Assembly (NCBI GenBank): GCA_965223905.1 | Contig: CBDCXV010000001.1 | Span: 832,001 to 896,000 of the forward strand | From: Candidatus Latescibacterota bacterium | GTDB lineage: Bacteria; Latescibacterota; UBA2968; UBA8231 | Direction of reading: 5' to 3' | Length of the DNA: 64,000 bases | Shown here: positions 1-64,000 of the stretch, in pieces | How positions within the stretch are numbered: position 1 is the first letter of the stretch | Layout: every line of letters begins with the position of its first letter | Program-made: the position numbers and the translations under genes | Notes under the pieces: generated by a model | The model's database searches: none | The model's input: only the letters and a program-made list of their open reading frames with translations | Told to the model about the DNA's origin: nothing

Positions 1-614
1 TCGGTCACGAGCATGCCGCCGTCGCCTGTGGTCAGGTTTTTCGTCGCCTGAAAGCTGAAACAGCCGATGTCCCCGAGAGCGCCGAGCATGCGCCCCTTGT
101 AGCGGCCGCCGCAACCGTGGGCGGAGTCCTCGACAACCGTGAGGCCGTGCTGGCCCGCAAGCGCCAGGATCGGGTCCATGTCGCAGGCGTGTCCGCCGTA
201 GTGGACGACCATGATCGCCCGCGTGGTCGGTGTGATCTTCTTGCGCAGCTCGTCGGCAGTGACGTTGAGGGTGCCGGGATCGATGTCGCAGAACACCGGA
301 CGCCCTCCGGCGTGGACGATCGCCTGGGTCGCGGAGACGAAGGTCATCGAGCTGGTCAGCACTTCCTGCCCCTCGACCTCCGCCGCGATCATGGCCAGGT
401 GCAGGGCCGCGGTAGCGGAGTTGAGGGAAACGGCGTGGCGGACACCGATGTAATCGGCAAAACGTTCCTCGAACGCGAGCGTTCGGGGACCGCGTCCGAT
501 CCAGCCCCCGGCCAGAACCTCGGATACGGCGCGGAATTCCTCCTCACCGAATGACGGCTTGAACAGCCGCAGGCGTTCGTCGTACGCGGCACTCGAAGCT
601 TCCGATTCCGTCAT
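1..614 (-). CDS. DegT/DnrJ/EryC1/StrS family PLP-dependent sugar aminotransferase (3' end runs off the window)
   Basis: Manual translation from ATG at 614 (ATGA overlap with the upstream stop): MTESEASSAAYDERLRLFKPSFGEEEF...VVEDSAH...GDIGCFSFQATKNLTTGDGGMLVT, containing the PLP-lysine motif. Confidence 0.92.
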   Translation of the reverse strand, partial: MTESEASSAAYDERLRLFKPSFGEEEFRAVSEVLAGGWIGRGPRTLAFEERFADYIGVRHAVSLNSATAALHLAMIAAEVEGQEVLTSSMTFVSATQAIVHAGGRPVFCDIDPGTLNVTADELRKKITPTTRAIMVVHYGGHACDMDPILALAGQHGLTVVEDSAHGCGGRYKGRMLGALGDIGCFSFQATKNLTTGDGGMLVT

Positions 615-1600
615 CTAACCGTCCTTTCCGGCCAATGCCGGCGGGTCCCCGGTGATAGCGGCGCCCAGTAGGATCGGTCCGTCACCGTGCGCCGCAGGAT
701 CCTCCAGTACGCCCGGAGCCGCTGTGCTCCCTCGTTCCTACTGGGGGACGGCAACAAGGCGGGAACCATCCACAAGGCGGATCGCAACAGCATCTCGACC
801 ACCGTGAGCAGCCTCAGCGCGTGCAGGCGGCCCTTTCCGAAGTGTTTCTCGAACAGGTAGAACAGACTTTGCTGACTGACGACCAGCATCTCATCGAGGT
901 TTTTGCGGATGCTTTGGCCGTCGTGATGGACGACGCGGCTCGACGGCAGGTATACCACCGACCAACCTTTTTTCCGAAGACGCATGCACCAGTCGAGATC
1001 CTCGAAGCACATGAAAATGTTGGGATCGAGGAATCCCGTTTCGGCGGCTGCCTCTCGGCGCACCATCAAGCACGCCCCCGTCACCCATCCGACGAGGCGG
1101 CGCTCTCCATGATGCCAGCGGCCCAATCTAAAGAACGGGAACATTCTGTGCAATAACAGCTTATGCACGATTTCGGAGTGCAGGCCGGGGGTCCTTCCGC
1201 ACGACATTTGCAGGGATCCGTCGGGGTATTCCAGCCGGGGGCCGACGGCCCCTGCGTCCGGATCGGAGTCGAGGTAGTCGACGAGTTCTCCGAGGGCTCC
1301 GACCTCGACCGCGGTGTCCGAATTGAGCAACAGGAGGCAGCGGCCGTCGGCGCGTTCCAGAGCGAGGTTGTTGCCGCGGCTGAAGCCGAGATTCTCCGGG
1401 CAGCGTATCAGCTCGACTTGGGGAAACCGGTCGGCGACCATGTCCGCGCTGCCGTCGCTCGAGGCGTTGTCGACCACCAGGACCTGCCAGCCGGCGCTGT
1501 CGGGGTCCGCGTAGACGGAACGCAGGCAGTCCTCGAGAAGGTCTCGCGTGTTCCAGCTGACGATGCAGATGGACAGCGAAACCTCGCCTGTTCCTGTCAC
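611..1600 (-). CDS. Glycosyltransferase family 2 (WbbL/rhamnosyltransferase-like)
   Basis: C-terminal part of ORF 611..2845: SICIVSWN, VDNASSDGS, NLGFSRGNN, LLNSD, GACLMVR, EDLDWC. GTG at 1600 overlaps the upstream TGA. Confidence 0.9.
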   Translation of the reverse strand: MTGTGEVSLSICIVSWNTRDLLEDCLRSVYADPDSAGWQVLVVDNASSDGSADMVADRFPQVELIRCPENLGFSRGNNLALERADGRCLLLLNSDTAVEVGALGELVDYLDSDPDAGAVGPRLEYPDGSLQMSCGRTPGLHSEIVHKLLLHRMFPFFRLGRWHHGERRLVGWVTGACLMVRREAAAETGFLDPNIFMCFEDLDWCMRLRKKGWSVVYLPSSRVVHHDGQSIRKNLDEMLVVSQQSLFYLFEKHFGKGRLHALRLLTVVEMLLRSALWMVPALLPSPSRNEGAQRLRAYWRILRRTVTDRSYWAPLSPGTRRHWPERTVR

Positions 1601-2919
1601 TTGAGTCCCCCCGCTTCCAGGAGGCCGAGCAGCGCGGTGCGGGCCCGGTCTTCCCACAACCAGACGAAACCGTTGGCGGCAACCAGGCCAGCCAGCAAGG
1701 CCGCGGTTCGCGCGGCCCCCCAGCGCTGCCAGGCGAAGTGTGCGAAGGCGGCGGCAAACAGGATGAACAACGGCTCCAGGGGCAGGCGGAAACGCGCCGA
1801 CCCGTAGAGGATGGTAGAAAAGGTGAAGACGAAAGCGACGATGACGGCGGCCAGCAGATCGAAGCCCCTGCGTCTCCAGAATAGGAGAAGACCCGCGGCG
1901 AACAGGGGCAGGATCACCATGAAGGAGAGGTTGTACCCGGGCTGGAAAAAGTACCAGAAACGCAGGAAGCGCTCCCCCACCGAGCGCAGGTAGAGGGCGG
2001 GATCCCCTGATACGAGCCGTATCCCCTGGGCGAGCCAGTAGCGGTCGCGCTCGACTTCGCCAGGCATGCGCTCGAAGGTGCGTTTCTCGATTCGCCAGCC
2101 ATCCGCCTGTTTCCAGTCCGGACTCGGTCCGTTGCTGCGGGCGAACACGAAGCCGCCATGCGTCGATATCGGCACAAAGGCGGAGTGCACCTGGAAGTTG
2201 CGCGCCGTCCAGGGGACCACAGTGGCGGCGACACCGAGGGTTATCCACAGGCACCGGCGCCAGCGGCCCCCGCCGGTGAACTGCGAGTGCAGCATTTCGA
2301 CCGGCCACAGCACGAGCGCCACCGGTCTGGTAAGGGCCGCAAAGCCGATCGCCACTCCGACGGCCATCAGCCGCGGGCCGCCGGCCTCGGCCGTGAGACG
2401 GGTGGAGATCGACAGGTAGAGGGCCAACACCAGCAGGAACGCGAACAGCGTCTCCGTCATTACCTCGCTGGCACTCGCCACCAGCGGCATGTAGAGGGAG
2501 GCTGCCACTCCCGCTATCAGCGCCGCCTGCGGGCAGATGGCCCTGGCGGTCGCGTACACGGTTACCGCCGTGGCTGCCCCGAGGAATGACTGAGCGATTT
2601 TGACGGCGCCGTGGGAAAAACCGAAAAGACCGTACACCCCCGCCAGAAAGCCGGGGTACAGCGGGGCCCTCCATGATCTCATGTCGTAGCCGAACCAGTT
2701 TTCCCGCGCCACGAAACCTTCCCCGGCGAGCAGGTTGGCGGCGATCTCGTCGTAGTCGGGGGTGTCCTGGGCGGGCACCTCCATGCCGAGGGAGGCGCAT
2801 CCCAGCCGCATGGCCGCGGCCAGGGCGAAGAGCGCGATTCCCCATTGGCGCGGGATAAGGACCCGGTCCCTTTTCCGGGACACCGCAGGCTGTCCGGGGA
2901 GCGTACCGGCGCCGTTCAC
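1597..2919 (-). CDS. Membrane glycosyltransferase, ArnT/PMT (GT-C fold) family
   Basis: DTPDY...IAANL, WRAPLYPGFLA, TETLF, PWTARN, RFRLP with many hydrophobic segments. GTG at 2919 overlaps the upstream stop. Confidence 0.8.
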   Translation of the reverse strand: MNGAGTLPGQPAVSRKRDRVLIPRQWGIALFALAAAMRLGCASLGMEVPAQDTPDYDEIAANLLAGEGFVARENWFGYDMRSWRAPLYPGFLAGVYGLFGFSHGAVKIAQSFLGAATAVTVYATARAICPQAALIAGVAASLYMPLVASASEVMTETLFAFLLVLALYLSISTRLTAEAGGPRLMAVGVAIGFAALTRPVALVLWPVEMLHSQFTGGGRWRRCLWITLGVAATVVPWTARNFQVHSAFVPISTHGGFVFARSNGPSPDWKQADGWRIEKRTFERMPGEVERDRYWLAQGIRLVSGDPALYLRSVGERFLRFWYFFQPGYNLSFMVILPLFAAGLLLFWRRRGFDLLAAVIVAFVFTFSTILYGSARFRLPLEPLFILFAAAFAHFAWQRWGAARTAALLAGLVAANGFVWLWEDRARTALLGLLEAGGLK

Positions 2920-4292
2920 CGGACTCCTGCGACGCGGTCGAAACAGGCAGCGAGCCGTCGCGTCAACTCGCGCCGGTGAAAGGGCCTGAGCGCCGCCGGG
3001 TCGGCGCCGTGGGCCGCGCCCTCGCAGCACTCGCGGTAAAGCCGCACCAGGGCGCCGCGGATAGCCTCTACGTCGTCCGGGGGGACGCAGATACCGGCAT
3101 GCAGTGCGGCCATCATGCGCGCCACCATACCCTCCCCGCACAGGGCGAGAATGGGGCGTCCCGTCGCCGCGTACTCGAAGAACTTGCCGGGAACGTTAGA
3201 GGACGGCCACGGACGCGGGTGATCGACGAGAAGGAGGACATCCGCCCGGCGCTGAAGCTCTAGCGCTGACTCCCGGTCCACTTCACCGGGGATCGCGGCC
3301 ATCCCGGCGCGCAGCAGCGGCCCTGCCGCTTCCCGCTCCGGCGTGCTAAGGCTGCCGACCAGCTCGAGCCGGATGCGCCTGCGCCATTCCGCGTCCTGAT
3401 GAAGCAGGGACTCCAGGGCGGCGAACAACGCCAGCGGCGATCGCTGCGGATGGCTCCCGGAAAAACTGCCGGTGTGAAGGACACGCATCGGACCTGGGAC
3501 GCACTCGTCCGGCGGGTTCGACCCCGGATCCTGGGTGCCCCGGGCTCCCTGGAACAGGGGCCCTGCAGGCCCGGGGCTGTCCTCTTGAGTCTCCTGGGGA
3601 TCGAAACCGTTGGTGATCACCTCGATTTTGCCTCCACTGTCCGGATACGCGGCGCCCAAATACTCGGCGCTGATCTCCGTCGTCGCTATTACCGCGTCCG
3701 CGGCGCTGACGACCCGTTCCTCGAGACGGCGTTCGAGCTCGCGGCGGAACGGCATGTCGTCGAGCCCCGGGTCGAGAGGGTCGTATATCCAGCTGTCGCG
3801 GAAATCGGCTACCCAGGGCAGGGCTGTCCACCGTTGAAGAAACAGGCCGGCCAGGTGGGCGCTTGCCGGCGGGGACGTCGTGTAGATCAGGTCGACCTCG
3901 TGCCGGCGCAGGTAGCGGAGTGCCTTGACGGCCGCCGCCGGAGCCCAGGTGATCTGGCCATCGGGAACAAGCAGCCGGCGTCCCAGCAGCCGAATGGCGT
4001 CTGTCAGGGGGGAACGGGTCCTCGCCGTCGAGGGCCGTGGTTGGCCGCCGGTGCCGCGGTTGAAAAGAAACCGGTAGGCGTGGAGGGGTTCCCAGGCCCG
4101 CAACGCCCCGTCTTCCTTTTTCGGGCGGCCGAAAGCGGTCGTCGTGAGCACCACCGGCCGGTACCCGAATTCCGGCAGGTATCGGGTGAATTTGAGGGTG
4201 CGTTCGACGCCCCCCGACCTGATCGGAGGATAGTGGTAGGCGACAAAGAGAGCGGTTCTCGCGGCGGGAACTCTCTCCTGCTGATCGCTCAT
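2916..4292 (-). CDS. Glycosyltransferase family 4
   Basis: AYHYPP..SGGVER, TSPPASAHL, WVADFRDSW, VITNGFD, PGKFFEYAATGRPIL. Confidence 0.9.
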   Translation of the reverse strand: MSDQQERVPAARTALFVAYHYPPIRSGGVERTLKFTRYLPEFGYRPVVLTTTAFGRPKKEDGALRAWEPLHAYRFLFNRGTGGQPRPSTARTRSPLTDAIRLLGRRLLVPDGQITWAPAAAVKALRYLRRHEVDLIYTTSPPASAHLAGLFLQRWTALPWVADFRDSWIYDPLDPGLDDMPFRRELERRLEERVVSAADAVIATTEISAEYLGAAYPDSGGKIEVITNGFDPQETQEDSPGPAGPLFQGARGTQDPGSNPPDECVPGPMRVLHTGSFSGSHPQRSPLALFAALESLLHQDAEWRRRIRLELVGSLSTPEREAAGPLLRAGMAAIPGEVDRESALELQRRADVLLLVDHPRPWPSSNVPGKFFEYAATGRPILALCGEGMVARMMAALHAGICVPPDDVEAIRGALVRLYRECCEGAAHGADPAALRPFHRRELTRRLAACFDRVAGVR

Positions 4293-4461
4293 GAATTGCT
4301 CGATCTCGAAGGGGGACCTGCGCGAACTCCCGGGAAAAGAAGAGGAGGAAAAATAAGCGGCTGAGACTTTCCGACCTCAAGGAATCGGCGCGAAGGCCGA
4401 TGGCCGCCCGCCGGTGATTGGGTTATATTGGTGACCTCGTTTTGCAGGAGTCGAGCCGAAA

Positions 4462-4935
4462 ATGACCTTGCTGGAAATCCTGTCTTCCGAGACCACGATC
4501 GTCGGTCTCAAAGGCAACAGCAAAGAAGAAATCATCGAGGAACTGGTCGATTGTCTCGATGCCGGTGACGCGATCTCAGATCGCGACAAGGTGTTGCAGG
4601 CCGTAGTCGAGCGCGAAAAAATCATGAGTACGGGGATAGGCGACGGCATCGCCATTCCCCACGGGAAATCCGATGCCGTTCAATGGCTCGTCGCTGCTCT
4701 GGGAACCCACCGGCGTGGCGTCGATTTCGAGGCCCTCGACGGCGAGCCGGCGTTCGTGTTCTTCCTGCTGGTCTCACCCGCCAACGTCTCCGGTCCGCAC
4801 ATCAAGGCGCTGGCGCGCATCTCCCGGCTGCTGAAAAACGATGAGTTCAAGAAGAGCCTGATCGAGGCTTCGACACCCGCAGAGGTGCTCGAAGCGATTG
4901 CGGAGGAAGAGAAGCAGTACCCTGCTTCCGGATAG
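4462..4935 (+). CDS. ptsN: PTS IIA (Ntr/fructose-type) component
   Basis: EREKIMSTGIGDGIAIPHGK with the phospho-His, GVDFEALDGEP, HIKALARISR. AGGAG RBS upstream. Confidence 0.88.
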   Translation: MTLLEILSSETTIVGLKGNSKEEIIEELVDCLDAGDAISDRDKVLQAVVEREKIMSTGIGDGIAIPHGKSDAVQWLVAALGTHRRGVDFEALDGEPAFVFFLLVSPANVSGPHIKALARISRLLKNDEFKKSLIEASTPAEVLEAIAEEEKQYPASG

Positions 4936-5025
4936 CTCCGCCCGGGAGACCGCCGCCCGCCGCGGCCCCGGATCTCATCCCTTTCCCGCTTCCAGCAGTA
5001 CAAGGACCCCCGCCGGTCGGGTGCC

Positions 5026-7137
5026 GTGCAGTTCCTCAACCCCGCGGCGCTGATCGCCCTGGCGGCCGCGGCAGTTCCCCTGGCCGTTCACCTGCTGCAT
5101 CGCGGCAGTTCCCAGCCCCTTCCGTTCAGCAACCTCCGTTTCCTGCGCCGCCTGCACCAGAGCCGCATGCGCAGCATCCGCCTGCGCCAGTGGCTGGTTC
5201 TGCTGCTGCGCACTCTCGCTGTGGCCGCACTCGTCCTCGCCTTCGCGCGTCCTGCCTTGCGCGGCGGAGAGGGGGGATGGTTCGGCCGGCCGGCCCCGGT
5301 GGCTGCGGCGATCCTGCTCGACGCCTCGTACAGCACGGGATACCGGCCGGGGTCGGTGCGCATCTTCGAGCTCTTGCGGTCCCAGGCGATCGACCTGCTG
5401 GAGCTGTTTACCCCCGGGGACGAGGTTCGCGTCATCCCCTTTGCCTCCGCTGCGGTCCCGATCGACGGGAAGCTGCCGCAGGAGCTGCGGGAGCTCGCGG
5501 TGCGCCAGGAAGGGACCGACGTCGAGGCGGCACTTCGCGCCGCCGAGCGCCACTTCGAGGAGGCCGGCCTGCGGCGAGAGCTCTTCATCTGTTCCGATCT
5601 CGCAGCCCCGGGCTGGGTGAAGGTCGTCGCCAGACGCTCCCCAGAGTGGTCGCAAACGGCGATCTACACCACCGATCTCCAGCTTTCCGGCCGCGGCAAT
5701 CGCTATCTCTCGGCCGTGGACGCCGGCAGCTGGATGGCCGCTCCGGGCGGCAGATGGCGGATCCGGGCCGAGGTGGTCAACTCCTCGGAAATCCGCTCGG
5801 AGAAGTTCGCCGCCGATCTGTTCATCGACGGGGAGAGGATGCAACGGCGCACGGTCGAGCTTCAACCCGGGGAGCGCTCCGAGCTGGGGTTTGCCACCAC
5901 TCCCCGCCGCGACGGTTTCACCAGCGGATACGTAGAGATCGAAGAGGATGCCTTGACGCTCGACGACAGGCGCTACTTCACCGCTTTCATTCCGCGGCAG
6001 GTTCGCGTGGTGATGGCTGGCGATTCCGGGGATCTCTACTTCGCGCAGCAGGCGCTGGCAGCAGCCGCCTCTGGCGATCCCAGCCTGGAGCTCGACAGCA
6101 GTTCCCCGGGTTCTCTCGGTTCCGGGGTTCTTGACGAGGCCGGGGTGCTGATCCTGTGCAACGTCTCGCAGCTCGGCAGCGAGCAGATCGGGGCCGTCCG
6201 CGATTTCGCGGCGCGGGGAGGGGGGGTCGTTGTATTTCCCGGCCCGGACGCCGACATCAGCTACCTCAACCGCCATCTCCTTTCCACCTTGATTCCGGCC
6301 TCGATCGTGAAAGCGGTCGGGCGCCCGGGGCCCGCGGGCCGGAGACCGGCTTCCTTCCTCCGCCTCGATCCCGCGGCCTCGGACGAGGTCCTGCTCGAGG
6401 GTCTGACCGAGGCTGCTGCCAGGCCTCGTTTCTTCGCCGCCTTCTCCCTGATGACCAACCCCGGCGTTTCGGCGCTGCTCTCTTTCGGGGATGGCTCCCC
6501 GGCCGCGGCCATGGCCTGGCGCCGGATGGGGCGCGTCGTCCTGTTCGCGGTCCCGCTGTCGCTCGAGTGGAGCGAGCTGCCGTCGAGCGCGCTGTTCGCC
6601 CCGTTGCTTCAGCGTCTCTGCCGGCTGCTGGGCACTCCCTCGCAGGGCGGGGGTGGCTACCTGGTCGGTCAGACGGTTCGCCGCCTTCTCCTCGGGGTAG
6701 TTCCAGGCGACCGTGTCGAGGTCCGGACTCCGAGCGGCCGGCGCTACTTCCAGTCGGCCGAGGCGAACTCCGAGGGGACCTTCTGGACCGGGCGTCCTGC
6801 CGAAGCGGGGGTGTGGCGTCTCGAAAAAGGGGGCGAGGTCGTCGACCGCTTCGCCGTCAATGTCGACACCCGCGAGTCGAATCTGGAGGAGGTCTCTCCC
6901 GGCCAGCTCGAGCGCATCTTCGGCCCGGCGCGGGTCGTGCCGCTGGCGTCGGACGCGGACCTGCGCGAACAGGTTCTTGTTCGGCGTTATGGCCGCGAAC
7001 TGTGGCGGGAGTTCCTGCTCGCCGCCCTGGCGCTCCTGCTTGCGGAATCCTGGCTCGCGCGAGCGCCCCGATCGGCAAGCCAGACGGCTGAGGAGGAGCC
7101 GGTTCAGCCGGCCTCCCGCAGCGCCTCGAAGGTGTAG
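5026..7137 (+). CDS. BatA N-terminal domain / vWA domain-containing membrane protein
   Basis: FLNP..L.ALAAAAVPLAVHLL...FSNLRFL, ILLDASYS (MIDAS-like), FAVNVDTRESNL, C-terminal ELWREFLLAALALLLAESWL. Confidence 0.85.
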   Translation: MQFLNPAALIALAAAAVPLAVHLLHRGSSQPLPFSNLRFLRRLHQSRMRSIRLRQWLVLLLRTLAVAALVLAFARPALRGGEGGWFGRPAPVAAAILLDASYSTGYRPGSVRIFELLRSQAIDLLELFTPGDEVRVIPFASAAVPIDGKLPQELRELAVRQEGTDVEAALRAAERHFEEAGLRRELFICSDLAAPGWVKVVARRSPEWSQTAIYTTDLQLSGRGNRYLSAVDAGSWMAAPGGRWRIRAEVVNSSEIRSEKFAADLFIDGERMQRRTVELQPGERSELGFATTPRRDGFTSGYVEIEEDALTLDDRRYFTAFIPRQVRVVMAGDSGDLYFAQQALAAAASGDPSLELDSSSPGSLGSGVLDEAGVLILCNVSQLGSEQIGAVRDFAARGGGVVVFPGPDADISYLNRHLLSTLIPASIVKAVGRPGPAGRRPASFLRLDPAASDEVLLEGLTEAAARPRFFAAFSLMTNPGVSALLSFGDGSPAAAMAWRRMGRVVLFAVPLSLEWSELPSSALFAPLLQRLCRLLGTPSQGGGGYLVGQTVRRLLLGVVPGDRVEVRTPSGRRYFQSAEANSEGTFWTGRPAEAGVWRLEKGGEVVDRFAVNVDTRESNLEEVSPGQLERIFGPARVVPLASDADLREQVLVRRYGRELWREFLLAALALLLAESWLARAPRSASQTAEEEPVQPASRSASKV

Positions 7138-7439
7138 ATCCCGGTGTCGTGGCCGTCGGCCCAGGTGATGCGGATGCCGTAGCGGCCGACGTGCTCGAAC
7201 CTCAATGCCTCGGCGGTCGCGGTCTCCGCCTCTCCCTCCAGCACCGGCAGCTCCCCGGTTGCCGACGGCTCGCTGGCCCGGCGCGCCTCCCGGCACATCG
7301 CGCAGGGACAGCTGCGGCGCAGCTCGCTCAGGAGGGCCTGCGAGCTGGTTCCGTCGCTCCAGGCGATTTCCATGTGCTCCCCTGTCAGGGTGATGGCGGT
7401 GGGTCGCGTCCTCCTCTGCCTGGCCACGGGCAACCTCAC
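7104..7439 (-). CDS. DUF971 / gamma-butyrobetaine hydroxylase-like N-terminal domain protein
   Basis: IAWSDG, LRRSCPCAMC, VGRYGIRITWADGHDTGIYTF. The start is uncertain; GTG at 7439 overlaps the rimO stop. Confidence 0.85.
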   Translation of the reverse strand: MRLPVARQRRTRPTAITLTGEHMEIAWSDGTSSQALLSELRRSCPCAMCREARRASEPSATGELPVLEGEAETATAEALRFEHVGRYGIRITWADGHDTGIYTFEALREAG

Positions 7440-8767
7440 CACACAGGGCCGAGGGCGCGCGCCGTCAGCTCGTACGGGTAGGCCCCTACGATCTCGACTT
7501 CGGCGAAATTCCCCGGTTGCAGCCCTGCTTGGCCGGCGTCGATGGCGACGCTGCCGTCGATCTCGGGGGCGTCGCGCTGCAGGCGGCCGCGGAAATGGCC
7601 ACCTGCCTCGGTATCCCGCTCGTCGACCAGCGCGGTGTGACGGGTGCCGACGTGGCCGAGGTTGACCTCCGCGGAGATGCGGTCCTGAAGTTCGGTCAGG
7701 CGCCGGTAGCGCTCCTCTTTCACCTCCTCGGCGACCGGCTGGTCGAGATCCGCGGCCGCGGTTCCCTCTTCCGGCGAGTAGATGAAACAGGTCGCATTGT
7801 CGAAGCGGCTGTCCTCGATGAATTGGAGCAGCTCCTCGAACTGGGCCTCGGTTTCGCCGGGAAAGCCGACGATGAACGACGAGCGCAGTCCGACTCCGGG
7901 CATGCGGGTGCGCAGCTTTTCGAGCAACTCGAGGGTCTTGCGCCGGGTGGTCGCCCGCTTCATGCGCGCCAGCACCGGGTCCGAGATATGCTGCAACGGC
8001 ATGTCGATGTAGTTGCACATGACCGGCGTGGCGGCGAAAAAATCGATCAGCTCATCGCTCCAGAACGCCGGGTAGGTGTACATCAGGCGCATCCACCCGA
8101 GGCCCTCGACAGCGGCCAGCTTGCGCAGCAGGGGCAGCAGCTCGAAGCGGCCGTAGAGGTCCTTGCCGTAGCGCACCGAGTCCTGGGAGACGAGGACCAG
8201 CTCGCGCGCGCCAGCGGCGGTCAGTCGCTCAGCCTCGGCCACGAGGGCTTCCACCGGCTCGCTGCGGTGCCTGCCCTTGATCAGCGGGATCGCACAGAAG
8301 GCGCACTGATGGTCGCAGCCGTCGGAGATGCGGAGATAGGCCCAGTGGCGGGGGGTCGTCTGCAGCCGCGGGGCGCTGTCGATGTAACGCTCCCGCGCCC
8401 GCCCGAGCAGGCGGTCGACGTAGCGGGCGATCTCCTTCTCCTGACTGAGTGTCAGGATTTCGTCCGCTTCCTCGGCGAGCTCCCTGCGCAAGTCGGGGCG
8501 GTAGCGCTCGGCGAGGCAGCCGGTGACGATGACCCCCTTGCAGACCCCGGTTTCCCTGAGCTCGTGAGCGGCGAGGATGGCATCAATCGACTCCTCCTTG
8601 GCGGGGCCGATGAAGCCGCAGGTGTTGACGATGACGACGTCGGCAGCCTGCGGGTCGGAGGTCGTTTCGTAGCCGTTGCCGTCGAGCAGTCCCAGCATGC
8701 GCTCCGAATCGACGGTGTTCTTGGGGCACCCGAGGCTGACGAGGTGGATTTTGGCTCTGGCGGTCAT
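7436..8767 (-). CDS. rimO: Ribosomal protein S12 methylthiotransferase RimO
   Basis: SLGCPKNTVDSE, NTCGFI, GCLAERY, radical SAM CDHQCAFC, C-terminal TRAM region DAPEIDG. Confidence 0.95.
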   Translation of the reverse strand: MTARAKIHLVSLGCPKNTVDSERMLGLLDGNGYETTSDPQAADVVIVNTCGFIGPAKEESIDAILAAHELRETGVCKGVIVTGCLAERYRPDLRRELAEEADEILTLSQEKEIARYVDRLLGRARERYIDSAPRLQTTPRHWAYLRISDGCDHQCAFCAIPLIKGRHRSEPVEALVAEAERLTAAGARELVLVSQDSVRYGKDLYGRFELLPLLRKLAAVEGLGWMRLMYTYPAFWSDELIDFFAATPVMCNYIDMPLQHISDPVLARMKRATTRRKTLELLEKLRTRMPGVGLRSSFIVGFPGETEAQFEELLQFIEDSRFDNATCFIYSPEEGTAAADLDQPVAEEVKEERYRRLTELQDRISAEVNLGHVGTRHTALVDERDTEAGGHFRGRLQRDAPEIDGSVAIDAGQAGLQPGNFAEVEIVGAYPYELTARALGPVW

Positions 8768-8777
8768 GTCGTGGGAA

Positions 8778-9878
8778 TCAGGGATATGCCTCCTGAATGT
8801 ACTCGACCCCGGCGCTTACCACTCTCTCGTCGACGTCTTCGATCAGGCTCACCTCGCCGATGCGGCGGCCGAGAACGAAGCGCAGCCTGCCGTCGCGGCG
8901 CTTCTTGTCGGCATGGGTGCGCTCGACGATGCTCGCCGCCCGAACCCGGCTGATCCCGGGCGGTACTCCCAGGCGCTCGAGCAGCGCATCCTGGCGCCGC
9001 TGTTCCGCTGCCGGCCAGGTGCCGAGCAGCCTGGCGATCTGTCCGGCCGCGGCCATGCCGAGAATCACGGCCTCGCCGTGACGGTACCCCTGGTAGCCGG
9101 TCGCCGCTTCGATCGCGTGGCCGATGGTGTGGCCGTAGTTGAGAATGGCACGCAGGCCGCCCTCCTTCTCGTCGCCCGAGACCACGGAAGCCTTGATGGC
9201 GGCGTTGCGGGCGATCAGCCAGTCGAGCTCCCCTGAATCGATCTCCAGGGCGACGACCTTTTCGATGTCTCGTTCGAGATACTCGAAGAGCTCGGCGTCG
9301 CCAATGACCGCGTGCTTGACGACCTCCGACATTCCGGCGACGCGCTCGGAAACCGGCAGAGTCCGCAGCGTGGCGGGGTCGGCCAGCACCAGGCGCGGCT
9401 GGTGGAAGGCGCCGATCGTGTTCTTGCCGAGGGCGTGGTTGACCGCGGTCTTGCCCCCGATGCTGGCGTCGACCTGGGCGACGATCGTCGTCGGCACCTG
9501 CACGAAGTCGACGCCGCGCAGAAAGGTCGCCGCGACAAACCCGGCGAGGTCCCCGACGACACCGCCGCCGACAGCGGCGATCCAGCAGCCGCGGTCCATG
9601 CGCGCTTCGATCAGCCGCCCGAAGATGCGCTCGGCAGCAGCGAGGTTCTTTTCCGAGTCGCCCCCGGAGAAGAGGATTTCGGTCACTCGAAAGCCGGCGC
9701 CGCGCAGACTCTCGGAAAGAAGTGGAACGCAGCTGTCCGCAAGGGCGGTGTCGGCGATCACCACCGCCCGGTTGCCGAGGCCGAGCTCCCGGCAGCGCCG
9801 CCCGATCTCCGGGAGGATGCCGCTGCCGACCACGACCTCGTAGCCGCGATCCCCCAGCTCGACGGCTACGGACGGCAT
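8778..9878 (-). CDS. aroB: 3-dehydroquinate synthase
   Basis: GGGVVGDLAGFVAATFLRG, VPTTIVAQVDASIGGKTAVN, LNYGHTIGHAIE, HGEAV, DKK. ATG at 9878. Confidence 0.96.
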   Translation of the reverse strand: MPSVAVELGDRGYEVVVGSGILPEIGRRCRELGLGNRAVVIADTALADSCVPLLSESLRGAGFRVTEILFSGGDSEKNLAAAERIFGRLIEARMDRGCWIAAVGGGVVGDLAGFVAATFLRGVDFVQVPTTIVAQVDASIGGKTAVNHALGKNTIGAFHQPRLVLADPATLRTLPVSERVAGMSEVVKHAVIGDAELFEYLERDIEKVVALEIDSGELDWLIARNAAIKASVVSGDEKEGGLRAILNYGHTIGHAIEAATGYQGYRHGEAVILGMAAAGQIARLLGTWPAAEQRRQDALLERLGVPPGISRVRAASIVERTHADKKRRDGRLRFVLGRRIGEVSLIEDVDERVVSAGVEYIQEAYP

Positions 9879-10405
9879 GGCGGCATCCGCTCGAGAAATC
9901 GGTGAATTTCCTCCGCGGCCTCTTCGGGGGTCCGTTCCCGGCACGACTGCACCGTCATGTCGGCGGCGGCGTAGAACGGGGCCCGCTCGATCAGCATGCG
10001 CTCGATTTTTTCCCGTTTCTGTTCCATGGTCAGCCCGGCGAGCAAGGGGCGGGTCTCCTTGCGGCCGACCCGCTCCAGTATCGTGTCCGCGTCCGCTTGA
10101 AGACAGACGAGCAGGCCCGGCGATTGGCGGACGGCGTCGCGGTTGCGCTCCTGGGTGATGGCGCCGCCGCCGAGGGCGACGACGACGTCGCGGCGCCGAG
10201 CGACCTCGACTACGCAGCCGTGCTCGAGATCCCGGAACCAGTCCTCGCCTTTGTCCGCAAAAATATCCGCGATCGCCATGCCGGCGCGCTCCTCCACCAT
10301 GTCGTCGGTATCGATGAACCTGCGTCCCATGCGCCGGGCCAGCAGGCGCCCCACCTTGCTTTTGCCGGTCGCCATGAACCCGGTGAGGAAAACCGGGCCG
10401 TTCAC
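9866..10405 (-). CDS. aroK: Shikimate kinase
   Basis: FLTGFMATGKSKVG P-loop, DTD, GEDWFRDLE, ALGGG, RPLL. Likely GTG start at 10405. Confidence 0.93.
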   Translation of the reverse strand: MNGPVFLTGFMATGKSKVGRLLARRMGRRFIDTDDMVEERAGMAIADIFADKGEDWFRDLEHGCVVEVARRRDVVVALGGGAITQERNRDAVRQSPGLLVCLQADADTILERVGRKETRPLLAGLTMEQKREKIERMLIERAPFYAAADMTVQSCRERTPEEAAEEIHRFLERMPPCRP

Positions 10406-10559
10406 GGGTCGCACCGGCCCCCGGCCGGCAGAAGCCGGGCCCGGGCACACTCCCACCGGCGTGTACTGGGAAGGACACTGCTGTGTGAGCCGAAGCCGGG
10501 CTCGAACGGCTTCGGCCGCGGCCTGCAGGCACCGATGGTCAGCTGCGCGAAGCCCATAA

Positions 10560-12263
10560 TCACATCTCCTCCGGGGCTTTCATCCCAACCAGCTCCAGCC
10601 CCGTGCGCAGCACCGCGCGCACCGCGTCGACCAGCCTGACCCGGGCCTCGGCGAGCTCGGGGTCGCCGGGTACCAGCACCTGCAGTTCGTTGTACATCTT
10701 GTTGGCGACCGCGGCCAGGTCGAGCAGATAGGCGGTGATACAGGAGGGTTCGTTCTCGTCCGCGGCCTGTGCTACCTGTACGGGAAACTCTGCGAGCTTC
10801 CGGGCGACCCGCATCTCGGCGGGTTCCCCCAGCCTGGCCGCGTCGCCGTGGTCCGGCGGTCTTCCGAATCGACTCAGGATGCTGCAGAAGCGCGCATGAG
10901 TGTACTGCAGGTAGGGCCCGGTCTCGCCGTCGAAGTTGAGCACCTCGGCCAGGGAAAAGCTCACGTCGCGGGTGCGACGGTTGCTGACGTCGGCGAACAC
11001 CACAGCCCCTATGCCAACCTGCCGCGCCACTTCCTCCCTGCCGGCGAGCTGTGGGTTCTTCTCAGAGATGATCCGCTGCGCCAGCTCGACGGCGCGCTCG
11101 AGCACGTCTTCGAGCAACAGCGCGTTCCCCTTGCGGCTTCCCATCGCTTCCCCCTTGAACGAGAGCAACCCGAAGGGGGCGTGCACGCAGCGGTTGATCC
11201 AGTCGGCGCCCGCCCGTTCCAGGGAGCCGAAAACCTGGCGGAAGTGCAGCTGCTGCCGGATGTCGGTGACGTAGACCATCTTGTCGAACCGGTAGCGCTC
11301 CCAGCGGTAGCGCAGCGCGGCGAGGTCGCGGCTGTGGTAGGTGCTCGTACCGGCGCTGGTTCGCAGCATGCAGGGGGGGATGTCCTCCCCGAGGCGGACG
11401 ATCAGCGCCCCCTCGCTCTCTTCGGCGAGCCCCTTTTCCGCGAAGAAGGCGATCGTCTCGTCGAGCCGGTCGGCGAAGTGGCTCTCGCCGAGGTAGTCGT
11501 CGAACTCCACCTGGAGAATGCGGTACATGCGCTCCGCTTCACGGCGTCCTTCCTCTACGAAGTACCGCCACAGGGAGACCATCTCCTCGTCGCCTGCTGC
11601 TAGGCGGACGAGACGTGCCCGAGCTTCCTGGGCGAGCTCGGGATGGCTTTTCTGCTCGTCGTTGAAGCGCACGTACAGGTTGGACAGCTCCGCCACCGGA
11701 TTGGTTCTGACCTTGTCGGGATCTGCCCACAAGGTGTAGGCGGCGAGGAGTTGCCCGAAGTTGGCGCCGTAGTCGCCGTAGTAGTTGATGCCAACGCATT
11801 TCCAGCCGAGGAAGGCGTGGATGCGGCGGATGGCGTTGCCGATGGCGGTGGAGCGCAGGTGCTGGATGCCGAACGGCTTGGCGAGATTCGGAGCGCCGAA
11901 GTCGATGGCGAGGGTCTTGCCACGCCCCTGATTCCCGGACCCGTACTGGCTGTCCTTGGCGGCGATTTCCTCGAGGGTGTGGCGAATGAAGGCAGTGCGG
12001 TTCAGCCTGAAGTTGACGTACCCTCCCGCGGCCTCGACGGCGTCGATCCGGTCGCTTGCGGCGCCGCTGAGCCGGGAGGCCACCTCGCCGGCGATCTGGG
12101 CAGGGTTCCGGCGCAGCTGCTTGGCCAGCGTGAAGCAGGGGAGCGCGTAGTCCCCCAATTCCTCCGCCGGCGGTACGGAAAGCAGTTCCCGCAAGGTCTC
12201 GGAATCGAGCCCGGTCGCCGACGCGGCACCTTCGAGTATTTCCTCTACGAACGGATTGGTCAC
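10560..12263 (-). CDS. argS: Arginine--tRNA ligase
   Basis: GDYALPCF, IDFGAPNLAKPFGIQHLRST, GTSTYHSRDLAA, MGSRKG, GETGPYLQYTHAR, C-terminal PEEM. Confidence 0.95.
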   Translation of the reverse strand: MTNPFVEEILEGAASATGLDSETLRELLSVPPAEELGDYALPCFTLAKQLRRNPAQIAGEVASRLSGAASDRIDAVEAAGGYVNFRLNRTAFIRHTLEEIAAKDSQYGSGNQGRGKTLAIDFGAPNLAKPFGIQHLRSTAIGNAIRRIHAFLGWKCVGINYYGDYGANFGQLLAAYTLWADPDKVRTNPVAELSNLYVRFNDEQKSHPELAQEARARLVRLAAGDEEMVSLWRYFVEEGRREAERMYRILQVEFDDYLGESHFADRLDETIAFFAEKGLAEESEGALIVRLGEDIPPCMLRTSAGTSTYHSRDLAALRYRWERYRFDKMVYVTDIRQQLHFRQVFGSLERAGADWINRCVHAPFGLLSFKGEAMGSRKGNALLLEDVLERAVELAQRIISEKNPQLAGREEVARQVGIGAVVFADVSNRRTRDVSFSLAEVLNFDGETGPYLQYTHARFCSILSRFGRPPDHGDAARLGEPAEMRVARKLAEFPVQVAQAADENEPSCITAYLLDLAAVANKMYNELQVLVPGDPELAEARVRLVDAVRAVLRTGLELVGMKAPEEM

Positions 12264-13111
12264 GGTTCCACCTGGCCGACCAGGGCCTGTTTCATTACCT
12301 CCACGGGCGCGGCCACACCGGTCCAGATCTCGAAGGCGCGCGCCCCCTGGTGAACGAGCATCCCGAGCCCGTCGATGGTGCGCGCTCCGGCCTTCTCGGC
12401 CTGCGCCAGCAGGCGCGTGCGCCGCGGTTTGTAGACGATGTCGAGAACGGTGAGGTGGTCGTGCAATACCGACGGATCCGGCAGCGGGGAAGCGTCCGGC
12501 CGCGGATGCATTCCGACCGAAGTCGCGTTGATCAGCAGGCCCGCTGCGCCAATGGCGTCCCCCCCGCCAAGAGTTCCGACGTGCACGCGGCGGGACTCCG
12601 GGTCGAGATCGGCAGCCAGGGCTTCGGCTTTTTCCACGGTGCGGTTGAGGAGCGCCACCTCTTCCACTTCTTCCGCCTGCAGCAAGGCGTAGAGAATGGC
12701 CCGGGCGGCGCCCCCTGCGCCGAGCAGCGCCACCGCCCCCGGCAGGGAATCGAGTCCGCCGTCGGCGCGAAGGCTGGCGATGACGCCTTCCGCATCGGTG
12801 TTGTACCCGGTCAGGCGCCCATCCTGGTTGGCGATCGTGTTCACCGCCCCGATGACCCGGGCTTCTTCCGAGATCTCGTCCAGTCCCTCCATCACCGCCA
12901 CTTTGTGCGGCACCGTTACGTTCAGGCCGCGGATGCCGAGGGTCCGCATCGCCACCGGGACTTCGGCGACGCGGTCCGGGGGTACGGCGAACGGCAGGTA
13001 GGCGAAATCGAGTTCCGTCCTGGCGAGCGCGGCGTTGTGCATCGCCGGAGAGGAGCTGTGCTCGACGGGGTACCCGATCACCCCGAGCAGGCCGGTTCTC
13101 GAGGTGATCAA
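12260..13111 (-). CDS. aroE: Shikimate dehydrogenase
   Basis: GYPVEHSSSPAMHN, GLNVTVPHK, GAVNT, NTD, GAGGAARA, NATSVGM, DGLGMLVHQG. Likely TTG start at 13111. Confidence 0.95.
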   Translation of the reverse strand: MITSRTGLLGVIGYPVEHSSSPAMHNAALARTELDFAYLPFAVPPDRVAEVPVAMRTLGIRGLNVTVPHKVAVMEGLDEISEEARVIGAVNTIANQDGRLTGYNTDAEGVIASLRADGGLDSLPGAVALLGAGGAARAILYALLQAEEVEEVALLNRTVEKAEALAADLDPESRRVHVGTLGGGDAIGAAGLLINATSVGMHPRPDASPLPDPSVLHDHLTVLDIVYKPRRTRLLAQAEKAGARTIDGLGMLVHQGARAFEIWTGVAAPVEVMKQALVGQVEP

Positions 13112-13248
13112 CCGAGGAGATCCTCGATGAACTGGTCGGCTATCTCCAGACTCTCGCTCCAACTCGCACCGTAGAGCAGCTTGATCAACAACACGCCGCC
13201 GCCGAACAGCAGGGCGAGCAGCGCGAACAAGCGAATGAACCCACTCAT
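13108..13248 (-). CDS. 46-aa small membrane protein (below the ORF-track cutoff)
   Basis: MSGFIRLFALLALLFGGGVLLIKLLYGASWSESLEIADQFIEDLLG*. Hydrophobic N-terminal half and acidic amphipathic tail. Starts just after the aroA-like stop behind a purine-rich tract; its TGA overlaps the aroE TTG. Confidence 0.7.
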   Translation of the reverse strand: MSGFIRLFALLALLFGGGVLLIKLLYGASWSESLEIADQFIEDLLG

Positions 13249-13249
13249 G

Positions 13250-14533
13250 TCATCTCTCTTTCTTCTTGTCTTGCAAAGCCTGCAACAGATCGCAGAAGCC
13301 GGGAAAAACCTCTTGCAGACAGCCGCTGTCTGCGAGAACCGTCTCCCCGTCGGCGAGCAGTCCCGCCACCGCGAACGCCATCGCGAGTCCGGAATCGTTT
13401 CTGCAGTCGATCTCGCTCCCGGTCAGGGGCCTGCCCCCTTCTATGACGATCCCCTCGGGATACTCGCCGACTTTCGCCCCGATCCTGCGCAGAGCGGAAA
13501 CCAGGTGAGCGACCAGGTCGTAGCTCCCCTGCCGCAGGGGGGCGATGTCGCGGATGATGAATTCACCCTCCACCTGGGTCGCCAGTACCGCCAGCATCGC
13601 CATCTGATCGAGGAGGCGTTCGGTCCGCCCCCCGGCGACGCGCGTTCCCTTGAGCCTTGCGGCTTCGACAACCAGGTCCGCGGCCTCGTCCTCCCGCTCT
13701 TCGACCGCGGCCTCGCCTCCGATCTGCCTGAGGAGTTCGAGGAACGGGCGCTGTGGCGAGCGCAGCTCGACGTTGCGGATGCGGACCTTCGAGCTCATCA
13801 GGCTCGAAGCGGCCACCACAAGCGGCAGTGCCAACCGCAGCTCACCCGGCACGGAGACCCGAACTGCCCGCAGGTGCGTTCCCCCCTCCACGGTCATCGC
13901 GCGCGCGCCCTCCCGCCGGTTCCGTGAAATTCCGGCGCCGCGGCGCTCCAACAGCTCGGCGACGCGATCCCTGGATGAAAGTGGTTCCCTGACCTCTGTG
14001 GCCCCCTTGCCGTACAGGCCGGCGATCAGGAGCGCCAGCTTTTCCGGTGCCTCGAGGTCGGTCTCGGGATGTGAGGCCCCCTTCATGCCGTCGCCGCGGT
14101 CGAAGATGACTTCATTGCCGGCTTCGAGACGGCCTGCCGCTCCCATCCTGGCGAGGAGCTCGAGGAGCCGGGTGCAGGACTCCTGCTGCGCCGCGGGAAT
14201 CCGGGCCCTAAAGGGGATGCCCTGCCCGGCGAGCACGGCCAGTGCGGGCAGAGCCGCTGCCCCGGTGTCCGTCAGATCGACGAGGCCTTCGACGCCTCCC
14301 AGGGCATGCGGGCCTGCCCCTCGAATCGCCAGGGTGGAGTTTTCCCGCTTGGTTCCGATGCCGGCCGACTGCAGCCAGGAGACCAGGCGCTCCGAGCCCG
14401 GAGGGAGGTTGTCGACTTCCGAGTCCCCCTCGGCAACTGCGGCCAGCAGCAGAGCCAGGGCGGCTCCGTCCCGATCGCCCGGGACGCGCGCCTCCCCCTC
14501 GAGCCTGCGCGCGGCGGCTACTCGCTGCCTCAT
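13250..14533 (-). CDS. aroA: EPSP synthase (AroA) homologue with degenerate active site
   Basis: Full-length 427-aa AroA scaffold (LEGEARVPGD, LLIAGL..GATEVREPLSSRD, VSVPG, LAVLATQVEG, LAMAFAVAGLLADGET, FPGF), located after tyrA. Catalytic motifs are replaced (see findings). Confidence 0.85.
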   Translation of the reverse strand: MRQRVAAARRLEGEARVPGDRDGAALALLLAAVAEGDSEVDNLPPGSERLVSWLQSAGIGTKRENSTLAIRGAGPHALGGVEGLVDLTDTGAAALPALAVLAGQGIPFRARIPAAQQESCTRLLELLARMGAAGRLEAGNEVIFDRGDGMKGASHPETDLEAPEKLALLIAGLYGKGATEVREPLSSRDRVAELLERRGAGISRNRREGARAMTVEGGTHLRAVRVSVPGELRLALPLVVAASSLMSSKVRIRNVELRSPQRPFLELLRQIGGEAAVEEREDEAADLVVEAARLKGTRVAGGRTERLLDQMAMLAVLATQVEGEFIIRDIAPLRQGSYDLVAHLVSALRRIGAKVGEYPEGIVIEGGRPLTGSEIDCRNDSGLAMAFAVAGLLADGETVLADSGCLQEVFPGFCDLLQALQDKKKER

Positions 14534-14561
14534 CTGCCAATCGGTTGGCGGGAAGTGCGGA

Positions 14562-15692
14562 TCACGGCAATCGAGCCTGGTAGCCGAGGGAGTTGAGCAC
14601 CACCAGCGACTGCTCGGCTGCCTCGGGGCTGTCGAACCCCAGGCGGATGGTGCCGCCTTCACCCTCGCGCACCTTCATCACCTCGATGTCGTTGATGTTG
14701 AGATTCGCCGCGGCCAGACCGCCGGCGATTTCCGCAATCACTCCCGGTTTGTCCTCGGCGACGACGAGAATCTCGTGCAGGCGGTGCAGAAACCCCTTGG
14801 CGTCGCGCGGAATCGACGCCCGCATTTCATTGGCGAAATCGAAGTCCCGTTGCAGGCTCTCGTTGCCAACGCGTGCGCGGACATCGCCCAGCATTGCCGA
14901 GAAACGGTCGATCAGCTCGCGAATGCTGTCGCCGTTGGTCCTGCATATGTCCTCCCACACAGGGGCGAAGGGACTGGAGGCGATGCGCGTCAGGTCGCGG
15001 AAACCTCCCGCAGCCAGCGGCAGATACAGGCCTCCTTCTTCCTCGTTCATGCGTCCCACCATCTCGACGAGGGAGGTCGCCAGCATCTGCGGCAAGTGCG
15101 AGATCGCGGCGACGACGCGGTCGTGCATCTCGGCGGACAACTCGACGACCCTGGCGCCGATGCGTCCCAGCAGCAGCTGCAGGTCGGCATAGAGCCGTTC
15201 CGGGACGCGCTCATCCGGTACCAGGATGTAGATCGCATTCTGAAACAGGAACGGATCGGCGGCGCTGACTCCCGATCGTTCGGAGCCGGCCATCGGGTGC
15301 CCGCCTATGAAATAGGCCTTCTCTCTGCCTGCGGTGAGCGCGGTTTGCGCGATCACCCGCTTGGTGCTGCCTACATCCGTGATGAGGGCATTGTCGCGGG
15401 AGAGGCGCATCACCTCGGGGAGGAGTTCCACGATGCGCCGGATCGGGGTGCACAGCAGGATCAGATCGGCATCGGCGATCCCCCTGTCGAGCTCTTCGTA
15501 GGAATACCCTTCGTCGAGCACTCCCAGTTCCAAGGCCTTGGCGATGGTCTCGTTGCGGCTGATGCCGGCAACGCGCGTCGAGGGGGCGGCCTGCCTGACT
15601 GCGAGTCCAAGGGAGCCGCCGATCAGGCCGACGCCGACTATGGCGATACGCTCGAAGACGTCAGCTCTCCTTGCGTCCTGGCTGCGGGCCAT
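14562..15692 (-). CDS. tyrA: Prephenate dehydrogenase with C-terminal ACT domain
   Basis: IVGVGLIGGSLG, TDVGSTK, GGHPMAGSE, HDRVVAAISHLPQ, GGFRDLTRIASS, ACT-like DKPGVIAEI. Confidence 0.94.
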   Translation of the reverse strand: MARSQDARRADVFERIAIVGVGLIGGSLGLAVRQAAPSTRVAGISRNETIAKALELGVLDEGYSYEELDRGIADADLILLCTPIRRIVELLPEVMRLSRDNALITDVGSTKRVIAQTALTAGREKAYFIGGHPMAGSERSGVSAADPFLFQNAIYILVPDERVPERLYADLQLLLGRIGARVVELSAEMHDRVVAAISHLPQMLATSLVEMVGRMNEEEGGLYLPLAAGGFRDLTRIASSPFAPVWEDICRTNGDSIRELIDRFSAMLGDVRARVGNESLQRDFDFANEMRASIPRDAKGFLHRLHEILVVAEDKPGVIAEIAGGLAAANLNINDIEVMKVREGEGGTIRLGFDSPEAAEQSLVVLNSLGYQARLP

Positions 15693-15704
15693 TCGGCATT
15701 CCGG

Positions 15705-15962
15705 TCACTGCTCCTCGAGGCCTCGAGCTTCGGCGATAATGCGCGTGAAAACGTCGACCAATGCCCTGTCTCCCAGCGGTCCCTGGTTGTATTGCTGCAG
15801 GCGTTGCAACAGGTCGCGTTCCCGTTGCGGGTCGCGGACCTCCAGCCCTTCGGCGCGCTTGATCCTGCCGATCTCCTCGGCGTACTCGAGCCGTTTGTTG
15901 ATGAGATCGACCAGCTCTTCGTCGACCTCGTCGATGCGGGCCCGCCACTCACTGAGGTCCAT
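15705..15962 (-). CDS. Monofunctional chorismate mutase (AroQ class)
   Basis: LSEWRARIDEVDEELVDLINKR...IGRIK...VRDPQRE. AGGAG upstream. Confidence 0.9.
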   Translation of the reverse strand: MDLSEWRARIDEVDEELVDLINKRLEYAEEIGRIKRAEGLEVRDPQRERDLLQRLQQYNQGPLGDRALVDVFTRIIAEARGLEEQ

Positions 15963-16014
15963 TCGCAACGGCGCTCCTGTTCGGGATTACCCGCTCCCCG
16001 GCCGCGATTCCGGA

Positions 16015-17001
16015 CTAGCGAAAACCCATGACCGCGCGCACGCGATCCATCGTCCGCTCGACGACAGGGCTCGCCTTTCCCGCCCCCTGTTCCAGAATCC
16101 CGTCCAGGTAGTGCGGATCTGCGGTTATCTCGCGGTACTTCTCCTGCAGCGGCGCCAACGACTCGATCACGAGGTCGGCGAGCTCCCCCTTGAGGTCTCC
16201 GTACCCCTTGCCTTGGAATCGGGCTTCGATCTCCTCCTCGCTGCGTCCGGACAGCGCCTGGTATATCGTCAGCAGGTTGAAAAGCCCGGGGCGCTGGGGG
16301 TTGAAAACGATATCCCGCTCCGAGTCGGTGACCGCCCGCGCCAGCTTCCTGCGTATCACCTTCGGGTCGTCGAGAAGGCCGATGGCGTGGTACTTGCCCG
16401 TCTCGGATTTCGACATCTTCCTGGTGGGGTCATCCAGACCCATGACGCGCGCCCCGACGGGCCGAATCAGCGGCTCGGGCGCGGTGAACACCTTTCCGAA
16501 GCGATTGTTGAAGCGGTTGGCGATGTCGCGCGCCAGCTCGACGTGCTGCTTCTGATCCTCGCCGACAGGGACCGCGTCCGCCTGGTAGATGAGGATGTCG
16601 GCAGCCATGAGCACGGGGTAGGCGAAGAGCCCGGTGCCGATCGCTTCGTCGCGTCCGCCTGCCTTGTCCTTGAACTGCGTCATCCGCTGCAGCCAGCCCA
16701 TCGGCGTCACGCAGGTGAGCAGCCAGGTGAGCTCGGTGTGTTCGGGGACGTGCGACTGCACGAACAGGACGCTGCGTTCCGGGTCGATGCCGGCAGCCAG
16801 GAGAACGGCGGCCATCAGCCGGGTGTTCGCCCTGAGCACTTCGGGATCGTAGTCGACGGTGATGGCGTGCTGATCGACGATGCAGAAGTAGTTCTCGTAC
16901 TTCTCCTGGTCGGCCACCCAGTGAGCGATGGCACCGATGAGGTTGCCGATGTGGGGCTCGCCGCTCGGCTGGATGCCGGAAAGGACTCTTTTTCTGGCCA
17001 C
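16015..17001 (-). CDS. trpS: Tryptophan--tRNA ligase
   Basis: SGIQPSGEPHIGN, YPVLMAADIL, VPVGEDQKQH, KMSKS. Confidence 0.97.
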   Translation of the reverse strand: MARKRVLSGIQPSGEPHIGNLIGAIAHWVADQEKYENYFCIVDQHAITVDYDPEVLRANTRLMAAVLLAAGIDPERSVLFVQSHVPEHTELTWLLTCVTPMGWLQRMTQFKDKAGGRDEAIGTGLFAYPVLMAADILIYQADAVPVGEDQKQHVELARDIANRFNNRFGKVFTAPEPLIRPVGARVMGLDDPTRKMSKSETGKYHAIGLLDDPKVIRRKLARAVTDSERDIVFNPQRPGLFNLLTIYQALSGRSEEEIEARFQGKGYGDLKGELADLVIESLAPLQEKYREITADPHYLDGILEQGAGKASPVVERTMDRVRAVMGFR

Positions 17002-17009
17002 CTCGATTC

Positions 17010-17804
17010 CTACCTGGCGAGCAATTCCCCGACTTTGGCGCCGATGTCCGGCTCGCGCATCAGGGCTTCGCCGACGAGCACCGCGTCGGCGCCGGCTTCT
17101 CCGACCGCCTCGACGTCGGCGCGTGTATTGATGCCGCTCTCGCTGACCGTGACCGCATTGCCTCCGATCTGCGGCAGCAGCTCGAATGTCGTTTCCAGAG
17201 TGGTGGTGAAGGTCTTGAGATCGCGGTTGTTGACGCCGATCGGATCGGCGCCGGCCGCCAGCGCGCGCTGCACCTCCTCCAGGCAGTGCACTTCAACGAG
17301 CACCGCGAGTCCGAGTTCGCGCCCGATCCCGAGGAAGTCCTCCAGCTGCCCGCCGTCCATAAGGGCGACGATCAGGAGCACGGCATCGGCGCCGATGACG
17401 CGCGCCTCGTGCAGTTGGTACTGATCGACGGTGAAATCCTTGCGCAATACCGGCAGCCCTGCCGCGGCGCGCGCCGACTGCAGATGGTCGTCGCATCCCT
17501 GAAAGTACCCCTCGTCGGTAAGCACCGACAACGCGCTTGCACCGCTCCCTGCGTAGATGGCGGCGATATCCGAGGGATTGAAATCGGCGCGAATCACACC
17601 CTTGGATGGAGAGGCTTTTTTGATTTCCGCGATTAGGGCGACACCTTCCCCGGTCAGGGCGCCGCGAAAATCGAGAGGCTGCGGGCAGTCCCGTGCATGC
17701 GCGCGCACGTCCGCAAGCGAGCGGGCCGCCATGGCGCGCGCCACGAAGTCGCGCTTGTAGGCGGCGATCTCCCGCAGGATATCGGTCTCTTTTGCGACCG
17801 TCAT
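17010..17804 (-). CDS. trpC: Indole-3-glycerol phosphate synthase
   Basis: IAEIKKASPSKG, LSVLTD, LRKDF, LVEVH, GVNNRDL, SESGI, LVGEALM. ATG at 17804. Confidence 0.96.
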   Translation of the reverse strand: MTVAKETDILREIAAYKRDFVARAMAARSLADVRAHARDCPQPLDFRGALTGEGVALIAEIKKASPSKGVIRADFNPSDIAAIYAGSGASALSVLTDEGYFQGCDDHLQSARAAAGLPVLRKDFTVDQYQLHEARVIGADAVLLIVALMDGGQLEDFLGIGRELGLAVLVEVHCLEEVQRALAAGADPIGVNNRDLKTFTTTLETTFELLPQIGGNAVTVSESGINTRADVEAVGEAGADAVLVGEALMREPDIGAKVGELLAR

Positions 17805-17961
17805 GTTCCCTGGAGCAATTCCGGCAACCGCGCCCGGCGTCCACTCCCGGAGATGGACCGCGGCGATTCGGCCGGGGAAGGGCCTGGCTCCAAAGGCGCC
17901 TGAGCGAGTCGCACCCGGGCGGTGCGGCGAGCGAGCGGCCGGATATCGAGGGAATAGGACA

Positions 17962-18972
17962 TTATGAGTTGCTGACTTCGACCAGCTTTTCCAGGGCCGC
18001 GAGCCCCGCGCCCGAGGCGATGCCCTCCTCGGCAACGGCGGCCCCGGAAGGCAGATCCTCCGCGAGGTCTCCGGCGGCAACGGCGGCGGCGGCGTTCATC
18101 ACGACGATATCCTTCGCCGGCCCCGGCTTGCCTTCGAGCACCGACCGCAGGATGGCGGCGTTGTCGGCAGCCGTTCCCCCCTGGAGATCGGCGGCTGTCG
18201 CCGTCTCGAAGCCGAAACTGCCCGGGGTGACCTCGAAGGTTCTCAGGGCTCCGTTTTTCAGCTCGGTGACCTGCGAAGGCCCGGTCGACGTGATCTCGTC
18301 GAGGCCGTCGCTGCCGTGCACTACGTAGGCGCGTTCAGAGCCGAGCATCTTCAGCACCCCGGCGAGCTTCCCTGTGAGGCTGGCGTCGAAAACGCCGAGC
18401 AACTGCCGCTTCGCCCCGGCCGGATTGGTCAGGGGTCCGAGGATGTTGAAAACGGTGCGGGTGCCGATCTCCCTGCGAGGGCCGATGGCGTGCTTCATCG
18501 CCCGGTGCAACAGCGGCGCGAACAGGAAGCCGATGCCTGCTTCATCGAGGCACTCGGCGACCTTCCCCGGACCCGCCTCGACGTTGACCCCCAGTTCCTG
18601 CAGCACGTCGGCGGAGCCGCACCGGCTCGACATGGCGCGGTTGCCGTGCTTGGCGACGCAGAGCCCGGCACCGGCGGCGACGAAGGCGACAGCCGTAGAG
18701 ATGTTGAAGGTCCCCGAACCGTCCCCTCCGGTTCCGCAGGTGTCGATTTTCGTTCCCCTGCCGCCGCCGATGCGCGTCGCCTTCTCCCGCATCACCTCGG
18801 CGAAACCCGCCACCTCGGTCACGGTTTCACCCTTGCAGCGCAGGGCGATCAGGAAGGCCCCTGTCTGGGCGTCGGTCGCCTGTCCGCTCATGATCTGGTC
18901 CATCGCCCCGCGGGCGCTGTCGCGGTCGAGGTCCTCGCCGTCGAGAAGCTGTTGAATTACGGTCTGCATCAC
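17962..18972 (-). CDS. trpD: Anthranilate phosphoribosyltransferase
   Basis: DTCGTGGDGSGTFNIST, KHGNR..SS.CGSADVL, RTVFNILGPLTNPA, DGLDE. Confidence 0.97.
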   Translation of the reverse strand: MMQTVIQQLLDGEDLDRDSARGAMDQIMSGQATDAQTGAFLIALRCKGETVTEVAGFAEVMREKATRIGGGRGTKIDTCGTGGDGSGTFNISTAVAFVAAGAGLCVAKHGNRAMSSRCGSADVLQELGVNVEAGPGKVAECLDEAGIGFLFAPLLHRAMKHAIGPRREIGTRTVFNILGPLTNPAGAKRQLLGVFDASLTGKLAGVLKMLGSERAYVVHGSDGLDEITSTGPSQVTELKNGALRTFEVTPGSFGFETATAADLQGGTAADNAAILRSVLEGKPGPAKDIVVMNAAAAVAAGDLAEDLPSGAAVAEEGIASGAGLAALEKLVEVSNS

Positions 18973-19000
18973 TCGCGCCCCTTCTCCTGGTCGGTGAGGG

Positions 19001-19550
19001 TCAGTTCTGGTTGAGGAAATTGGCGAGCAGCCGCTTGCCGGCCCCGGTCAGGATCGATTCGGGATGGAACTGGACTCCCTGAACCGGGAAGTCGCGGTGG
19101 CGGATGCCCATGATGACGCCGTCGCCGGTTTCGGCCACTACCTCGAGGCAGTCGGGCAGGGTTTCGCGCTCGACGACGAGCGAGTGGTAACGCGTAGCGG
19201 TGAAGGGGTTGGGCAAGTCGGCGAAGAGGCGCTGACCGTCGTGGTGGATTTCCGACGTCTTTCCGTGCATGATGCAGGGGGCGCGCAGGACGATTCCGCC
19301 GAAGGCCTGGCCGATCGCCTGGTGCCCGAGACAGACGCCGAGCAGGGGTATTGTCGGGCCGAGTCGAAGCGCCAGTTCCATCGAGATGCCGGCCTCGTTC
19401 GGCGTACAGGGGCCAGGCGAGATGACGATCTTCTCAGGCTGGAGAGCGGCCACTTCATCGACGGTGATCTTGTCGTTCCGGTGCACCTGCAACTCGGCGC
19501 CGAGCTCTCCCAGGTACTGAACGAGATTGTATGTAAAGGAATCGTAGTTA

Positions 19551-19567
<17 letters not shown>
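19001..19567 (-). CDS. trpG: Anthranilate synthase component II (glutamine amidotransferase)
   Basis: [37 protein letters not shown]. Confidence 0.96.
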
Positions 19568-21137
<1,570 letters not shown>

Positions 21138-21220
21138 CGAAGTGCTCTTTGTGGTGGTCTTCGCGTCCGGTCCGTTTGTTCGGTTATGCTAACCCGGGAA
21201 GCTCAGGTTGAGCTCCCGGC

Positions 21221-21253
21221 AAAAAAAAACCGCGAACGCTGATGCGTCCGCGG
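21221..21253 (-). terminator. Attenuator (Rho-independent) terminator upstream of trpE
   Basis: Minus strand reads CCGCGGACGC-ATCA-GCGTTCGCGG followed by T9. Confidence 0.9.
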
Positions 21254-21274
21254 CGACTTTCGGTATTCGTTGTT

Positions 21275-21382
21275 TCAGGCCCCGGCAGGCAATCGGGTGG
21301 ACGCATCCATTTCGCGTTTGTGATAACGACGCCACCAGTATCGGCGGCCTGCGATCGAACCTGCGTCCATGAGTCTCGTCAT
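21275..21382 (-). CDS. trpL: Trp operon leader peptide
   Basis: MTRLMDAGSIAGRRYWWRRYHKREMDASTRLPAGA* with tandem TGG TGG. Lies between the promoter and the terminator; alternative ATG at 21370. Confidence 0.85.
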   Translation of the reverse strand: MTRLMDAGSIAGRRYWWRRYHKREMDASTRLPAGA

Positions 21383-21403
21383 TTCGTCACCTGCAACGGA
21401 AGT

Positions 21404-21432
21404 ATTCTAGAGGGCGGTTCGGCCACTGTCAA
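21404..21432 (-). promoter_or_regulatory. Sigma70-type promoter of the trp/aro operon
   Basis: TTGACA (21432-21427), 17-nt spacer, TAGAAT (21409-21404), just upstream of trpL. Confidence 0.85.
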
Positions 21433-21459
21433 CAGCCGCGCGGCAGTCAGGTGCCGCCG

Positions 21460-22248
21460 CTATTGCTCTTCATCGCCGACCGAAACCGTCTCGATCTCGA
21501 GATCCTCCCGCAGGGCGATGCGGTCGACCTGGCCGTCGGAGATCCAGACGACGCGGTCCGATACGCTGAGCATCTTGTGATCGTGGGTCGCCGAAATCAC
21601 GGTAACTCCCGATGTCTGGTTCATGGAGCGCAGCAGCTCGATGATTTCGGTGCCGGTCTTCAGATCGAGGTTGGCTGTCGGCTCGTCGGCGAGCACGACG
21701 GCAGGATCGTTGGCCAAAGCGCGGGCGACGGCGACGCGCTGCTGCTGGCCGCCGGACAGCTCGAAGGGTTTGTGCGAATGCCGGTCCCCCAGGCCCACTT
21801 TGCCGAGCAGGTCCATACCCTTGTCGCGGGATTCGTCGCTGGTGAGGCCGGCGAAGACCATGGGAAGAGTGACGTTTTCGAGCGCCGTCATCACCGGAAT
21901 CAGGTTGAAGGACTGGAAAATGTAGCCGATCTTGCGGCAGCGCAGCCAGGCGAGCTCATATGCATCGAGCTGGGCGACGTCCACTTCGTCGATGTAGACC
22001 TTGCCTTCCGACGGTTTGTCGAGTCCGCCGACCATGTTGAAAAGAGTGCTCTTTCCGGAACCGGAAGGCCCCATGATCGACATGTACTCGCCGGAGTAGA
22101 TCTCGAGATCCACACCCCGCAAGGCGTGCACCTCCGTCGCGCCCATCTGGTACACCTTCTTGACCTTCTGAGTGCGCACGACGGTGCGCTGCTCTTCGGC
22201 GGTCGCCGGGCGGGGGTCGACAGCCGTCTGGGTATCTTCGCTTGCCAT
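21460..22248 (-). CDS. ABC transporter ATP-binding protein (LolD/MacB-like)
   Basis: GPSGSGKST, IGYIFQSFNLI, LSGGQQQRVAVARAL, LADEPTANLD, ATHD. Confidence 0.93.
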   Translation of the reverse strand: MASEDTQTAVDPRPATAEEQRTVVRTQKVKKVYQMGATEVHALRGVDLEIYSGEYMSIMGPSGSGKSTLFNMVGGLDKPSEGKVYIDEVDVAQLDAYELAWLRCRKIGYIFQSFNLIPVMTALENVTLPMVFAGLTSDESRDKGMDLLGKVGLGDRHSHKPFELSGGQQQRVAVARALANDPAVVLADEPTANLDLKTGTEIIELLRSMNQTSGVTVISATHDHKMLSVSDRVVWISDGQVDRIALREDLEIETVSVGDEEQ

Positions 22249-22278
22249 GGATTTCTCGTCGGTGAAGAAGTCAGGGAT

Positions 22279-22992
22279 TCAAGTGTCGGAGCGCATCGCC
22301 TCGACAGGCTCCATCTTCGCCGCCTTGTAGGCCGGCAACATGGCGCCGATGAGAGACAGCAGCGTTCCGGAGACGATCGCTGCGCCGGCGGATCGCACGA
22401 CGTCGATCGTGGGAAAATAATCGAAGACGAATTCGCCGTAGTCGAAGAGGCCGAGAAGAACGGTCAACAGGAGGCCGATGAGGATACCGGCGACCGTGCC
22501 CGCGACTCCCTGAAACGTCGATTCGAGCAGGAACAGCTTGATGATGAAGGAGTCGAGAGCTCCGAGACACTTCATCGTGCCGATCTCGCGGAAGCGCTCG
22601 GTAACCGACATCAGCATGGCGTTGGCGATGCCGACGACGCAGACCAGGAGCGACAGACTTACCAGCCAGGTCTGCTTGGAGCGCTCTTCCTCTATTCGCG
22701 CCTGGGCTTCGCTGGAGGTTCCGGCCATCTCCGCGGTCACCGTTTCGATCCCGTTCTTTTGCAGCAACAGGTTCAGTTCGCTCTTGTTGGCATCGCGCAT
22801 GCTGGCGACAAGGTCGTTGCTGCTCCACACCGACATCAGGAATGCAATGGCCAGGACGATGCCGCTGGTGGTTATCAGCGAGCGGCCGAAGCGAATCTTG
22901 AGACTGCGCAGGCTGATCTCGATCGCCTTGGTGAAGGGAAGGACGATCTCGCGTCCACCTGCTATCTGGATGCTCTGTATGCTCTGTGTCAT
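22279..22992 (-). CDS. ABC transporter permease, FtsX/MacB-like (short)
   Basis: GIANAMLMSVTERFREIGTMKCLGA, FLLES, PAYKAAKMEPVEAMR. Confidence 0.88.
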   Translation of the reverse strand: MTQSIQSIQIAGGREIVLPFTKAIEISLRSLKIRFGRSLITTSGIVLAIAFLMSVWSSNDLVASMRDANKSELNLLLQKNGIETVTAEMAGTSSEAQARIEEERSKQTWLVSLSLLVCVVGIANAMLMSVTERFREIGTMKCLGALDSFIIKLFLLESTFQGVAGTVAGILIGLLLTVLLGLFDYGEFVFDYFPTIDVVRSAGAAIVSGTLLSLIGAMLPAYKAAKMEPVEAMRSDT

Positions 22993-23210
22993 TTCAGGGC
23001 CATGTTCGCGACAAGCGGGTAGCTTCTCCTCGACATCTTCCGGACTAATTGACTATCGGACGGTGGACTCGTCAAGTCAATCCGGAGCCCGGCACGGATC
23101 AGGCAGTTCCCGGGACCCGGAGTTTTTCCGGGTGTACTGGCGGCGGAAGCGCGATTCACGGCTCGGAGCGACATGCCGCCCCCAGCCCGGATGGCCCTTC
23201 CTACGGGCTG

Positions 23211-24950
23211 CTAACTCCTGGAGCGTATTTCGACCAGCGGCAGGTCCTTCATCGATTGCGGTTCGATTTCCTCGACAAGGCGGGGGAATGACGCCGGCAC
23301 CATGCGCACGTGAACGGAGTGCATCCCGCGGCCCCCCAGGGGTTTGAGCGAGTGGGATATGGTCGCCGACGTGAAGATGACTTCGTCGACCGAGTACTCG
23401 GCGACGAGCTCCTCCAACTGGTCGATTGAGCCGACGATCTGGATAGCTTCGAGGACGCGGCCGGCACTGTCTCTGTCCGGACCGACGACGCCGATCAGTT
23501 CGCAGTCGAGGTAGTTCGTCTTGCGGAGGTAGTCGAGCAGTTCCCGGGCGCTTTCGTCCACTCCCACCACCAGTGTGCGCCTGCCCTCGCGGACGTGGCG
23601 CGACTGGAGCAGCCGGCGCCAACCGATACGCCAGCCGGCTACCAGAATCGTGTTGAAGACCCACGCCGCTCCCACTGCCAGCCGTGAAAAATTGTAGGCC
23701 TTGAAGAAAAAGACGCTGGTCACGATGACGGCGAACCCGAGGGCGACCCCGGCGACCGCCCAGGCTGCGGAGAGGCGGCGGCGGTCGTACAGCCCAACGA
23801 GAAAAAACGAGGATACCCAGATGAAGGTTGGAAGCGCGTGAAGCACCTGCCATTCCATGTCGCTGTACGGAGGCGGAGTCAGCCAGCGCGTCGGATTGAC
23901 GTCGAGGGCCATGCGATTGGCGATCGCTTCGAGGTCGCCGATCAGCGGCATCGCCTCGGGATGGTAACGTACGGCCAGCCCCAGTTTCAGGCCGAGGAGA
24001 ACCAGTAGCGCATCGAGTGCCGGCACGGTCAGGCGGCGGGCCAGGGGGCCGAGGAAGGAGAACAGTCCGTACAGGAGGATGCCGAGGTTCAGCAGCAGCA
24101 GGGGTGAGAAGCGGTAGCGCTGCTTCAGGTGCTTGCGCACGAAAATGGCCATCGCCTCGTTTTTCCGGTACTGGGTGCGCATCTCGACCTTCTTGCCGCT
24201 CTCCCCCCTGAAATGGATGATCTCGGTGTCCGGCACGTAGTAGATCTTCCACCCTGCCTGCTGCATGCGGTAGCACCAGTCGATGTCCTCTCCATACATG
24301 AAGTAGTCTTCGTCGAGGGGGCCGACCTCGTCGATGACGCGGCGGCGCACCATCATGCAGGAGCCGGAGAGGGCGTCGACTTCGCTCACCTGCTCTTCGT
24401 CGAGGTAGGTGAGGTTGTAGCGGCCGAACCGGCGGCTGTGGGGAAACAACCGGCTCAGGCCGCTGAGCTTGTAGAAGGCCGCCATCGGCGTCGGGAAGCT
24501 TCGCCGCGATTCCAGCTGCAGGGTGCCGTCGGGGTTGAGGATCTTGCAGCCCGCGGCCGCCGCTTCGGGATGGTCGTCGAGAAACTGCACCAGGCAGCGG
24601 AGGGTGTCGGGGCGCACGATGGTATCGGAGTTCAGGAGCAGGGCGTAGCGCCCGCGCGAGCGCCGGAAGGCGATGTTGTTGGCCGCGGCGAAGCCGAGGT
24701 TTCGCTCGTTCCGGATCAGCTCGACCTCGGGGAATTTTTGCTCCACCATCTCGGCGCTGCCGTCGCGGGAGGCGTTGTCGACCACGACCACCTCCACCTC
24801 CAGCCCGGCGGAGGCCTCCAGTACCGTGCGCAGCGTCTGCTCCATCAGGTCGCGCGTGTTGTAGCTCGGCACGACCACGGTGAGATCGATCTCCGGGGCC
24901 TGGACGCCCCGCCCGCCGCGAGCGGCTTCCCTGCCGACGGTACCGGTCAT
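23211..24950 (-). CDS. GT2 glycosyltransferase fused to a membrane + Rossmann-like region (WcaJ N-terminal-like)
   Basis: VVVPSYN, VDNASRDGS, LLNSD, SGSCMMVR, YFMYGEDIDWC, followed by TM helices, FSRL and RRTLVVG...VDEVIF. ATG at 24950. Confidence 0.85.
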   Translation of the reverse strand: MTGTVGREAARGGRGVQAPEIDLTVVVPSYNTRDLMEQTLRTVLEASAGLEVEVVVVDNASRDGSAEMVEQKFPEVELIRNERNLGFAAANNIAFRRSRGRYALLLNSDTIVRPDTLRCLVQFLDDHPEAAAAGCKILNPDGTLQLESRRSFPTPMAAFYKLSGLSRLFPHSRRFGRYNLTYLDEEQVSEVDALSGSCMMVRRRVIDEVGPLDEDYFMYGEDIDWCYRMQQAGWKIYYVPDTEIIHFRGESGKKVEMRTQYRKNEAMAIFVRKHLKQRYRFSPLLLLNLGILLYGLFSFLGPLARRLTVPALDALLVLLGLKLGLAVRYHPEAMPLIGDLEAIANRMALDVNPTRWLTPPPYSDMEWQVLHALPTFIWVSSFFLVGLYDRRRLSAAWAVAGVALGFAVIVTSVFFFKAYNFSRLAVGAAWVFNTILVAGWRIGWRRLLQSRHVREGRRTLVVGVDESARELLDYLRKTNYLDCELIGVVGPDRDSAGRVLEAIQIVGSIDQLEELVAEYSVDEVIFTSATISHSLKPLGGRGMHSVHVRMVPASFPRLVEEIEPQSMKDLPLVEIRSRS

Positions 24951-25678
24951 GCTCCGCCCTTTCCGGGCCGCCTTCCGAACATCCGGGAAAGCCCGAAGAC
25001 CAGTATCTGCTTCGCGAACAGCAGGTACTCGCGAAAGTCGAGCTTGCTGGCGCTGAATTGGCGGTTGCGGAACACGAACGGTGTCGATCGATGCGAGGCG
25101 TACCTGCCCTTCATCAGGATCTCCAGCAGGATCTTGTAGCCTCCGGAGGTCAGCTCGAACTCCCCGTCGATAACCTCGCGGTGCAGGAAGAAGTATCCCG
25201 ACAGGGGGTCCTCGACTCCGGTGATCAACCGCGCCGCGCCCACCCCCACCATGGAGATCATCTTCCGGTGCAGCGCCCACCTCTCGACCTCGCTGGTTTC
25301 GCCGAAACGGCTGCCCATGGTCAGGTCGTGTTCGCGCAGGCCGCGGATCAATTCCGGCAGGATCCCCGGATCGTGGCTGAGGTCGGCGTCGATTACGCCT
25401 ATGAAGGGGCGCTCGCTCCGGGCGAATCCCGCCATTACCGCCGAGCCGAGACCGAGCTTGCCGCTCCGGTGCACGACTTTGACCGGGTAATGGTCCCTGA
25501 GCGCCTCGGCCGCCTCACCGGTGCCGTCTGGGGAGTTGTCGTCCACGACGATAAGCTCGAGATCGATGTCGTCAGCTCCGGCGAGCACCGCGAACAACTC
25601 CTCGGCGAGCAGGGCGATGTTCTCGCGCTCGTTGTAGGTCGGGGTGATCAGCGAAACGCTGAATTCAGCTTGCGACAT
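24947..25678 (-). CDS. Polyprenol monophosphomannose synthase-like GT2 (Dpm1 family)
   Basis: PTYNERENI, VDDNSPDGT, GKLGLGSA, DADLSHDP, GSR, DPLSGYF, GYKILLE, SKL. Confidence 0.9.
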   Translation of the reverse strand: MSQAEFSVSLITPTYNERENIALLAEELFAVLAGADDIDLELIVVDDNSPDGTGEAAEALRDHYPVKVVHRSGKLGLGSAVMAGFARSERPFIGVIDADLSHDPGILPELIRGLREHDLTMGSRFGETSEVERWALHRKMISMVGVGAARLITGVEDPLSGYFFLHREVIDGEFELTSGGYKILLEILMKGRYASHRSTPFVFRNRQFSASKLDFREYLLFAKQILVFGLSRMFGRRPGKGGA

Positions 25679-26579
25679 CGGAGAAGATATCCTCGAATTC
25701 GGCGCGGAAGCAGGGTTCGGCTCTCATCTCGTCCAGTCCGGCGCACAGGCCCAGCATCGGGCGTTCCAGCTCGGCCTCTGTCTTCCCGGTCTTCAGGCCG
25801 GAGCGCAGCGGCCGCTCCGCGAGCTGGCCGATTTCCGCTGTGGGAGCGGAGACAATCCCCCCGGTATCGAACCCGAAGGTGGATGCGAGCTTCTCGACCA
25901 GTTCGAGGCGGGTCATGAAGTCGGCCCCCCCCACGTGGTAGAGTCCGCGGCAATCCTTTCTGCACAGGTCGAGAATGGCGCGCGCAAGGTCGGGTGCGAA
26001 CGTCGGGTTGCCCCATTGGTCGTCGGCGATTCTGAGGGTGGCCCCGCGGGCGAAGGCGCCCAATGGCCAGGTGACGAGATTGCGGCGTACCCCGGGGGCG
26101 TGGCCGTAGAGCCACAAGGTGCGCACGACCAGACCCGCGGGATCCCCCGCGAGGGCGACCCGCTCGCTCTCGAGCTTGACGCGTCCGTAGTGGGACAGCG
26201 GGTTGGGCTCGTCCGCCTCGGAGTAGGGCCCGCCGCGGCCGTCGAAGACGTAATCGGTCGACAGCTGCACGAGCCTGGTCCCCGCAGCCGAACAGACCCC
26301 GGCAAGGATTCTGACGAGCTCGAGGTTGATCCGGCGGGCGCGGTCGGGGTCCGCTTCGCAGCCGTCGACATCGGTCCAGGCCGCGGTGTGGATCACCCAG
26401 TCCGGTGACGTGCCGGCGATCAGGCTCTCTACCGCGGCGTCGTCGGCGAGGTCGATCCGGTGATATGCCGGGCCGACCGGCTCATCCCGGCGACCGCAGG
26501 TAATCAGCTCGACGCCCCCGGCCGCCTGCAACAGCGACTTGCCGAGCAGGCCGTGGGCGCCTGTGACAAGAGCCTTCAC
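25665..26579 (-). CDS. rfbD: dTDP-4-dehydrorhamnose reductase family protein
   Basis: VTGAHGLLG, HTAAWTDVDGCE, STDYVFDG, PLSHYGRVKLESE, DQWGNPT. Confidence 0.9.
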   Translation of the reverse strand: MKALVTGAHGLLGKSLLQAAGGVELITCGRRDEPVGPAYHRIDLADDAAVESLIAGTSPDWVIHTAAWTDVDGCEADPDRARRINLELVRILAGVCSAAGTRLVQLSTDYVFDGRGGPYSEADEPNPLSHYGRVKLESERVALAGDPAGLVVRTLWLYGHAPGVRRNLVTWPLGAFARGATLRIADDQWGNPTFAPDLARAILDLCRKDCRGLYHVGGADFMTRLELVEKLASTFGFDTGGIVSAPTAEIGQLAERPLRSGLKTGKTEAELERPMLGLCAGLDEMRAEPCFRAEFEDIFSDVAS

Positions 26580-28114
26580 GGCTCACCCCGTCTGATCTGT
26601 TCCCGGCGCATCATGGCCGCGGCGATCCCTGCGTGGGCGCGGGAGGCGGAGCCGGCGATTCGCGGAGCCGCGGCGATCACTGCGGCTTCGTCCAGTCTGC
26701 CGCGGTCGAGGTAGATCTCGACGGCGATGGCGTTCCCGGAAGGGTGGGTGTCATCCTCGAAGGGAATCTGCTCCTCCCATACGGGCAGTGGGGCGCCGGC
26801 GGGCAAGGCGTCCCTGAAGCCGCCGGCCCGGGAATCGTAGAGGTTTTCCTCGGTCCATCTCAACGTGCGTTCCGCTGCTTGAAGGAAACGGTCCTCCCCG
26901 TTCCACCGGTGGGCCCGCCACATGGCGCGGCTCACCAGGAGCTGATCCGTAAGCAGGCCGGAGGCGCAGCCGGCGAGCCGGCAGTGAGCCACCCGGCCGT
27001 CCTCGTCGACCAGCGCCGCCAGCAGCGCCGCCGCCGCGCTTGCCGCCAGCTCCCCCCATCCCCGCTGCTCGAGCTGCTCGGCCGCATCGAGCAGGGCGAG
27101 GACGAGCCGGGCATTGCGGCCGGCGTATGCCGTCCGGTCCGCCCACCAGGCCGCTTTTCCGGTGCCGGTCTCCACGCGTACCTGGCGCCCGTGGAACAGG
27201 CGGCGTTCGCCGTCGTAGAGCGCCCGGCGCACGAAGGCGAGCTGCCTGTCCAGCAGGGGGGTGAAGACCTCCGGGTCCGCCTCGCGGGCGGCGAGCAACA
27301 GCTGCAGCATGCCCGCCTGGTCGGCGGCGTCCCTGGCTCCCGACGGCGTCGTCCAGTCCGGGGTGTGGGAAAACGAGTGTATGCCACCGGCTTCGGCATC
27401 CCACATCGGCGACCGCAGCATGGTTTTTACCGTCGACAGCCACATCTCGCGGGCCGTCTCGTCCCCGGTGAATCTATTGTAGTTCAACAGGAAGTGGAGA
27501 ACCAACAGGCCGGGGAACTTCCCGGAGCCGCCGAAACCCCCGTGCACCGGGTCGTAGTCGGCGGCGACCGCGGCGAACACGTCCGCCGGGGACAGCCGGG
27601 TGCGGCCAGGATCCATCTTCGCCTCGGCTGCCTTTTCAACCAGGACATCGCGCCGTTTTTCGAAGTGGTCGGCCATGTGCATCAGCCAGGTGCGCGCGTT
27701 CCGCGACGGCAGATCGGTGGCCGTCGCTACGGCGCTGCCGTCGGGAAGAAGGAGGGCGAGGGCCGGCCAGCCCCGGGGAGCGAAGCGGCGCGCCAGGTCG
27801 GGGCGCTGGAAGGGATTCACCCGGAAGGCGGTGAATTTCTGCTCGATTAGATAGCGCACCGAGGGGTCGTCGTTGGCGAAAACCCCGTCGGCTCCCTCGG
27901 CGGCGAAGTAGAGCAGCAGGGGCAGATCCCGGTCCTGCGCCCGCTGAAGGGTCTGCCGGTCCCAGGAGTTCCAGGGGATGGCGGCGGAATCCCCTGCCGG
28001 AGCGGCGGCCGCATCCGGCGCCCGTCCGTCCGTTGTGGCGGTGTCTTCGCCGGACTGCCCGCCGCAGGCCAGCATCAGCGCCGGCAGGAGCCACCAGCCC
28101 TGCCGCAGGTTCAT
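26576..28114 (-). CDS. DUF255/YyaL-like thioredoxin + alpha/alpha-barrel protein, predicted lipoprotein
   Basis: Lipobox MLAC, IPWNSW, RPDL..GWP...LLPDG, DPVHGGFGGSGKFP, EDDTHPSGNA. The CxxC motif is absent. Confidence 0.75.
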   Translation of the reverse strand: MNLRQGWWLLPALMLACGGQSGEDTATTDGRAPDAAAAPAGDSAAIPWNSWDRQTLQRAQDRDLPLLLYFAAEGADGVFANDDPSVRYLIEQKFTAFRVNPFQRPDLARRFAPRGWPALALLLPDGSAVATATDLPSRNARTWLMHMADHFEKRRDVLVEKAAEAKMDPGRTRLSPADVFAAVAADYDPVHGGFGGSGKFPGLLVLHFLLNYNRFTGDETAREMWLSTVKTMLRSPMWDAEAGGIHSFSHTPDWTTPSGARDAADQAGMLQLLLAAREADPEVFTPLLDRQLAFVRRALYDGERRLFHGRQVRVETGTGKAAWWADRTAYAGRNARLVLALLDAAEQLEQRGWGELAASAAAALLAALVDEDGRVAHCRLAGCASGLLTDQLLVSRAMWRAHRWNGEDRFLQAAERTLRWTEENLYDSRAGGFRDALPAGAPLPVWEEQIPFEDDTHPSGNAIAVEIYLDRGRLDEAAVIAAAPRIAGSASRAHAGIAAAMMRREQIRRGEP

Positions 28115-28268
28115 GGCGTCGGATTCCCCTGGGGTTCCGTCCCGGCAGCAGATCCGCACCATTCAAACTCCACGGGGAACCTGAGCGGGTCGGGGGAAGA
28201 AACGGCCCTTGGGGCCGGGGAGGTATCGGTGGGACGGAACCCCGACTGCGATGGCGTGAATCTGCCGC

Positions 28269-29853
28269 TCACCCCTGAAATTCAAGGACGTAGGTGTCGG
28301 GGTTCTTCCGGTGCCAGACGATGCGGAAGAGGTCGGGGTATTTCCCGATCGCCGGCACCAGGTAGCGCGACGTCGAGGGGAAGGGAAGCTGGTCGACGAC
28401 GACGAAATCCGCCCTTCTGCTGCGCAGGTCGGCGAGCACGGCGTCGGGATCCTTGAACTTGTAGACGATCGTCCGCCGGCCGGACACTACGTGCATCCAG
28501 AACCCCTTGCGGCAGGAAATCACCGAGTCGGAGGGCAGGTTGTTGCGGATCCACAGGCCGGCGTCGTAGTAGCGCTGCCATCCCGGCTGATACGGCCCGC
28601 GGGCGTACCGGGCCTGGCTCTGCAGTCCGTCGAGCTGCGAGTTGAGCAGGAGCAGCAGGGCGGTGGCCCCCAGAACCGTGGAAAGCGGCCGCCCGGCGAT
28701 GGCGCTGAGCCTCGCGAGGAGGTCGCCGGCGACCCGCACGGCAAAGAACAGCAGCACCGGAATGGCGGGCAGGAGGAAGCGGTCCCCAATCCAGGGCCAC
28801 AGGAACATCAGGCCCAGGAACAGCACCCCGTAAATCCAGATCAGCAGGTTTTCGCGCCTGCGGATGCAGAGGAAGCTGGCGTACAGGGCCAGGGCGACGA
28901 TTGCGAGGGTCACCGGGTTGAAGAGCGACTGGGCTCCAGGAAAGGAGGGCCACAGCGTCTTGGGCATAATGTGGACGAGATAGGCCTGGAGGTTGCCGCC
29001 GAGGCGTTCGATAAAGCCGGCGGCGTCGAGATAGCCGCGGTCGGGATGGTAGGGGTTCACCTGCAGGAACTGGGTCACGTAGACGCCGCCGCGGCCGCTG
29101 AAATGGTTGCGCAGCGACCAGGGCAGCGCCGCAGCGAATGCCCCCGCGGCCAAAACGAGGGCGCGCCGGTACTGCCGGTCGAAGGCGAGGAAAAGCAGGA
29201 CCGCGGCCACCAGCAGGACGCCGACGCTGCGGACGTAGTACGCCCACATCATGCAGATGAACCCCGCGGTCAACCAGGGATTCGTCAGTCCCTCGCGGCT
29301 ACGGGCGCCGCGCTGCACCAGGAACAGGGTTGCCAGCGAAAACAGGGTGTAGGGGATTTCCGACATCACCTGGCTGCCGTACTCGACCAGCTTGGGCTGG
29401 GCCGCGCACAGCAGGGCGGCGGCCCAGGCGGACGCCTCCCCCAGGCAGTCCCTGGCGAGCAGGTAGGCGGCGACAGGGACGCCGGCGAAGAGCACGGCAA
29501 CCAGCCACTTCATCAAGATGAAGTCCCGCACCGGTTCCCCGCCGCCAGCGGCATCCTGTTCAGCGCCGGGGCCGAAGATCCAGGCAAGCGGCGACAGCAT
29601 CAGCGGGACACCCGAAGGGGTACTTCGTCGCCGGCTTCAGGTCCGGGTCGTTGACGTAGTGCAGTCCCTCCCCCTGCGCCAGCGAACGGGCGAGGATGAC
29701 GAACTCGGTATTGTCGCCGCTGAGAGAGAGCTTTTCGTCGAAGCACCAGGCCGCGGCAATGAACCCGACGATCCCCCAGACCGCCGCAACCGCGATGCGG
29801 CCGCGCCGCGAGCCGATCAGCGCCGCGACCTTCGAGATTCCCCCCGCTCTCAG
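28269..29853 (-). pseudogene. GT-C (ArnT/PMT-like) membrane glycosyltransferase split by a +1 frameshift near 29609 (real or sequencing error)
   Basis: N-terminal part (DEKLSLSGDNTEFVILARSLAQGEG...KYPFG) and C-terminal part (MLSPLAW...MSEIPY) are in different frames. Removing one G gives KYPFGFPLMLSP. The start is uncertain. Confidence 0.75.
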
Positions 29854-30596
29854 AAGTCGGCCTCCGCGTTGTCCCGGGGCAGGAAGCCGAGTCCGGCGAT
29901 GGTGTCGCCGAGATCGAAGACGCGGCGGTCGTTGGCGCTGATCGCGTAGGCGAGCAGAAACCGCGCGTCGACGTCGAGGGCGCGGCGGAAGGCCTGCACG
30001 CAGTCGCGGTGACTGAGGTGCATGGCGCGCATGTAGTCCTCGGCGGCGGTGCCCCGCATCATGGCGGCGTCGTTCTGCTTCGTGATCCAGCCGATACGCA
30101 GGCCGATGAAGCGGAGCCCGTGCCGCTCGCTGAAGTACTTGCCGAGGTTTTCGCCGAACAGCTTCGAAACGGCGTAGAGGGAGTCGGGGTTCGGGGGGTC
30201 GGTCAGGCGCAGGTGCCGTCTCCTGGCCGGGTCGAGGGTTTCCGGGGTAGTGGCGAGGGTGTCGCCGTGCTGGGTGTGGTTGGTGGTCGCGAAAACGATG
30301 CGCTCGACGCCGCTGTTGCGGCACTCTTCGAATACCTGGTAGGTCGCTTCGATGTTGTTGTCGCGGACCGAATCCCAGATGGCGTCAGGATTGGGATCGG
30401 CGGCTAGGTGGATGACTGCGTCCAATCCCTGAAAGATGCCCCGCACCTGGCCGCCTTCGGTCAGGTCGACCACGAACGCGGTGCGCGCACCCTCTTCGCG
30501 ATCGAAGCCGATGATCTCGTAGTCGTCGCCGAGGCCGGAGGCGAGGACGCCGCCAATGGTGCCGTTGGCACCGGTAATTCCAATCCGTTTGGCCAA
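29850..30596 (-). CDS. NAD-dependent epimerase/dehydratase (uronate dehydrogenase-like SDR)
   Basis: IGITGANGTIG, VIHLAA, PDSLYAVSKLFGE (YxxxK), LRIG, LSHRDC. TTG start at 30596. Confidence 0.85.
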   Translation of the reverse strand: MAKRIGITGANGTIGGVLASGLGDDYEIIGFDREEGARTAFVVDLTEGGQVRGIFQGLDAVIHLAADPNPDAIWDSVRDNNIEATYQVFEECRNSGVERIVFATTNHTQHGDTLATTPETLDPARRRHLRLTDPPNPDSLYAVSKLFGENLGKYFSERHGLRFIGLRIGWITKQNDAAMMRGTAAEDYMRAMHLSHRDCVQAFRRALDVDARFLLAYAISANDRRVFDLGDTIAGLGFLPRDNAEADF

Positions 30597-30906
30597 ACCA
30601 CGTGCCTTTCCGAGCCGGTAGGAGAGTTGTTGCGACGGGTGTGCCAATGTAGCGATTCGCCCCCCGGCCGCAACGAATCAGCCCCGGGGTGCGCAGGCGG
30701 CCGGCTTGTTTGCGAGGGGTGGGGAATTGCCCAACCTTACGAGCGTTTCCCTGACCACGCCCATGTTTGAGCGTGCTGATCTTCTCCGTATCCGGTTGCA
30801 CTATCCCTTCGTACGTCTGTCCTCGGGACGGGGCGCCGGGATTATCTTTGCTGCCTGTTGATTCCGTCCTCACTCTTGCCTCTGCTTCGAACCACAGGAG
30901 GTCTAG

Positions 30907-31482
30907 ATGACCGTTCACGCACCGCGTTCACACATGACCGCCGAAGAGCTGTTCGATCTGGCGGACGACGACGGTCGATTTGAGCTGGTAGAAGGAGAGC
31001 TTGTCCACATGACCCCGACAGGCGGCACACATGGCGCACTGACGGTTCGCATAGGGCGCCTGCTCGACGAGTATATTGAAGCGCACGACCTCGGCGTCTG
31101 CTGCGGCGCTGAGACTGGGTTCATTCTCCAGCGGGACCCCGACACGGTGCGCGCCCCGGACGCCGCCGTCGTGGTGAAGTCCCGCATTCCCCCCACCGGC
31201 ATCCCCAGCACCTACTGGACGTTTGCTCCCGACCTCGCCGTCGAAGTCGTCTCACCGTCGGACCGCCTCGCCGACGTCCACGTCAAGATCGCCGAGTACT
31301 TCGCCGCCGGGACCCGCCTGGTCTGGCTCGTGGAACCCGAAACCCGGATGGTCCACGTATACCGGTCTCTGCTGCAGGTCGAGGTGGTGGGAACGGAGGA
31401 TGACCTCGAGGGAGGCGATGTGCTGCCTGGGTTCAGCTGTCCGGTGCGGCGGCTCTTCGCCTCGGTTCCTTCAAAGCAATGA
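30907..31482 (+). CDS. Uma2 (DUF820) family PD-(D/E)XK-like endonuclease
   Basis: FELVEGELV.MTP...HG, VRAPDAAV, APDLAVEVVSPSD, KIAEYFAAGTRLVWLVEP, VLPGF. AGGAGG RBS. Confidence 0.93.
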   Translation: MTVHAPRSHMTAEELFDLADDDGRFELVEGELVHMTPTGGTHGALTVRIGRLLDEYIEAHDLGVCCGAETGFILQRDPDTVRAPDAAVVVKSRIPPTGIPSTYWTFAPDLAVEVVSPSDRLADVHVKIAEYFAAGTRLVWLVEPETRMVHVYRSLLQVEVVGTEDDLEGGDVLPGFSCPVRRLFASVPSKQ

Positions 31483-33251
31483 CCCTCGACCTCAGCCTCG
31501 ACTTCGCCCTCACGGAGGATTTCGTCCGGTGGTACTGCGCGGTAATCGGCGCATTCTGGCTTCTTTCTGTCGGGTGGCTGTTCCGCCAAGTTGGTCCCCT
31601 GTGGCTCAAGTTACGCAGGATGAGTAGAGACCTGAAGGATCTGCATGGAGAGGAAGGATTCACTAGCGGATTCGAAGACTACGATCGCAAGGTCAAAGAG
31701 ATCCTTGGCCTGCCGTGGACGGAATTCGTGGAGACTTTGATTCTACCTGAATCTGAGTCTGATGATCCGATTCGCAACACCAGTGAGGTTTCTCGGTACC
31801 TGAACGACGCCACCATCGTTTCTCCCAAGATTTCTTCAGGTTTCTACCAAGCTGTACCAAATCTGCTGACCGGCGTCGGCATCCTCGGTACGTTCCTCGG
31901 TCTGGCCGCCGGGGTCGGTGCGGCAAGTTCCGGTCTTTCTTCCAGCAAACCCGCTGAGATCACCGGGGCTCTACAGCAGCTTCTGGGTGGGGCATCCTTG
32001 GCGTTCTGGACGTCCATTGCCGGCATCTCCGCATCCATCTTGTTCGTGTTAGTCGAACGCATTTCCTCGCGACGTCTCCACGTTGAACTCGACAAGTGGG
32101 TCGGAGCCATCGAATCCCGGCTCGAGCGCGTCACGTCGGAAGGCGTTGCTCTAAAACAACTCGACCAAGCGCAACGCGCGACGACGCAACTCGAACGATT
32201 CAACTCCGAGTTGATATTCTCTCTTGAACAGGCGCTCGAGGAGAAGATCGCGGGCCGTCTGTCCCCGCAACTCGAGCGGCTCCTGGAAGCGGTCGAAGGA
32301 CTACGCGAGGATCGGGCAACCGACAGCGGTCAGATGATCGAACAGGCGCTTGTCCGGTTCACCGATGCGCTTCAGGAAAGGACCGGCTCGCAGTTCGAGG
32401 ATATGGCGGCAACCGTCGACGACCTGAATCGCACCCTCAAGGAATCCGCCGACGCCCAGGCGCAAACGCAGTGCGATGTCCGCGGCGCGCTCGCTTCGGT
32501 CCTGAATGCAGTCAAGACTGCAATGGATACCGGCGCCACGGCCATGACCGAGACGTTGCAACAGTCGCTAGGCGAGGTAACCGGTGTTCTCGCCAGCGCG
32601 TCGGAACAACTGGCGAATCGGCTTACCGCTTCCACCAATGCCGCCGCGGACGAACTCAGGAGCACGCTCGGTTCCGCCAGCCAGGAGCTGGCCAGGACAG
32701 GCACTGAAGCCGCATCGAAGATCACTGGTTCGTTACAGGGCCTGCTGACCGCGGCCACGAGTCTCGAAAAAGCTTCGACGCAGAGCGGGGAATTGCTGTC
32801 CGGCATGAATCAATTCGTCGAGAAGCTCAATGCATTGCGCGGAACCATCGAGTCGACGCACCAGGAAATAGTAAAAGTCACGGAACCTGTCGGAAGTGCG
32901 GCCCGCGACATGCGTGAGTCCAGTGAAATGAGCGCGAACGCACTGGCAAAGACGAGCGATCTCGTCGGTCGTGTCGAGACTTCGGTCAACGCACTGGAAC
33001 GGCATCAGCAGGAGGTCGCAACTGCCTGGACCGAATACCAGAAACGCTTCGAGGGCATCGACACCTCACTCGCCGAGGTGTTCCGGCAGTTCGAAGAAGG
33101 CTTGTCGAGGTATTGCGTACAGGTGAAGGAGTTCGCCAACGAGCTGGACAAGACGACTTCGAATACAGTCCAACAGCTTGCGAGCGCAACCGCCGAACTC
33201 AGCGGGGCGATCGAGGACCTGATCCCGCGTCTTCCGGGATCGCCGCAATGA
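31479..33251 (+). CDS. zorA: Zorya anti-phage protein ZorA (MotA-like membrane domain + long helical tail)
   Basis: Three TM segments including VPNLLTGVGILGTFLGL and LLGGASLAFWTSIAGI, then about 400 aa of Ala/Ser/Thr/Leu-rich coiled coil. Followed by zorB/C/D homologues. Confidence 0.92.
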   Translation: MTLDLSLDFALTEDFVRWYCAVIGAFWLLSVGWLFRQVGPLWLKLRRMSRDLKDLHGEEGFTSGFEDYDRKVKEILGLPWTEFVETLILPESESDDPIRNTSEVSRYLNDATIVSPKISSGFYQAVPNLLTGVGILGTFLGLAAGVGAASSGLSSSKPAEITGALQQLLGGASLAFWTSIAGISASILFVLVERISSRRLHVELDKWVGAIESRLERVTSEGVALKQLDQAQRATTQLERFNSELIFSLEQALEEKIAGRLSPQLERLLEAVEGLREDRATDSGQMIEQALVRFTDALQERTGSQFEDMAATVDDLNRTLKESADAQAQTQCDVRGALASVLNAVKTAMDTGATAMTETLQQSLGEVTGVLASASEQLANRLTASTNAAADELRSTLGSASQELARTGTEAASKITGSLQGLLTAATSLEKASTQSGELLSGMNQFVEKLNALRGTIESTHQEIVKVTEPVGSAARDMRESSEMSANALAKTSDLVGRVETSVNALERHQQEVATAWTEYQKRFEGIDTSLAEVFRQFEEGLSRYCVQVKEFANELDKTTSNTVQQLASATAELSGAIEDLIPRLPGSPQ

Positions 33252-34102
33252 TCAGCGAATCGAGGCCGAACCCGGCCGAGGGCCAGGGTGGGCACAACTA
33301 CCTTGCCAGCGTCAGCGACCTTGTATCGGCCCTCATTTTCGTCTTCATCATCATGCTGGCCGTGTTCGCGTATCAACTCGCTAACGTCACCAGGAAACAA
33401 GAAGAGAGAGTGGAAGATCTGGAAGCCGAAGAAAAGACGCGCACTCGCATGCTACGGGACATCAAGAGCCGGCTCGAGAAAGCGGGCATGCGGGTCGAAG
33501 TGCTGGCCGACCAGGGTGTCCTGCGGCTGTCGGACAATGCCATCAACTTTCCGTCAGGTAGTGAAACTCCAGTTCTCGAGCATCACGTAAACGTCGGACG
33601 CCTCGCCCAAGCCATCGCCGAGGTCGTACCATGCTACGTCTCCCCTGGAGGGGCTGTCTCCACGTTGCATAATGGCGGTGAGGCGGTGTCTTACTGTCAG
33701 TCCCCTGCCGACCCCTCAACGTACGACTGCAGGGACCAGGAGTATCCATGGCTTCTCGAGACCTTGCTGATTGAGGGGCATACCGACGACGTGCCGGTCG
33801 CGGCGGGCAATCGCTTCCGAGACAACCTCGAGCTTTCGTCGATGCGGGCGGCGACCGTGCACCGTATGATCGTCGCGTGTGAGCCAGGTGTGGAACGCCT
33901 TCTGAGCACCGAAGACTACCCCGTTCTAAGCACCAGCGGATACGGGTATACCCGGCCAGCAACCCGTGACCCCGGGCGTACCGGCGAGAACCGGCGCATT
34001 GATCTGCGATTCTTGCTCGAGCCTCCCGAGGGGGCGCTGCACCAGAACGAACCGGATGTCCAGACCGATGTCCGCGAACGGTACGGAGAGGGGACGCCAT
34101 GA
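33248..34102 (+). CDS. zorB: Zorya protein ZorB (MotB/OmpA-like)
   Basis: TM ASVSDLVSALIFVFIIML with the conserved Asp, IEGHTD, NLELSSMRA, ENRRIDLRF. ATGA overlap with zorA. Confidence 0.92.
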   Translation: MISESRPNPAEGQGGHNYLASVSDLVSALIFVFIIMLAVFAYQLANVTRKQEERVEDLEAEEKTRTRMLRDIKSRLEKAGMRVEVLADQGVLRLSDNAINFPSGSETPVLEHHVNVGRLAQAIAEVVPCYVSPGGAVSTLHNGGEAVSYCQSPADPSTYDCRDQEYPWLLETLLIEGHTDDVPVAAGNRFRDNLELSSMRAATVHRMIVACEPGVERLLSTEDYPVLSTSGYGYTRPATRDPGRTGENRRIDLRFLLEPPEGALHQNEPDVQTDVRERYGEGTP

Positions 34103-35604
34103 AGGCTCCTTCCCTGAAGGATTCCCTGGAGCGCTGGACGGGTTTTCCGAAGCTTGAGCGCTCGTTCGAGCCGCAGAGAACGCGGAAAGCAGCCGCGGTG
34201 GTGGAGAAGAACCTTGGCGACGTCCAGCCGAAAAAACCATCGCTCTACGACCTGCAGACTCTGCATCGCCGAGTCGCGGAAACATGGCGTCGCGATCGCG
34301 CGCTCTCACAGCTCGCGCCACGCGACCTGCGTCGACTGCCGTGGGTGCTGTTCTACCCGGCGCAAGCCGACCGACGGGATTGGCTGGGGCGAAACCCGCC
34401 CCTCGTGCAGGAATACGGTCGCTGGCTGTCCGCTGGTCGCCGAACGCGGTCGGTGCTGGCGCTGCTCCACGAGTTCCTGCGTGTTTACCCCGTCAATCTG
34501 CCGACATTCGAAGATCTGCGCCGGCTGCTGCGGAAAACCTTAGAAGACAGTTCCTCTCCGCCTCCGTCTCTGCAAAAATGGCAGCCACGGTGCCTGGATT
34601 TGGGGTTCCTCCGAAAGGACGGCGACCTGTCGTTGGTGGGGAAGCTGGTTTCAGCCACTGATGTCGTTGACGACTTCTTGGTCCAAGCTGGGCTTGAAGC
34701 CGGACTCGCAAGGTGTGGGTTTCTAAAGTCAGGTATACGCAAGTACCTCCCGAACGTCAGCACCCGGCTGACGCGGGACAGCATCGACGACACGCAGCTC
34801 GCACGAGTGCTCACGCTTTTCGAATGCGAGGGCAAACTGCGTTTCCAGTCAGTTCGTGTAGAGATCGCGTCTGCACTTCTCAGTCCCTTCATGGATACAC
34901 CTCCGCCCACAGATACGAAGGAACAGCTACAATCGTTTTTCCTGCGCCATTTTGGCGACCCTCGGCTGCCTTCAGGGAAGCACCGATGGTATGGTGTCGG
35001 CGAGGAGGTTCGGCATGTAGTCACGAGATGGCTTGTGAAGGAGACGCTTGATGAGTTCATCCGGCTGATCAAGGAAACAGCCCTCGACCAACATTGGCGA
35101 TACCGAGAAAAATTCTGGATGGCTTGCTTCCACCAGGACATGATTGAGGATGCATGGTTCGTCCTGGGTTCGCGGGCACGGATACTGTTGAGGCAGCTGG
35201 AGGAGCACAATCCAATGGAAACGGGAAGACTTCGCGGCGCATCATCCGAACAGTCAGTATTGCTCTTGCGTATGTCTGGAGTGACCGTCGCCGAGTGGAG
35301 CCATAACGGTAGCTGCCGGTTCTGGCTCGATGGCAATCGGGACGCGCCCAAGTTATACCAGGGAAGGGTCTATTCCGGCGATGAGTTGAGACGCGGATCG
35401 GATTTTTCCCAACGGCACGGGGGCAGCGACCGGGGCGAATGGCAAAACCAGATCGCGCAATGGCTGCGGGAAAACACGGGCGTGTCAATAGCTCGTGCCA
35501 AGTACATGCCGGACGACCTATCTGGTAACATCCATAGGAGACAAAATGTCAGGCGACATCGCGTTCGAAAGATCGTCAGACGGCCTGATCGTCCGGGTCG
35601 GTAG
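34099..35604 (+). CDS. zorC: Zorya protein ZorC (EH-signature domain)
   Basis: FGDPRL...W, R..FW, VAEWSHNGSCRFW, H...WQ. Located between zorB and zorD. Confidence 0.9.
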   Translation: MKAPSLKDSLERWTGFPKLERSFEPQRTRKAAAVVEKNLGDVQPKKPSLYDLQTLHRRVAETWRRDRALSQLAPRDLRRLPWVLFYPAQADRRDWLGRNPPLVQEYGRWLSAGRRTRSVLALLHEFLRVYPVNLPTFEDLRRLLRKTLEDSSSPPPSLQKWQPRCLDLGFLRKDGDLSLVGKLVSATDVVDDFLVQAGLEAGLARCGFLKSGIRKYLPNVSTRLTRDSIDDTQLARVLTLFECEGKLRFQSVRVEIASALLSPFMDTPPPTDTKEQLQSFFLRHFGDPRLPSGKHRWYGVGEEVRHVVTRWLVKETLDEFIRLIKETALDQHWRYREKFWMACFHQDMIEDAWFVLGSRARILLRQLEEHNPMETGRLRGASSEQSVLLLRMSGVTVAEWSHNGSCRFWLDGNRDAPKLYQGRVYSGDELRRGSDFSQRHGGSDRGEWQNQIAQWLRENTGVSIARAKYMPDDLSGNIHRRQNVRRHRVRKIVRRPDRPGR

Positions 35605-38600
35605 AGATCACACGCTCCCCGTACATGAGTGGACATCGCGTGGATCGCCCGGAGCTGGTGCGCTGATTCGATTGCGTGACGACGGCGGCGCGGTCGAGCG
35701 CGAAAACGGTAGTGCGCTGTGGGTTTCCTGGAAAAGCGTCGCCGAACTGACGTCCGACGAACTGCGGTACACAGGTTTTCCCGATGCCGCTCCCTTTGCG
35801 CTTGAGGTTGTTGCGACCGGCGCCATTCACGACTCCGATTTCGAAATTCGCTGCGGCTACATCCGGGATGGCCGGCGCGTCCTCGGCGTTCAGCGAGAGG
35901 GCGCGTGGCTGCACGCCGGCGGCGAAGATTTTGTGCTGCTCGATCCCCTGTACTCTGTCGCCGAAGCCATTGACCAATTCAACCAGCCGGAAAAAAAAGA
36001 TCTTGAATCGAAGATGCTCCGCTGGGGACGGATTGCGGAGATGCTGCCTGCCGACGCCGTTGTCGGCGACGACAACTTGCGTTCACTAAGAATCTTCGTG
36101 GCGTCCAGCTTCGAGCTCGAACCGTTTGTCAACGACGTCGGAGAACCGGATTTCGATCCGGTCGTTGGCAGGCGGGAGACTCGTATCACCGAGGCCGGTG
36201 AAGAGGATCAGGTGTTTGTCCGCGCCTTGCCGCTCGCCCGGCAGAGAGAGTTTGCCAGACGTTTCCGCGGCCTGTCACGCGTGCAGCATCGGTACTTGGC
36301 CGGGGGCGGGAGCTACGTCGTGCTGACGCCGGAGATCGAACGGGCTCTCGGCGTGGTGCGGCGTGCCCAAGACGGGTGTCCTGACGAGCGCCGCGACTTC
36401 TTGCGGAACGTCTCAGGATACTTGCGAGGAGCGTTCGATGACGGCGACGGCGATGAGGTCGACCTCGACAGCATCTTCAGCGACGAAGGCTTGAGCGAGC
36501 GGGTCAGGGGCATCGGCATCTGGGTCGACAAGGTGCTCCCCTGGATCAAGCTGGCGAAAGAACCGTGGCTGCCGCCGGAGGAATTCGGGATTCTCATCGA
36601 TGGACGGCGCGTTGTCATCCAACCTGAAGAAATAGAAAGGGTGCACGATCAAGTCAGGGAGGCGATGGAGCGGGGCGAGTCGAACGTTCAGGTCAGGATC
36701 GGTAACGAGCCCATCGAAATCCCTGTGGACCCGAACACCGTCAGCGCCCTTGAGGGATTGGTCTCTCGGGTACCCCAGAAGCCGAAACCCCATCCGAAGA
36801 CCAAGCAAACAGACGGCGATGAACCGGTCGCACCCGAAGATCCAGATCAGGTCTTGGAGGTCATCGACAACTTGGATGAAATCCAATTCCGTCGCGAACG
36901 CAGGCCATGCAGGCCCGGCATTTCGGAGGCCGTCCCCGCTTTACAGACCAAACTTCTGCCGCATCAACAGAAAGGCCTCGCGTGGCTGCAACGTCACTGG
37001 GAGGCCGGTAACTGGGGCGCCCTGCTCGCCGACGATATGGGCCTCGGGAAAACGCTCGAAGCATTGGCCTTTCTCTCATGTCTAGTGCAACACTCCGAAA
37101 CCGAGGGTCTGCCACAACTACCTGTCCTGGTCGTCGCTCCCACCGGTCTGCTCCGGAACTGGAAGGACGAACACGACAAACACCTGTCCGGTGCCGGACT
37201 CGGCCGCGTCGTCGAAGCGCATGGCAGTGCCTTGCGGGATCTCAGAAAAGGACCCTCCGGCGGCAGCGGCGAGCTCGCCCGCGGACAACCGTTCCTGGAC
37301 CTCCAGCCCCTGAAGACCGCCGACTGGGTGCTCACCACTTATGAAACCCTTCGTGACTATCAGCACAGCTTCGGCCGAGTCCGCTGGCGCGCAGGCATCT
37401 TCGACGAAGCCCAGAAGATCAAGAATCCTGGCGCCCGCGTAACCGATGCCGCACTCGCCATGAACATCGATTTCGCTCTGCTGATGACCGGCACCCCGGT
37501 GGAAAATCGCCCGGCGGATATCTGGTCTATGCTCGATCGGGCAGAACCGGGGATGTTCGGGACACTGAAGGATTTCAGCCAGCGGTACGAAGCGACAGGC
37601 CCTGACGGTGATGCGGCGCTTTCCGAGTTACACGGTTCGCTGACGCAACAGGCGGACGAAACCGCCCCGGCGCTGATGCTACGGCGGCTCAAGGAGGACC
37701 ATGTCCCGGAACTGCCCGAAAAGAAAGTGCACCATCGCGTCGTGGAGATGCCGCCGCTCCAGGCCGAGGCGTACGAACAGATCGTGCGGAACGGCGGTGA
37801 CGGCAACATGCTTCAGACGCTTCATCGCCTTCGAAGCATCTCGCTGCACCCCGAGGCTCCGGGCGACCTCGACCTCGAGAAGTACATCCAAGCGTCGGGG
37901 CGGCTTTCCGAGACGTTCCGGATTCTGGATGAAATTGAAGACCGCGAACAGAAAGCCCTGCTCTTCGTCGAGGCGCGCTGGATGCAGGACTTCTTGGTGG
38001 GAGCGCTGAGACGCCGTTTTTCATTATCCGAAGACGTACTGGTCATCAACGGGACGGTGGCAGGCAGGGTCCGCAAAGCCCGCGTCGACACGTTCCAAGA
38101 CCGGGCCGGGTTCGACGTAATGATTCTGTCGCCGCGCGCCGGCGGCGTCGGACTGACGCTGACGGCAGCAAACCATGTCATTCACCTCTCGCGCTGGTGG
38201 AACCCGGCGGTCGAGGATCAGTGTACCGACAGGGTCTTTCGTATCGGCCAGTGGCGGACGGTGCACGTATACCTTCCCATCGCCCGGCATCCGAGCTTCG
38301 GAGACTACAGTTTCGACATCAAGCTCGATAGCCTGATGGAAGGAAAACGGGAGATGAACCGCCGCGTCCTTGCGCCGACCGCCGCGACGAAAGAGGACGT
38401 GGGTGATCTCTATCGAACCACCATGACGGAAGCGCGAAATAGCGCCTCGGGACCGCCCCAGCCAGTGGACCAGACCAACATTGATCAACTGGAGCCTGAA
38501 GCCTTCGAAGAGTGGGTGCTGGGACAGCTTCAAGCGGCTGGTTATGACACGAGACGCACCCCTCCGAGTGGCGATTGTGGAGCTGACGGGCTGGCGGTTT

Positions 38601-38863
38601 CCCGTGCTGGCGGGGATCAGCACACCATCGTGGTTCAGTGCAAACACACCCAGCAGCAGGACGCCAAGTGCGGCCGGACCGCCGTCGAGGAAGTGCTGCG
38701 ATCAATTTCCGCGTACGAGGACGCGATTGTTGGCGAGCCGCGGCCAATGGTCGTGACGAATGCGGCCGGCTTCACCAACGATGCCATGCTCTTGGCAAAA
38801 CGGGAGGGTGTGCGGTTGATCGCACGCGGCCGCCTGCCGCAACTTCGAACTGTGATTGAATAA
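35546..38863 (+). CDS. zorD: Zorya protein ZorD (SNF2 ATPase with C-terminal Mrr-like nuclease)
   Basis: LLADDMGLGKT, DEAQ, TGTPVEN, WWNPAVEDQCTDRVFRIGQ, and C-terminal FEEWV...GY...SGDCGADG...VVQCK. AGGAG before ATG at 35546. Confidence 0.93.
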   Translation: MSGDIAFERSSDGLIVRVGRDHTLPVHEWTSRGSPGAGALIRLRDDGGAVERENGSALWVSWKSVAELTSDELRYTGFPDAAPFALEVVATGAIHDSDFEIRCGYIRDGRRVLGVQREGAWLHAGGEDFVLLDPLYSVAEAIDQFNQPEKKDLESKMLRWGRIAEMLPADAVVGDDNLRSLRIFVASSFELEPFVNDVGEPDFDPVVGRRETRITEAGEEDQVFVRALPLARQREFARRFRGLSRVQHRYLAGGGSYVVLTPEIERALGVVRRAQDGCPDERRDFLRNVSGYLRGAFDDGDGDEVDLDSIFSDEGLSERVRGIGIWVDKVLPWIKLAKEPWLPPEEFGILIDGRRVVIQPEEIERVHDQVREAMERGESNVQVRIGNEPIEIPVDPNTVSALEGLVSRVPQKPKPHPKTKQTDGDEPVAPEDPDQVLEVIDNLDEIQFRRERRPCRPGISEAVPALQTKLLPHQQKGLAWLQRHWEAGNWGALLADDMGLGKTLEALAFLSCLVQHSETEGLPQLPVLVVAPTGLLRNWKDEHDKHLSGAGLGRVVEAHGSALRDLRKGPSGGSGELARGQPFLDLQPLKTADWVLTTYETLRDYQHSFGRVRWRAGIFDEAQKIKNPGARVTDAALAMNIDFALLMTGTPVENRPADIWSMLDRAEPGMFGTLKDFSQRYEATGPDGDAALSELHGSLTQQADETAPALMLRRLKEDHVPELPEKKVHHRVVEMPPLQAEAYEQIVRNGGDGNMLQTLHRLRSISLHPEAPGDLDLEKYIQASGRLSETFRILDEIEDREQKALLFVEARWMQDFLVGALRRRFSLSEDVLVINGTVAGRVRKARVDTFQDRAGFDVMILSPRAGGVGLTLTAANHVIHLSRWWNPAVEDQCTDRVFRIGQWRTVHVYLPIARHPSFGDYSFDIKLDSLMEGKREMNRRVLAPTAATKEDVGDLYRTTMTEARNSASGPPQPVDQTNIDQLEPEAFEEWVLGQLQAAGYDTRRTPPSGDCGADGLAVSRAGGDQHTIVVQCKHTQQQDAKCGRTAVEEVLRSISAYEDAIVGEPRPMVVTNAAGFTNDAMLLAKREGVRLIARGRLPQLRTVIE

Positions 38864-38890
38864 CACCCAGGTTCGTTTTCTGCCATACAG

Positions 38891-40402
38891 ATGTCCGAAT
38901 CCCCCAACCTCCTCTACATCCACTCCGATCAGCACAGTCCGTTCGTCGCCGGCTGCTGCGGCGACACGCTGGTGCGGACGCCCCATCTCGATGCTCTGGC
39001 TGCGGAGGGGGTCCTGCTCGAAAACGCGTACTGCCCCTCGCCGATCTGCGTGCCGTCGCGGATGTCGATGCTCAGCGGCCGGCACCCGTTCGAAAACCGC
39101 GTCTGGACCAACAGCCACATCCTCAGCTCGGCGATACCGACGCTCGCCCACGCCATGGGAGCGGCGGGGTACCGGCCGGTGCTGATCGGGCGCATGCATG
39201 CGCTGGGGCCGGATCAGCTTCACGGCTACGCCGAGCGTCTCGTGGGAGACCACGGCTCAAACCACCTCGGAGGCGACGGCGGCACCGACCGCGGCGACCT
39301 CCAGGGCTGCGCCGGCCCGGCGCGCGTCAGTCTGACCAACTCGGGACCGGGCCAGAGCTCCTACCAAGTTCACGACGAGGACGTCACCGCGGCGGCGGTC
39401 GACTACCTGAACCGCATCGGAGTGAAGAGGCGTTCCGGAGTGGACCGCTCCCCTTTTTCGATATCGGTCGGGTTCATGCTGCCGCACCAGCCGTTCGTGG
39501 CGCGCCGCGAGGATTACGAGCTGTACGAAGGGCGGATGACGATGCCGCGCACACCCGAGCCGTTCCGCGACGATCTGCACCCGCACATCGCCCGCTGGCG
39601 GCAGGCTACCGGCACCGTCGAGGTTCCCGACGAGGAGGTACTCCGAGCCCGCACGGCGTACTGGGGGCTGGTGACGCGGATGGACGCGATGATCGGCGAG
39701 ATCCTCGAGGCACTGCGCCGCAACGACCTGGCCGGCAACACCCTGATCCTCTACACCTCCGACCACGGCGAGCAGGTCGGCGAGCACGGCCTGTGGTGGA
39801 AACAGACGTTCTACGAGGACTCGGTGAAGGTCCCGGCCATACTGTCCTGGCCCGGAGGCCTGCCGCAGGGAGGGCGCTGCGACCGCGTCGTCAGCTCGCT
39901 CGGACCTAAACGGGACCATGCTCGAGGCCCTCGGGGCCCCGCCGCTACCCCATTCCAGGGGACGCAGCATGCTGGCGCTGCTGCGCGACCCCGAGGCTCC
40001 CTGGGAAGACGTCGCCTACTCGGAGTTCTGCCTCGACGGCGCCGGGTCCGGGGGTCCGTTTGCCGGGCACGGGGTGTTCCAGCGCATGATCCGCCGGGGG
40101 GAATGGAAGCTCAACTACTACCACGGCATGCCCTGCCAGCTGTTCAACCTGCGCGACGACCCGCGCGAAATGCAAGCCCCCAAGGAATCGAGGACCGCGC
40201 CGCCGATCCCGGGTGCGGGGAGATCCGCGACGAGTTGCTCAACCGGGTGCTCCTGGACTGGGACCCGGAGTGGGTTATGGCCCGCATGGCGGCGCTGCGG
40301 GAAGACCAGAAGATCCTCGGGGCCTGGGCGAGGCAAGTGAAGCCGCCGGACCGCTACCGGTGGCCCCTGCTCAGCGGCATGGATTACCTCGATGAGGACT
40401 GA
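38891..40402 (+). CDS. Formylglycine-dependent sulfatase (choline-sulfatase-like), with an internal segment displaced by two compensating frameshifts
   Basis: PNLLYIHSDQH, CVPSR (CxPxR), YTSDHGE, KQTFYEDSVKVP. The sulfatase-like segment (WKLNYY..QLFNLRDDP.E) lies in the alternative frame at about 39903-40190. Confidence 0.85.
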   Translation: MSESPNLLYIHSDQHSPFVAGCCGDTLVRTPHLDALAAEGVLLENAYCPSPICVPSRMSMLSGRHPFENRVWTNSHILSSAIPTLAHAMGAAGYRPVLIGRMHALGPDQLHGYAERLVGDHGSNHLGGDGGTDRGDLQGCAGPARVSLTNSGPGQSSYQVHDEDVTAAAVDYLNRIGVKRRSGVDRSPFSISVGFMLPHQPFVARREDYELYEGRMTMPRTPEPFRDDLHPHIARWRQATGTVEVPDEEVLRARTAYWGLVTRMDAMIGEILEALRRNDLAGNTLILYTSDHGEQVGEHGLWWKQTFYEDSVKVPAILSWPGGLPQGGRCDRVVSSLGPKRDHARGPRGPAATPFQGTQHAGAAARPRGSLGRRRLLGVLPRRRRVRGSVCRARGVPAHDPPGGMEAQLLPRHALPAVQPARRPARNASPQGIEDRAADPGCGEIRDELLNRVLLDWDPEWVMARMAALREDQKILGAWARQVKPPDRYRWPLLSGMDYLDED

Positions 40403-40557
40403 CCTCTCTTATGACCTGGGAGGAGTTCAGGAGCCGTCCGTGCGATTATTGCGCTTTACCGTAGCAGAAACCGCCTGACCACAGTCAGTTTGCTCTGATA
40501 TGCTCATTGCCGGCAGGTATCGCCATGCCTTTCGGCCGAACCCGTGGAGACACTCAC

Positions 40558-41211
40558 ATGGCACTCGAGGTGTACGACTTCCGCAACGACGAGCACATCT
40601 GCCAGATGCTGGTGCGTCCCGAGATCCGCTGCCGCTTCATGAGGGCGGAGCCCGGCACCGTGCAGACGGTGCAGCACAGCCACGACCTGGGCCACGAGAT
40701 ATTCCTGATCCTGCAGGGGCGCTGCGAGTTCCAGGTCTCCGGCGACACCGCGGTGCTGGGGCCGGGGCAGCTGTGCCTTGCCCTGGCGGACGAACCGCAC
40801 AAGATCCGCGTCGTCGGCGACGAGCCGGTGATCATGTACCTGTCGGTGACGCCCCATATCCAGCCGACACATACCGGACGCAACGACGACGGCACCCGGC
40901 ACCCGCTGAGGTTTGTGCCCAGCAGCTCGTACGGCGTCGAAACCGACACCGCCACGCCTGCCGCAGAGCTGGTCGACCGCTTCGTCGCCGCCTCGGCAGA
41001 CTACGCGCGAACCGTGCGCGCCGCCGCGGACAGACAGTCCGAGGTGGCAGCCGGGCTGAAGGCCGCCCTGGCTGCCGGCGACTTCGACAAAGTCGAGGAG
41101 CTTCGCAACCAGCTGTGGGAAGGGGTGTACCGGGGATTCAAGGAGATCCACGCGCTCGGCGACCTGTGGAACACGGTGGCCCCGCGCATCAGCCGCTTCG
41201 ACGGGGAGTGA
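40558..41211 (+). CDS. Cupin domain protein with helical C-terminal extension
   Basis: HSHDLGHEIFLILQG...LGPGQ......EPH metal-binding cupin motifs. GGAG RBS before ATG at 40558. Confidence 0.8.
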   Translation: MALEVYDFRNDEHICQMLVRPEIRCRFMRAEPGTVQTVQHSHDLGHEIFLILQGRCEFQVSGDTAVLGPGQLCLALADEPHKIRVVGDEPVIMYLSVTPHIQPTHTGRNDDGTRHPLRFVPSSSYGVETDTATPAAELVDRFVAASADYARTVRAAADRQSEVAAGLKAALAAGDFDKVEELRNQLWEGVYRGFKEIHALGDLWNTVAPRISRFDGE

Positions 41212-41218
41212 GGGGGAC

Positions 41219-42283
41219 ATGGCTGCCGTCAGAATCGGCGTCGTCGGGTGCGGCGCCATCGCCCAGGTCCATCACCTGCCCAACCTCGCCCTGCTGCAGG
41301 ACCTGTTCGAGGTCCCGGTGGTCTGCGACATCTCACCGGACCTCGCCGAAGCGGTCGCATCGCAGTTCCACGTTCCGCGATACGTCACCGATTACCGCGA
41401 GCTGCTGGACGCCGGCGTCGACGCCGTGCTGCTGTGCCACGGCGACCCCAAGACCGAGGCAGGGCTCGCGGTGCTGGAGGCGGGGAAGCACCTGTTCATC
41501 GAAAAACCGGTCTGCTTCACCCTGTCGGACGCCGATGCCATGATCGCCGCGGCGCGCAGGGCCGGAGTGGTGGCGCAGGCGGGGTACATGAAGGCCCACG
41601 ACCCTGCCTTCGAGCTGCTCGCGCGGGAGGTCGAGTCGATGGGGCCGGTTCGCTTCATCCAGGTCAACCATCTGCACACCGACAACAGCCATCACCTGGT
41701 GCACTTCGGGGTCAGGCGGGCAGGGGGCCTGCCTTCCGCGGCGAGCGTCAAGAGAGCCGACGATGTCGCCGAAGCCCTGGGAAGCGGAATCCCTGAGGAG
41801 GCGAGGCGGATCTTCTTCGTCCTCGCCGGCAGCATGATACACGATCTCTACGGTCTGAGGATTCTGTTCGGGCAGCCGGAACGGGTCGTGAGCACGGAGG
41901 TCTGGAACGGGGGCTTCGGTGTAACCGCAATCCTCGCGTACGCCTCAGGGGCCCGCTGCGCGGCGACCTGGGTGGAGCTTTCGGGGATCAAGGAGTTCGT
42001 CGAGACCCTCGAGGTCTACGGCGACGACCGCGGCGCCGTGCTGTCCTACCCGACGGGGTTCTCGCGCGGCATCCCGTCGCAGCTGGAATTCCGCGGCGTC
42101 GACGGCGAGGGCCGCCCCTTTCGCCGGCAGCCGTTCGTCGACTGGGAGATCCCGTTCGTGCGCGAGCTTCGCCACTTCCACGCCTGCATCGCGGAAGGAG
42201 TCGAGTGCCGTACATCGCTGGAGGGGGCGCGGGACGACGTCGCCCTCGTGATCGACATCGTGCGCGCCTACCTCGACCGGTGA
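41219..42283 (+). CDS. Gfo/Idh/MocA family oxidoreductase
   Basis: IGVVGCGAIAQVHH, GKHLFIEKP, SMIHD, ELRHFHACI. Confidence 0.92.
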   Translation: MAAVRIGVVGCGAIAQVHHLPNLALLQDLFEVPVVCDISPDLAEAVASQFHVPRYVTDYRELLDAGVDAVLLCHGDPKTEAGLAVLEAGKHLFIEKPVCFTLSDADAMIAAARRAGVVAQAGYMKAHDPAFELLAREVESMGPVRFIQVNHLHTDNSHHLVHFGVRRAGGLPSAASVKRADDVAEALGSGIPEEARRIFFVLAGSMIHDLYGLRILFGQPERVVSTEVWNGGFGVTAILAYASGARCAATWVELSGIKEFVETLEVYGDDRGAVLSYPTGFSRGIPSQLEFRGVDGEGRPFRRQPFVDWEIPFVRELRHFHACIAEGVECRTSLEGARDDVALVIDIVRAYLDR

Positions 42284-42479
42284 GGGGCCCCGGAGAACGG
42301 TTCAACACCTGCGGCTCCAACCTAAACCCACGGCACCGGCCCGACCCCTGCGAGACCAACAGGCGGCATTCCGGGGGGTCCGTACAGAGCAGCTCCGACT
42401 TTCAGAAATCGACCTCTGGAGCACACGAACCCTCCATCCGTTTCGCCCGGGCCACCGGCTCCCAGGCGAGGCCGGAACT

Positions 42480-42770
42480 TCAGATCCGTTCCTTCAACCG
42501 GCCCCACGAGCTCGGCGCCACGTTCGTTCCTTCCGGTGAGGGATACAACCCGGCGCCGATGTAATAGTCCCCACCCAGAATCTCGACGGGTGCGGCGTAG
42601 CTCACCTTGGGGGATTCGTCGGCACCTCTATCGCCGGATTGTCCCAGAGGTATTCGACGAACCCTCCTCCGGATTTTGCCGCGGGGATCAGTTCCTGCAC
42701 GGCCATATGACCCCGTTGCTGTCCACCTGGTCGATGTTGTTGGTGCCTTCGCGCGCGGGAACGGCGGCGA
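42480..42770 (-). pseudogene. Remnant of a Cache-domain (sCache_2-like) protein with a C-terminal SWGxxK motif
   Basis: Across two frameshifts it reads EGTNNIDQVDSNGV / AVQELIPAAKSGGGFVEYLWDNPAIE / ADESPKVSYAAPVEILGGDYYIGAGLYPSPEGTNVAPSSWGRLKERI*. Confidence 0.7.
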
Positions 42771-42793
42771 GACGCACTGGGCCCAGCGGTGTC

Positions 42794-43678
42794 CTACCCG
42801 TCATGCCGCCCTTTGCGTGCCCTCATCCACGCCTGGAAGAACGAAGCCATCGTCGGAAACCGCGCTGCCGGGTCCATGCGGCAGGCGCGTTCGACGGCCT
42901 CGAACAGGCCGTCGCAGTCGACGAATCTCGATCGTTCCATTTCTCCCTGGGCGAGGAAGACCGCGGCGGCGCGCCCCATGGTGAAAACCGTGGTGCGCTC
43001 GTCGATACGGGCCCCCAGCTCGAACTCTTCGGGGGCCATGAATCGCGACGAGCCGAACATGCGTCCCATGCCGTTGTAGAAGGGACCCTGCCGGTACAGG
43101 TCGAGGTCGACGAGGTGCACGGCCTTTCGGTCGAAGTCGTATATCACCGATCCGTCGTAGAAGTCGCAGGCGATCCAACCCCGCTCGGCAAGCCGGACGT
43201 GAACGTCGAAGATTTCATCCAGGGCGAGAAGAATCGCCTTCCGCGGCTGGTGAACGAACCGGTAGAACGAGGAGCCCGGGCGGATCCGCTCTTCGGGCTC
43301 GACCCGCAGGAGCACGCCGTCGACCCAGTCGTACACGAGCAGGGGACCCTCCGGGGACTCGACCAGGTTGTGAAGGGTCGGCAGGGCCCTGTGCGCGAGC
43401 GAACGGGCCAGCGCCTCGGCGTTGCGCAGGAGGTCGCTCCTGGCGCGGTGGTCGGCATGCGGCGTGGAGAATTCGGGCTCGCCCGCGGTCTTGACGAAGA
43501 ACCTGCGCCCGGAGACGTCTACCCCGTACGATACGTTGCCGGAATCCTGGGTCGCCTCGTCGAAACGGGCGAACAGCTCCCCGCAGGTACGTAGGAAATC
43601 GACGGCCCGGAGTGAGGTTTCGCGCGCGGTTGTCAGCGGCGTGAGGTTTCCCTGCGGCTGATTACCGTCGCTGCTCAC
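42794..43678 (-). CDS. Stand-alone Ser/Thr protein kinase-like protein
   Basis: FFVK (ATP Lys), LVYDWVDG, IACDFYDGS (catalytic loop), LVDLD, GSSRFMAPEE, DPAARF. Confidence 0.8.
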   Translation of the reverse strand: MSSDGNQPQGNLTPLTTARETSLRAVDFLRTCGELFARFDEATQDSGNVSYGVDVSGRRFFVKTAGEPEFSTPHADHRARSDLLRNAEALARSLAHRALPTLHNLVESPEGPLLVYDWVDGVLLRVEPEERIRPGSSFYRFVHQPRKAILLALDEIFDVHVRLAERGWIACDFYDGSVIYDFDRKAVHLVDLDLYRQGPFYNGMGRMFGSSRFMAPEEFELGARIDERTTVFTMGRAAAVFLAQGEMERSRFVDCDGLFEAVERACRMDPAARFPTMASFFQAWMRARKGRHDG

Positions 43679-43800
43679 GGTTTCAATTCCGGTTCCGGGG
43701 GGGGTTGGTGCGGATGGTCATCGTGGCTGAGAGCTATGCGCAGAGGGATCGCCTGTGCGCTGCGCATAGCCGGTCCATCATCGGTTGATTCCTTTTGTCC

Positions 43801-44185
43801 ATGCGAAACATCGCTATTCTGATCCTGCCCCTGGTCGCCGTGGAGGTTGATCCGCCTTCGTCGAGTCGGCCAGCGGCCTTCCCAACGAGACGGAAGTGCG
43901 GCGGAACCTGGCCGGCATGGCGACGGTTGCGCGGGCCAGGCTGCGCGACCGGTTGCCAGGCTACCAAGTGCTCCTCGGGGCGGACTGCGCCATCGGGGAA
44001 ACTCTGGTCCTCGGCATCCGGGGGCGCCGGGTCGGCATCGGGAACTTTCAGGGAGGGGGAGCCTACGACCTGCTGCGCAGCCACGTCACCAATCCGCGGC
44101 TCGACGGCAGGGGCCGGTGACCTACCGGGTGAGGATTCCGGACACGGTCTTCCTCCTCGGCATCGGCTTGACCCATTACCTCTGA
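43801..44185 (+). pseudogene. Possible frameshifted remnant of a secreted/outer-membrane protein
   Basis: Signal-peptide-like MRNIAILILPLVAV, a protein-like middle segment in another frame, and a beta-strand-like end VFLLGIGLTHYL*. Confidence 0.35.
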
Positions 44186-44195
44186 GGGAATATAG

Positions 44196-44223
44196 TTGAA
44201 GACATTTTGTAAATATGTATACA
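44196..44223 (+). promoter_or_regulatory. Putative promoter of the mcrBC-like pair
   Basis: AT-rich patch containing TTGAAG, 16-nt spacer, TATACA. Confidence 0.35.
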
Positions 44224-44399
44224 CAGGATACTTGAAGGGAGGGATATCCCAATCCTCGCAAGGCCCCTTGCATTTGGCGGCGGCAGCCGTCCAAAGAAAC
44301 CAACAGGCCCTGATTTCGCAGTTTTCGACCGACGAAGCATTGAGGGCGAATCTGCGCCCACAACCGTGAGAGAGGTCCAACAACCCATGGAAAACGAAC

Positions 44400-45908
44400 A
44401 TGCAACCTGAGTCTGAGGCAAACTGGTTTGTTGGTGCCACTTGGGGGGAAGACCACGACGACCAGACCCGGCGTTTTCTGCGCGAAGGGATTTGGGAAAA
44501 TGGATATGACGACAAATACCTTGATCTTGTGCGTTCAATGCAGCCGGGAAATCGGATCGCGATCAAGTCCTGCTATACCCGCATGCATGACCTTCCTTTT
44601 GACAGCCGTGGTCACCGGGTTTCCGTCATGGCTATCAAGGCGATCGGAACGATAACCGAAAATCTAGGCGACGGAAAACGCGTACGAGTGGATTGGGAAA
44701 AACGAGACCTTGAGAGGGAATGGTACTTTTCCACTTATCTTCAAACCATACATCTTGTGAATCCTGGAAAATGGAGAACCGACGCTCTAATTGCTTTCAC
44801 CTTCGAAGGGAAGTCCCAAGGCATAAATCGCTTTCGCAACGACCCACAATGGCGGGACCGATTTGGAGACGATGTCAGTCGTGTAGAAGACAACGACCAA
44901 AATGAGCTGAGAAGCGATATAGCCATCAGCGTCCCGGAGTTCCACGAAATCAACGAACGGATAAAAAAAGCAGGGATCTTTCCGCTCGACCTGTGCAGAC
45001 AGCTTCACCTCGGACTGTGGGCCAACGAAAGTCGTCACTTTGCCATCCTTACCGGCATTTCAGGCTCTGGAAAAACGCTGCTTGCCCGGACCTATGGAAA
45101 GGCACTGACGGGCGGCAAAGAGCCCTACTACTGCGTGGTACCCGTACAACCCGGCTGGACGGACCCCTCCTTCCTCCTCGGTTATCCCAACCCACTGAAA
45201 GGAGATTACTACGTAAAGACTCCATTTTTCAAATTGCTACGGAGCGCCATCAACAAACCCGATATGCCTCACGTGGCAATACTCGATGAAATGAATCTCT
45301 CCCACCCGGAGCAATACCTTGCGCCCGTGCTGAGCGCAATGGAAACCGACGATGACGATAAACTGGAACTCCACGGCCAGAAGGACGACTTCGACGGGGT
45401 TCCCCGTTCCTTACCCTACCCGAAAAATCTGGTCCTGATCGGCACTGTCAACATGGACGAGACCACAGTGGGGGTTTCCGACAAGGTTCTCGACCGCGCA
45501 TTTACTATCGAATTCTGGGACATAGATGTTGACGCTTGGCCAGGGTGGAATTCGCACCAGTTACAGGAGGACCAAGCAGACAAAGTGAAGGGTGTGCTGA
45601 GAGAACTCATGGGTGTACTAAAGCCAGCGAGATTGCATTTCGGCTATCGAATTATCGACGAAGTAGTCGCTTTTCTCACCCAAAGAGAGGCACAAATACC
45701 CGAATGGGACTTTGGGGTGTCGTTTGACCACGTGATCTACGCCAAGGTGCTACCCAAGTTGCGCGGTGACGATTCCAAACGCGTTCAAGATGCATTCACA
45801 CGGTGCATGGAGGTGTTGGAAAGGCACAACTTGAAAAACTGTCTCCTTAAGGTTAGAGAAATGAAAGCAGACCTTGAATCCACGGGTAGTTCCCGTTTCT
45901 GGCGTTGA
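44400..45908 (+). CDS. mcrB: McrB-family AAA+ GTPase (type IV restriction motor subunit)
   Basis: N-terminal WFVGA...QTRRFLREGIWENGY domain, ILTGISGSGKT, ILDEMN, McrB signature GTVNMDET, KVLDRA, KVLPKLRG. Confidence 0.9.
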   Translation: MQPESEANWFVGATWGEDHDDQTRRFLREGIWENGYDDKYLDLVRSMQPGNRIAIKSCYTRMHDLPFDSRGHRVSVMAIKAIGTITENLGDGKRVRVDWEKRDLEREWYFSTYLQTIHLVNPGKWRTDALIAFTFEGKSQGINRFRNDPQWRDRFGDDVSRVEDNDQNELRSDIAISVPEFHEINERIKKAGIFPLDLCRQLHLGLWANESRHFAILTGISGSGKTLLARTYGKALTGGKEPYYCVVPVQPGWTDPSFLLGYPNPLKGDYYVKTPFFKLLRSAINKPDMPHVAILDEMNLSHPEQYLAPVLSAMETDDDDKLELHGQKDDFDGVPRSLPYPKNLVLIGTVNMDETTVGVSDKVLDRAFTIEFWDIDVDAWPGWNSHQLQEDQADKVKGVLRELMGVLKPARLHFGYRIIDEVVAFLTQREAQIPEWDFGVSFDHVIYAKVLPKLRGDDSKRVQDAFTRCMEVLERHNLKNCLLKVREMKADLESTGSSRFWR

Positions 45909-47509
45909 GGTGTGCCGTGGATTTCTCCCTATCGGTCGAACGGGACGGGGAACTTCGCAACCTGAAGGTTTCGACCAATGACGCCCCAGGACCAGCACCG
46001 GAACAAAACCGGGGATTCCAGGAAATACAAGAGGCCATTTTTCATGGTCCACAGGAAAAAGGCTGGCGCCTGTTGATAGACGACGCGCCTCTGGCACTGG
46101 TTGATGAGGGTCGTTCGGGCGTTTGGGCCTGGGAACCGGGTTTTTTTGCCGGCGAAGTTGAGGCCACACTTCAGGACGCGACAGGAACCTGCCGGGGACG
46201 CTGGCGCTTGGATGTGAGCCCGGATATCCACAAGTTGGGACGGGACGACTTCGTTGTGATGTTGCAAGAAATCTGGGAGTGCGACCCCACGTTTGCCCTC
46301 GGTGCGGAACCGGCTCGCCGACAGTTCGGCGTACTCGGCGAACATCCGGCGGACTTCGTCATCATCGAGTTTTTGCGACTTCGGTACCGCGCAACAGATA
46401 TCGAGCAATCGCTTCGTGTCCTGTTGGAGGAACCCATCCGCTCGCTACGCACCCGCCGCCGACTGTCCCCGCCCCACCTGGTGCGCCGCGCCGACCGTCA
46501 TACAGAGCGTTCTGCGCTACGTCAACCAGGACTTCTTGCCGTCATTGGCGCTGTCCAGCCTGACGACTTGCCCGCATTCACCAAACAACCCGAACAACCT
46601 GTGGTCGATGTGCCGGACGTCGCCTATCACTACGATAATGCGACCAATCGTTGCCTGCTCTACATCCTGCAAGCAGTGATACGCCGCTGCAAAAACCTGC
46701 GTGACCTGCTAGAAAAGGAGGCCGGAAAAGTCGACTCATCCATTGTACAACGCTGGCCCGAATGGAGGAAATTCCTCGATGCCTTCCATCAGAAACTGGA
46801 GACCACTGAACGCTGCTTGCCCTTCCCCGAAGTCACCAAAGCGGAAGTGACCGCCGCTGGTCTAAATGCGGTCTCCGCTCATCCATTGTGTGCCCGATTC
46901 TGGCGGGTCAGCTGGGAAGCCCTCCGCCAAGGCGTTACTGGGCCAGAGCCAGCGGATTGGCTGCCCCTAAGTCCCACCTGGGAGCTTTATGAGAGGTGGT
47001 GTTTTCTCGCGTTATGTCGCTGGCTTAAGGAATTGTTACCGGACGACGTGGATTGGAGGGATATTTACGATTCCGGCAAATATCGCCTACTGAGGGGCCA
47101 GTCGAGCAATGGCGCTACAGTTCGCCTGCATCTACAGCGTACCTTCGGCAGCAGTGAGAACAGGCCGAGAGAATTTTGGTCCATCTCTGGCGAACGCCGA
47201 CCGGATATAGTGCTGGACTGGAGGCGCGGGGGAAACGTCGGCTTCCTGGTGTTTGACGCTAAGTACCGGATATCCCGGGCCAATGTGCTTGAGGCGATGG
47301 AAAGAGCCCATATTTACAACGATTCACTACGAATGAACCGGTCTCGACCCCTCGCCAGCTTGCTTCTCACCCCGGCCCCCACCGATGCCGCATGGCTCGA
47401 AACGAAAAAGTTCTTCGACGAACACGGATCCGGCGTCCTTCCCCTTCACCCTGGGCGAGAGTTGCCTTGTTGGTTCAACGAGCGCGTGCTCGAACGCTTG
47501 GGGTGGTAA
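45905..47509 (+). CDS. mcrC: McrC-like DUF2357 + PD-(D/E)XK nuclease
   Basis: Overlaps the mcrB stop. YDNATNR, WELYERWCF, RRPDIVL...VFDAKYR, HIYNDSL. Confidence 0.85.
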   Translation: MRCAVDFSLSVERDGELRNLKVSTNDAPGPAPEQNRGFQEIQEAIFHGPQEKGWRLLIDDAPLALVDEGRSGVWAWEPGFFAGEVEATLQDATGTCRGRWRLDVSPDIHKLGRDDFVVMLQEIWECDPTFALGAEPARRQFGVLGEHPADFVIIEFLRLRYRATDIEQSLRVLLEEPIRSLRTRRRLSPPHLVRRADRHTERSALRQPGLLAVIGAVQPDDLPAFTKQPEQPVVDVPDVAYHYDNATNRCLLYILQAVIRRCKNLRDLLEKEAGKVDSSIVQRWPEWRKFLDAFHQKLETTERCLPFPEVTKAEVTAAGLNAVSAHPLCARFWRVSWEALRQGVTGPEPADWLPLSPTWELYERWCFLALCRWLKELLPDDVDWRDIYDSGKYRLLRGQSSNGATVRLHLQRTFGSSENRPREFWSISGERRPDIVLDWRRGGNVGFLVFDAKYRISRANVLEAMERAHIYNDSLRMNRSRPLASLLLTPAPTDAAWLETKKFFDEHGSGVLPLHPGRELPCWFNERVLERLGW

Positions 47510-47532
47510 CACCCTAAGGATCCTCCGCGAAG

Positions 47533-49083
47533 TCACTCCCAGATCGAGTTCATCTGCCAGGCGTCGAGCGACCTGAGCCAGGCCTCGCTCCCCTGGGCGC
47601 GCAGCGATACCCCGATGCTGTCGGCGCGCTCCGGATAGACGCGAACCGCCAGGCACTGCCTGCCGTTTGCGAACAGCTCGACCACGCTGCGGTCGACGAA
47701 CACCCGCAGCTCGAGAAGCTCCCCTTCGCCGAGCAGCACCGGGGCGGTTTCCGGGGCCCGGGAGAGCGCGTCGGCGGCGACCGAGGAGTAGGAGGAATCG
47801 ATGGTCAGCAGGCTCTGCCGGGCGTCCCTGCCGAAAACCCGCCGCAGGGAAAAGCCGCGGTCCCTGAAGAAGGCGACGCGCGTGAACTCCTCGCGGTCCG
47901 GGGAGCGCAGCAGGTTCAGCTCGACCATGGGGGCCTCGCGCGGATCGATTTCCGCGATGATCTCGAGCGCGTTTCCCGCCACCGAGTCGAGCACGATTTC
48001 CCGGTTGGCCGGCAGGCTCATGTTCTCGATCCGCTCATGGGTTCCGCGCACCGACTCGATGTCCCCTGCCGGTGTCATCGAGAGATCGTCGCCGTCGACG
48101 GACAGCCGTCTCGGCAGCGTCATGATCTGGTTCCAGCCCTCCGTCGGCTTGCCTGGGTTCATGTTGAAGATCGCGATCACGTCCCCGCTTCCGTCCGGGG
48201 TGGCCGACGGCGCGTGCAGCCCGGAAGGGGAGGCGGCGCCGAAATTGAACTTCTGCCCGTGGGTGACGACGAACTTGTCCCGCTCGCGGTCGTAGTCGCC
48301 GAGCAGGTACTGGCCGCCGCTCATGTGGCTGAAGAAGAGGAGGATGTGGCGGTCCCCGATCGGCCAGAAGTAGGGGCAGGCGCCGTCGTCGCCGACGAGG
48401 GTGAAGGCGTCGTCCTCGACGAACGGGTGCAGGTACTCCCAGTGCTCGAGGTCGTCCGAGCTCAGCAGGAAGTTTGCGCGCACCGGTTTTCCCGCGGGTC
48501 CCTCCGGCTTGGTCCCGGCCGACAGCGAGTAGTAGGTGCCGTCCTTCCTCCAGATGCAGGGGTCGAACACCCTGTACGGCAGTTCGGAACCGTCGGGGCC
48601 CCGAATCGGGATCACCGCCCTGTTCGCCACCTTCTCCCAGTTGAGCAGCAGCGGATCGCTCGACACGGCGACCATGTTGCCTGCCTGCGTGCCGTGGTAG
48701 ATGGCGATGACGCGGTCCTCCTCGACCAGGGTCGCCCCGGAGAAGCACCTCTCCTCCGGATCGGGGTAGATGCAGTAGGGCAGATCGCGCCAGTGGATGA
48801 GGTCGTCGGAGATGGCGTGGCCCCAGTGCTGGCGGGTGTCCTCCGGCGGGTAGGCCTGGTAGAACAGGTGCCAGCGGTCCTGCCAGCGGCAGAGGCCGTT
48901 CGGATCGTTCAGCATCGCCTCGGGATTGACGTAGTGGTAGAGCGGCCGGTACGGGTCCGCGGCGTAGGCCTTGCGCGACGCGAGCAACCGCTGCATAAGC
49001 GGGTTGGAGGCCAGGGCCGCTTCCTGCTCCGCCAGAGAGTCGGGAAACCTGTACCGGGGAACTTTCGAAGTGAGATCGGTCAT
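47533..49083 (-). CDS. Glycoside hydrolase family 32 protein (non-canonical catalytic motifs)
   Basis: LNDPNG, WHLFYQ, HWGHA.S.DLIHW, CFSG, FDP, GACP, C-terminal LRVFVDRSVVELFANG. Confidence 0.9.
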   Translation of the reverse strand: MTDLTSKVPRYRFPDSLAEQEAALASNPLMQRLLASRKAYAADPYRPLYHYVNPEAMLNDPNGLCRWQDRWHLFYQAYPPEDTRQHWGHAISDDLIHWRDLPYCIYPDPEERCFSGATLVEEDRVIAIYHGTQAGNMVAVSSDPLLLNWEKVANRAVIPIRGPDGSELPYRVFDPCIWRKDGTYYSLSAGTKPEGPAGKPVRANFLLSSDDLEHWEYLHPFVEDDAFTLVGDDGACPYFWPIGDRHILLFFSHMSGGQYLLGDYDRERDKFVVTHGQKFNFGAASPSGLHAPSATPDGSGDVIAIFNMNPGKPTEGWNQIMTLPRRLSVDGDDLSMTPAGDIESVRGTHERIENMSLPANREIVLDSVAGNALEIIAEIDPREAPMVELNLLRSPDREEFTRVAFFRDRGFSLRRVFGRDARQSLLTIDSSYSSVAADALSRAPETAPVLLGEGELLELRVFVDRSVVELFANGRQCLAVRVYPERADSIGVSLRAQGSEAWLRSLDAWQMNSIWE

Positions 49084-49328
49084 CTTCTGCTCCTGTTGGG
49101 TTCGCTGCTGTCAGCGGGTGTGTCGGGGAATTTCTCGGACCCTCACCTCGGTTCGCCGCCGATTCCGGTCCCGGTTATCGGGAGATTTGGATGGGCCTCA
49201 CCGGCGTGCCCCCTGTTCCGGCCGGGAACTACCGTCCATCCCAGACCGGGGCTGCCCCGCCACGGGTCAGGCAGCCACGCCTTGGGGGGGCAGTACTCGC
49301 GCTCTCTGGATCGCGACCCTGCCCGGAA

Positions 49329-50675
49329 CTACCGGGAATCGCCGTGACATGCGCTTCTCTGGGCGGTGATCCCGCTGTCCCCTGGAAACGCGAGCGATTC
49401 GTCGAGAGGTCCGTACAGGTGATGAAAGCCGTTCGTCACCACCGTGTCGACATCCGGCGCCGATGCCGCCACGCCGTCGCTGACCAGCCGCGAGGCGATT
49501 TTCCTCGACCCGGCGGCGAAATCCAGGGCGAGACCTGCACCCATTCCCTCCGATGCGGCCAGGCGCTGGAAGTGGGCCCGGATCAGCGCCGGGGGATCGC
49601 CGGCAGATCGAACTGAATTCCACTCGATTCCCGCTTCCGCCAGGGCTCCGAGGGCGCCGTCGACCGCCGGCAACCTGCCGTCTTCCAGCGGGCGGTACGC
49701 CCCGGCGCCGGAGTCGAAAACCCCGGAGCGGCCGCGTCCGTCGTACTGGAAGAAGCCGTCCTTCTGGCTGCCGTCCCCGCGCTGGCCCCCGAGCCGGCCT
49801 TCGGCAACCATGTGAGAGAACAGCGGCGACGAAAATGCTTCCCCTTCGATGTAGCGATCCATCACCTCGAGAATCGCGGCGAAGATGTCGATGCCGGCGT
49901 AGTCGATGACCTGGAAGATTCCCATCGGGCGCAGGAGTCCGATCTCGCTGATCGCGTTCACGGCGTAGATCGCTTCCGGCTCGCCGAATTCGCTCCGCAG
50001 GCGGGCGACGCAGGCGGCCGCGAAAAGGCCCTCGCGTATGAAATGGCCGTTGCCGATGAAGCCGGCGATGTCCCGCGAGCGCACGACCGTCTTGCCGAAC
50101 CCGCGGGCGAGCTCCCCGGCAAGGCGCACGAGCCCGGGACGCGTGCCCTGGGCCGGGATCAGCTCTAGAAGCTTCTGGACCGCGGGCGGGTTGTAGAAGT
50201 GAAAGCCGACGACGCGGCCGTCGAGCCCGGCGGCCTCGTCGAGCCGCCGGATCGGAATGGAGGAGGTGTTGGACAGAAAAAGCGCCTCTTGCGGACAGGT
50301 CTCCCGCAGCCGCCGCAGCAGGCCGGTCTTCAGGTCTTCCGACTCGGGCACCGCTTCGAACAGGAGGGTGCAGTCCCGCGCCGCCTCGATCCCGGTGGCG
50401 GTCGAAACCAGGGCCATGGCGCGCTCGCTGAAACTACGGGCCTCCCGATCGTCCCGGAGGCGGCGCTGCGCCCGCCGCAGGAGGTGTCTCTCGAGGTAGG
50501 CCCGCAGGGGCTCGACCGAATGCGGGCGGCTGTCGATCAGGATCAGCCCGCCGGTCCGGTGGCCGTCGACCTCCAGCCGGGCCATGAGCTCCGCGGCGAG
50601 GAGAGCGATGCCGCTGCCCATCTTGCCGCCGGCGCCGATCACCGCGGCGCTGCCGAGTACGCTTTCGATCTGCAC
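49329..50675 (-). CDS. 3-hydroxyacyl-CoA dehydrogenase family protein
   Basis: VIGAGGKMGSGIA, FEAVPE...K, SNTSSIPI, GFHFYNPP..QKLLE, GFIGN, PMGIF. Confidence 0.9.
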   Translation of the reverse strand: MQIESVLGSAAVIGAGGKMGSGIALLAAELMARLEVDGHRTGGLILIDSRPHSVEPLRAYLERHLLRRAQRRLRDDREARSFSERAMALVSTATGIEAARDCTLLFEAVPESEDLKTGLLRRLRETCPQEALFLSNTSSIPIRRLDEAAGLDGRVVGFHFYNPPAVQKLLELIPAQGTRPGLVRLAGELARGFGKTVVRSRDIAGFIGNGHFIREGLFAAACVARLRSEFGEPEAIYAVNAISEIGLLRPMGIFQVIDYAGIDIFAAILEVMDRYIEGEAFSSPLFSHMVAEGRLGGQRGDGSQKDGFFQYDGRGRSGVFDSGAGAYRPLEDGRLPAVDGALGALAEAGIEWNSVRSAGDPPALIRAHFQRLAASEGMGAGLALDFAAGSRKIASRLVSDGVAASAPDVDTVVTNGFHHLYGPLDESLAFPGDSGITAQRSACHGDSR

Positions 50676-50825
50676 GGCTTGTTTCGCAGGAAGGATGTCG
50701 AGATTGTGGGAACGGAGGGTCAGGAAAACAGGGGTGGCGTCCGCAAGCCCGATTTATCGCGTCTTCAGAATATGACGGCATCCGTCCGGGGGGAACCGGA
50801 TCTGATGTTCCAGATTAGGGCTTGG

Positions 50826-51728
50826 CTATGGTCTGTCAGGAGCCTGCGCGAGCCTGACGTCGTATTCCGGAATAGATTGCGCGAATGATTCCAGGATAGG
50901 GGAATCCGGCGACCACTCGATTCGGGCGGTCTTGGACTTGAGATCCGGCGCACTGTAAACGAAGCGTTCGTCATAGCGCAAGTACAGCGTTTCAAAGAAC
51001 TTTTCGAGGCGGAGTGGGCTCTCGCGCGGCGGGAAGTCGGGAAGCATTTGGCCGGAACGGTCGTTGCGCGTGTCGATCAGCGCCAACGATATTGCTTCGT
51101 ATCGGCTGACGTCGTTACGAATGCCCACGCGATCCGTGAGAGCCCTCAATGCCGAATGGAAACGGCGGATCGATTCAACGGGCTCGCCGTCATCGGACAT
51201 CGCCATATCGTTCGGGGCCAAGGCGGCATCTTGGCCAGGCCAATTCGCACGGATCAGAAATAGGTATCCGAAGACAAGGGCCGGGTAAGTGATGTGCAGG
51301 TTCGTACACTCGCCGATCGTCTCTTCCATGCGATTCGTGAGATTGCGGAAGGCGCCGGTCATGCCTTTACAGGAGACGGCCAGGACTGGTCCAAGGCCGT
51401 TCTTGTTAACTACGATATCGACGCTCTTTGTCTTCAAGCCTCCGAGAACGGTCGCTTCGGCCCCGGTAGCGGTCGTTGGATCGTGTTGGATGAGGTATTG
51501 ACCGCGGCGCTCAGATACGATGAAGGGAGGTCGCGGCTTGATCTCGTCCGGCCGGAAGCCACCCTCCAGGACAAGGCGGCAGGCTACATACCAGTGGAGA
51601 GGCTTGATGTGTTCTTGGCTTTGGGTCCGCCCTTGGTAGCCTGCGAAATGCTCTAACGCGTCAGCTTGACTCACCCATTGACAGGGCCGTGGGGAACCTG
51701 TGGTGCCCTCGCTACTCCTTGGCGGCAT
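50826..51728 (-). CDS. Putative type II restriction endonuclease
   Basis: Overlaps the MTase gene. GGLKTKSVDIVV...LAVSCK...FRNLTNRMEETIG resembles the PaeR7I/XhoI-like core. ATG at 51728. Confidence 0.7.
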   Translation of the reverse strand: MPPRSSEGTTGSPRPCQWVSQADALEHFAGYQGRTQSQEHIKPLHWYVACRLVLEGGFRPDEIKPRPPFIVSERRGQYLIQHDPTTATGAEATVLGGLKTKSVDIVVNKNGLGPVLAVSCKGMTGAFRNLTNRMEETIGECTNLHITYPALVFGYLFLIRANWPGQDAALAPNDMAMSDDGEPVESIRRFHSALRALTDRVGIRNDVSRYEAISLALIDTRNDRSGQMLPDFPPRESPLRLEKFFETLYLRYDERFVYSAPDLKSKTARIEWSPDSPILESFAQSIPEYDVRLAQAPDRP

Positions 51729-53181
51729 AATGTCTCCAACTAAGCATCGTTGAAACGGCTTCCAGAATCTCGGCGCTTGACAGAGCGAACTTCGTGGAGG
51801 CCGGTGGGAACAGGATCTGCGTGGCCTCCCGAGGCTCAAGCTTCAGCATTCCGCCGCCCAGAGGATGTCCTTCGAGCTCGCAGCTCAGCCGAAGGAAGGG
51901 TGTGTCCCAGTACTTCGCCAGTTGACGAACAGCATTCTTGTCGCGGGCACGAATACTGTGGACGGCATTTGTACAGGTCGCACCCGCGGCGTTTCGGACC
52001 AAGTGCGGCATGCGCCCCGACATGTAGGTCAGGAAGAAATCGGGCACATGCACATCCGGAACTGAATACCAAGGCTCACGCATTCGGCATTTGTATGCTG
52101 CCCGGGCGCGCCTTCCCCGATCGGTATCTAGATATCTGGCAACGCCCAACGGCAATCTACCCCTCTTCGGAATCCGCAGGAGCATCATGGGATCATCGGA
52201 TTGCCACCACTGTTCTATGGTCCTCGTGGTGAGTTCTTTGGGCGGCAAGACCCGACCGTTCCGCACCGTCGGGTGGAGGAGCCTGTCTGGGATGCTCCAC
52301 TCCTCGGCCTGGGAAGGACGTAGATGGAAGAATTCGTTCGCTCCGCTGACGTATCCGATCCCAATGGTCGCGATGTCCCCGAAACGGATCGCATCCGAGC
52401 TTGACGCGGCTACCTTGTAAAGCTCTCGCACGCTGCTTGGCAACAAGTAGGGCCGTAGTCGACGGTTCCAGGAATTGCGCCACTCGTGAACCGACACCCG
52501 GATGCCGTCGCGAGGTGGTGTTGCAGATGGGATGAAGTGATCGCATACCGAGAACCGCAATTCTGCGGTGCGGCCGCCAAAGCCACTGGCATAGAGCAAC
52601 CAGCAGTCCTCGGATAGCTGTGGAAAGAGCTTTCTACGTACAGCAATGATTTGTACGGTGGAGAAATGCTTAACGAGGTAGTCCAGCAGCGGCGCAGCAT
52701 AGGGAGCATGGCCGATGGCTGCGGGCACGACAAACGCCATTCGGCCATCGGGCTCTAGCATGTTCGCGGTCGCTACAAGGAAGGGCGCCCAAGACGCAGT
52801 GAGTCCGGAAAACCTCACCCCTAAAGATGCACACAGCTTCAGGGCGCGTGCGCGGACCTCACCCTTGAAAGTCTGATAACGAATGAAGGGAGGATTGCCA
52901 GCGGCACACTCGAAGCGTTCATCTGAACTTGCAGCCCAAGCGAAGAAGTCAGCCTCGCAGACGACTCCCCAGGGAGCACGGCGCATCGCCACGCGCACAG
53001 CTACGGGGTCTTGTTCGACCCCGTAGCTGTTCTGGTGGGCAGCAATGAAACGGCCATCTCCGCATGACGGATCGAGAAGCCGGTCGGACTCCTTTCGAAC
53101 GGCCCAACGAACGAGATTGGCCACGACAGGTTCCGGGGTATAGTAGGCGCCGGAATGCTTTTGCGAGAGGATAGCCATCAA
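51712..53181 (-). CDS. Amino (likely N6-adenine) DNA methyltransferase, gamma class
   Basis: GAYYTP, LLDPSCGDGRF (motif I) before GNPPF (motif IV), GRMAFVVP, C-terminal GGGMLKLEPRE. Confidence 0.92.
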   Translation of the reverse strand: MMAILSQKHSGAYYTPEPVVANLVRWAVRKESDRLLDPSCGDGRFIAAHQNSYGVEQDPVAVRVAMRRAPWGVVCEADFFAWAASSDERFECAAGNPPFIRYQTFKGEVRARALKLCASLGVRFSGLTASWAPFLVATANMLEPDGRMAFVVPAAIGHAPYAAPLLDYLVKHFSTVQIIAVRRKLFPQLSEDCWLLYASGFGGRTAELRFSVCDHFIPSATPPRDGIRVSVHEWRNSWNRRLRPYLLPSSVRELYKVAASSSDAIRFGDIATIGIGYVSGANEFFHLRPSQAEEWSIPDRLLHPTVRNGRVLPPKELTTRTIEQWWQSDDPMMLLRIPKRGRLPLGVARYLDTDRGRRARAAYKCRMREPWYSVPDVHVPDFFLTYMSGRMPHLVRNAAGATCTNAVHSIRARDKNAVRQLAKYWDTPFLRLSCELEGHPLGGGMLKLEPREATQILFPPASTKFALSSAEILEAVSTMLSWRHYAAKE

Positions 53182-53518
53182 GCAACTCCTAAGGGCTTAA
53201 GACCTCCATCATGGGTGATAACCGCCTCCCCGGACCATCTTCAGAGTTTCTTCTTGAGGCCGGATCGCCGTGGTCTGTCGATCCTTGGTGTCCAGCACCC
53301 AACCTCGCATTCAGGCTGCCAGTCCCGTGGTGGTTCTTTAACCATCCCCTGTTATTTCAGCGGGAATGTGGATGACGTATGGCAGTTCAACCTGATCGGG
53401 ATTGGGGTCCCGCCTGGAGATCGTCCAGACAGTCGGTCAGGGGGCGGTTTTTCAAGGCAAGCCAATCCAAATCGGCCCGGATTGGAAAATCCGCCACCAT
53501 AATCATAACAACCGAGGC

Positions 53519-53544
53519 CGCAGGCGCCGAAAACCGCGCCTGCG
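53519..53544 (-). terminator. Hairpin downstream of the gluconolactonase gene, possible terminator
   Basis: CGCAGGCGC/GCGCCTGCG 9-bp stem with an 8-nt loop, followed by a weakly T-rich tract on the minus strand. Confidence 0.4.
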
Positions 53545-53565
53545 CCCCGGCAGTATTTCCAGCTG

Positions 53566-54654
53566 CTACGGCGACGGCAACTGGTACCCCTCCACCTCGA
53601 CCTCGATCTTCGCCAGTACCGACTTCTGCCCATCCATGCCGATCCCGTAGGTCAAGTAGAGCGTCTTCGCCGTCTCGCCGCGGCCGAAGGCGACGTTGGT
53701 TGGAACCGGTGTCGGGATGTAGGCGAGTTCCTCACCCTGGGGAGAATAGCAGACGATTCCGGGCCGCTTCGCGTCGCGCACCGCGACCCAGAGATTCCCC
53801 TCGACGTCGCACACCAGCCCGTCGGGGCCGTCTTCAGGCAGATAGTCTACCAGCACCTCGCGGAAGGCGGCGCTGCCGTCTTCTGCGAGGTCGTAGGCCA
53901 GCAGCGCCATTCTGCCCTTGTGCGAGGGATCCGCGGCAGTCATGCCGCCGGGGTCGGCGGCGGCCAGCGGCAGGCCAGTCGAGCCGTTGTCGTTGGAGAC
54001 GACGTAGAGCGACTTCTGGTCCGGCGACACGGCGACGCCGTTCGGTTTTCCGGCGTCGGTGATGATGCGGTGGATCGATCCGTCCGTGTCGATGCGGTAG
54101 ACGCCGAAGACTCCCATCTCCATGGACTCGTGCCCGAGGTAGCGCGGATCGCTGAAATAGATCCGCCCCTTTTCGTCGAGTGAGACGTCATTGGGGGAGT
54201 TGAATTTCCTGCCGTTGTAGGTGCCGGCGATGATCTCGGCCTTGCCGGTCGTCAGGTCGGTGCGCGTCACCCGGCGCCCGCCGAAGTCCGCCCCTTCACA
54301 GGCGATCAGCCGCCCCATGGCGTCGAACTTGAGGCCGTTCGACATGCCGCTCGGCGAGCGGAAGACCGCGGTTTCCCCGGTCATGGGGTCGTGGCGCCAG
54401 ATGTGGCCGGCCTGCATGCCGGAGACGCCGCTGAAGGTGATGTCGCTGAAGTAGACCGACCCGTCCAGCGCCACCGCCGGCCCCTCGGTGAAGAAGGCGC
54501 CGTCGAAGACAACTTCGATGCGGGCGTCCTTCGAGATGATGTCCGGATTCCCGGACGGAGCGGGAAGCTCGTGGTCGTCTGCCCAGGCTCCCGCCGCCAG
54601 CAGCAGGGCGCCGCCGATCGTCGCGATTCGAGAAACAAGAATGCTTGTGCGCAT
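53566..54654 (-). CDS. SMP-30/gluconolactonase/LRE family protein with signal peptide
   Basis: FTEGP, YFSD, SNGLKFD, FNSPND, KPNGVAVSPD, GPDGL..D.EGNLW. Signal peptide ending AWA. Confidence 0.92.
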   Translation of the reverse strand: MRTSILVSRIATIGGALLLAAGAWADDHELPAPSGNPDIISKDARIEVVFDGAFFTEGPAVALDGSVYFSDITFSGVSGMQAGHIWRHDPMTGETAVFRSPSGMSNGLKFDAMGRLIACEGADFGGRRVTRTDLTTGKAEIIAGTYNGRKFNSPNDVSLDEKGRIYFSDPRYLGHESMEMGVFGVYRIDTDGSIHRIITDAGKPNGVAVSPDQKSLYVVSNDNGSTGLPLAAADPGGMTAADPSHKGRMALLAYDLAEDGSAAFREVLVDYLPEDGPDGLVCDVEGNLWVAVRDAKRPGIVCYSPQGEELAYIPTPVPTNVAFGRGETAKTLYLTYGIGMDGQKSVLAKIEVEVEGYQLPSP

Positions 54655-54785
54655 GTCCCTCTCCTTTGTTTGCGAGGGTGTGCAATCGGCCACCCTCTCT
54701 GTTGGTTGGTCCTTGCCCGCCGCGTCCGGCCTCGAAAATACCGGAGCGCCGCGGACGGAAGCTATGATTCCTTTCCGCCGCGCCC

Positions 54786-55982
54786 CTACCGCTGCCAGAC
54801 TTCGGTCGACGCGCCGGTGGGGTGCGGAGCGGTCGGCCGCCAGCGCAGCTCCCGGTACGACTCGTACTCGATCTGCAGCCAGTCGGTCGGCACCCGCACG
54901 TGCCCGGCGTAGCGCGAGTCCATCGCCGCGGCCAGGATGCCGCTGGTCAACAGGGTCCGCTCCACCGGGTACGCCGGCACCCCGGTGAGGAACATCTCCT
55001 CGATGTTGAGGCCGAGGTAGCTGAAGTGGGCGTTGGCGTTCTGCATCGGGTCGATGGCCTTGAAATGGTTGAACTCCGTGGCCGCCACCTCACCCCCTGC
55101 CGCGCGCGCCGCGTACGCCCAGTCGCCGACGACCCCCTTCGGCAGGATCAGCACCGCTGACCTGAGACCGTCCCGGTACTCGATCAGGAAAACCGCCGGC
55201 TCCGGGCACAGCTCCTCGACGGCTCCGGACGGCTTCTCGGAGATGGCGTCCCACGCCGCCTGCAGCAGCTCGCGGGACCAGTCCCCGCGCCTCGCCGCCT
55301 CCCATACCGCTTCTCCCTGGAGGCAGGTGACCGCGGCGACCCCGGTCTCCCCTCCCCGGCGCCGCTCGACCATCGCCTGCATCGGCTCGAGGGCGTGGAT
55401 TCCGTACGTCTCCAGTCCCGAGAAGCCGATCGTCACGGTTTCGCGCAGGTCGTCGCCGTCGTGCTCCAGCCAGGGGTTGCGCCACATCAGAGGCACCGAC
55501 GAGCCGGCCATGAACGGGGCCCCGAGCTCGCGGGCGCGGTCGTACATCCACCGGGCGTCGGGCCAGCTCCAGGACAGGTGCTTGTCGTTGAACACCGGCA
55601 CGGCGCGGCCGCTCGTCGCCATGACGCCGCAGATCTGCTCCATGAAATGCCGCCGGGGGTACAGGTACTGCTCCTTTTCGCTCCAGGCGTACTTGCCGTG
55701 CTCGCAGATGCTGAGGACTCCATCCACGGCCAGCTGATCGCCTCCCAGAGTCAGGGCATCGATCATGATGTTGAAGATCGGCACGCCGTGGGCGGCCGCC
55801 ATTTCGCGGCCGAGATCGCTGTTGCCCGGTTGATCGAAGTGGAGGGAGGCGATCTCCACGCGGGACTCGATCCAGCCGTCGTCGGTGGGAAACCCCCTGA
55901 GGAATTTCGAGACGATGACGTCGGCGTGAGAGCGGGGCCGGTACTCCGAGACGATCGCGGCGATTTTCTTCTTTGCGGTCAT
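54786..55982 (-). CDS. Uncharacterised Gfo/Idh/MocA-like protein (paralogue 2)
   Basis: MTAKKKIAAIVSEY...SHADVI, VDGVLSICEHG, PVFNDKHLS, MAGSS, YGIHALE, YPVERTLLTSG. Confidence 0.75.
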   Translation of the reverse strand: MTAKKKIAAIVSEYRPRSHADVIVSKFLRGFPTDDGWIESRVEIASLHFDQPGNSDLGREMAAAHGVPIFNIMIDALTLGGDQLAVDGVLSICEHGKYAWSEKEQYLYPRRHFMEQICGVMATSGRAVPVFNDKHLSWSWPDARWMYDRARELGAPFMAGSSVPLMWRNPWLEHDGDDLRETVTIGFSGLETYGIHALEPMQAMVERRRGGETGVAAVTCLQGEAVWEAARRGDWSRELLQAAWDAISEKPSGAVEELCPEPAVFLIEYRDGLRSAVLILPKGVVGDWAYAARAAGGEVAATEFNHFKAIDPMQNANAHFSYLGLNIEEMFLTGVPAYPVERTLLTSGILAAAMDSRYAGHVRVPTDWLQIEYESYRELRWRPTAPHPTGASTEVWQR

Positions 55983-55993
55983 GGCGGTCGCCT

Positions 55994-57190
55994 TCAGGCT
56001 GGAGGAGGCCAGGGGTCGAGACAGGCGCCGGCCGGCCGCGGTCCGAGCGGACGCCACGGCAGCTCGTCGTACGATTCGTAGGCGACGTCGAGCCAACCGG
56101 TCTCGAGCCGGCGGTACCCCTCGTGGCGCGACGTCAATGCCGCCTCGAGCACCCCGCTCGTCAGCAGGGTGCGTTCCACCGGCCAGACGGGGCGGCCGCT
56201 GACGAACATCTCCTCGATGTTGAGGCCGAGGTAGCTGAAGTGGGCGTGTGCGCCGTTGCCGCCGTGGCCCTGGCAGTGGAACTCCGAGGCTTCGACGCTG
56301 CCGCCGCCGAGGCGGGCGGCGTAGGCGAGGTCGGTGACGTAGCCGTTCAGCATCAGCGCCGACCCCCTGAGGCCGTCGCGGTACTCGACGGCGAACAGCG
56401 ACGGGTTGCGGCAGTGTTCCTCCATGCTGCCCTGCGGCTTGTCGGGGAGAGCCGCGCAGGCGGCTTCGGCCAGCTGGCGCGACCACACCCCTCGTTCTGC
56501 CGCCTCCCAGACGGCATCCCCCTCGAAACAGGTGACCGCCGCAACCCCGGTTTCCCCTCCGCGCCGGCGTTCCACCATGCACTGCAGCACCTCGAGGGTG
56601 TGGAACCCGTAGATGTCCAGGCCCGAGAACCCGACGGCCAGCGCTTCCTCGAGCTCCACCCCCTTCTCGTGCTCGAGCCAGGGGCTGCGCCAGGCCACCG
56701 GCAGGGAAGAGCCGGCCATCAGCGGTGCTTGAAGACCCGCCGCGCGCTCGCACATCCAGCGGCAGTCGTGCCAGTTGTAGGAGAGGTGCTTGTCATTGAA
56801 GACGGGGACGCCGCGTCCGCTCGTCGCCATGACGCCGCAGATCTGCTCCATGAAATAGCGGCGCGGGTAGAGCTGCTGCTGCTTCTCGTTCCAGGCGTAG
56901 TCCCCGTGCTCGCCGATCAGCAGCACCCCGTCGACCGCGAGGGAATCGCCCCCGAGGGTCAGGGCGCCGGGAATGCTGTGGTAGATGGGGACCCCGTGCT
57001 CGGCGGCGATATCCCTGCCGATGTCGGTGTCGGGAAACTGGTCGATGTACATCGAGGCGATCTCGACTTGAGGCGCGATCAGGCCGTCGTCGGTCGGGAA
57101 GCCCTTGAGGAACTTGCCGACGAGAACGTCGGCGTGAGAGCCGCGGAAATACTGGGTGATGACCGCGGCGATGCGTTTGCGGGTGGACAA
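55994..57190 (-). CDS. Uncharacterised Gfo/Idh/MocA-like protein (paralogue 1)
   Basis: Same motifs as its neighbour: SHADVL, VDGVLLIGEHG, PVFNDKHLS, YGFHTLE, WPVERTLLTSG. Confidence 0.75.
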   Translation of the reverse strand: MSTRKRIAAVITQYFRGSHADVLVGKFLKGFPTDDGLIAPQVEIASMYIDQFPDTDIGRDIAAEHGVPIYHSIPGALTLGGDSLAVDGVLLIGEHGDYAWNEKQQQLYPRRYFMEQICGVMATSGRGVPVFNDKHLSYNWHDCRWMCERAAGLQAPLMAGSSLPVAWRSPWLEHEKGVELEEALAVGFSGLDIYGFHTLEVLQCMVERRRGGETGVAAVTCFEGDAVWEAAERGVWSRQLAEAACAALPDKPQGSMEEHCRNPSLFAVEYRDGLRGSALMLNGYVTDLAYAARLGGGSVEASEFHCQGHGGNGAHAHFSYLGLNIEEMFVSGRPVWPVERTLLTSGVLEAALTSRHEGYRRLETGWLDVAYESYDELPWRPLGPRPAGACLDPWPPPA

Positions 57191-57206
57191 GGGAGGAGGC
57201 GGAAGC

Positions 57207-58163
57207 TCAGGCGACCGCCGCCAGGGCGGCCAGCAGCGCCTTGATGTAGCCGACCGAGTAGGCGAGGCCGTGCTGGCCGCCGTCGCCGTCGCCCTCGAGA
57301 GCGGGGATGTGGTCGGGGTTGAGACAGCCGTCGAAGCCGAGCCGTTTCAGCTTCAGCAGCACCTTGAACATGTTGATGTCGCCGTCGTCGAGGAGCACCT
57401 CCTCGAAGGCGCTCGCCGTCGCCAGGGAGCCGCGCACGTTGCGCAGATGCACCATGAAGATACGCCCCTTGCGCCCGTAGTTGTCGATCTCGTCCATGAT
57501 CAGCGGCCCGCCCCCCGCCTCGGCGCGAGTGCCGCAACAGTAGAGGTATCCCACCTGCGGGCTCGGAAAGGCGTCGATGAGGCGGTGAAACCCCAGCCCT
57601 CCGAGCGGGGTGTCGGCATTCGGTGTGTCCGACGGGTGCATCGCCAGCCTGATGCCGGTCTCTTCGGCGACGGGCACCAGTTCCCCGTACAGGACGCAGA
57701 ACCGTTCCCACCAGAAATCCAGCGCCTCCGGCGCCGGCGGAGGCGGCGGATTGCGCGTCATCGCCAGGCTCTCCCCCCGCGACTCGTAGCCGCCGCGGTG
57801 TTTCGAGCGGTAGCGCGTCATCATGGCGGGGAAGGTGTCTCCGGCGACGCGCTGTCTCGCGATCGGGACTCCCGCCTCGGCGAACACCCGCAGCGCCCGG
57901 CAGCTGTTCTCCAACTTCTTTCCGCCGTCCTCCCGGTCCTTCATGAACTCCTCGGTGATGTCGGGAAGGGTGACGCGGTTGATGTCCATGCCCCAGGACT
58001 GGATTTTGCGCCGGATCCCGACGACCTCGTCGAGGTCGGGGTACCCCTGCTCCCGGACGCCGGGGAAGTAGTCGCCGCTGCCGAAGTCGAGGCAGTCGAC
58101 CCCGAGTTGAGAGGCTCTTCGCAGGTGGCTTTCGGAGGTGTCGCCCCAGATGGAAATGCGCAT
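57207..58163 (-). CDS. uxuA: Mannonate dehydratase (UxuA) family protein
   Basis: PVAEETGIRLAMHPSD, YCCGT, IFMVHLRNVRG, FEEVLLDDGDINM, PDHIP, AYSVGYIKAL. ATG at 58163. Confidence 0.85.
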   Translation of the reverse strand: MRISIWGDTSESHLRRASQLGVDCLDFGSGDYFPGVREQGYPDLDEVVGIRRKIQSWGMDINRVTLPDITEEFMKDREDGGKKLENSCRALRVFAEAGVPIARQRVAGDTFPAMMTRYRSKHRGGYESRGESLAMTRNPPPPPAPEALDFWWERFCVLYGELVPVAEETGIRLAMHPSDTPNADTPLGGLGFHRLIDAFPSPQVGYLYCCGTRAEAGGGPLIMDEIDNYGRKGRIFMVHLRNVRGSLATASAFEEVLLDDGDINMFKVLLKLKRLGFDGCLNPDHIPALEGDGDGGQHGLAYSVGYIKALLAALAAVA

Positions 58164-58392
58164 CGGGACTCGCAGTGACCTTTCGGGGAGGCGGCGGATC
58201 AGCGGGCTCGTCGCGCCGCGACAGGCTGCCTGTTTCCCTTGCTGAAGGCGGGGGCGGTGAGGATTTCCGGCGTGTCGCCGCTGTGGTTTGCGGCCGCCCA
58301 GGTTTTCTCTCTTGCCCCGAGGGAGCAGCAAGATAACTTGACCGGCATTGATCTACAACCGGCGCAAAGCGCGAAAAAACAGGTGCGGGAGA

Positions 58393-58791
58393 ATGTCCGG
58401 GAACGGCTGTTTCGAGCTGGAATTCGAGGTGCGGGACTACGAGTGCGACTTGCAGGGGATCGTCAACAACGCCGTCTATCTCAACTACCTGGAGCACACC
58501 CGCCACCGGCATCTGAAGAGCCTCGGCATCGACTTCGCCGCCCTGCACGAGCGCGGCTGCGACCTCGTGGTCACGCGTTCCGAGATCGACTACGAGAGCC
58601 CGCTGCGCAGCGGCGACCGCTTCGTCGTGCGCTCGCGGATGCGCCGGCAACGGCGGATCCGTTTCCTGTTCGAGCAGGAGGTCGTCAAGCTGCCGGGACA
58701 GGAGCGGGTGCTGCAAGCGGTCATAACCGGCACCGGTGTGATCGACGGCAGGATCGGCCTGCCCCCGGAACTGCAGAAGCTGCCGGGGTAG
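58393..58791 (+). CDS. Acyl-CoA thioesterase (YbgC/FadM hotdog family)
   Basis: VRDYECDLQGIVNNAVYLNYLEHTR, IDYESPLRSGD. Confidence 0.9.
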   Translation: MSGNGCFELEFEVRDYECDLQGIVNNAVYLNYLEHTRHRHLKSLGIDFAALHERGCDLVVTRSEIDYESPLRSGDRFVVRSRMRRQRRIRFLFEQEVVKLPGQERVLQAVITGTGVIDGRIGLPPELQKLPG

Positions 58792-58904
58792 CTGTTCCGG
58801 CGAGGGCGCGCCCCCACAAGGCCCGGCATCCGGCGAGGAGCCGGCTGTAGCCGCGACTCAGGGAAGCGGCCGCATTTTCCAACCAAACTGAAAGGAGGTC
58901 TCCG

Positions 58905-59684
58905 ATGAAAGAGAAGATCTGGCTCTGGTGTCACCCGACGGGAGCTCACGATGGGCGCTGGAACCTGCCCGACTCCTCAGCGGCTCCGATGGAGGCGCTC
59001 CGCTACCTCGACATCGAGAACGCGATCTACGTCGTCTTCAACAATCTCCCCCAGCCCCCCTTCGTTCCCCACGTCGGCGGCCTCAAGGAAGCGCGCCGGC
59101 TCGTTTGGTCGATCGTCGGCGATTCGAGCAGCGACCGGAACGACGACCGCGCCGACCTGGAGCCGGTGCTCGAGCTCGCCCGCGACTGCCCCAACCTCAC
59201 CGGGGCGATCACCGACGACTTCTTCCTTTTGCAACCTGGCGCCGACGGAGAACAGGCGCGGCTTTCGCTCGAGGAGCTCGCCGGCTGCCGCGACGCCCTC
59301 GGACGCTGCGAGCCGGCGCTGGAGCTGTGGACGGTTGTCTACGACATGATTCTCGGCCGGCCTCTGAAGCCGTATCTCGACCTGTGCGACGTGGTGACAT
59401 ACTGGACCTGGGAAGCGAAGAATCTCGTCGATCTCGAGCAAAACTTCGCCGCGGTCGAGGCGATGGCCCCGGACTGCCGCAAGCTTCTCGGCTGCTACAT
59501 GTGGGACTACGGCTCCGGGGGGGCCGAGGTTCCGCCCGAGCTCATGGACAAGCAGTGCCGCCTGGCCGAGTCGTGGATCGACTCCGGGCGCATCGACGGG
59601 GTGATCTTCCTGGCGGGCAATCTCTACGGCACGCGAACCGCGGGAATCGAGTACGTCAGGGACTGGCTCGCCGATCGCTGGTAA
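58905..59684 (+). CDS. Hypothetical protein, possible TIM-barrel glycoside-hydrolase-like fold
   Basis: Strong AGGAGG RBS and host-like codon use. Motifs GAITDDFF, LWTVVY, DVVTYWTW, LGCYMWDY, IDGVIF. Confidence 0.6.
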   Translation: MKEKIWLWCHPTGAHDGRWNLPDSSAAPMEALRYLDIENAIYVVFNNLPQPPFVPHVGGLKEARRLVWSIVGDSSSDRNDDRADLEPVLELARDCPNLTGAITDDFFLLQPGADGEQARLSLEELAGCRDALGRCEPALELWTVVYDMILGRPLKPYLDLCDVVTYWTWEAKNLVDLEQNFAAVEAMAPDCRKLLGCYMWDYGSGGAEVPPELMDKQCRLAESWIDSGRIDGVIFLAGNLYGTRTAGIEYVRDWLADRW

Positions 59685-59734
59685 AGTATCCCGGCACACC
59701 ATCCTCGCCGGCAGACCGATTCCGTGTCGGGCCG

Positions 59735-62700
59735 TCAGGTGCTGCCTGCCGTCATGGCAGGGACCGGCCTCGCTTTCAAGGGCAGCGCCGCCCCTGCATC
59801 ACCGTCCCGGATTTTCCCTTGCCCGGCCGCGGCGGCGGCCACCCGGTCGCGCCAGGAGACCGGCACGCGCATGCGGCCCTCGTTCTTGCGGTCGAAGAGC
59901 AAGAACCCCTGGTCGAGGCCGTGGCGGAAGAGATCGCGGGTGAGCTGGACGTCGTGGCGGCAGTACTCCTCGATGAGATCAAGGCGGCCCTGTTTCCACC
60001 AGCGCAGCGCCTGCAGGCCGTCGGCGGTTTTCCGGGCGTCGAGGGTCGCCGTCGCCAGCCCCTGGAGACTGACGCGGTAGTTGAGGTGGGCGTGCACCTC
60101 GCGCAGGATGTCGAGGGTGTTGAGCTCGCGGAAGTCGTAGCGGGAGTAGCCGCGCAGGACGCTGTAGTCGAAGCCGATGACGTTGAAGCCGACGACGAGG
60201 TCGGCTCGCCGAAGCAACCCGATCAGCTCGTCGATGCGGTCCTCGAAGTAGGTGATGAAGCGGTCCTCGCGGCTGTCCCAGGCGATGCCGCACGATACCC
60301 GCATCAGGCTGGTCTTGTTCCAGCCTCCTACCTCGGCGGCGCTGAGCTGGGTTTCGAGATCGAACACCACGACGTGCGGGCTTTTTTCCGTCTCGAACCG
60401 GTTTTCCTCTTCTTGACAGTCCTCCCCGAGCTCCCAGTCCGCGAACAGGGGCGGCTCCTCTTCGATGGAGCTCACCGCCAGGGATTTCTCGTCGAGGCTG
60501 CGGCGCCCGGTGAGTATCTCGAGGAGGTGGATGCAGCCGGCCTTGTCGAGGGGGTGGTTGCCGGCGCCGCAGCTGGGAAAGTGGATGCAGGAGGGACAGC
60601 CCTCGTCGCAGTCGCAGCCGGCGACCATTTCCAGGGTGAGCTCGAACAGGCGGTCGAGCATGTCGTACCCGGTCTCGGCGAGGCCGATGCCCCCGGGGTA
60701 CTGGTCGTAGATGAAGATGGCGCCCTTTCCGAGCTGCGGGTGCAGCGGGTAACAGATGCCGCCGACGTCGGTCTGCTTGCTCAGGGCCAGCATCGGGAAC
60801 AGCGACTTCACCGCGTGCTCGACGGCGTGCAGCGATCCCATGTGGTGAAAGCCGTGGCGCTTGAGCTGCTTCTTGAAGGGGGCGTCCATCTCGATCCAGA
60901 AGCCGACGGTCTCGAACTGCTGCACCGGGCTTTCGAGAGGGTGGCGCCCGAGGATGGCCTGGTCGCCGACACGCACCTTCTCGTAGGCGATCACCTGCGA
61001 GCTGACGAGCAGCCGCCCGAGCCGGGCCATGTACCCGTGCATCGGCCTGGCGCGCTGCTCCTCGATGATCTCGGTCTCCTTTTCGTACTTGGGGCGGGTG
61101 TAGTAGGGGACGTCGACGGCCTCGGCCTCGATCTGCCGTTTGGCGGGATTGCGCGCGCCGATCAGGTACTGGCGCCCCCGGTGCAGGTAGACGGCCCCCT
61201 CGTAGCACTCGCCGTAGAGCTGGCCGCCGCTCACCGAACCGATGGTCCGCTGCCGGTGCACGATGTTCCAGGACTCGCCGATGGAGCGCATGTTGACCAG
61301 GCGGTGCGGCTGCCTGCGCGCCGCGAACCAGGCGTCGCCGTCGGCGCTGCGCAGCAGGGTTCCCGCGGCGGTGAGCTCGTCGAGCGCCTCGCGGTAGCCG
61401 GCGATGGCGTACTCCGGTTCGTCGCCGGCAAGCGGCAGCTCGCGCGCGGCGCAGGCGAGGTGGTCCTGGAGGATGTAGCGGTTCGATGGATCGGCGACGG
61501 CGTTCTCGACCCGGCGCTGGAAGACGTGGTGCGGATGGGCCATGAAGAACTGGTCGAGGGCGTCGCGGCCGGCGATGAGGAGCACCAGCGACTCGCGCCC
61601 GGAACGCCCGACGCGCCCGGCGCGCTGCCAGGTGTTGACGATGCTCCCCGGGTATCCGACCAGCACGCAGACGTCGAGACCTCCGATATCGATGCCGAGC
61701 TCCAGCGCCGAGGTGGAGACCACGCCGAGCAGCTCGCCGGAGACCAGCCGGGCTTCGATTTCGCGGCGCTCTTCCGGCATGTACCCGGCGCGGTACGAGC
61801 TGATGCGGTCGCGCAGGTCGGGGCGCGCCTGCGTCGCCCAGCGGTAGATGAGCTCGGTGACGACACGGGCCCGGGTGAACACGATGGAGCGGAACCCCTG
61901 CGACACGCTCAGCTGCAACAGCCGGGCGGCCGCGGTATTGGGGCTTTCCTGGGGGTTGAGGAAGAGGAAGTGCCGCGCCGCCGCGGGGGCCCCGCTTTCG
62001 GTGATCGCGGTGAATTCGCGGTTGCAGAGCCTGGCGGCGAACTCGGCCGGATTGCCGATGGTGGCCGAGCAGGCGATGTACCGGGGGTCGCCCCCGCAAG
62101 AGGCGCAGATGCGGTTGAGCCGCCGGACCAGGTGCAGGACGTGGCTGCCGAAGATGCCGCTGTACGCGTGCAGCTCGTCGAGCACGACGAAGCGGAGATT
62201 GGCGAGGAAGCTTTCCCAGGTTTCGCGGAAGGCCAGGATGCCGCCGTGCAGCATGTCCGGGGTGGTGATGAGGATGTGGGGCGGATCCTCCCTGATTTTC
62301 CGGCGCTCGTGGGGCTTGGTGTCGCCGTCGTAGATCTCGGCCCGCAGCCCCTCTCCTGAACCGCCGTTGAGCTCGGCCAGCAGCGACTGCAGCTCCGCGT
62401 GCTGGTCCTGCTCGAGCGCCTTGAGGGGAAAGACGTAGAGGGCGCGCCCGCCGGGATCGGCCAGCAGCGACGAGAGCACCGCGGCGTTGTAAATCAGCGA
62501 CTTGCCCGAGGCGGTCGGAGTCGCGACGACGACGTTGCGGCCCTCGCCGATGTGACGGAGCGCCTCTTCCTGGTGGCTGTAGAGGCGGGCGACAGCTGCC
62601 GCTTCGACGACGCGGGCGACCCCGGGACCGAGGTGATCGATCCGTTCCGCCAGTCGGCCGGGCTGCGCAGGGAGGGTGCGCTCATGGACGATCTCCTCCC

Positions 62701-63025
62701 CCGCTACGGTCCGCTTGAGCTGATCGATGTAATCGGACAGGGGTACCGAGCCGGGGGTTGGGGCGGAGAACCGGACGGGGCAGGCGCCGTCCGCCGATGG
62801 CGTGGGGAGTGCCTCGGCGGTCGGGCCCTTTCGCGACCCTGCCGCGGGAGTCTCCTTGCCCGGGAAAGCCGGCAGATCCCCGGGATCGAGCCTGCGGATC
62901 TGCTCGATGCGGTCGCGCAGACCCCCGGCCGCGGTCCGCTGCTCCGGCTCGGGGGGCGGTTCGGACAGGCGGCCGTCTGCCGGCGGATCCTCGGGGAACT
63001 CCGAGGGATCGATCCTGCGAATCAT
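59735..63025 (-). CDS. DEAH-box helicase with DUF1998 (YprA/MrfA/SftH-like) fused to an RNase H-like DEDD exonuclease (YprB/MrfB-like)
   Basis: TPTASGKS, FPLKALEQDQ, DELH, SAT, STSALELGIDIG, QRAGRVGR, CDCDEGCPSC, then FDLETQ, GFN...FD, YCRHDV. ATG at 63025. Confidence 0.92.
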   Translation of the reverse strand: MIRRIDPSEFPEDPPADGRLSEPPPEPEQRTAAGGLRDRIEQIRRLDPGDLPAFPGKETPAAGSRKGPTAEALPTPSADGACPVRFSAPTPGSVPLSDYIDQLKRTVAGEEIVHERTLPAQPGRLAERIDHLGPGVARVVEAAAVARLYSHQEEALRHIGEGRNVVVATPTASGKSLIYNAAVLSSLLADPGGRALYVFPLKALEQDQHAELQSLLAELNGGSGEGLRAEIYDGDTKPHERRKIREDPPHILITTPDMLHGGILAFRETWESFLANLRFVVLDELHAYSGIFGSHVLHLVRRLNRICASCGGDPRYIACSATIGNPAEFAARLCNREFTAITESGAPAAARHFLFLNPQESPNTAAARLLQLSVSQGFRSIVFTRARVVTELIYRWATQARPDLRDRISSYRAGYMPEERREIEARLVSGELLGVVSTSALELGIDIGGLDVCVLVGYPGSIVNTWQRAGRVGRSGRESLVLLIAGRDALDQFFMAHPHHVFQRRVENAVADPSNRYILQDHLACAARELPLAGDEPEYAIAGYREALDELTAAGTLLRSADGDAWFAARRQPHRLVNMRSIGESWNIVHRQRTIGSVSGGQLYGECYEGAVYLHRGRQYLIGARNPAKRQIEAEAVDVPYYTRPKYEKETEIIEEQRARPMHGYMARLGRLLVSSQVIAYEKVRVGDQAILGRHPLESPVQQFETVGFWIEMDAPFKKQLKRHGFHHMGSLHAVEHAVKSLFPMLALSKQTDVGGICYPLHPQLGKGAIFIYDQYPGGIGLAETGYDMLDRLFELTLEMVAGCDCDEGCPSCIHFPSCGAGNHPLDKAGCIHLLEILTGRRSLDEKSLAVSSIEEEPPLFADWELGEDCQEEENRFETEKSPHVVVFDLETQLSAAEVGGWNKTSLMRVSCGIAWDSREDRFITYFEDRIDELIGLLRRADLVVGFNVIGFDYSVLRGYSRYDFRELNTLDILREVHAHLNYRVSLQGLATATLDARKTADGLQALRWWKQGRLDLIEEYCRHDVQLTRDLFRHGLDQGFLLFDRKNEGRMRVPVSWRDRVAAAAAGQGKIRDGDAGAALPLKARPVPAMTAGST

Positions 63026-63110
63026 GCGGTTTTTCGATGCTCCTGCTGAGGCTTGCCGGCCGAGGGGGGAGGGGAGGCCGGCAAGCTGCACTTCTGGACA
63101 AGTGCCCGCA

Positions 63111-63140
63111 AGTATACTACCGGAGATCGATCCTTGGCAA
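63111..63140 (-). promoter_or_regulatory. Putative sigma70 promoter of the helicase gene
   Basis: TTGCCA, 18-nt spacer, TATACT on the minus strand. Confidence 0.5.
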
Positions 63141-63390
63141 ACGAAATTCGCGCTGGCAACCAGTTGCCGCCGGAGACCTGCCCGAGATTATCGGAGGCCG
63201 TGCCCCGATTCGAATGGACACCGATCCGCCAAGGACGTGCTGCTCGCCGGAACCGAAGGCCGTCACGGTCGCGGGCTGCGTCGCCGCCGGCCTTGCGGAT
63301 GAAACGGCGCGGTCTCCAACTGTGCGCCTGACAGGTCGAAGCGGGAAAAGGGCGGCTCCTCCATCGGCGGTGCGCCGGGCGTTTGGAGCG

Positions 63391-63825
63391 TCAGGTCGTC
63401 CAGTTCTCCACAGCGAGGTCTTTAATCCGTCTGAAGTGCCGGGTATTGTTGCTGACCAGCGTCGCCTGCAGGGCCAGGGCGTGGGCGGCAATCAGGAGGT
63501 CCATGGCTCCGATGACCTGCCCCTTTTGTTCCAGCTCTCTGCGGACCTTCCCGTAAAACCGGGCGCACTGGTCCGGGTCGAAAGCGTATTCGTCGAATGG
63601 GGCGAGGATTTTCTCCAGGGCGCCGCGTTCTTTTTGCGGGGATGCCGACCGCTCGACGCCGTATTCGAGCTCGGCCATGGTGAGGGCCGAGATGCCGACG
63701 AAGTCGCCCGGTGTAGAAGACCGGGCCCTGATCCTTGCGACGAACCGTTGCGTCTTTGCCGAGGGGCCGCGTTTGAGGGAACGGATCAGAAAGATGACGA
63801 TGTCCGTGTCGAGCAGGTAGATCAT
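63391..63825 (-). CDS. vapC: VapC family PIN-domain ribonuclease toxin
   Basis: MIYLLDTD, ISALTMAELEYG, IGAMDLLIAAHAL, LVSNNTRHFRRI..L.VENW. Confidence 0.93.
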   Translation of the reverse strand: MIYLLDTDIVIFLIRSLKRGPSAKTQRFVARIRARSSTPGDFVGISALTMAELEYGVERSASPQKERGALEKILAPFDEYAFDPDQCARFYGKVRRELEQKGQVIGAMDLLIAAHALALQATLVSNNTRHFRRIKDLAVENWTT

Positions 63826-63965
63826 CAGGACCCCGTGGCAAGACTCCATTCGGGCCGCGGCCGGCTCCCGCGGCCGGTTTCCGCGTTGCACCCGATCAGC
63901 GCATTTCTCCCAATGCGCCTCACTCGCGCGCCCTTATCCCGGCCACAATCGCTCAACCTCGCCAT
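63825..63965 (-). pseudogene. Possible decayed VapB (AbrB-type) antitoxin
   Basis: 46-aa ORF (MARLSDCGRDKGARVRRIGRNALIG...) whose TGA overlaps the vapC ATG. Only VRRIGRNALI resembles VapB. Confidence 0.4.
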
Positions 63966-64000
63966 CAAGCCAACCTCACCATGGGTTCCTATCCGAAGAC

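Follow-up and report, generated by a model that had tools for sequence, protein, structure and literature searches.

A probable EPSP synthase pseudoenzyme kept under purifying selection in the aromatic amino acid operon of Latescibacterota

The locus

The window, by which is meant the whole stretch of 64,000 nucleotides analysed here from a Candidatus Latescibacterota bacterium, carries a same-strand operon in the order trpE, trpG, trpD, trpC, trpS, tyrA, aroAx, aroE, argS, aroK, aroB. The gene here called aroAx sits in the aroA slot, and its product has the fold of an EPSP synthase (EPSPS) but very probably not the activity. The features are as follows.

19551-21137, minus strand: trpE, in the operon upstream of aroAx
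19001-20011 (open reading frame), minus strand: trpG, in the operon upstream of aroAx
17962-18972, minus strand: trpD, in the operon upstream of aroAx
17010-18080 (open reading frame), minus strand: trpC, in the operon upstream of aroAx
16015-17001, minus strand: trpS, in the operon upstream of aroAx
14562..15692, minus strand: tyrA, prephenate dehydrogenase with an ACT domain, its stop 28 nt before the aroAx ATG
13250..14533, minus strand: aroAx, very probably a catalytically dead EPSP synthase homologue, 427 codons, ATG at 14533-14531, TGA at 13252-13250
14474..14533, minus strand: codons 1-20 of aroAx, N-terminal strands that by alignment and models are structurally part of domain 1 and persist in the single-domain forms of sister families
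13850..14473, minus strand: codons 21-228 of aroAx, domain 2, with a dN/dS above that of domain 1
13253..13849, minus strand: codons 229-427 of aroAx, the C-terminal part of domain 1, most conserved and present in all forms
13108..13248, minus strand: 46-codon small protein, its ATG 1 nt after the aroAx stop
12260..13111, minus strand: aroE, shikimate dehydrogenase, likely start TTG at 13111-13109, overlapping the TGA of the small protein
10560-12263, minus strand: argS, in the operon downstream of aroAx
9866-10456, minus strand: aroK, in another frame and hidden within a long 'aroB' open reading frame
8778-10532 (open reading frame), minus strand: aroB in its 3' part, in the operon downstream of aroAx

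A preliminary description of this DNA had placed aroAx at 13250-14533, which is correct, the strand being the minus one, and the 427-codon frame does run from ATG to TGA with zero internal stops. A longer GTG-initiated reading frame reaching up to 14662 is over-extended, as the homologues begin at the methionine of the 427-residue form. The neighbouring enzymes had all been described as having intact motifs. Judged by family scores alone this stands for aroE, trpS, trpC, trpD, trpG, trpE, argS and aroB, which pass NCBIfam cut-offs, and less simply for tyrA and aroK, which fall below narrow PRK cut-offs yet have strong Pfam or NCBIfam matches. Contigs in two RNA libraries labelled sponge metagenome match positions 13046-13201, 13453-13672, 13732-13917 and 15217-15406 at 99-100%; with a depth of 2-5, and given that such libraries can contain DNA, these are a weak hint of expression.

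Fold and family of the aroAx product

Across its length aroAx reads as a two-domain EPSPS, Pfam EPSP_synthase (PF00275) scoring 149.8 bits over positions 3-416 of 417, and so the full-length fold is represented. In contrast the NCBIfam aroA equivalog TIGR01356 gives 157.3 bits against a cut-off of 287.25, and the best NCBIfam match is to the AroA half of PRK14806 (165.8 bits). An assignment as MurA is rejected, since TIGR01072 scores 67.2 bits against a cut-off of 392.7 and the genome has its own murA at 439.7. By sequence the nearest enzymes of solved structure are the class II ones of Coxiella (E 1e-49) and CP4 (about 3e-27), with class I E. coli at 5e-10.

An AlphaFold2 model from 41 family sequences (pLDDT 93.6, pTM 0.89) keeps the fold, and its top Foldseek matches are AroA structures, with Coxiella AroA at E 8e-39 and a TM of up to 0.83 to the apo form of that protein. 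The most conserved stretches, LAVLATQxEGEFIIRD and AKVGEYPEG, lie in the C-terminal part.

Loss of the active site

All ten motif changes listed in the preliminary description are real, as judged by a HMMER alignment to the Coxiella class II EPSPS and a census in which 52 aroAx relatives were aligned with 62 typical class II AroAs drawn from other phyla. PGDKSISHR has become PGDRDGAAL (residues 18-26), GNSGT is TDTGA (88-92), RPM is ESC (118-120), SAQVK is EAPEK (161-165) and RDHTE is RDRVA (188-192). Further on PGDxSSA reads PGELRLA (229-235), IDE reads LDQ (308-310), LRVKESDR reads LRQGSYDL (333-340) and DHR reads DSG (380-382); NPTR has changed to SPQR, with its Arg probably retained one register off.

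Kept in 92-100% of the 62 class II AroAs (aroAx numbering) are Lys21, Ser22, His25, Arg26 and the GNSGT loop, Arg118-Pro119, Ser161, Gln163, His190-Thr-Glu and Asn258/Arg261, and also Asp309-Glu310, Lys336, Glu337, Arg340 and His381-Arg382. In E. coli we take Lys21 to be Lys22, Arg118-Pro119 to be Arg124, Asp309-Glu310 to be Asp313, Lys336, Glu337 and Arg340 to be Lys340, Glu341 and Arg344, and His381-Arg382 to be His385 and Arg386. In that numbering Lys22, Arg27, the GNSGT loop, Arg124, Ser169/Gln171, Asp313, Lys340, Glu341, Arg344, His385 and Arg386 are each held in at least 92%, and mostly 98-100%, of the 62 class II AroAs, and are not conserved in the 52 relatives.

Lys22, Arg124, Asp313, Glu341, Arg344, His385 and Arg386 of the E. 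coli enzyme bind PEP and phosphate or act in catalysis. At these places aroAx has Arg21 (Leu in most relatives), Glu118, Asp309 (not conserved), Ser337, Leu340, Ser381 and Gly382, where the canonical residues stand in 98-100% of the 62 class II AroAs. At the shikimate-3-phosphate positions that were compared (Ser23, Arg27, Ser169, Gln171, Lys340 and the GNSGT loop) it has Asp22, Leu26, Glu161, Pro163, Gly336 and TDTGA. No conserved substitutes appear at the lost ligand positions in the aroAx family, again with 52 relatives set against 62 class II AroAs. Loss at the same positions in the family as a whole puts the motif changes far beyond chance, and the aroAx product would be expected to have no EPSP synthase activity.

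An intact aroA elsewhere in the genome

The preliminary description had foreseen an active aroA elsewhere as one of two ways of filling the gap, and such a gene was found. The genome of the window (G000; 7.9 Mb in 11 contigs, 93.6% complete) holds three PF00275 genes, namely murA, aroAx and an intact aroA on contig 10 (L002), which scores 364.5 bits with TIGR01356 against the cut-off of 287.25. The closest alignments of this contig 10 copy are to class I enzymes (Klebsiella 7TM4, E 5e-53); in E. coli numbering it retains Lys22, Arg27, Gly96, Arg124, Ser169-Ser170-Gln171, Asp313, Asn336, Lys340, Glu341, Arg344, His385, Arg386 and Lys411, the sole exception among the listed ligand residues being a Leu for Tyr200. 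Since aroC and aroK are also present along with this intact aroA, the shikimate pathway looks complete.

An aroA above the TIGR01356 cut-off occurs in 36 of 41 related genomes, and four of the five below it have fragments at contig ends or split matches; among these 41 a canonical aroA was not found in G007, which is 90% complete. Most likely the class I-type gene, to go by its residues, supplies the EPSP synthase activity in the class to which the window belongs.

Retention under selection

The aroAx frame is open in each of 42 aligned loci of family f1, and wherever both flanks are present (38 loci) the genes run tyrA-aroAx-aroE, the other four loci being cut by contig ends (some genomes are represented twice among the 42). 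Within the GTDB family of the window 23 of 24 genomes carry the gene, and the remaining genome, which lacks it, is 86% complete. A word-indexed search recovered some 55 aroAx clusters at 40-97% identity and then a sharp fall to ordinary AroAs at about 30-35%.

Although aroAx evolves faster than its neighbours, with 38-50% identity where tyrA and aroE have 58-71%, it does so under constraint. By the Nei-Gojobori method its dN/dS lies at 0.12-0.31, against 0.05-0.24 for tyrA in the same 13 pairs, which are not all independent. Values above 1 for trpC (three pairs), aroE (two) and aroB (one) were set aside as artefacts of a tblastn segment in another frame or of a paralogue. By domain the medians are about 0.18 for domain 1 (codons 1-20 and 229-427) and about 0.27 for domain 2 (codons 21-228), the latter being the higher in 13 of 14 pairs. 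The earlier suggestion of selection rather than decay is thus upheld by the open frame, the kept synteny, the presence across the family and the dN/dS. Close relatives with an intact active site beside a neutrally evolving copy would have spoken for decay; the losses are instead common to the 52 relatives. With its active-site residues gone family-wide under purifying selection, aroAx very probably is a pseudoenzyme, dead but selected.

Single-domain forms in sister families

Other families of this class, sisters to that of the window, fill the place between tyrA and aroE differently. Family f4 has a degenerate full-length copy (L097, 437 residues). The protein of families f2 and f3 is 214-227 residues long, with its N-terminal strands fused directly to the C-terminal half, so that roughly aroAx residues 16-226 are absent. 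In the EPSPS fold N-terminal strands and C-terminal half together build one domain. A model of the short form agrees with such a one-domain fold (pLDDT 95.0, pTM 0.91), and it overlays one AroA domain with a TM of about 0.8 and an rmsd of 2.4-3.2 Å over some 200 columns. Because one domain cannot close over two substrates, the f2 and f3 short forms cannot be EPSP synthases, and the catalytic residues are absent from the forms of f2-f4 and also from that of f10.

A first tree left the sister relation of the f1 and the f2-f4 dead clades unresolved. Trees of the C-terminal domain join the f4 protein, a full-length one, to the f2 short forms and leave the f3 short forms outside (96/88; SH-aLRT 89), and the deletion junctions differ between the short forms. 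On both counts domain 2 was probably lost twice, and so the reduction to a single domain probably arose two times; the full-length and the half-size dead forms are one lineage. Atlas clusters of EPSPS-domain proteins of 211-225 residues carry a few Myxococcota or Actinomycetota labels, by which single-domain forms may be more widely spread than the Latescibacterota.

Ancestry of aroAx

Three other classes of the phylum (families f9, f5 and f7) have an intact class II AroA immediately ahead of the 46-residue peptide. This AroA shows the motifs VPGDKSISHR, (E/G)N(S/A)GT, RRPM, SAQVKS, RDHTERML, GLNPTR, LIDE, LRKKETDR and DHR, and it is the only TIGR01356 match above cut-off in these genomes. In family f10 a different-looking dead copy precedes a diverged peptide, with a canonical aroA at another place. 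Throughout the genomes sampled a second aroA accompanies each dead peptide-linked copy, and genomes with a live copy have no other aroA.

Such live peptide-linked AroAs (L112, L113, L116 and L119) are about 31-33% identical to aroAx and occupy the same slot before the peptide; they share with it ATQxxGE(F/V)xxRD, AKVGE and Gly356. They differ in keeping all class II motifs and in being the only aroA of the genome, where aroAx has lost the motifs and stands beside a class I-type aroA. The stretches ATQxxGEF and AKVGE were considered as gained in aroAx and discarded as such, being already in the live forms. Every peptide-linked AroA, whether live or dead, has Gly356, which occurs in only three of 62 other class II AroAs. 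It is the one residue to qualify in a search for a signature shared by peptide-linked AroAs and rare elsewhere, Glu324 and Arg349 being weak, and so no clear shared interface signature is apparent.

One branch of an unrooted tree (SH-aLRT 92) separates 31 class II AroAs from other phyla from all the Latescibacterota forms, and the stems are long for the dead clades (0.33-1.12) against 0.17 for the live one. The live peptide-linked AroAs lack a second aroA and the dead ones have one; on these grounds and from the tree, aroAx is the AroA native to this lineage, which became redundant and then lost its active site. By gene content and tree, then, aroAx evidently descends from a working, peptide-linked class II AroA that was replaced by a second aroA.

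The 46-residue membrane peptide

The small protein after aroAx has one strongly hydrophobic helix at residues 7-25 (Kyte-Doolittle maximum 2.47), is predicted to be single-pass and ends in a conserved acidic tail, SWxESLEIADQFxEDLL. Invariant in 20 sequences are Met1, Tyr26, Ser29, Trp30, Glu32, Ser33, Phe40, Asp43 and Leu44. Ten pairs pooled give 146 synonymous and 92 non-synonymous differences in its frame, a dN/dS of 0.15; for the two alternative frames the values are 0.95 and 2.9. Given the value in its own frame it is a real gene, and the start of aroE is then most likely the TTG at 13111; the TTG at 13162, which gives the longest aroE reading frame, is disfavoured.

The peptide follows aroAx directly in 45 of 46 loci, the exception ending at a contig edge, and its start overlaps the aroAx stop as ATGA in many of them; among the f2 remnants listed it follows all 11. 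In all it was found in 144 of 168 Latescibacterota genomes, other classes included, at one copy per genome. Metagenomes hold at least 300 peptide clusters, nearly all of exactly 46 residues. Pfam gave no meaningful match (best E 0.027, at chance level), and the Atlas matches were to unnamed clusters without a family assignment. A peptide profile run against 1.84 billion proteins returned 25 representatives at 50% identity, of which 24 are short stand-alone proteins of 40-108 residues and one is a 316-residue protein that matches at profile positions 18-38 alone; no fusion to AroA or AroE was among them.

In two families the peptide occurs with no AroA beside it: in f13 its neighbours are aroE and the RNase P RNA (Rfam, 304 bits), and f6 has it after an unrelated 300-residue protein, which as a candidate AroA remnant was rejected at a hhalign probability of 0.2%. 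From these occurrences the peptide has no need of aroAx alongside. It carries Arg or Lys at positions 2 and 6 ahead of its acidic tail, and by the positive-inside rule the tail is predicted to lie outside the cell, away from a cytoplasmic aroAx product.

What aroAx may be kept for

The explanation we prefer, with moderate confidence, is that aroAx is a relic class II EPSPS kept for a non-catalytic binding or scaffolding role exerted through domain 1. The phylum's class II EPSP synthase would have been encoded in a trp-tyrA-aroA-aroE supraoperon, directly before the 46-residue membrane peptide, until in the class of the window a second, class I-type aroA took over the EPSP synthase activity. 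The supraoperon copy lost all of its shikimate-3-phosphate- and PEP-binding residues but escaped deletion and stays under purifying selection, strongest on domain 1, and sister families have trimmed the dead copy to exactly that domain. It is because selection is strongest on domain 1, and because reduction to exactly this domain has happened repeatedly, that the non-catalytic role is placed there. The likeliest partners would be products of the tightly coupled neighbouring genes, that is the membrane peptide, AroE and/or TyrA. Overlaps of stop and start codons link aroAx to the peptide gene and the peptide gene to aroE; they suggest that the products are co-translated in set proportions, often a sign of a complex. 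That aroAx does bind the product of a neighbouring gene is put forward tentatively, at somewhat under even chances. A search for longer homologues recovered no fused forms of aroAx, only the canonical gammaproteobacterial TyrA-AroA fusion at 27% identity. Counting against a simple complex of aroAx with the peptide are the peptides of f13 and f6 with no adjacent AroA, the predicted outside location of the tail and the restriction of shared residues to Gly356. It is conceivable, if rather doubtful, that the Latescibacterota AroA had an old second job, non-catalytic and tied to the peptide, for instance in docking shikimate or aromatic enzymes at the membrane.

Other readings of aroAx differ in whether a protein function is kept at all, and in which. 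A decaying pseudogene, or a mere spacer that lets ribosomes reach the coupled downstream genes and makes a functionless protein, would account for the faster evolution of aroAx (38-50% identity as against 58-71%), for the start-stop overlap with the peptide gene and for the loss of half of the protein in f2 and f3. A spacer has no need of conservation at the amino acid level however, and the dN/dS of 0.12-0.31 rather than near 1, the frame open in 42 of 42 f1 loci, the domain 1 motifs conserved across the class and the confidently folded models of both the full-length and the short protein make this very unlikely. Even less probable, and scarcely to be credited, is that EPSP synthesis in the cell still falls to aroAx, alone or beside another enzyme, through an unorthodox active site: it does occupy the operon's aroA slot, and no other aroA was seen in G007, but the known catalytic and binding residues are gone without conserved alternatives, sister families keep a single domain where closure over the substrates takes two, and an intact aroA exists in G000 and almost all relatives, G007 being just 90% complete. 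An unlikely reading, with more in its favour, is that a ligand site was rebuilt, such that domain 1 arginines on the former cleft face bind an anionic metabolite (chorismate, prephenate, PEP or a phosphate ester being candidates) and make of aroAx a sensor or an enzyme of a new reaction. Arg262, Thr297, Arg298 and Arg303, the residues proposed for it, are invariant in 41 family members, and across the full-length and single-domain forms Arg262 is invariant and Thr297 and Arg298 nearly so; in the predicted secondary structure they fall at helix N-termini and the loops preceding them, which is where EPSPS ligand residues normally sit. Against this Arg262 is probably just the retained Arg of NPTR, the Thr-Arg pair is also found in some active class II AroAs, and a single domain exposes the former cleft face to solvent, which would suit a protein partner equally.

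Relation to known systems and significance

In its full-length two-domain fold and its place beside tyrA aroAx resembles the class II EPSPS of Coxiella burnetii (3ROI/3SLH) and Agrobacterium CP4 (2GG4), from which it differs in having no substrate-binding or catalytic residues, in scoring below the aroA cut-off and in having one-domain relatives in sister families. The tyrA-aroA linkage is that of the bifunctional prephenate dehydrogenase/EPSP synthase (PRK14806), but here tyrA and aroAx are separate genes and the AroA half appears dead. The EPSPS module of fungal AROM (6HQV) has the same fold (Foldseek E 3.9e-26), and AROM shows EPSPS within a multi-enzyme shikimate assembly, in which it has a structural role; that module is active and covalently fused, whereas aroAx is free-standing and predicted to be dead. 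In HisZ a catalytically dead paralogue of histidyl-tRNA synthetase has become a subunit of ATP phosphoribosyltransferase. As a dead paralogue of a housekeeping enzyme kept under selection in an amino acid pathway it may be the model for aroAx, with the difference that HisZ has a demonstrated partner and role.

No report of a conserved catalytically dead EPSPS, of an inactive aroA paralogue or of relevant shikimate work on Latescibacterota was found in the literature. A preprint on EPSPS classification (10.1101/2020.05.27.118265) places many prokaryotic EPSPS as 'unclassified'. Dead paralogues kept in pathways are already known as a kind, and a dead EPSPS with such a history is new. New too are the intact class I-type aroA in this genome, the selection resolved by domain, the single lineage of full-length and half-size forms with its probable double domain loss, the live peptide-linked ancestor types in other classes and the rule by which a dead copy goes with a second aroA.

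EPSP synthase is the target of glyphosate and among the best-studied enzymes. Annotation pipelines and surveys of glyphosate sensitivity that count PF00275 or 'aroA' matches would pick out the wrong gene here. The peptide is a widespread and unannotated small protein of the phylum. If the second-job reading were true, the dead full-length and single-domain copies would amount to a moonlighting function split naturally from EPSPS activity, with the domain loss probably having happened twice. One genomic slot offers a complete natural series, from a live enzyme beside the peptide to a dead full-length copy and a dead single-domain copy, and this series makes testable what an enzyme fold is kept for once catalysis is lost.

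Gene order and gene starts in the supraoperon

Upstream of trpE lies a region (21229-21432, minus strand) that, judged from its sequence features, resembles an attenuator with a leader peptide, keyed to Trp/Tyr codons, and its elements follow one another in this order:

21432-21404, minus strand: promoter-like site, TTGACA / 17 nt / TAGAAT
21382-21275, minus strand: 35-codon ORF after the promoter-like site, containing the run RRYWWRRYH
21254-21229, minus strand: terminator-like hairpin and T run downstream of the 35-codon ORF

Two aminoacyl-tRNA synthetase genes, argS (10560-12263, minus strand) and trpS (16015-17001, minus strand), are found within the aromatic supraoperon, and their positions are conserved in nearly all of the related loci that have sequence on that side. 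Two further reading frames of the window are as follows:

9866-10456, minus strand: aroK, shikimate kinase (Pfam SKI, 139.6 bits)
4975-7296, minus strand: 773-codon ORF downstream of a MiaB-like gene

The frame of aroK differs from that of the 584-codon ORF (8778-10532) that encloses it, and aroK sits in the 5' part of that ORF; since aroB takes up only the C-terminal two thirds, the 584-codon ORF is an over-extension of the kind typical in high-GC DNA. Searches of the 773-codon ORF against Pfam and NCBIfam gave no match, and many related loci have a counterpart with 25-34% identity at the corresponding position.

The longest aroE ORF (12260-13162, minus strand) starts at TTG 13162 and so overlaps the gene for the 46-codon single-pass peptide, and within the overlap the substitution patterns show selection on the peptide frame only. 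The true start of aroE is probably TTG 13111, overlapping the TGA of the peptide gene.

An intact aroA elsewhere in the genome

Contig 10 of the window's own genome carries a second aroA:

locus L002 (624007-628254): contains the intact, class I-type aroA

This aroA is flanked by a galactonate-dehydratase-like gene on one side and an NAD-epimerase-like gene on the other, and aromatic pathway genes are not among its neighbours. The genomes G003, G015 and G018, which belong to the same family, have instead a different, higher-scoring aroA type (413-433 bits on the equivalog model TIGR01356), which resembles the aroA of the sister families.

The peptide gene away from an AroA

In family f13 (genome G071, locus L118, 3688-4082) the peptide gene has the RNase P RNA (Rfam RF00010, 304 bits) on one side and aroE on the other; its stop overlaps the aroE ATG, and no AroA-like gene precedes it. 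In family f6, the genomes of which are 1.9-2.5 Mb, it follows def, fmt and a gene for a 300-residue protein with a signal-peptide-like N-terminus (locus L114, 2067-3198), remote from any aro gene, and therefore the peptide can persist outside the aromatic operon.

Follow-up and report, generated by a model that had tools for sequence, protein, structure and literature searches.

Zorya systems of types I–III are described in the cited portions of two papers (PMC11946911, PMC11890865). Type I is represented by the four-gene operon of E. coli NCTC9026 (Hu et al., Nature 2024, PMC11946911), for which the same portions assign the nuclease activity of ZorD to its Snf2-like C-terminal half and designate the transmembrane Asp of ZorB (EcZorB) as D26. 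Type II consists of ZorABE, with the small HNH nuclease ZorE as the effector (PMC11890865, cited portion). Our literature search found no paper in which Zorya and Uma2 occur together, and since only types I–III are described in these portions, the statement of the original prediction that Uma2 is not a described Zorya component can be upheld. No function demonstrated for any member of the Uma2 family was found in the literature search either.

The window analysed here, a whole stretch of 64,000 nt from an uncultured bacterium of the phylum Latescibacterota, contains five genes in the order Uma2-zorA-zorB-zorC-zorD on one strand (30907–38863), the last four being arranged as in E. coli NCTC9026. 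By gene homology these four form an ordinary anti-phage operon of Zorya type I, which is headed by a gene for a putative nuclease:

30752..38889, plus strand: whole block (Uma2 and zorABCD with ~155 nt of DNA ahead of them and 26 nt behind), present here and absent in the sister species
30896..30901, plus strand: ribosome-binding site (RBS) of Uma2, AGGAGG, 5 nt before the Uma2 ATG, read from the sequence
30907..31482, plus strand: Uma2, 191 aa, putative nuclease of PD-(D/E)xK fold (Pfam PF05685, E 2.7e-36)
31479..33251, plus strand: zorA, 590 aa, MotA/ExbB-like membrane subunit (PADLOC ZorA1 PDLC00605, 2e-51)
33248..34102, plus strand: zorB, 284 aa, MotB-like anchor with an OmpA-type C-terminal domain (PADLOC ZorB1 PDLC00610, 4.1e-63)
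34099..35604, plus strand: zorC, 501 aa, EH-signature protein (Pfam EH_Signature 8e-49; PADLOC ZorC1 PDLC00622 1.4e-120)
35546..38863, plus strand: zorD, 1105 aa, Snf2-type ATPase (PADLOC ZorD1 4.5e-294; Pfam SNF2-rel_dom 3.7e-49, Helicase_C)
38480..38839, plus strand: Mrr_cat (PD-(D/E)xK) nuclease domain at the C-terminus of ZorD (Pfam Mrr_cat, 8.5e-18)

All four zor genes matched type I profiles of PADLOC, which together with the Pfam matches supports the type assignment made previously. Two strong hydrophobic segments of ZorA begin near residues 128–131 and 172–175, and its helical tail of ~390 aa gave weak apolipoprotein-like matches. ZorB scored 24.8 bits (E 2.9e-5) against Pfam OmpA, under the cut-off of 27.2; the Asp in its motif SVSDL, just before the hydrophobic helix, may correspond to D26 of EcZorB. 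ZorC was matched in full length by PF15611 (EH_Signature). In ZorD the Walker A motif (GLGKT) and the DEAQ box, as well as D1014 and Q1031-C-K1033 of Mrr_cat, are invariant among 47 homologues. Its translation most likely starts from the ATG at 35546 behind AGGAG, overlapping zorC by 59 nt, the open frame itself opening at GTG 35495.

Expression signals reported earlier were all registered, including the strong RBS of Uma2, the ATGA overlaps at the junctions Uma2/zorA (31479–31482), zorA/zorB (33248–33251) and zorB/zorC (34099–34102), and the absence of any GGAG-like (Shine-Dalgarno-like) motif in the DNA upstream of the zorA ATG. Since zorA has no RBS and its start lies inside the stop codon of Uma2, ribosomes ending Uma2 would restart on zorA, and by such translational coupling Uma2 probably sets zorA expression in cis. 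The five genes may also be co-transcribed. A scan for sigma-70 promoters and terminators gave no promoter-like site on the plus strand, with counts at the level of shuffled sequences. In two RNA-seq libraries, which may include DNA, short contigs matched Uma2 and zor genes, none of them spanning the Uma2/zorA junction.

The product of the first gene is a full-length representative of the Uma2 family (PF05685, formerly DUF820), with residues 13–180 on profile positions 2–171 of 172 (125.1 bits, cut-off 27) and a size typical for the family (~185–191 aa). It also matches the PADLOC candidate PDC-S03 (2.1e-22), the family being listed by PADLOC as a single-gene candidate; solved relatives by sequence similarity are 9y1l (2.3e-14), 3ot2, 1wdj and 6okh. 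The protein carries every invariant column of a 27-sequence alignment, including E26, D85, D109 and E113, candidate residues of the putative active site, and presumably possesses nuclease activity. Purifying selection is evident from dN/dS values of 0.12–0.32 over 45 pairs, in the same range with or without Zorya. Copies that stand, or formerly stood, before zorA have ~6 extra C-terminal residues running into the zorA start, unlike many of their relatives, which end at “...RLFP”. Stand-alone homologues with 51–72% identity are found beside toxin-antitoxin, restriction, HNH and transposase genes and also beside housekeeping genes. When the 32 closest Uma2 loci were inspected, 29 had no Zor gene within 3 kb, so that the subfamily is not confined to Zorya loci.

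In 21 related Zorya loci the gene upstream of zorA was an intact, abutting Uma2 in four cases and its statistically supported remnant in five, the remaining 12 loci having none. All nine loci with Uma2 or a remnant belong to Latescibacterota, and those without it comprise 11 from outside the phylum plus one Latescibacterota locus (L001). Within the phylum the overlapping junction or its remnant is present in 9/10 loci. On the tree of Zor proteins nine Latescibacterota loci form one clade (SH-aLRT 100), and nhmmer detected Uma2 or its significant remnant in eight of them (E 8e-59 to 7e-7), in 0/9 outgroup loci, whose genes upstream of zorA all differ, and in 0/2 loci from metagenomes, these two distant Zorya loci being the only ones that the metagenome scan returned. 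The Uma2/zorA junction with its start/stop overlap has been retained in two bacterial families and in three different chromosomal contexts and has a single phylogenetic origin. In decayed Uma2 copies the 3′ end adjoining zorA is retained in 5/5 cases, with the last 75 nt or more kept, which speaks for the probable role in cis. Similarity of the DNA to Uma2 loci with different chromosomal surroundings begins only 12–51 nt before the ATG. The refuting observation named in the original prediction, lack of an upstream Uma2 in the closest zorA homologues, was obtained only by half: it holds for the nearest full-length one (L001, 88% identity), but not for L002, L003 and L005. A locus with only a zorA fragment (L074) was excluded from all counts, and L052/G107 (ZorA 26% identical, no Uma2) was set apart as a different Zorya clade. 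Uma2 remnants judged by eye upstream of zorA in L008 and L069 were unsupported by the nucleotide profile search, and short coiled-coil matches in Streptococcus (L010–L013) were discarded as noise.

Comparison with a sister species of the same genus (G109, 85–88% nt identity) revealed that the counterparts of 28039–30751 and 38890–42772 lie there only 149 nt apart, and tblastn found no Uma2 or Zor match at this empty site. The block is also marked by GC3 of 0.66–0.77 versus 0.81–0.89 in the flanking genes. Absence of the whole five-gene block in G109 means that Uma2 was not resident at this locus, Uma2 and Zorya being gained or lost here as one unit. The five genes are thus gained or lost together in this genus, yet each part survives without the other. 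Intact Uma2 under purifying selection was found at six loci where Zorya is deleted or missing. In L002 it stands beside Zorya with a 5.27-kb internal deletion; in L015, L017, L018, L020 and L021 it occupies the chromosomal contexts of Zorya-bearing loci with no adjoining Zor gene, and a close ZorD is absent from anywhere in four of these five genomes. Conversely, all four zor frames are open at loci with absent or decayed Uma2 (L001, L004, L006, L007, L009 and G062), and in five of these that were compared zor dN/dS is 0.13–0.31, as in Uma2-bearing loci. Uma2 is therefore not universal in the lineage, and Uma2 and zorABCD are separable in both directions.

Based on these data one can assume, with a probability of about 0.55, that a Zorya operon specific to this lineage has captured at its head an autonomous nuclease gene, Uma2, which probably governs the expression of zorA in cis and is not a core component. 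If the proteins act like their E. coli homologues, ZorA and ZorB would constitute a membrane motor sensing envelope perturbation, which upon activation may recruit ZorC, a DNA-binding protein, together with ZorD, a Snf2-type nuclease equipped here with an extra Mrr-type nuclease domain. Uma2 and Zorya would have merged into a transcription unit a single time, at the root of the Latescibacterota part of this Zorya lineage, and since then all five genes may have come and gone together. In trans Uma2 would be selected for a function of its own, plausibly as a nuclease acting alone in defence or DNA processing that the Zorya machine does not need, so that the two parts are probably functionally independent. 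From the two options suggested in the original prediction, an extra effector or regulator defining a variant and adoption by Zorya of the expression signals of a resident Uma2 gene, a modified form of the second is favoured, namely a shared expression unit with no obligate tie, since each part is found intact alone. The word “resident” should be dropped, as the sister species lacks the block, and for the first option no direct support was obtained.

Even so, Uma2 may be a true optional fifth component of a Latescibacterota Zorya variant, either an effector nuclease recruited by activated ZorAB or a regulator of ZorC/ZorD, coupled to ZorA in a fixed ratio. We regard this reading as rather unlikely. 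It is favoured by the start/stop overlap with RBS-less zorA, by linkage that dates back to the ancestor shared by two families and holds in three contexts, by the behaviour of the five genes as one presence/absence unit, by intact invariant acidic residues in a constrained gene, and by the use of a small nuclease as the effector in type II (ZorE HNH; PMC11890865, cited portion); a tight unit with a kept junction and with similarity starting so close to the Uma2 ATG is equally expected of a real accessory gene. It is weakened by the six Latescibacterota loci where Zorya is intact and constrained without Uma2, by all nine outgroup tree loci with intact Zorya, and by the six loci with equally constrained Uma2 alone. 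Behaviour of the Mrr domain, which is missing, truncated or disrupted in 11/18 related tree loci, bears on the same question. In the subclade that lost Uma2 it was inactivated afterwards in at least 3 separate ways, which speaks for a fifth component and could hint at a functional link. A Latescibacterota-specific five-gene Zorya may be imagined, where Uma2 serves, optionally, as a gatekeeper nuclease or a second effector with ZorA-coupled translation, working with the Mrr domain of ZorD, and its loss relaxes or reverses selection on Mrr. This would explain the repeated inactivation, but we consider such an arrangement doubtful. Co-loss of Uma2 and Mrr was striking in the first 10 loci and failed as a rule when others were added, because Mrr is intact without Uma2 in four loci (L001, L067, L068 and L072).

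The tie may also be genetic rather than biochemical, if Uma2 genes served as homology “landing pads” for recombinational exchange of defence cassettes including Zorya, which would explain duplicated Uma2 3′ ends around cassettes. Thus, L007 has two 3′ pieces of Uma2, a remnant ahead of zorA and a further fragment (E 1e-40) behind zorD; downstream of the latter comes the sequence that also follows Uma2 in Zorya-less L018 and L020. The order in L004 is full Uma2, a ParE-like gene, DUF4268, a 132-nt Uma2 remnant and zorA, and in L021 full Uma2 is followed by a second remnant with the breakpoint of L006 and then by a GmrSD_N/HNH gene. The spot 3′ of Uma2 varies among syntenic genomes, and in Zorya-less sites ~20–25 nt like the first zorA codons come directly after the Uma2 stop. 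The latter resemblance, however, spans few nucleotides and was assessed only by eye, the block showed neither a recombinase gene nor a repeat-bounded element, the duplicated ends would be accounted for equally well by tandem duplication with later decay, and no landing pad was needed at the empty site of G109, which has no Uma2. All this makes such exchange improbable. As for mere chance, the possibility of which had been admitted before, Uma2 is indeed common in the phylum (93/168 genomes, up to 19 matches per genome, often in tandem arrays), and a copy beside Zorya could happen to belong to this abundance. Still, the genome studied has four matches corresponding to ~3 Uma2 genes in 7.9 Mb, the single match in the L005 genome is the copy before zorA, and the same junction or its remnant recurs in nearly all Latescibacterota loci, in other genomes and contexts, so that the likelihood of chance adjacency is negligible.

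Capture of an autonomous gene, which we prefer, implies that a defence operon can fuse to its neighbour and come to depend on the translation signals of the latter, and that the fused block may then move and decay piecemeal. Tight operon overlap by itself is no proof of functional partnership. If, on the contrary, Uma2 is a working part, it would represent a fourth effector arrangement for Zorya and the first functional context for a large uncharacterised family.

In common with the E. coli NCTC9026 type I system, as portrayed in the cited portions of its description, the locus encodes a long-tailed MotA-like ZorA, a MotB/OmpA-like ZorB, an EH-signature ZorC and a Snf2-type ZorD with Walker A and DEAQ motifs. 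It differs in having Uma2 at the operon head overlapping zorA, in its host, in the shorter ZorA and in a clear Mrr_cat domain on ZorD, the term “Mrr” being absent from the main text of PMC11946911. With type II, according to the cited portion of PMC11890865, it shares a ZorAB motor encoded together with a small stand-alone nuclease gene. In contrast to ZorE, Uma2 is of a different fold, stands upstream rather than downstream, is encoded besides ZorC and ZorD, and can be lost while the rest of the system is kept.

The block consists of five genes running head to tail on the + strand:

30907-31482, +, Uma2, putative nuclease gene of 191 aa (Pfam Uma2 over the whole length, E 2.7e-36; PADLOC single-gene candidate PDC-S03, 2.1e-22)
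31479-33251, +, zorA (PADLOC ZorA1, 2e-51)
33248-34102, +, zorB (PADLOC ZorB1, 4.1e-63)
34099-35604, +, zorC (PADLOC ZorC1, 1.4e-120; Pfam EH_Signature)
35546-38863, +, zorD (PADLOC ZorD1, 4.5e-294; Pfam SNF2, Helicase_C and C-terminal Mrr_cat)

ATGA overlaps connect Uma2 with zorA, zorA with zorB and zorB with zorC, while the most likely start of zorD, judging by the sequence, is ATG 35546 behind AGGAG, giving a 59-nt overlap with zorC. The ATG of Uma2 is preceded by AGGAGG at 5 nt spacing, and no AGGAGG-like sequence was read in the window upstream of the zorA start. Gene calls, profile matches and sequence reading bore out the order, overlaps and coordinates of the five genes in the original prediction. 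ZorD contains motifs GLGKT and DEAQ. A sequence search revealed four solved structures similar to Uma2, all of Uma2 type (the best, 9y1l, at 2.3e-14). At 44000-46000 G+C content dips to 0.53, with 0.65-0.70 in the surrounding DNA.

Uma2 and zorABCD make up one presence/absence unit. In G109, a genome of the same genus (85-88% nucleotide identity), counterparts of window 28039-30751 and 38890-42772 are only 149 nt apart, and neither Uma2 nor Zor genes were found at this site. Locus L002 of the same genus has the block minus window 32747-38016, a deletion that fuses zorA (at codon ~423) with zorD (at codon ~825) but spares Uma2. GC3 in the block (0.77 for Uma2, 0.66-0.71 for zorA-D) is lower than in flanking genes (0.81-0.89). 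Three chromosomal contexts were registered: the block follows an epimerase gene in the window, L002 and L001, is close to an EPSP synthase gene in L003, and follows a TPP-enzyme gene in L004, L005, L006 and L009; between these contexts DNA similarity starts just 12-51 nt 5' of the Uma2 ATG. Summing contig depths in DNA run X1 gave ~74 over the 3' part of Uma2 (window 31203-31503) vs 11-14 nearby. In one low-depth contig (2.7) window 31287 is linked to 38769 through 22 other letters, which could come from a relative lacking Zorya or from misassembly.

Zorya loci were taken from two genome-contig scans, two phylum searches (168 Latescibacterota and 401 Acidobacteriota genomes) and one metagenome scan. 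With L010-L013 (noise) and L074 (zorA fragment only) excluded, the set comprised 21 loci including the window, with ZorA 42-100% identical to that of the window. Intact Uma2 overlapping the zorA start was present in four of the 21 (window, L002, L003, L005), and a nucleotide profile built on intact Uma2 genes detected a 3' remnant abutting zorA in five (L006, 8e-59; G062, 6e-46 and 6e-33; L004, 4e-23; L007, 1e-18; L009, 7e-7). No Uma2 was detected in 12 (L001, L008, G347, G265, L067, L068, L069, L070, L072, L073, L076, L077), where searchable upstream sequence was only 413 nt for L070, 1184 nt for L076 and 996 nt for L077. A divergent type I Zorya of the same phylum (G107, ZorA 26% identical) is also without Uma2.

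In the tree of concatenated ZorA-D (18 loci; L002, L076 and L077 left out) all nine loci from Latescibacterota group together as a single clade with SH-aLRT 100. Uma2 or its remnant is present in eight of them and in none of the nine outgroup loci (Acidobacteriota, Rhodothermales), where the genes upstream of zorA all differ (OsmC, cytochrome c, transposase, glycosyltransferase and others). The three loci on the tree with intact Uma2 branch off early within the two subclades. The most parsimonious history would be a single Uma2-zorA fusion at the base of the Latescibacterota clade, then loss in L001 and decay in a five-member subclade. The linkage is old and specific to one lineage. ZorC of the window (34099-35604) and of L001 (8542-10026 in its fetched region L048) are 65% identical with dS 0.94, against 88% for ZorA, ZorB and ZorD (dS 0.21-0.35); zorC thus looks mosaic, which suggests that it was swapped within the operon.

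The adjacency of Uma2 and zorA is not accidental, a possibility that the original prediction had allowed: the window genome (7.9 Mb) gave four Uma2 matches, or ~3 genes (the operon copy and a cluster on another contig), and the only match in the L005 genome is the copy preceding zorA. Uma2 was found in 93 of 168 Latescibacterota genomes (1-19 matches each) and ZorC of this type in 10 of 168. Tandem Uma2 arrays of 3-5 copies are frequent in this phylum (G000:C11:2106947-2108070; G090:C1:3998395-4001753; G087:C1:3168233-3170845; G097:C1:629980-631992), one being located elsewhere in the window's own genome.

Of the 32 Uma2 loci nearest in sequence (51-91% identity), zor genes follow Uma2 in only three, all known already. 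The next-closest five, in EPSP (L015, L017) and TPP (L018, L020, L021) contexts, are syntenic with Zorya-bearing loci and have intact Uma2 and no Zorya. L017 matches the L003 genome by 92-94% on both sides of a gap exactly the size of zorABCD, and close ZorD was found in none of four genomes searched (L015, L017, L018, L020). Deletion of Zorya is suggested at these sites because ~20-25 nt after the Uma2 stop resemble, as judged by eye, the first zorA codons. Uma2 dN/dS is 0.12-0.32 across all 45 pairs, with Zorya present or absent. Where Uma2 is decayed or gone, all four zor frames remain open, and without intact Uma2 their dN/dS (0.13-0.22) is as in Uma2-bearing loci. Since intact Uma2 exists without Zorya, and open, constrained zor frames without Uma2, neither appears to need the other to be retained by selection. 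Phd/YefM-type antitoxin-like ORFs lie downstream of Uma2 at L015:4364-5806 and just 3' of zorD in L005 (from 12354 onward in its fetched region L047), a hint of a small defence and toxin-antitoxin hotspot. A type IV restriction-like GmrSD_N + HNH gene follows a Uma2 remnant at L021:4234-6246, where related genomes have Zorya.

Thus, Uma2 is not present wherever this Zorya lineage is intact, and its subfamily is not exclusive to Zorya. The likeliest reading, which we consider somewhat probable (about 0.55), is that an autonomous nuclease gene, Uma2, became joined to the front of this operon and comes and goes together with it. An optional accessory part of Zorya, a role compatible with the lineage-specific linkage and poorly compatible with independent retention of both partners, is a rather doubtful alternative. 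Still less likely is a recombination anchor, to which duplicated Uma2 3' ends around cassettes would lend some plausibility. In L007 one such end precedes zorA and another (E 1e-40) follows zorD (8548-8760 in L055, its reverse-complemented fetched region); because the latter runs into the sequence following Uma2 in Zorya-less L018 and L020, direct repeats flank Zorya there. In both L004 and G062 the remnant abutting zorA is accompanied by an upstream Uma2 copy, and in L021 a full Uma2 is succeeded by a second remnant, whose breakpoint matches that of L006, and then by the GmrSD_N/HNH gene. Such ends could arise by Uma2-Uma2 recombination or by tandem duplication with later decay.

For a nuclease gene fused to the operon, a contribution in cis may be envisaged. 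In each of the five decayed copies the final 75 nt or more of Uma2 survive immediately before zorA, which itself lacks a ribosome-binding site. Such a pattern is compatible with translation restarting after Uma2, or with a signal for expression in the Uma2 3' end. A promoter scan of the locus was uninformative. In two RNA-seq libraries labelled sponge metagenome short contigs match the block, one being identical to Uma2 30908-31130 and others spanning parts of zorA; no contig crosses position 31479, and DNA can be present in libraries of this kind.

In the first ten loci Uma2 and the Mrr domain of ZorD were lost together, the latter through a stop codon (L004, and at a neighbouring position L008), a stop-rich insertion of ~200 nt (L007) or clean deletions (L006, L009, G062). 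This association was rejected: Mrr is intact without Uma2 in L001, L067, L068 and L072, and its loss is therefore frequent in this lineage generally. Inactivation of Mrr_cat (window 38480-38839; L049, L050, L051, L053, L054, L055) occurred repeatedly, exactly where the domain adjoins the Snf2 core. A single open frame of 1638 aa covers zorC and zorD in a Vicinamibacteria MAG (L067:12597-17510, +), and database protein P0050 of the same length combines EH_Signature, SNF2, Helicase_C and Mrr_cat.

"Zorya" together with "Uma2", and likewise "PDC-S03", were not found in the searched literature, and for the 20 best-ranked of 129 papers mentioning "Uma2" the listings gave nothing on its function, supplementary files being outside the scope of these searches. 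Zorya types I-III are listed by Mariano et al. 2025 (PMC11890865), who also refer to ZorD having previously been described as "Mrr-like". Nuclease activity of ZorD is assigned to its Snf2-like C-terminal half by Hu et al. 2024 (PMC11946911), and the word "Mrr" is absent from their main text, whereas ZorD of the window has Mrr_cat. In every sequence criterion examined the four zor genes of the window agree with type I Zorya.
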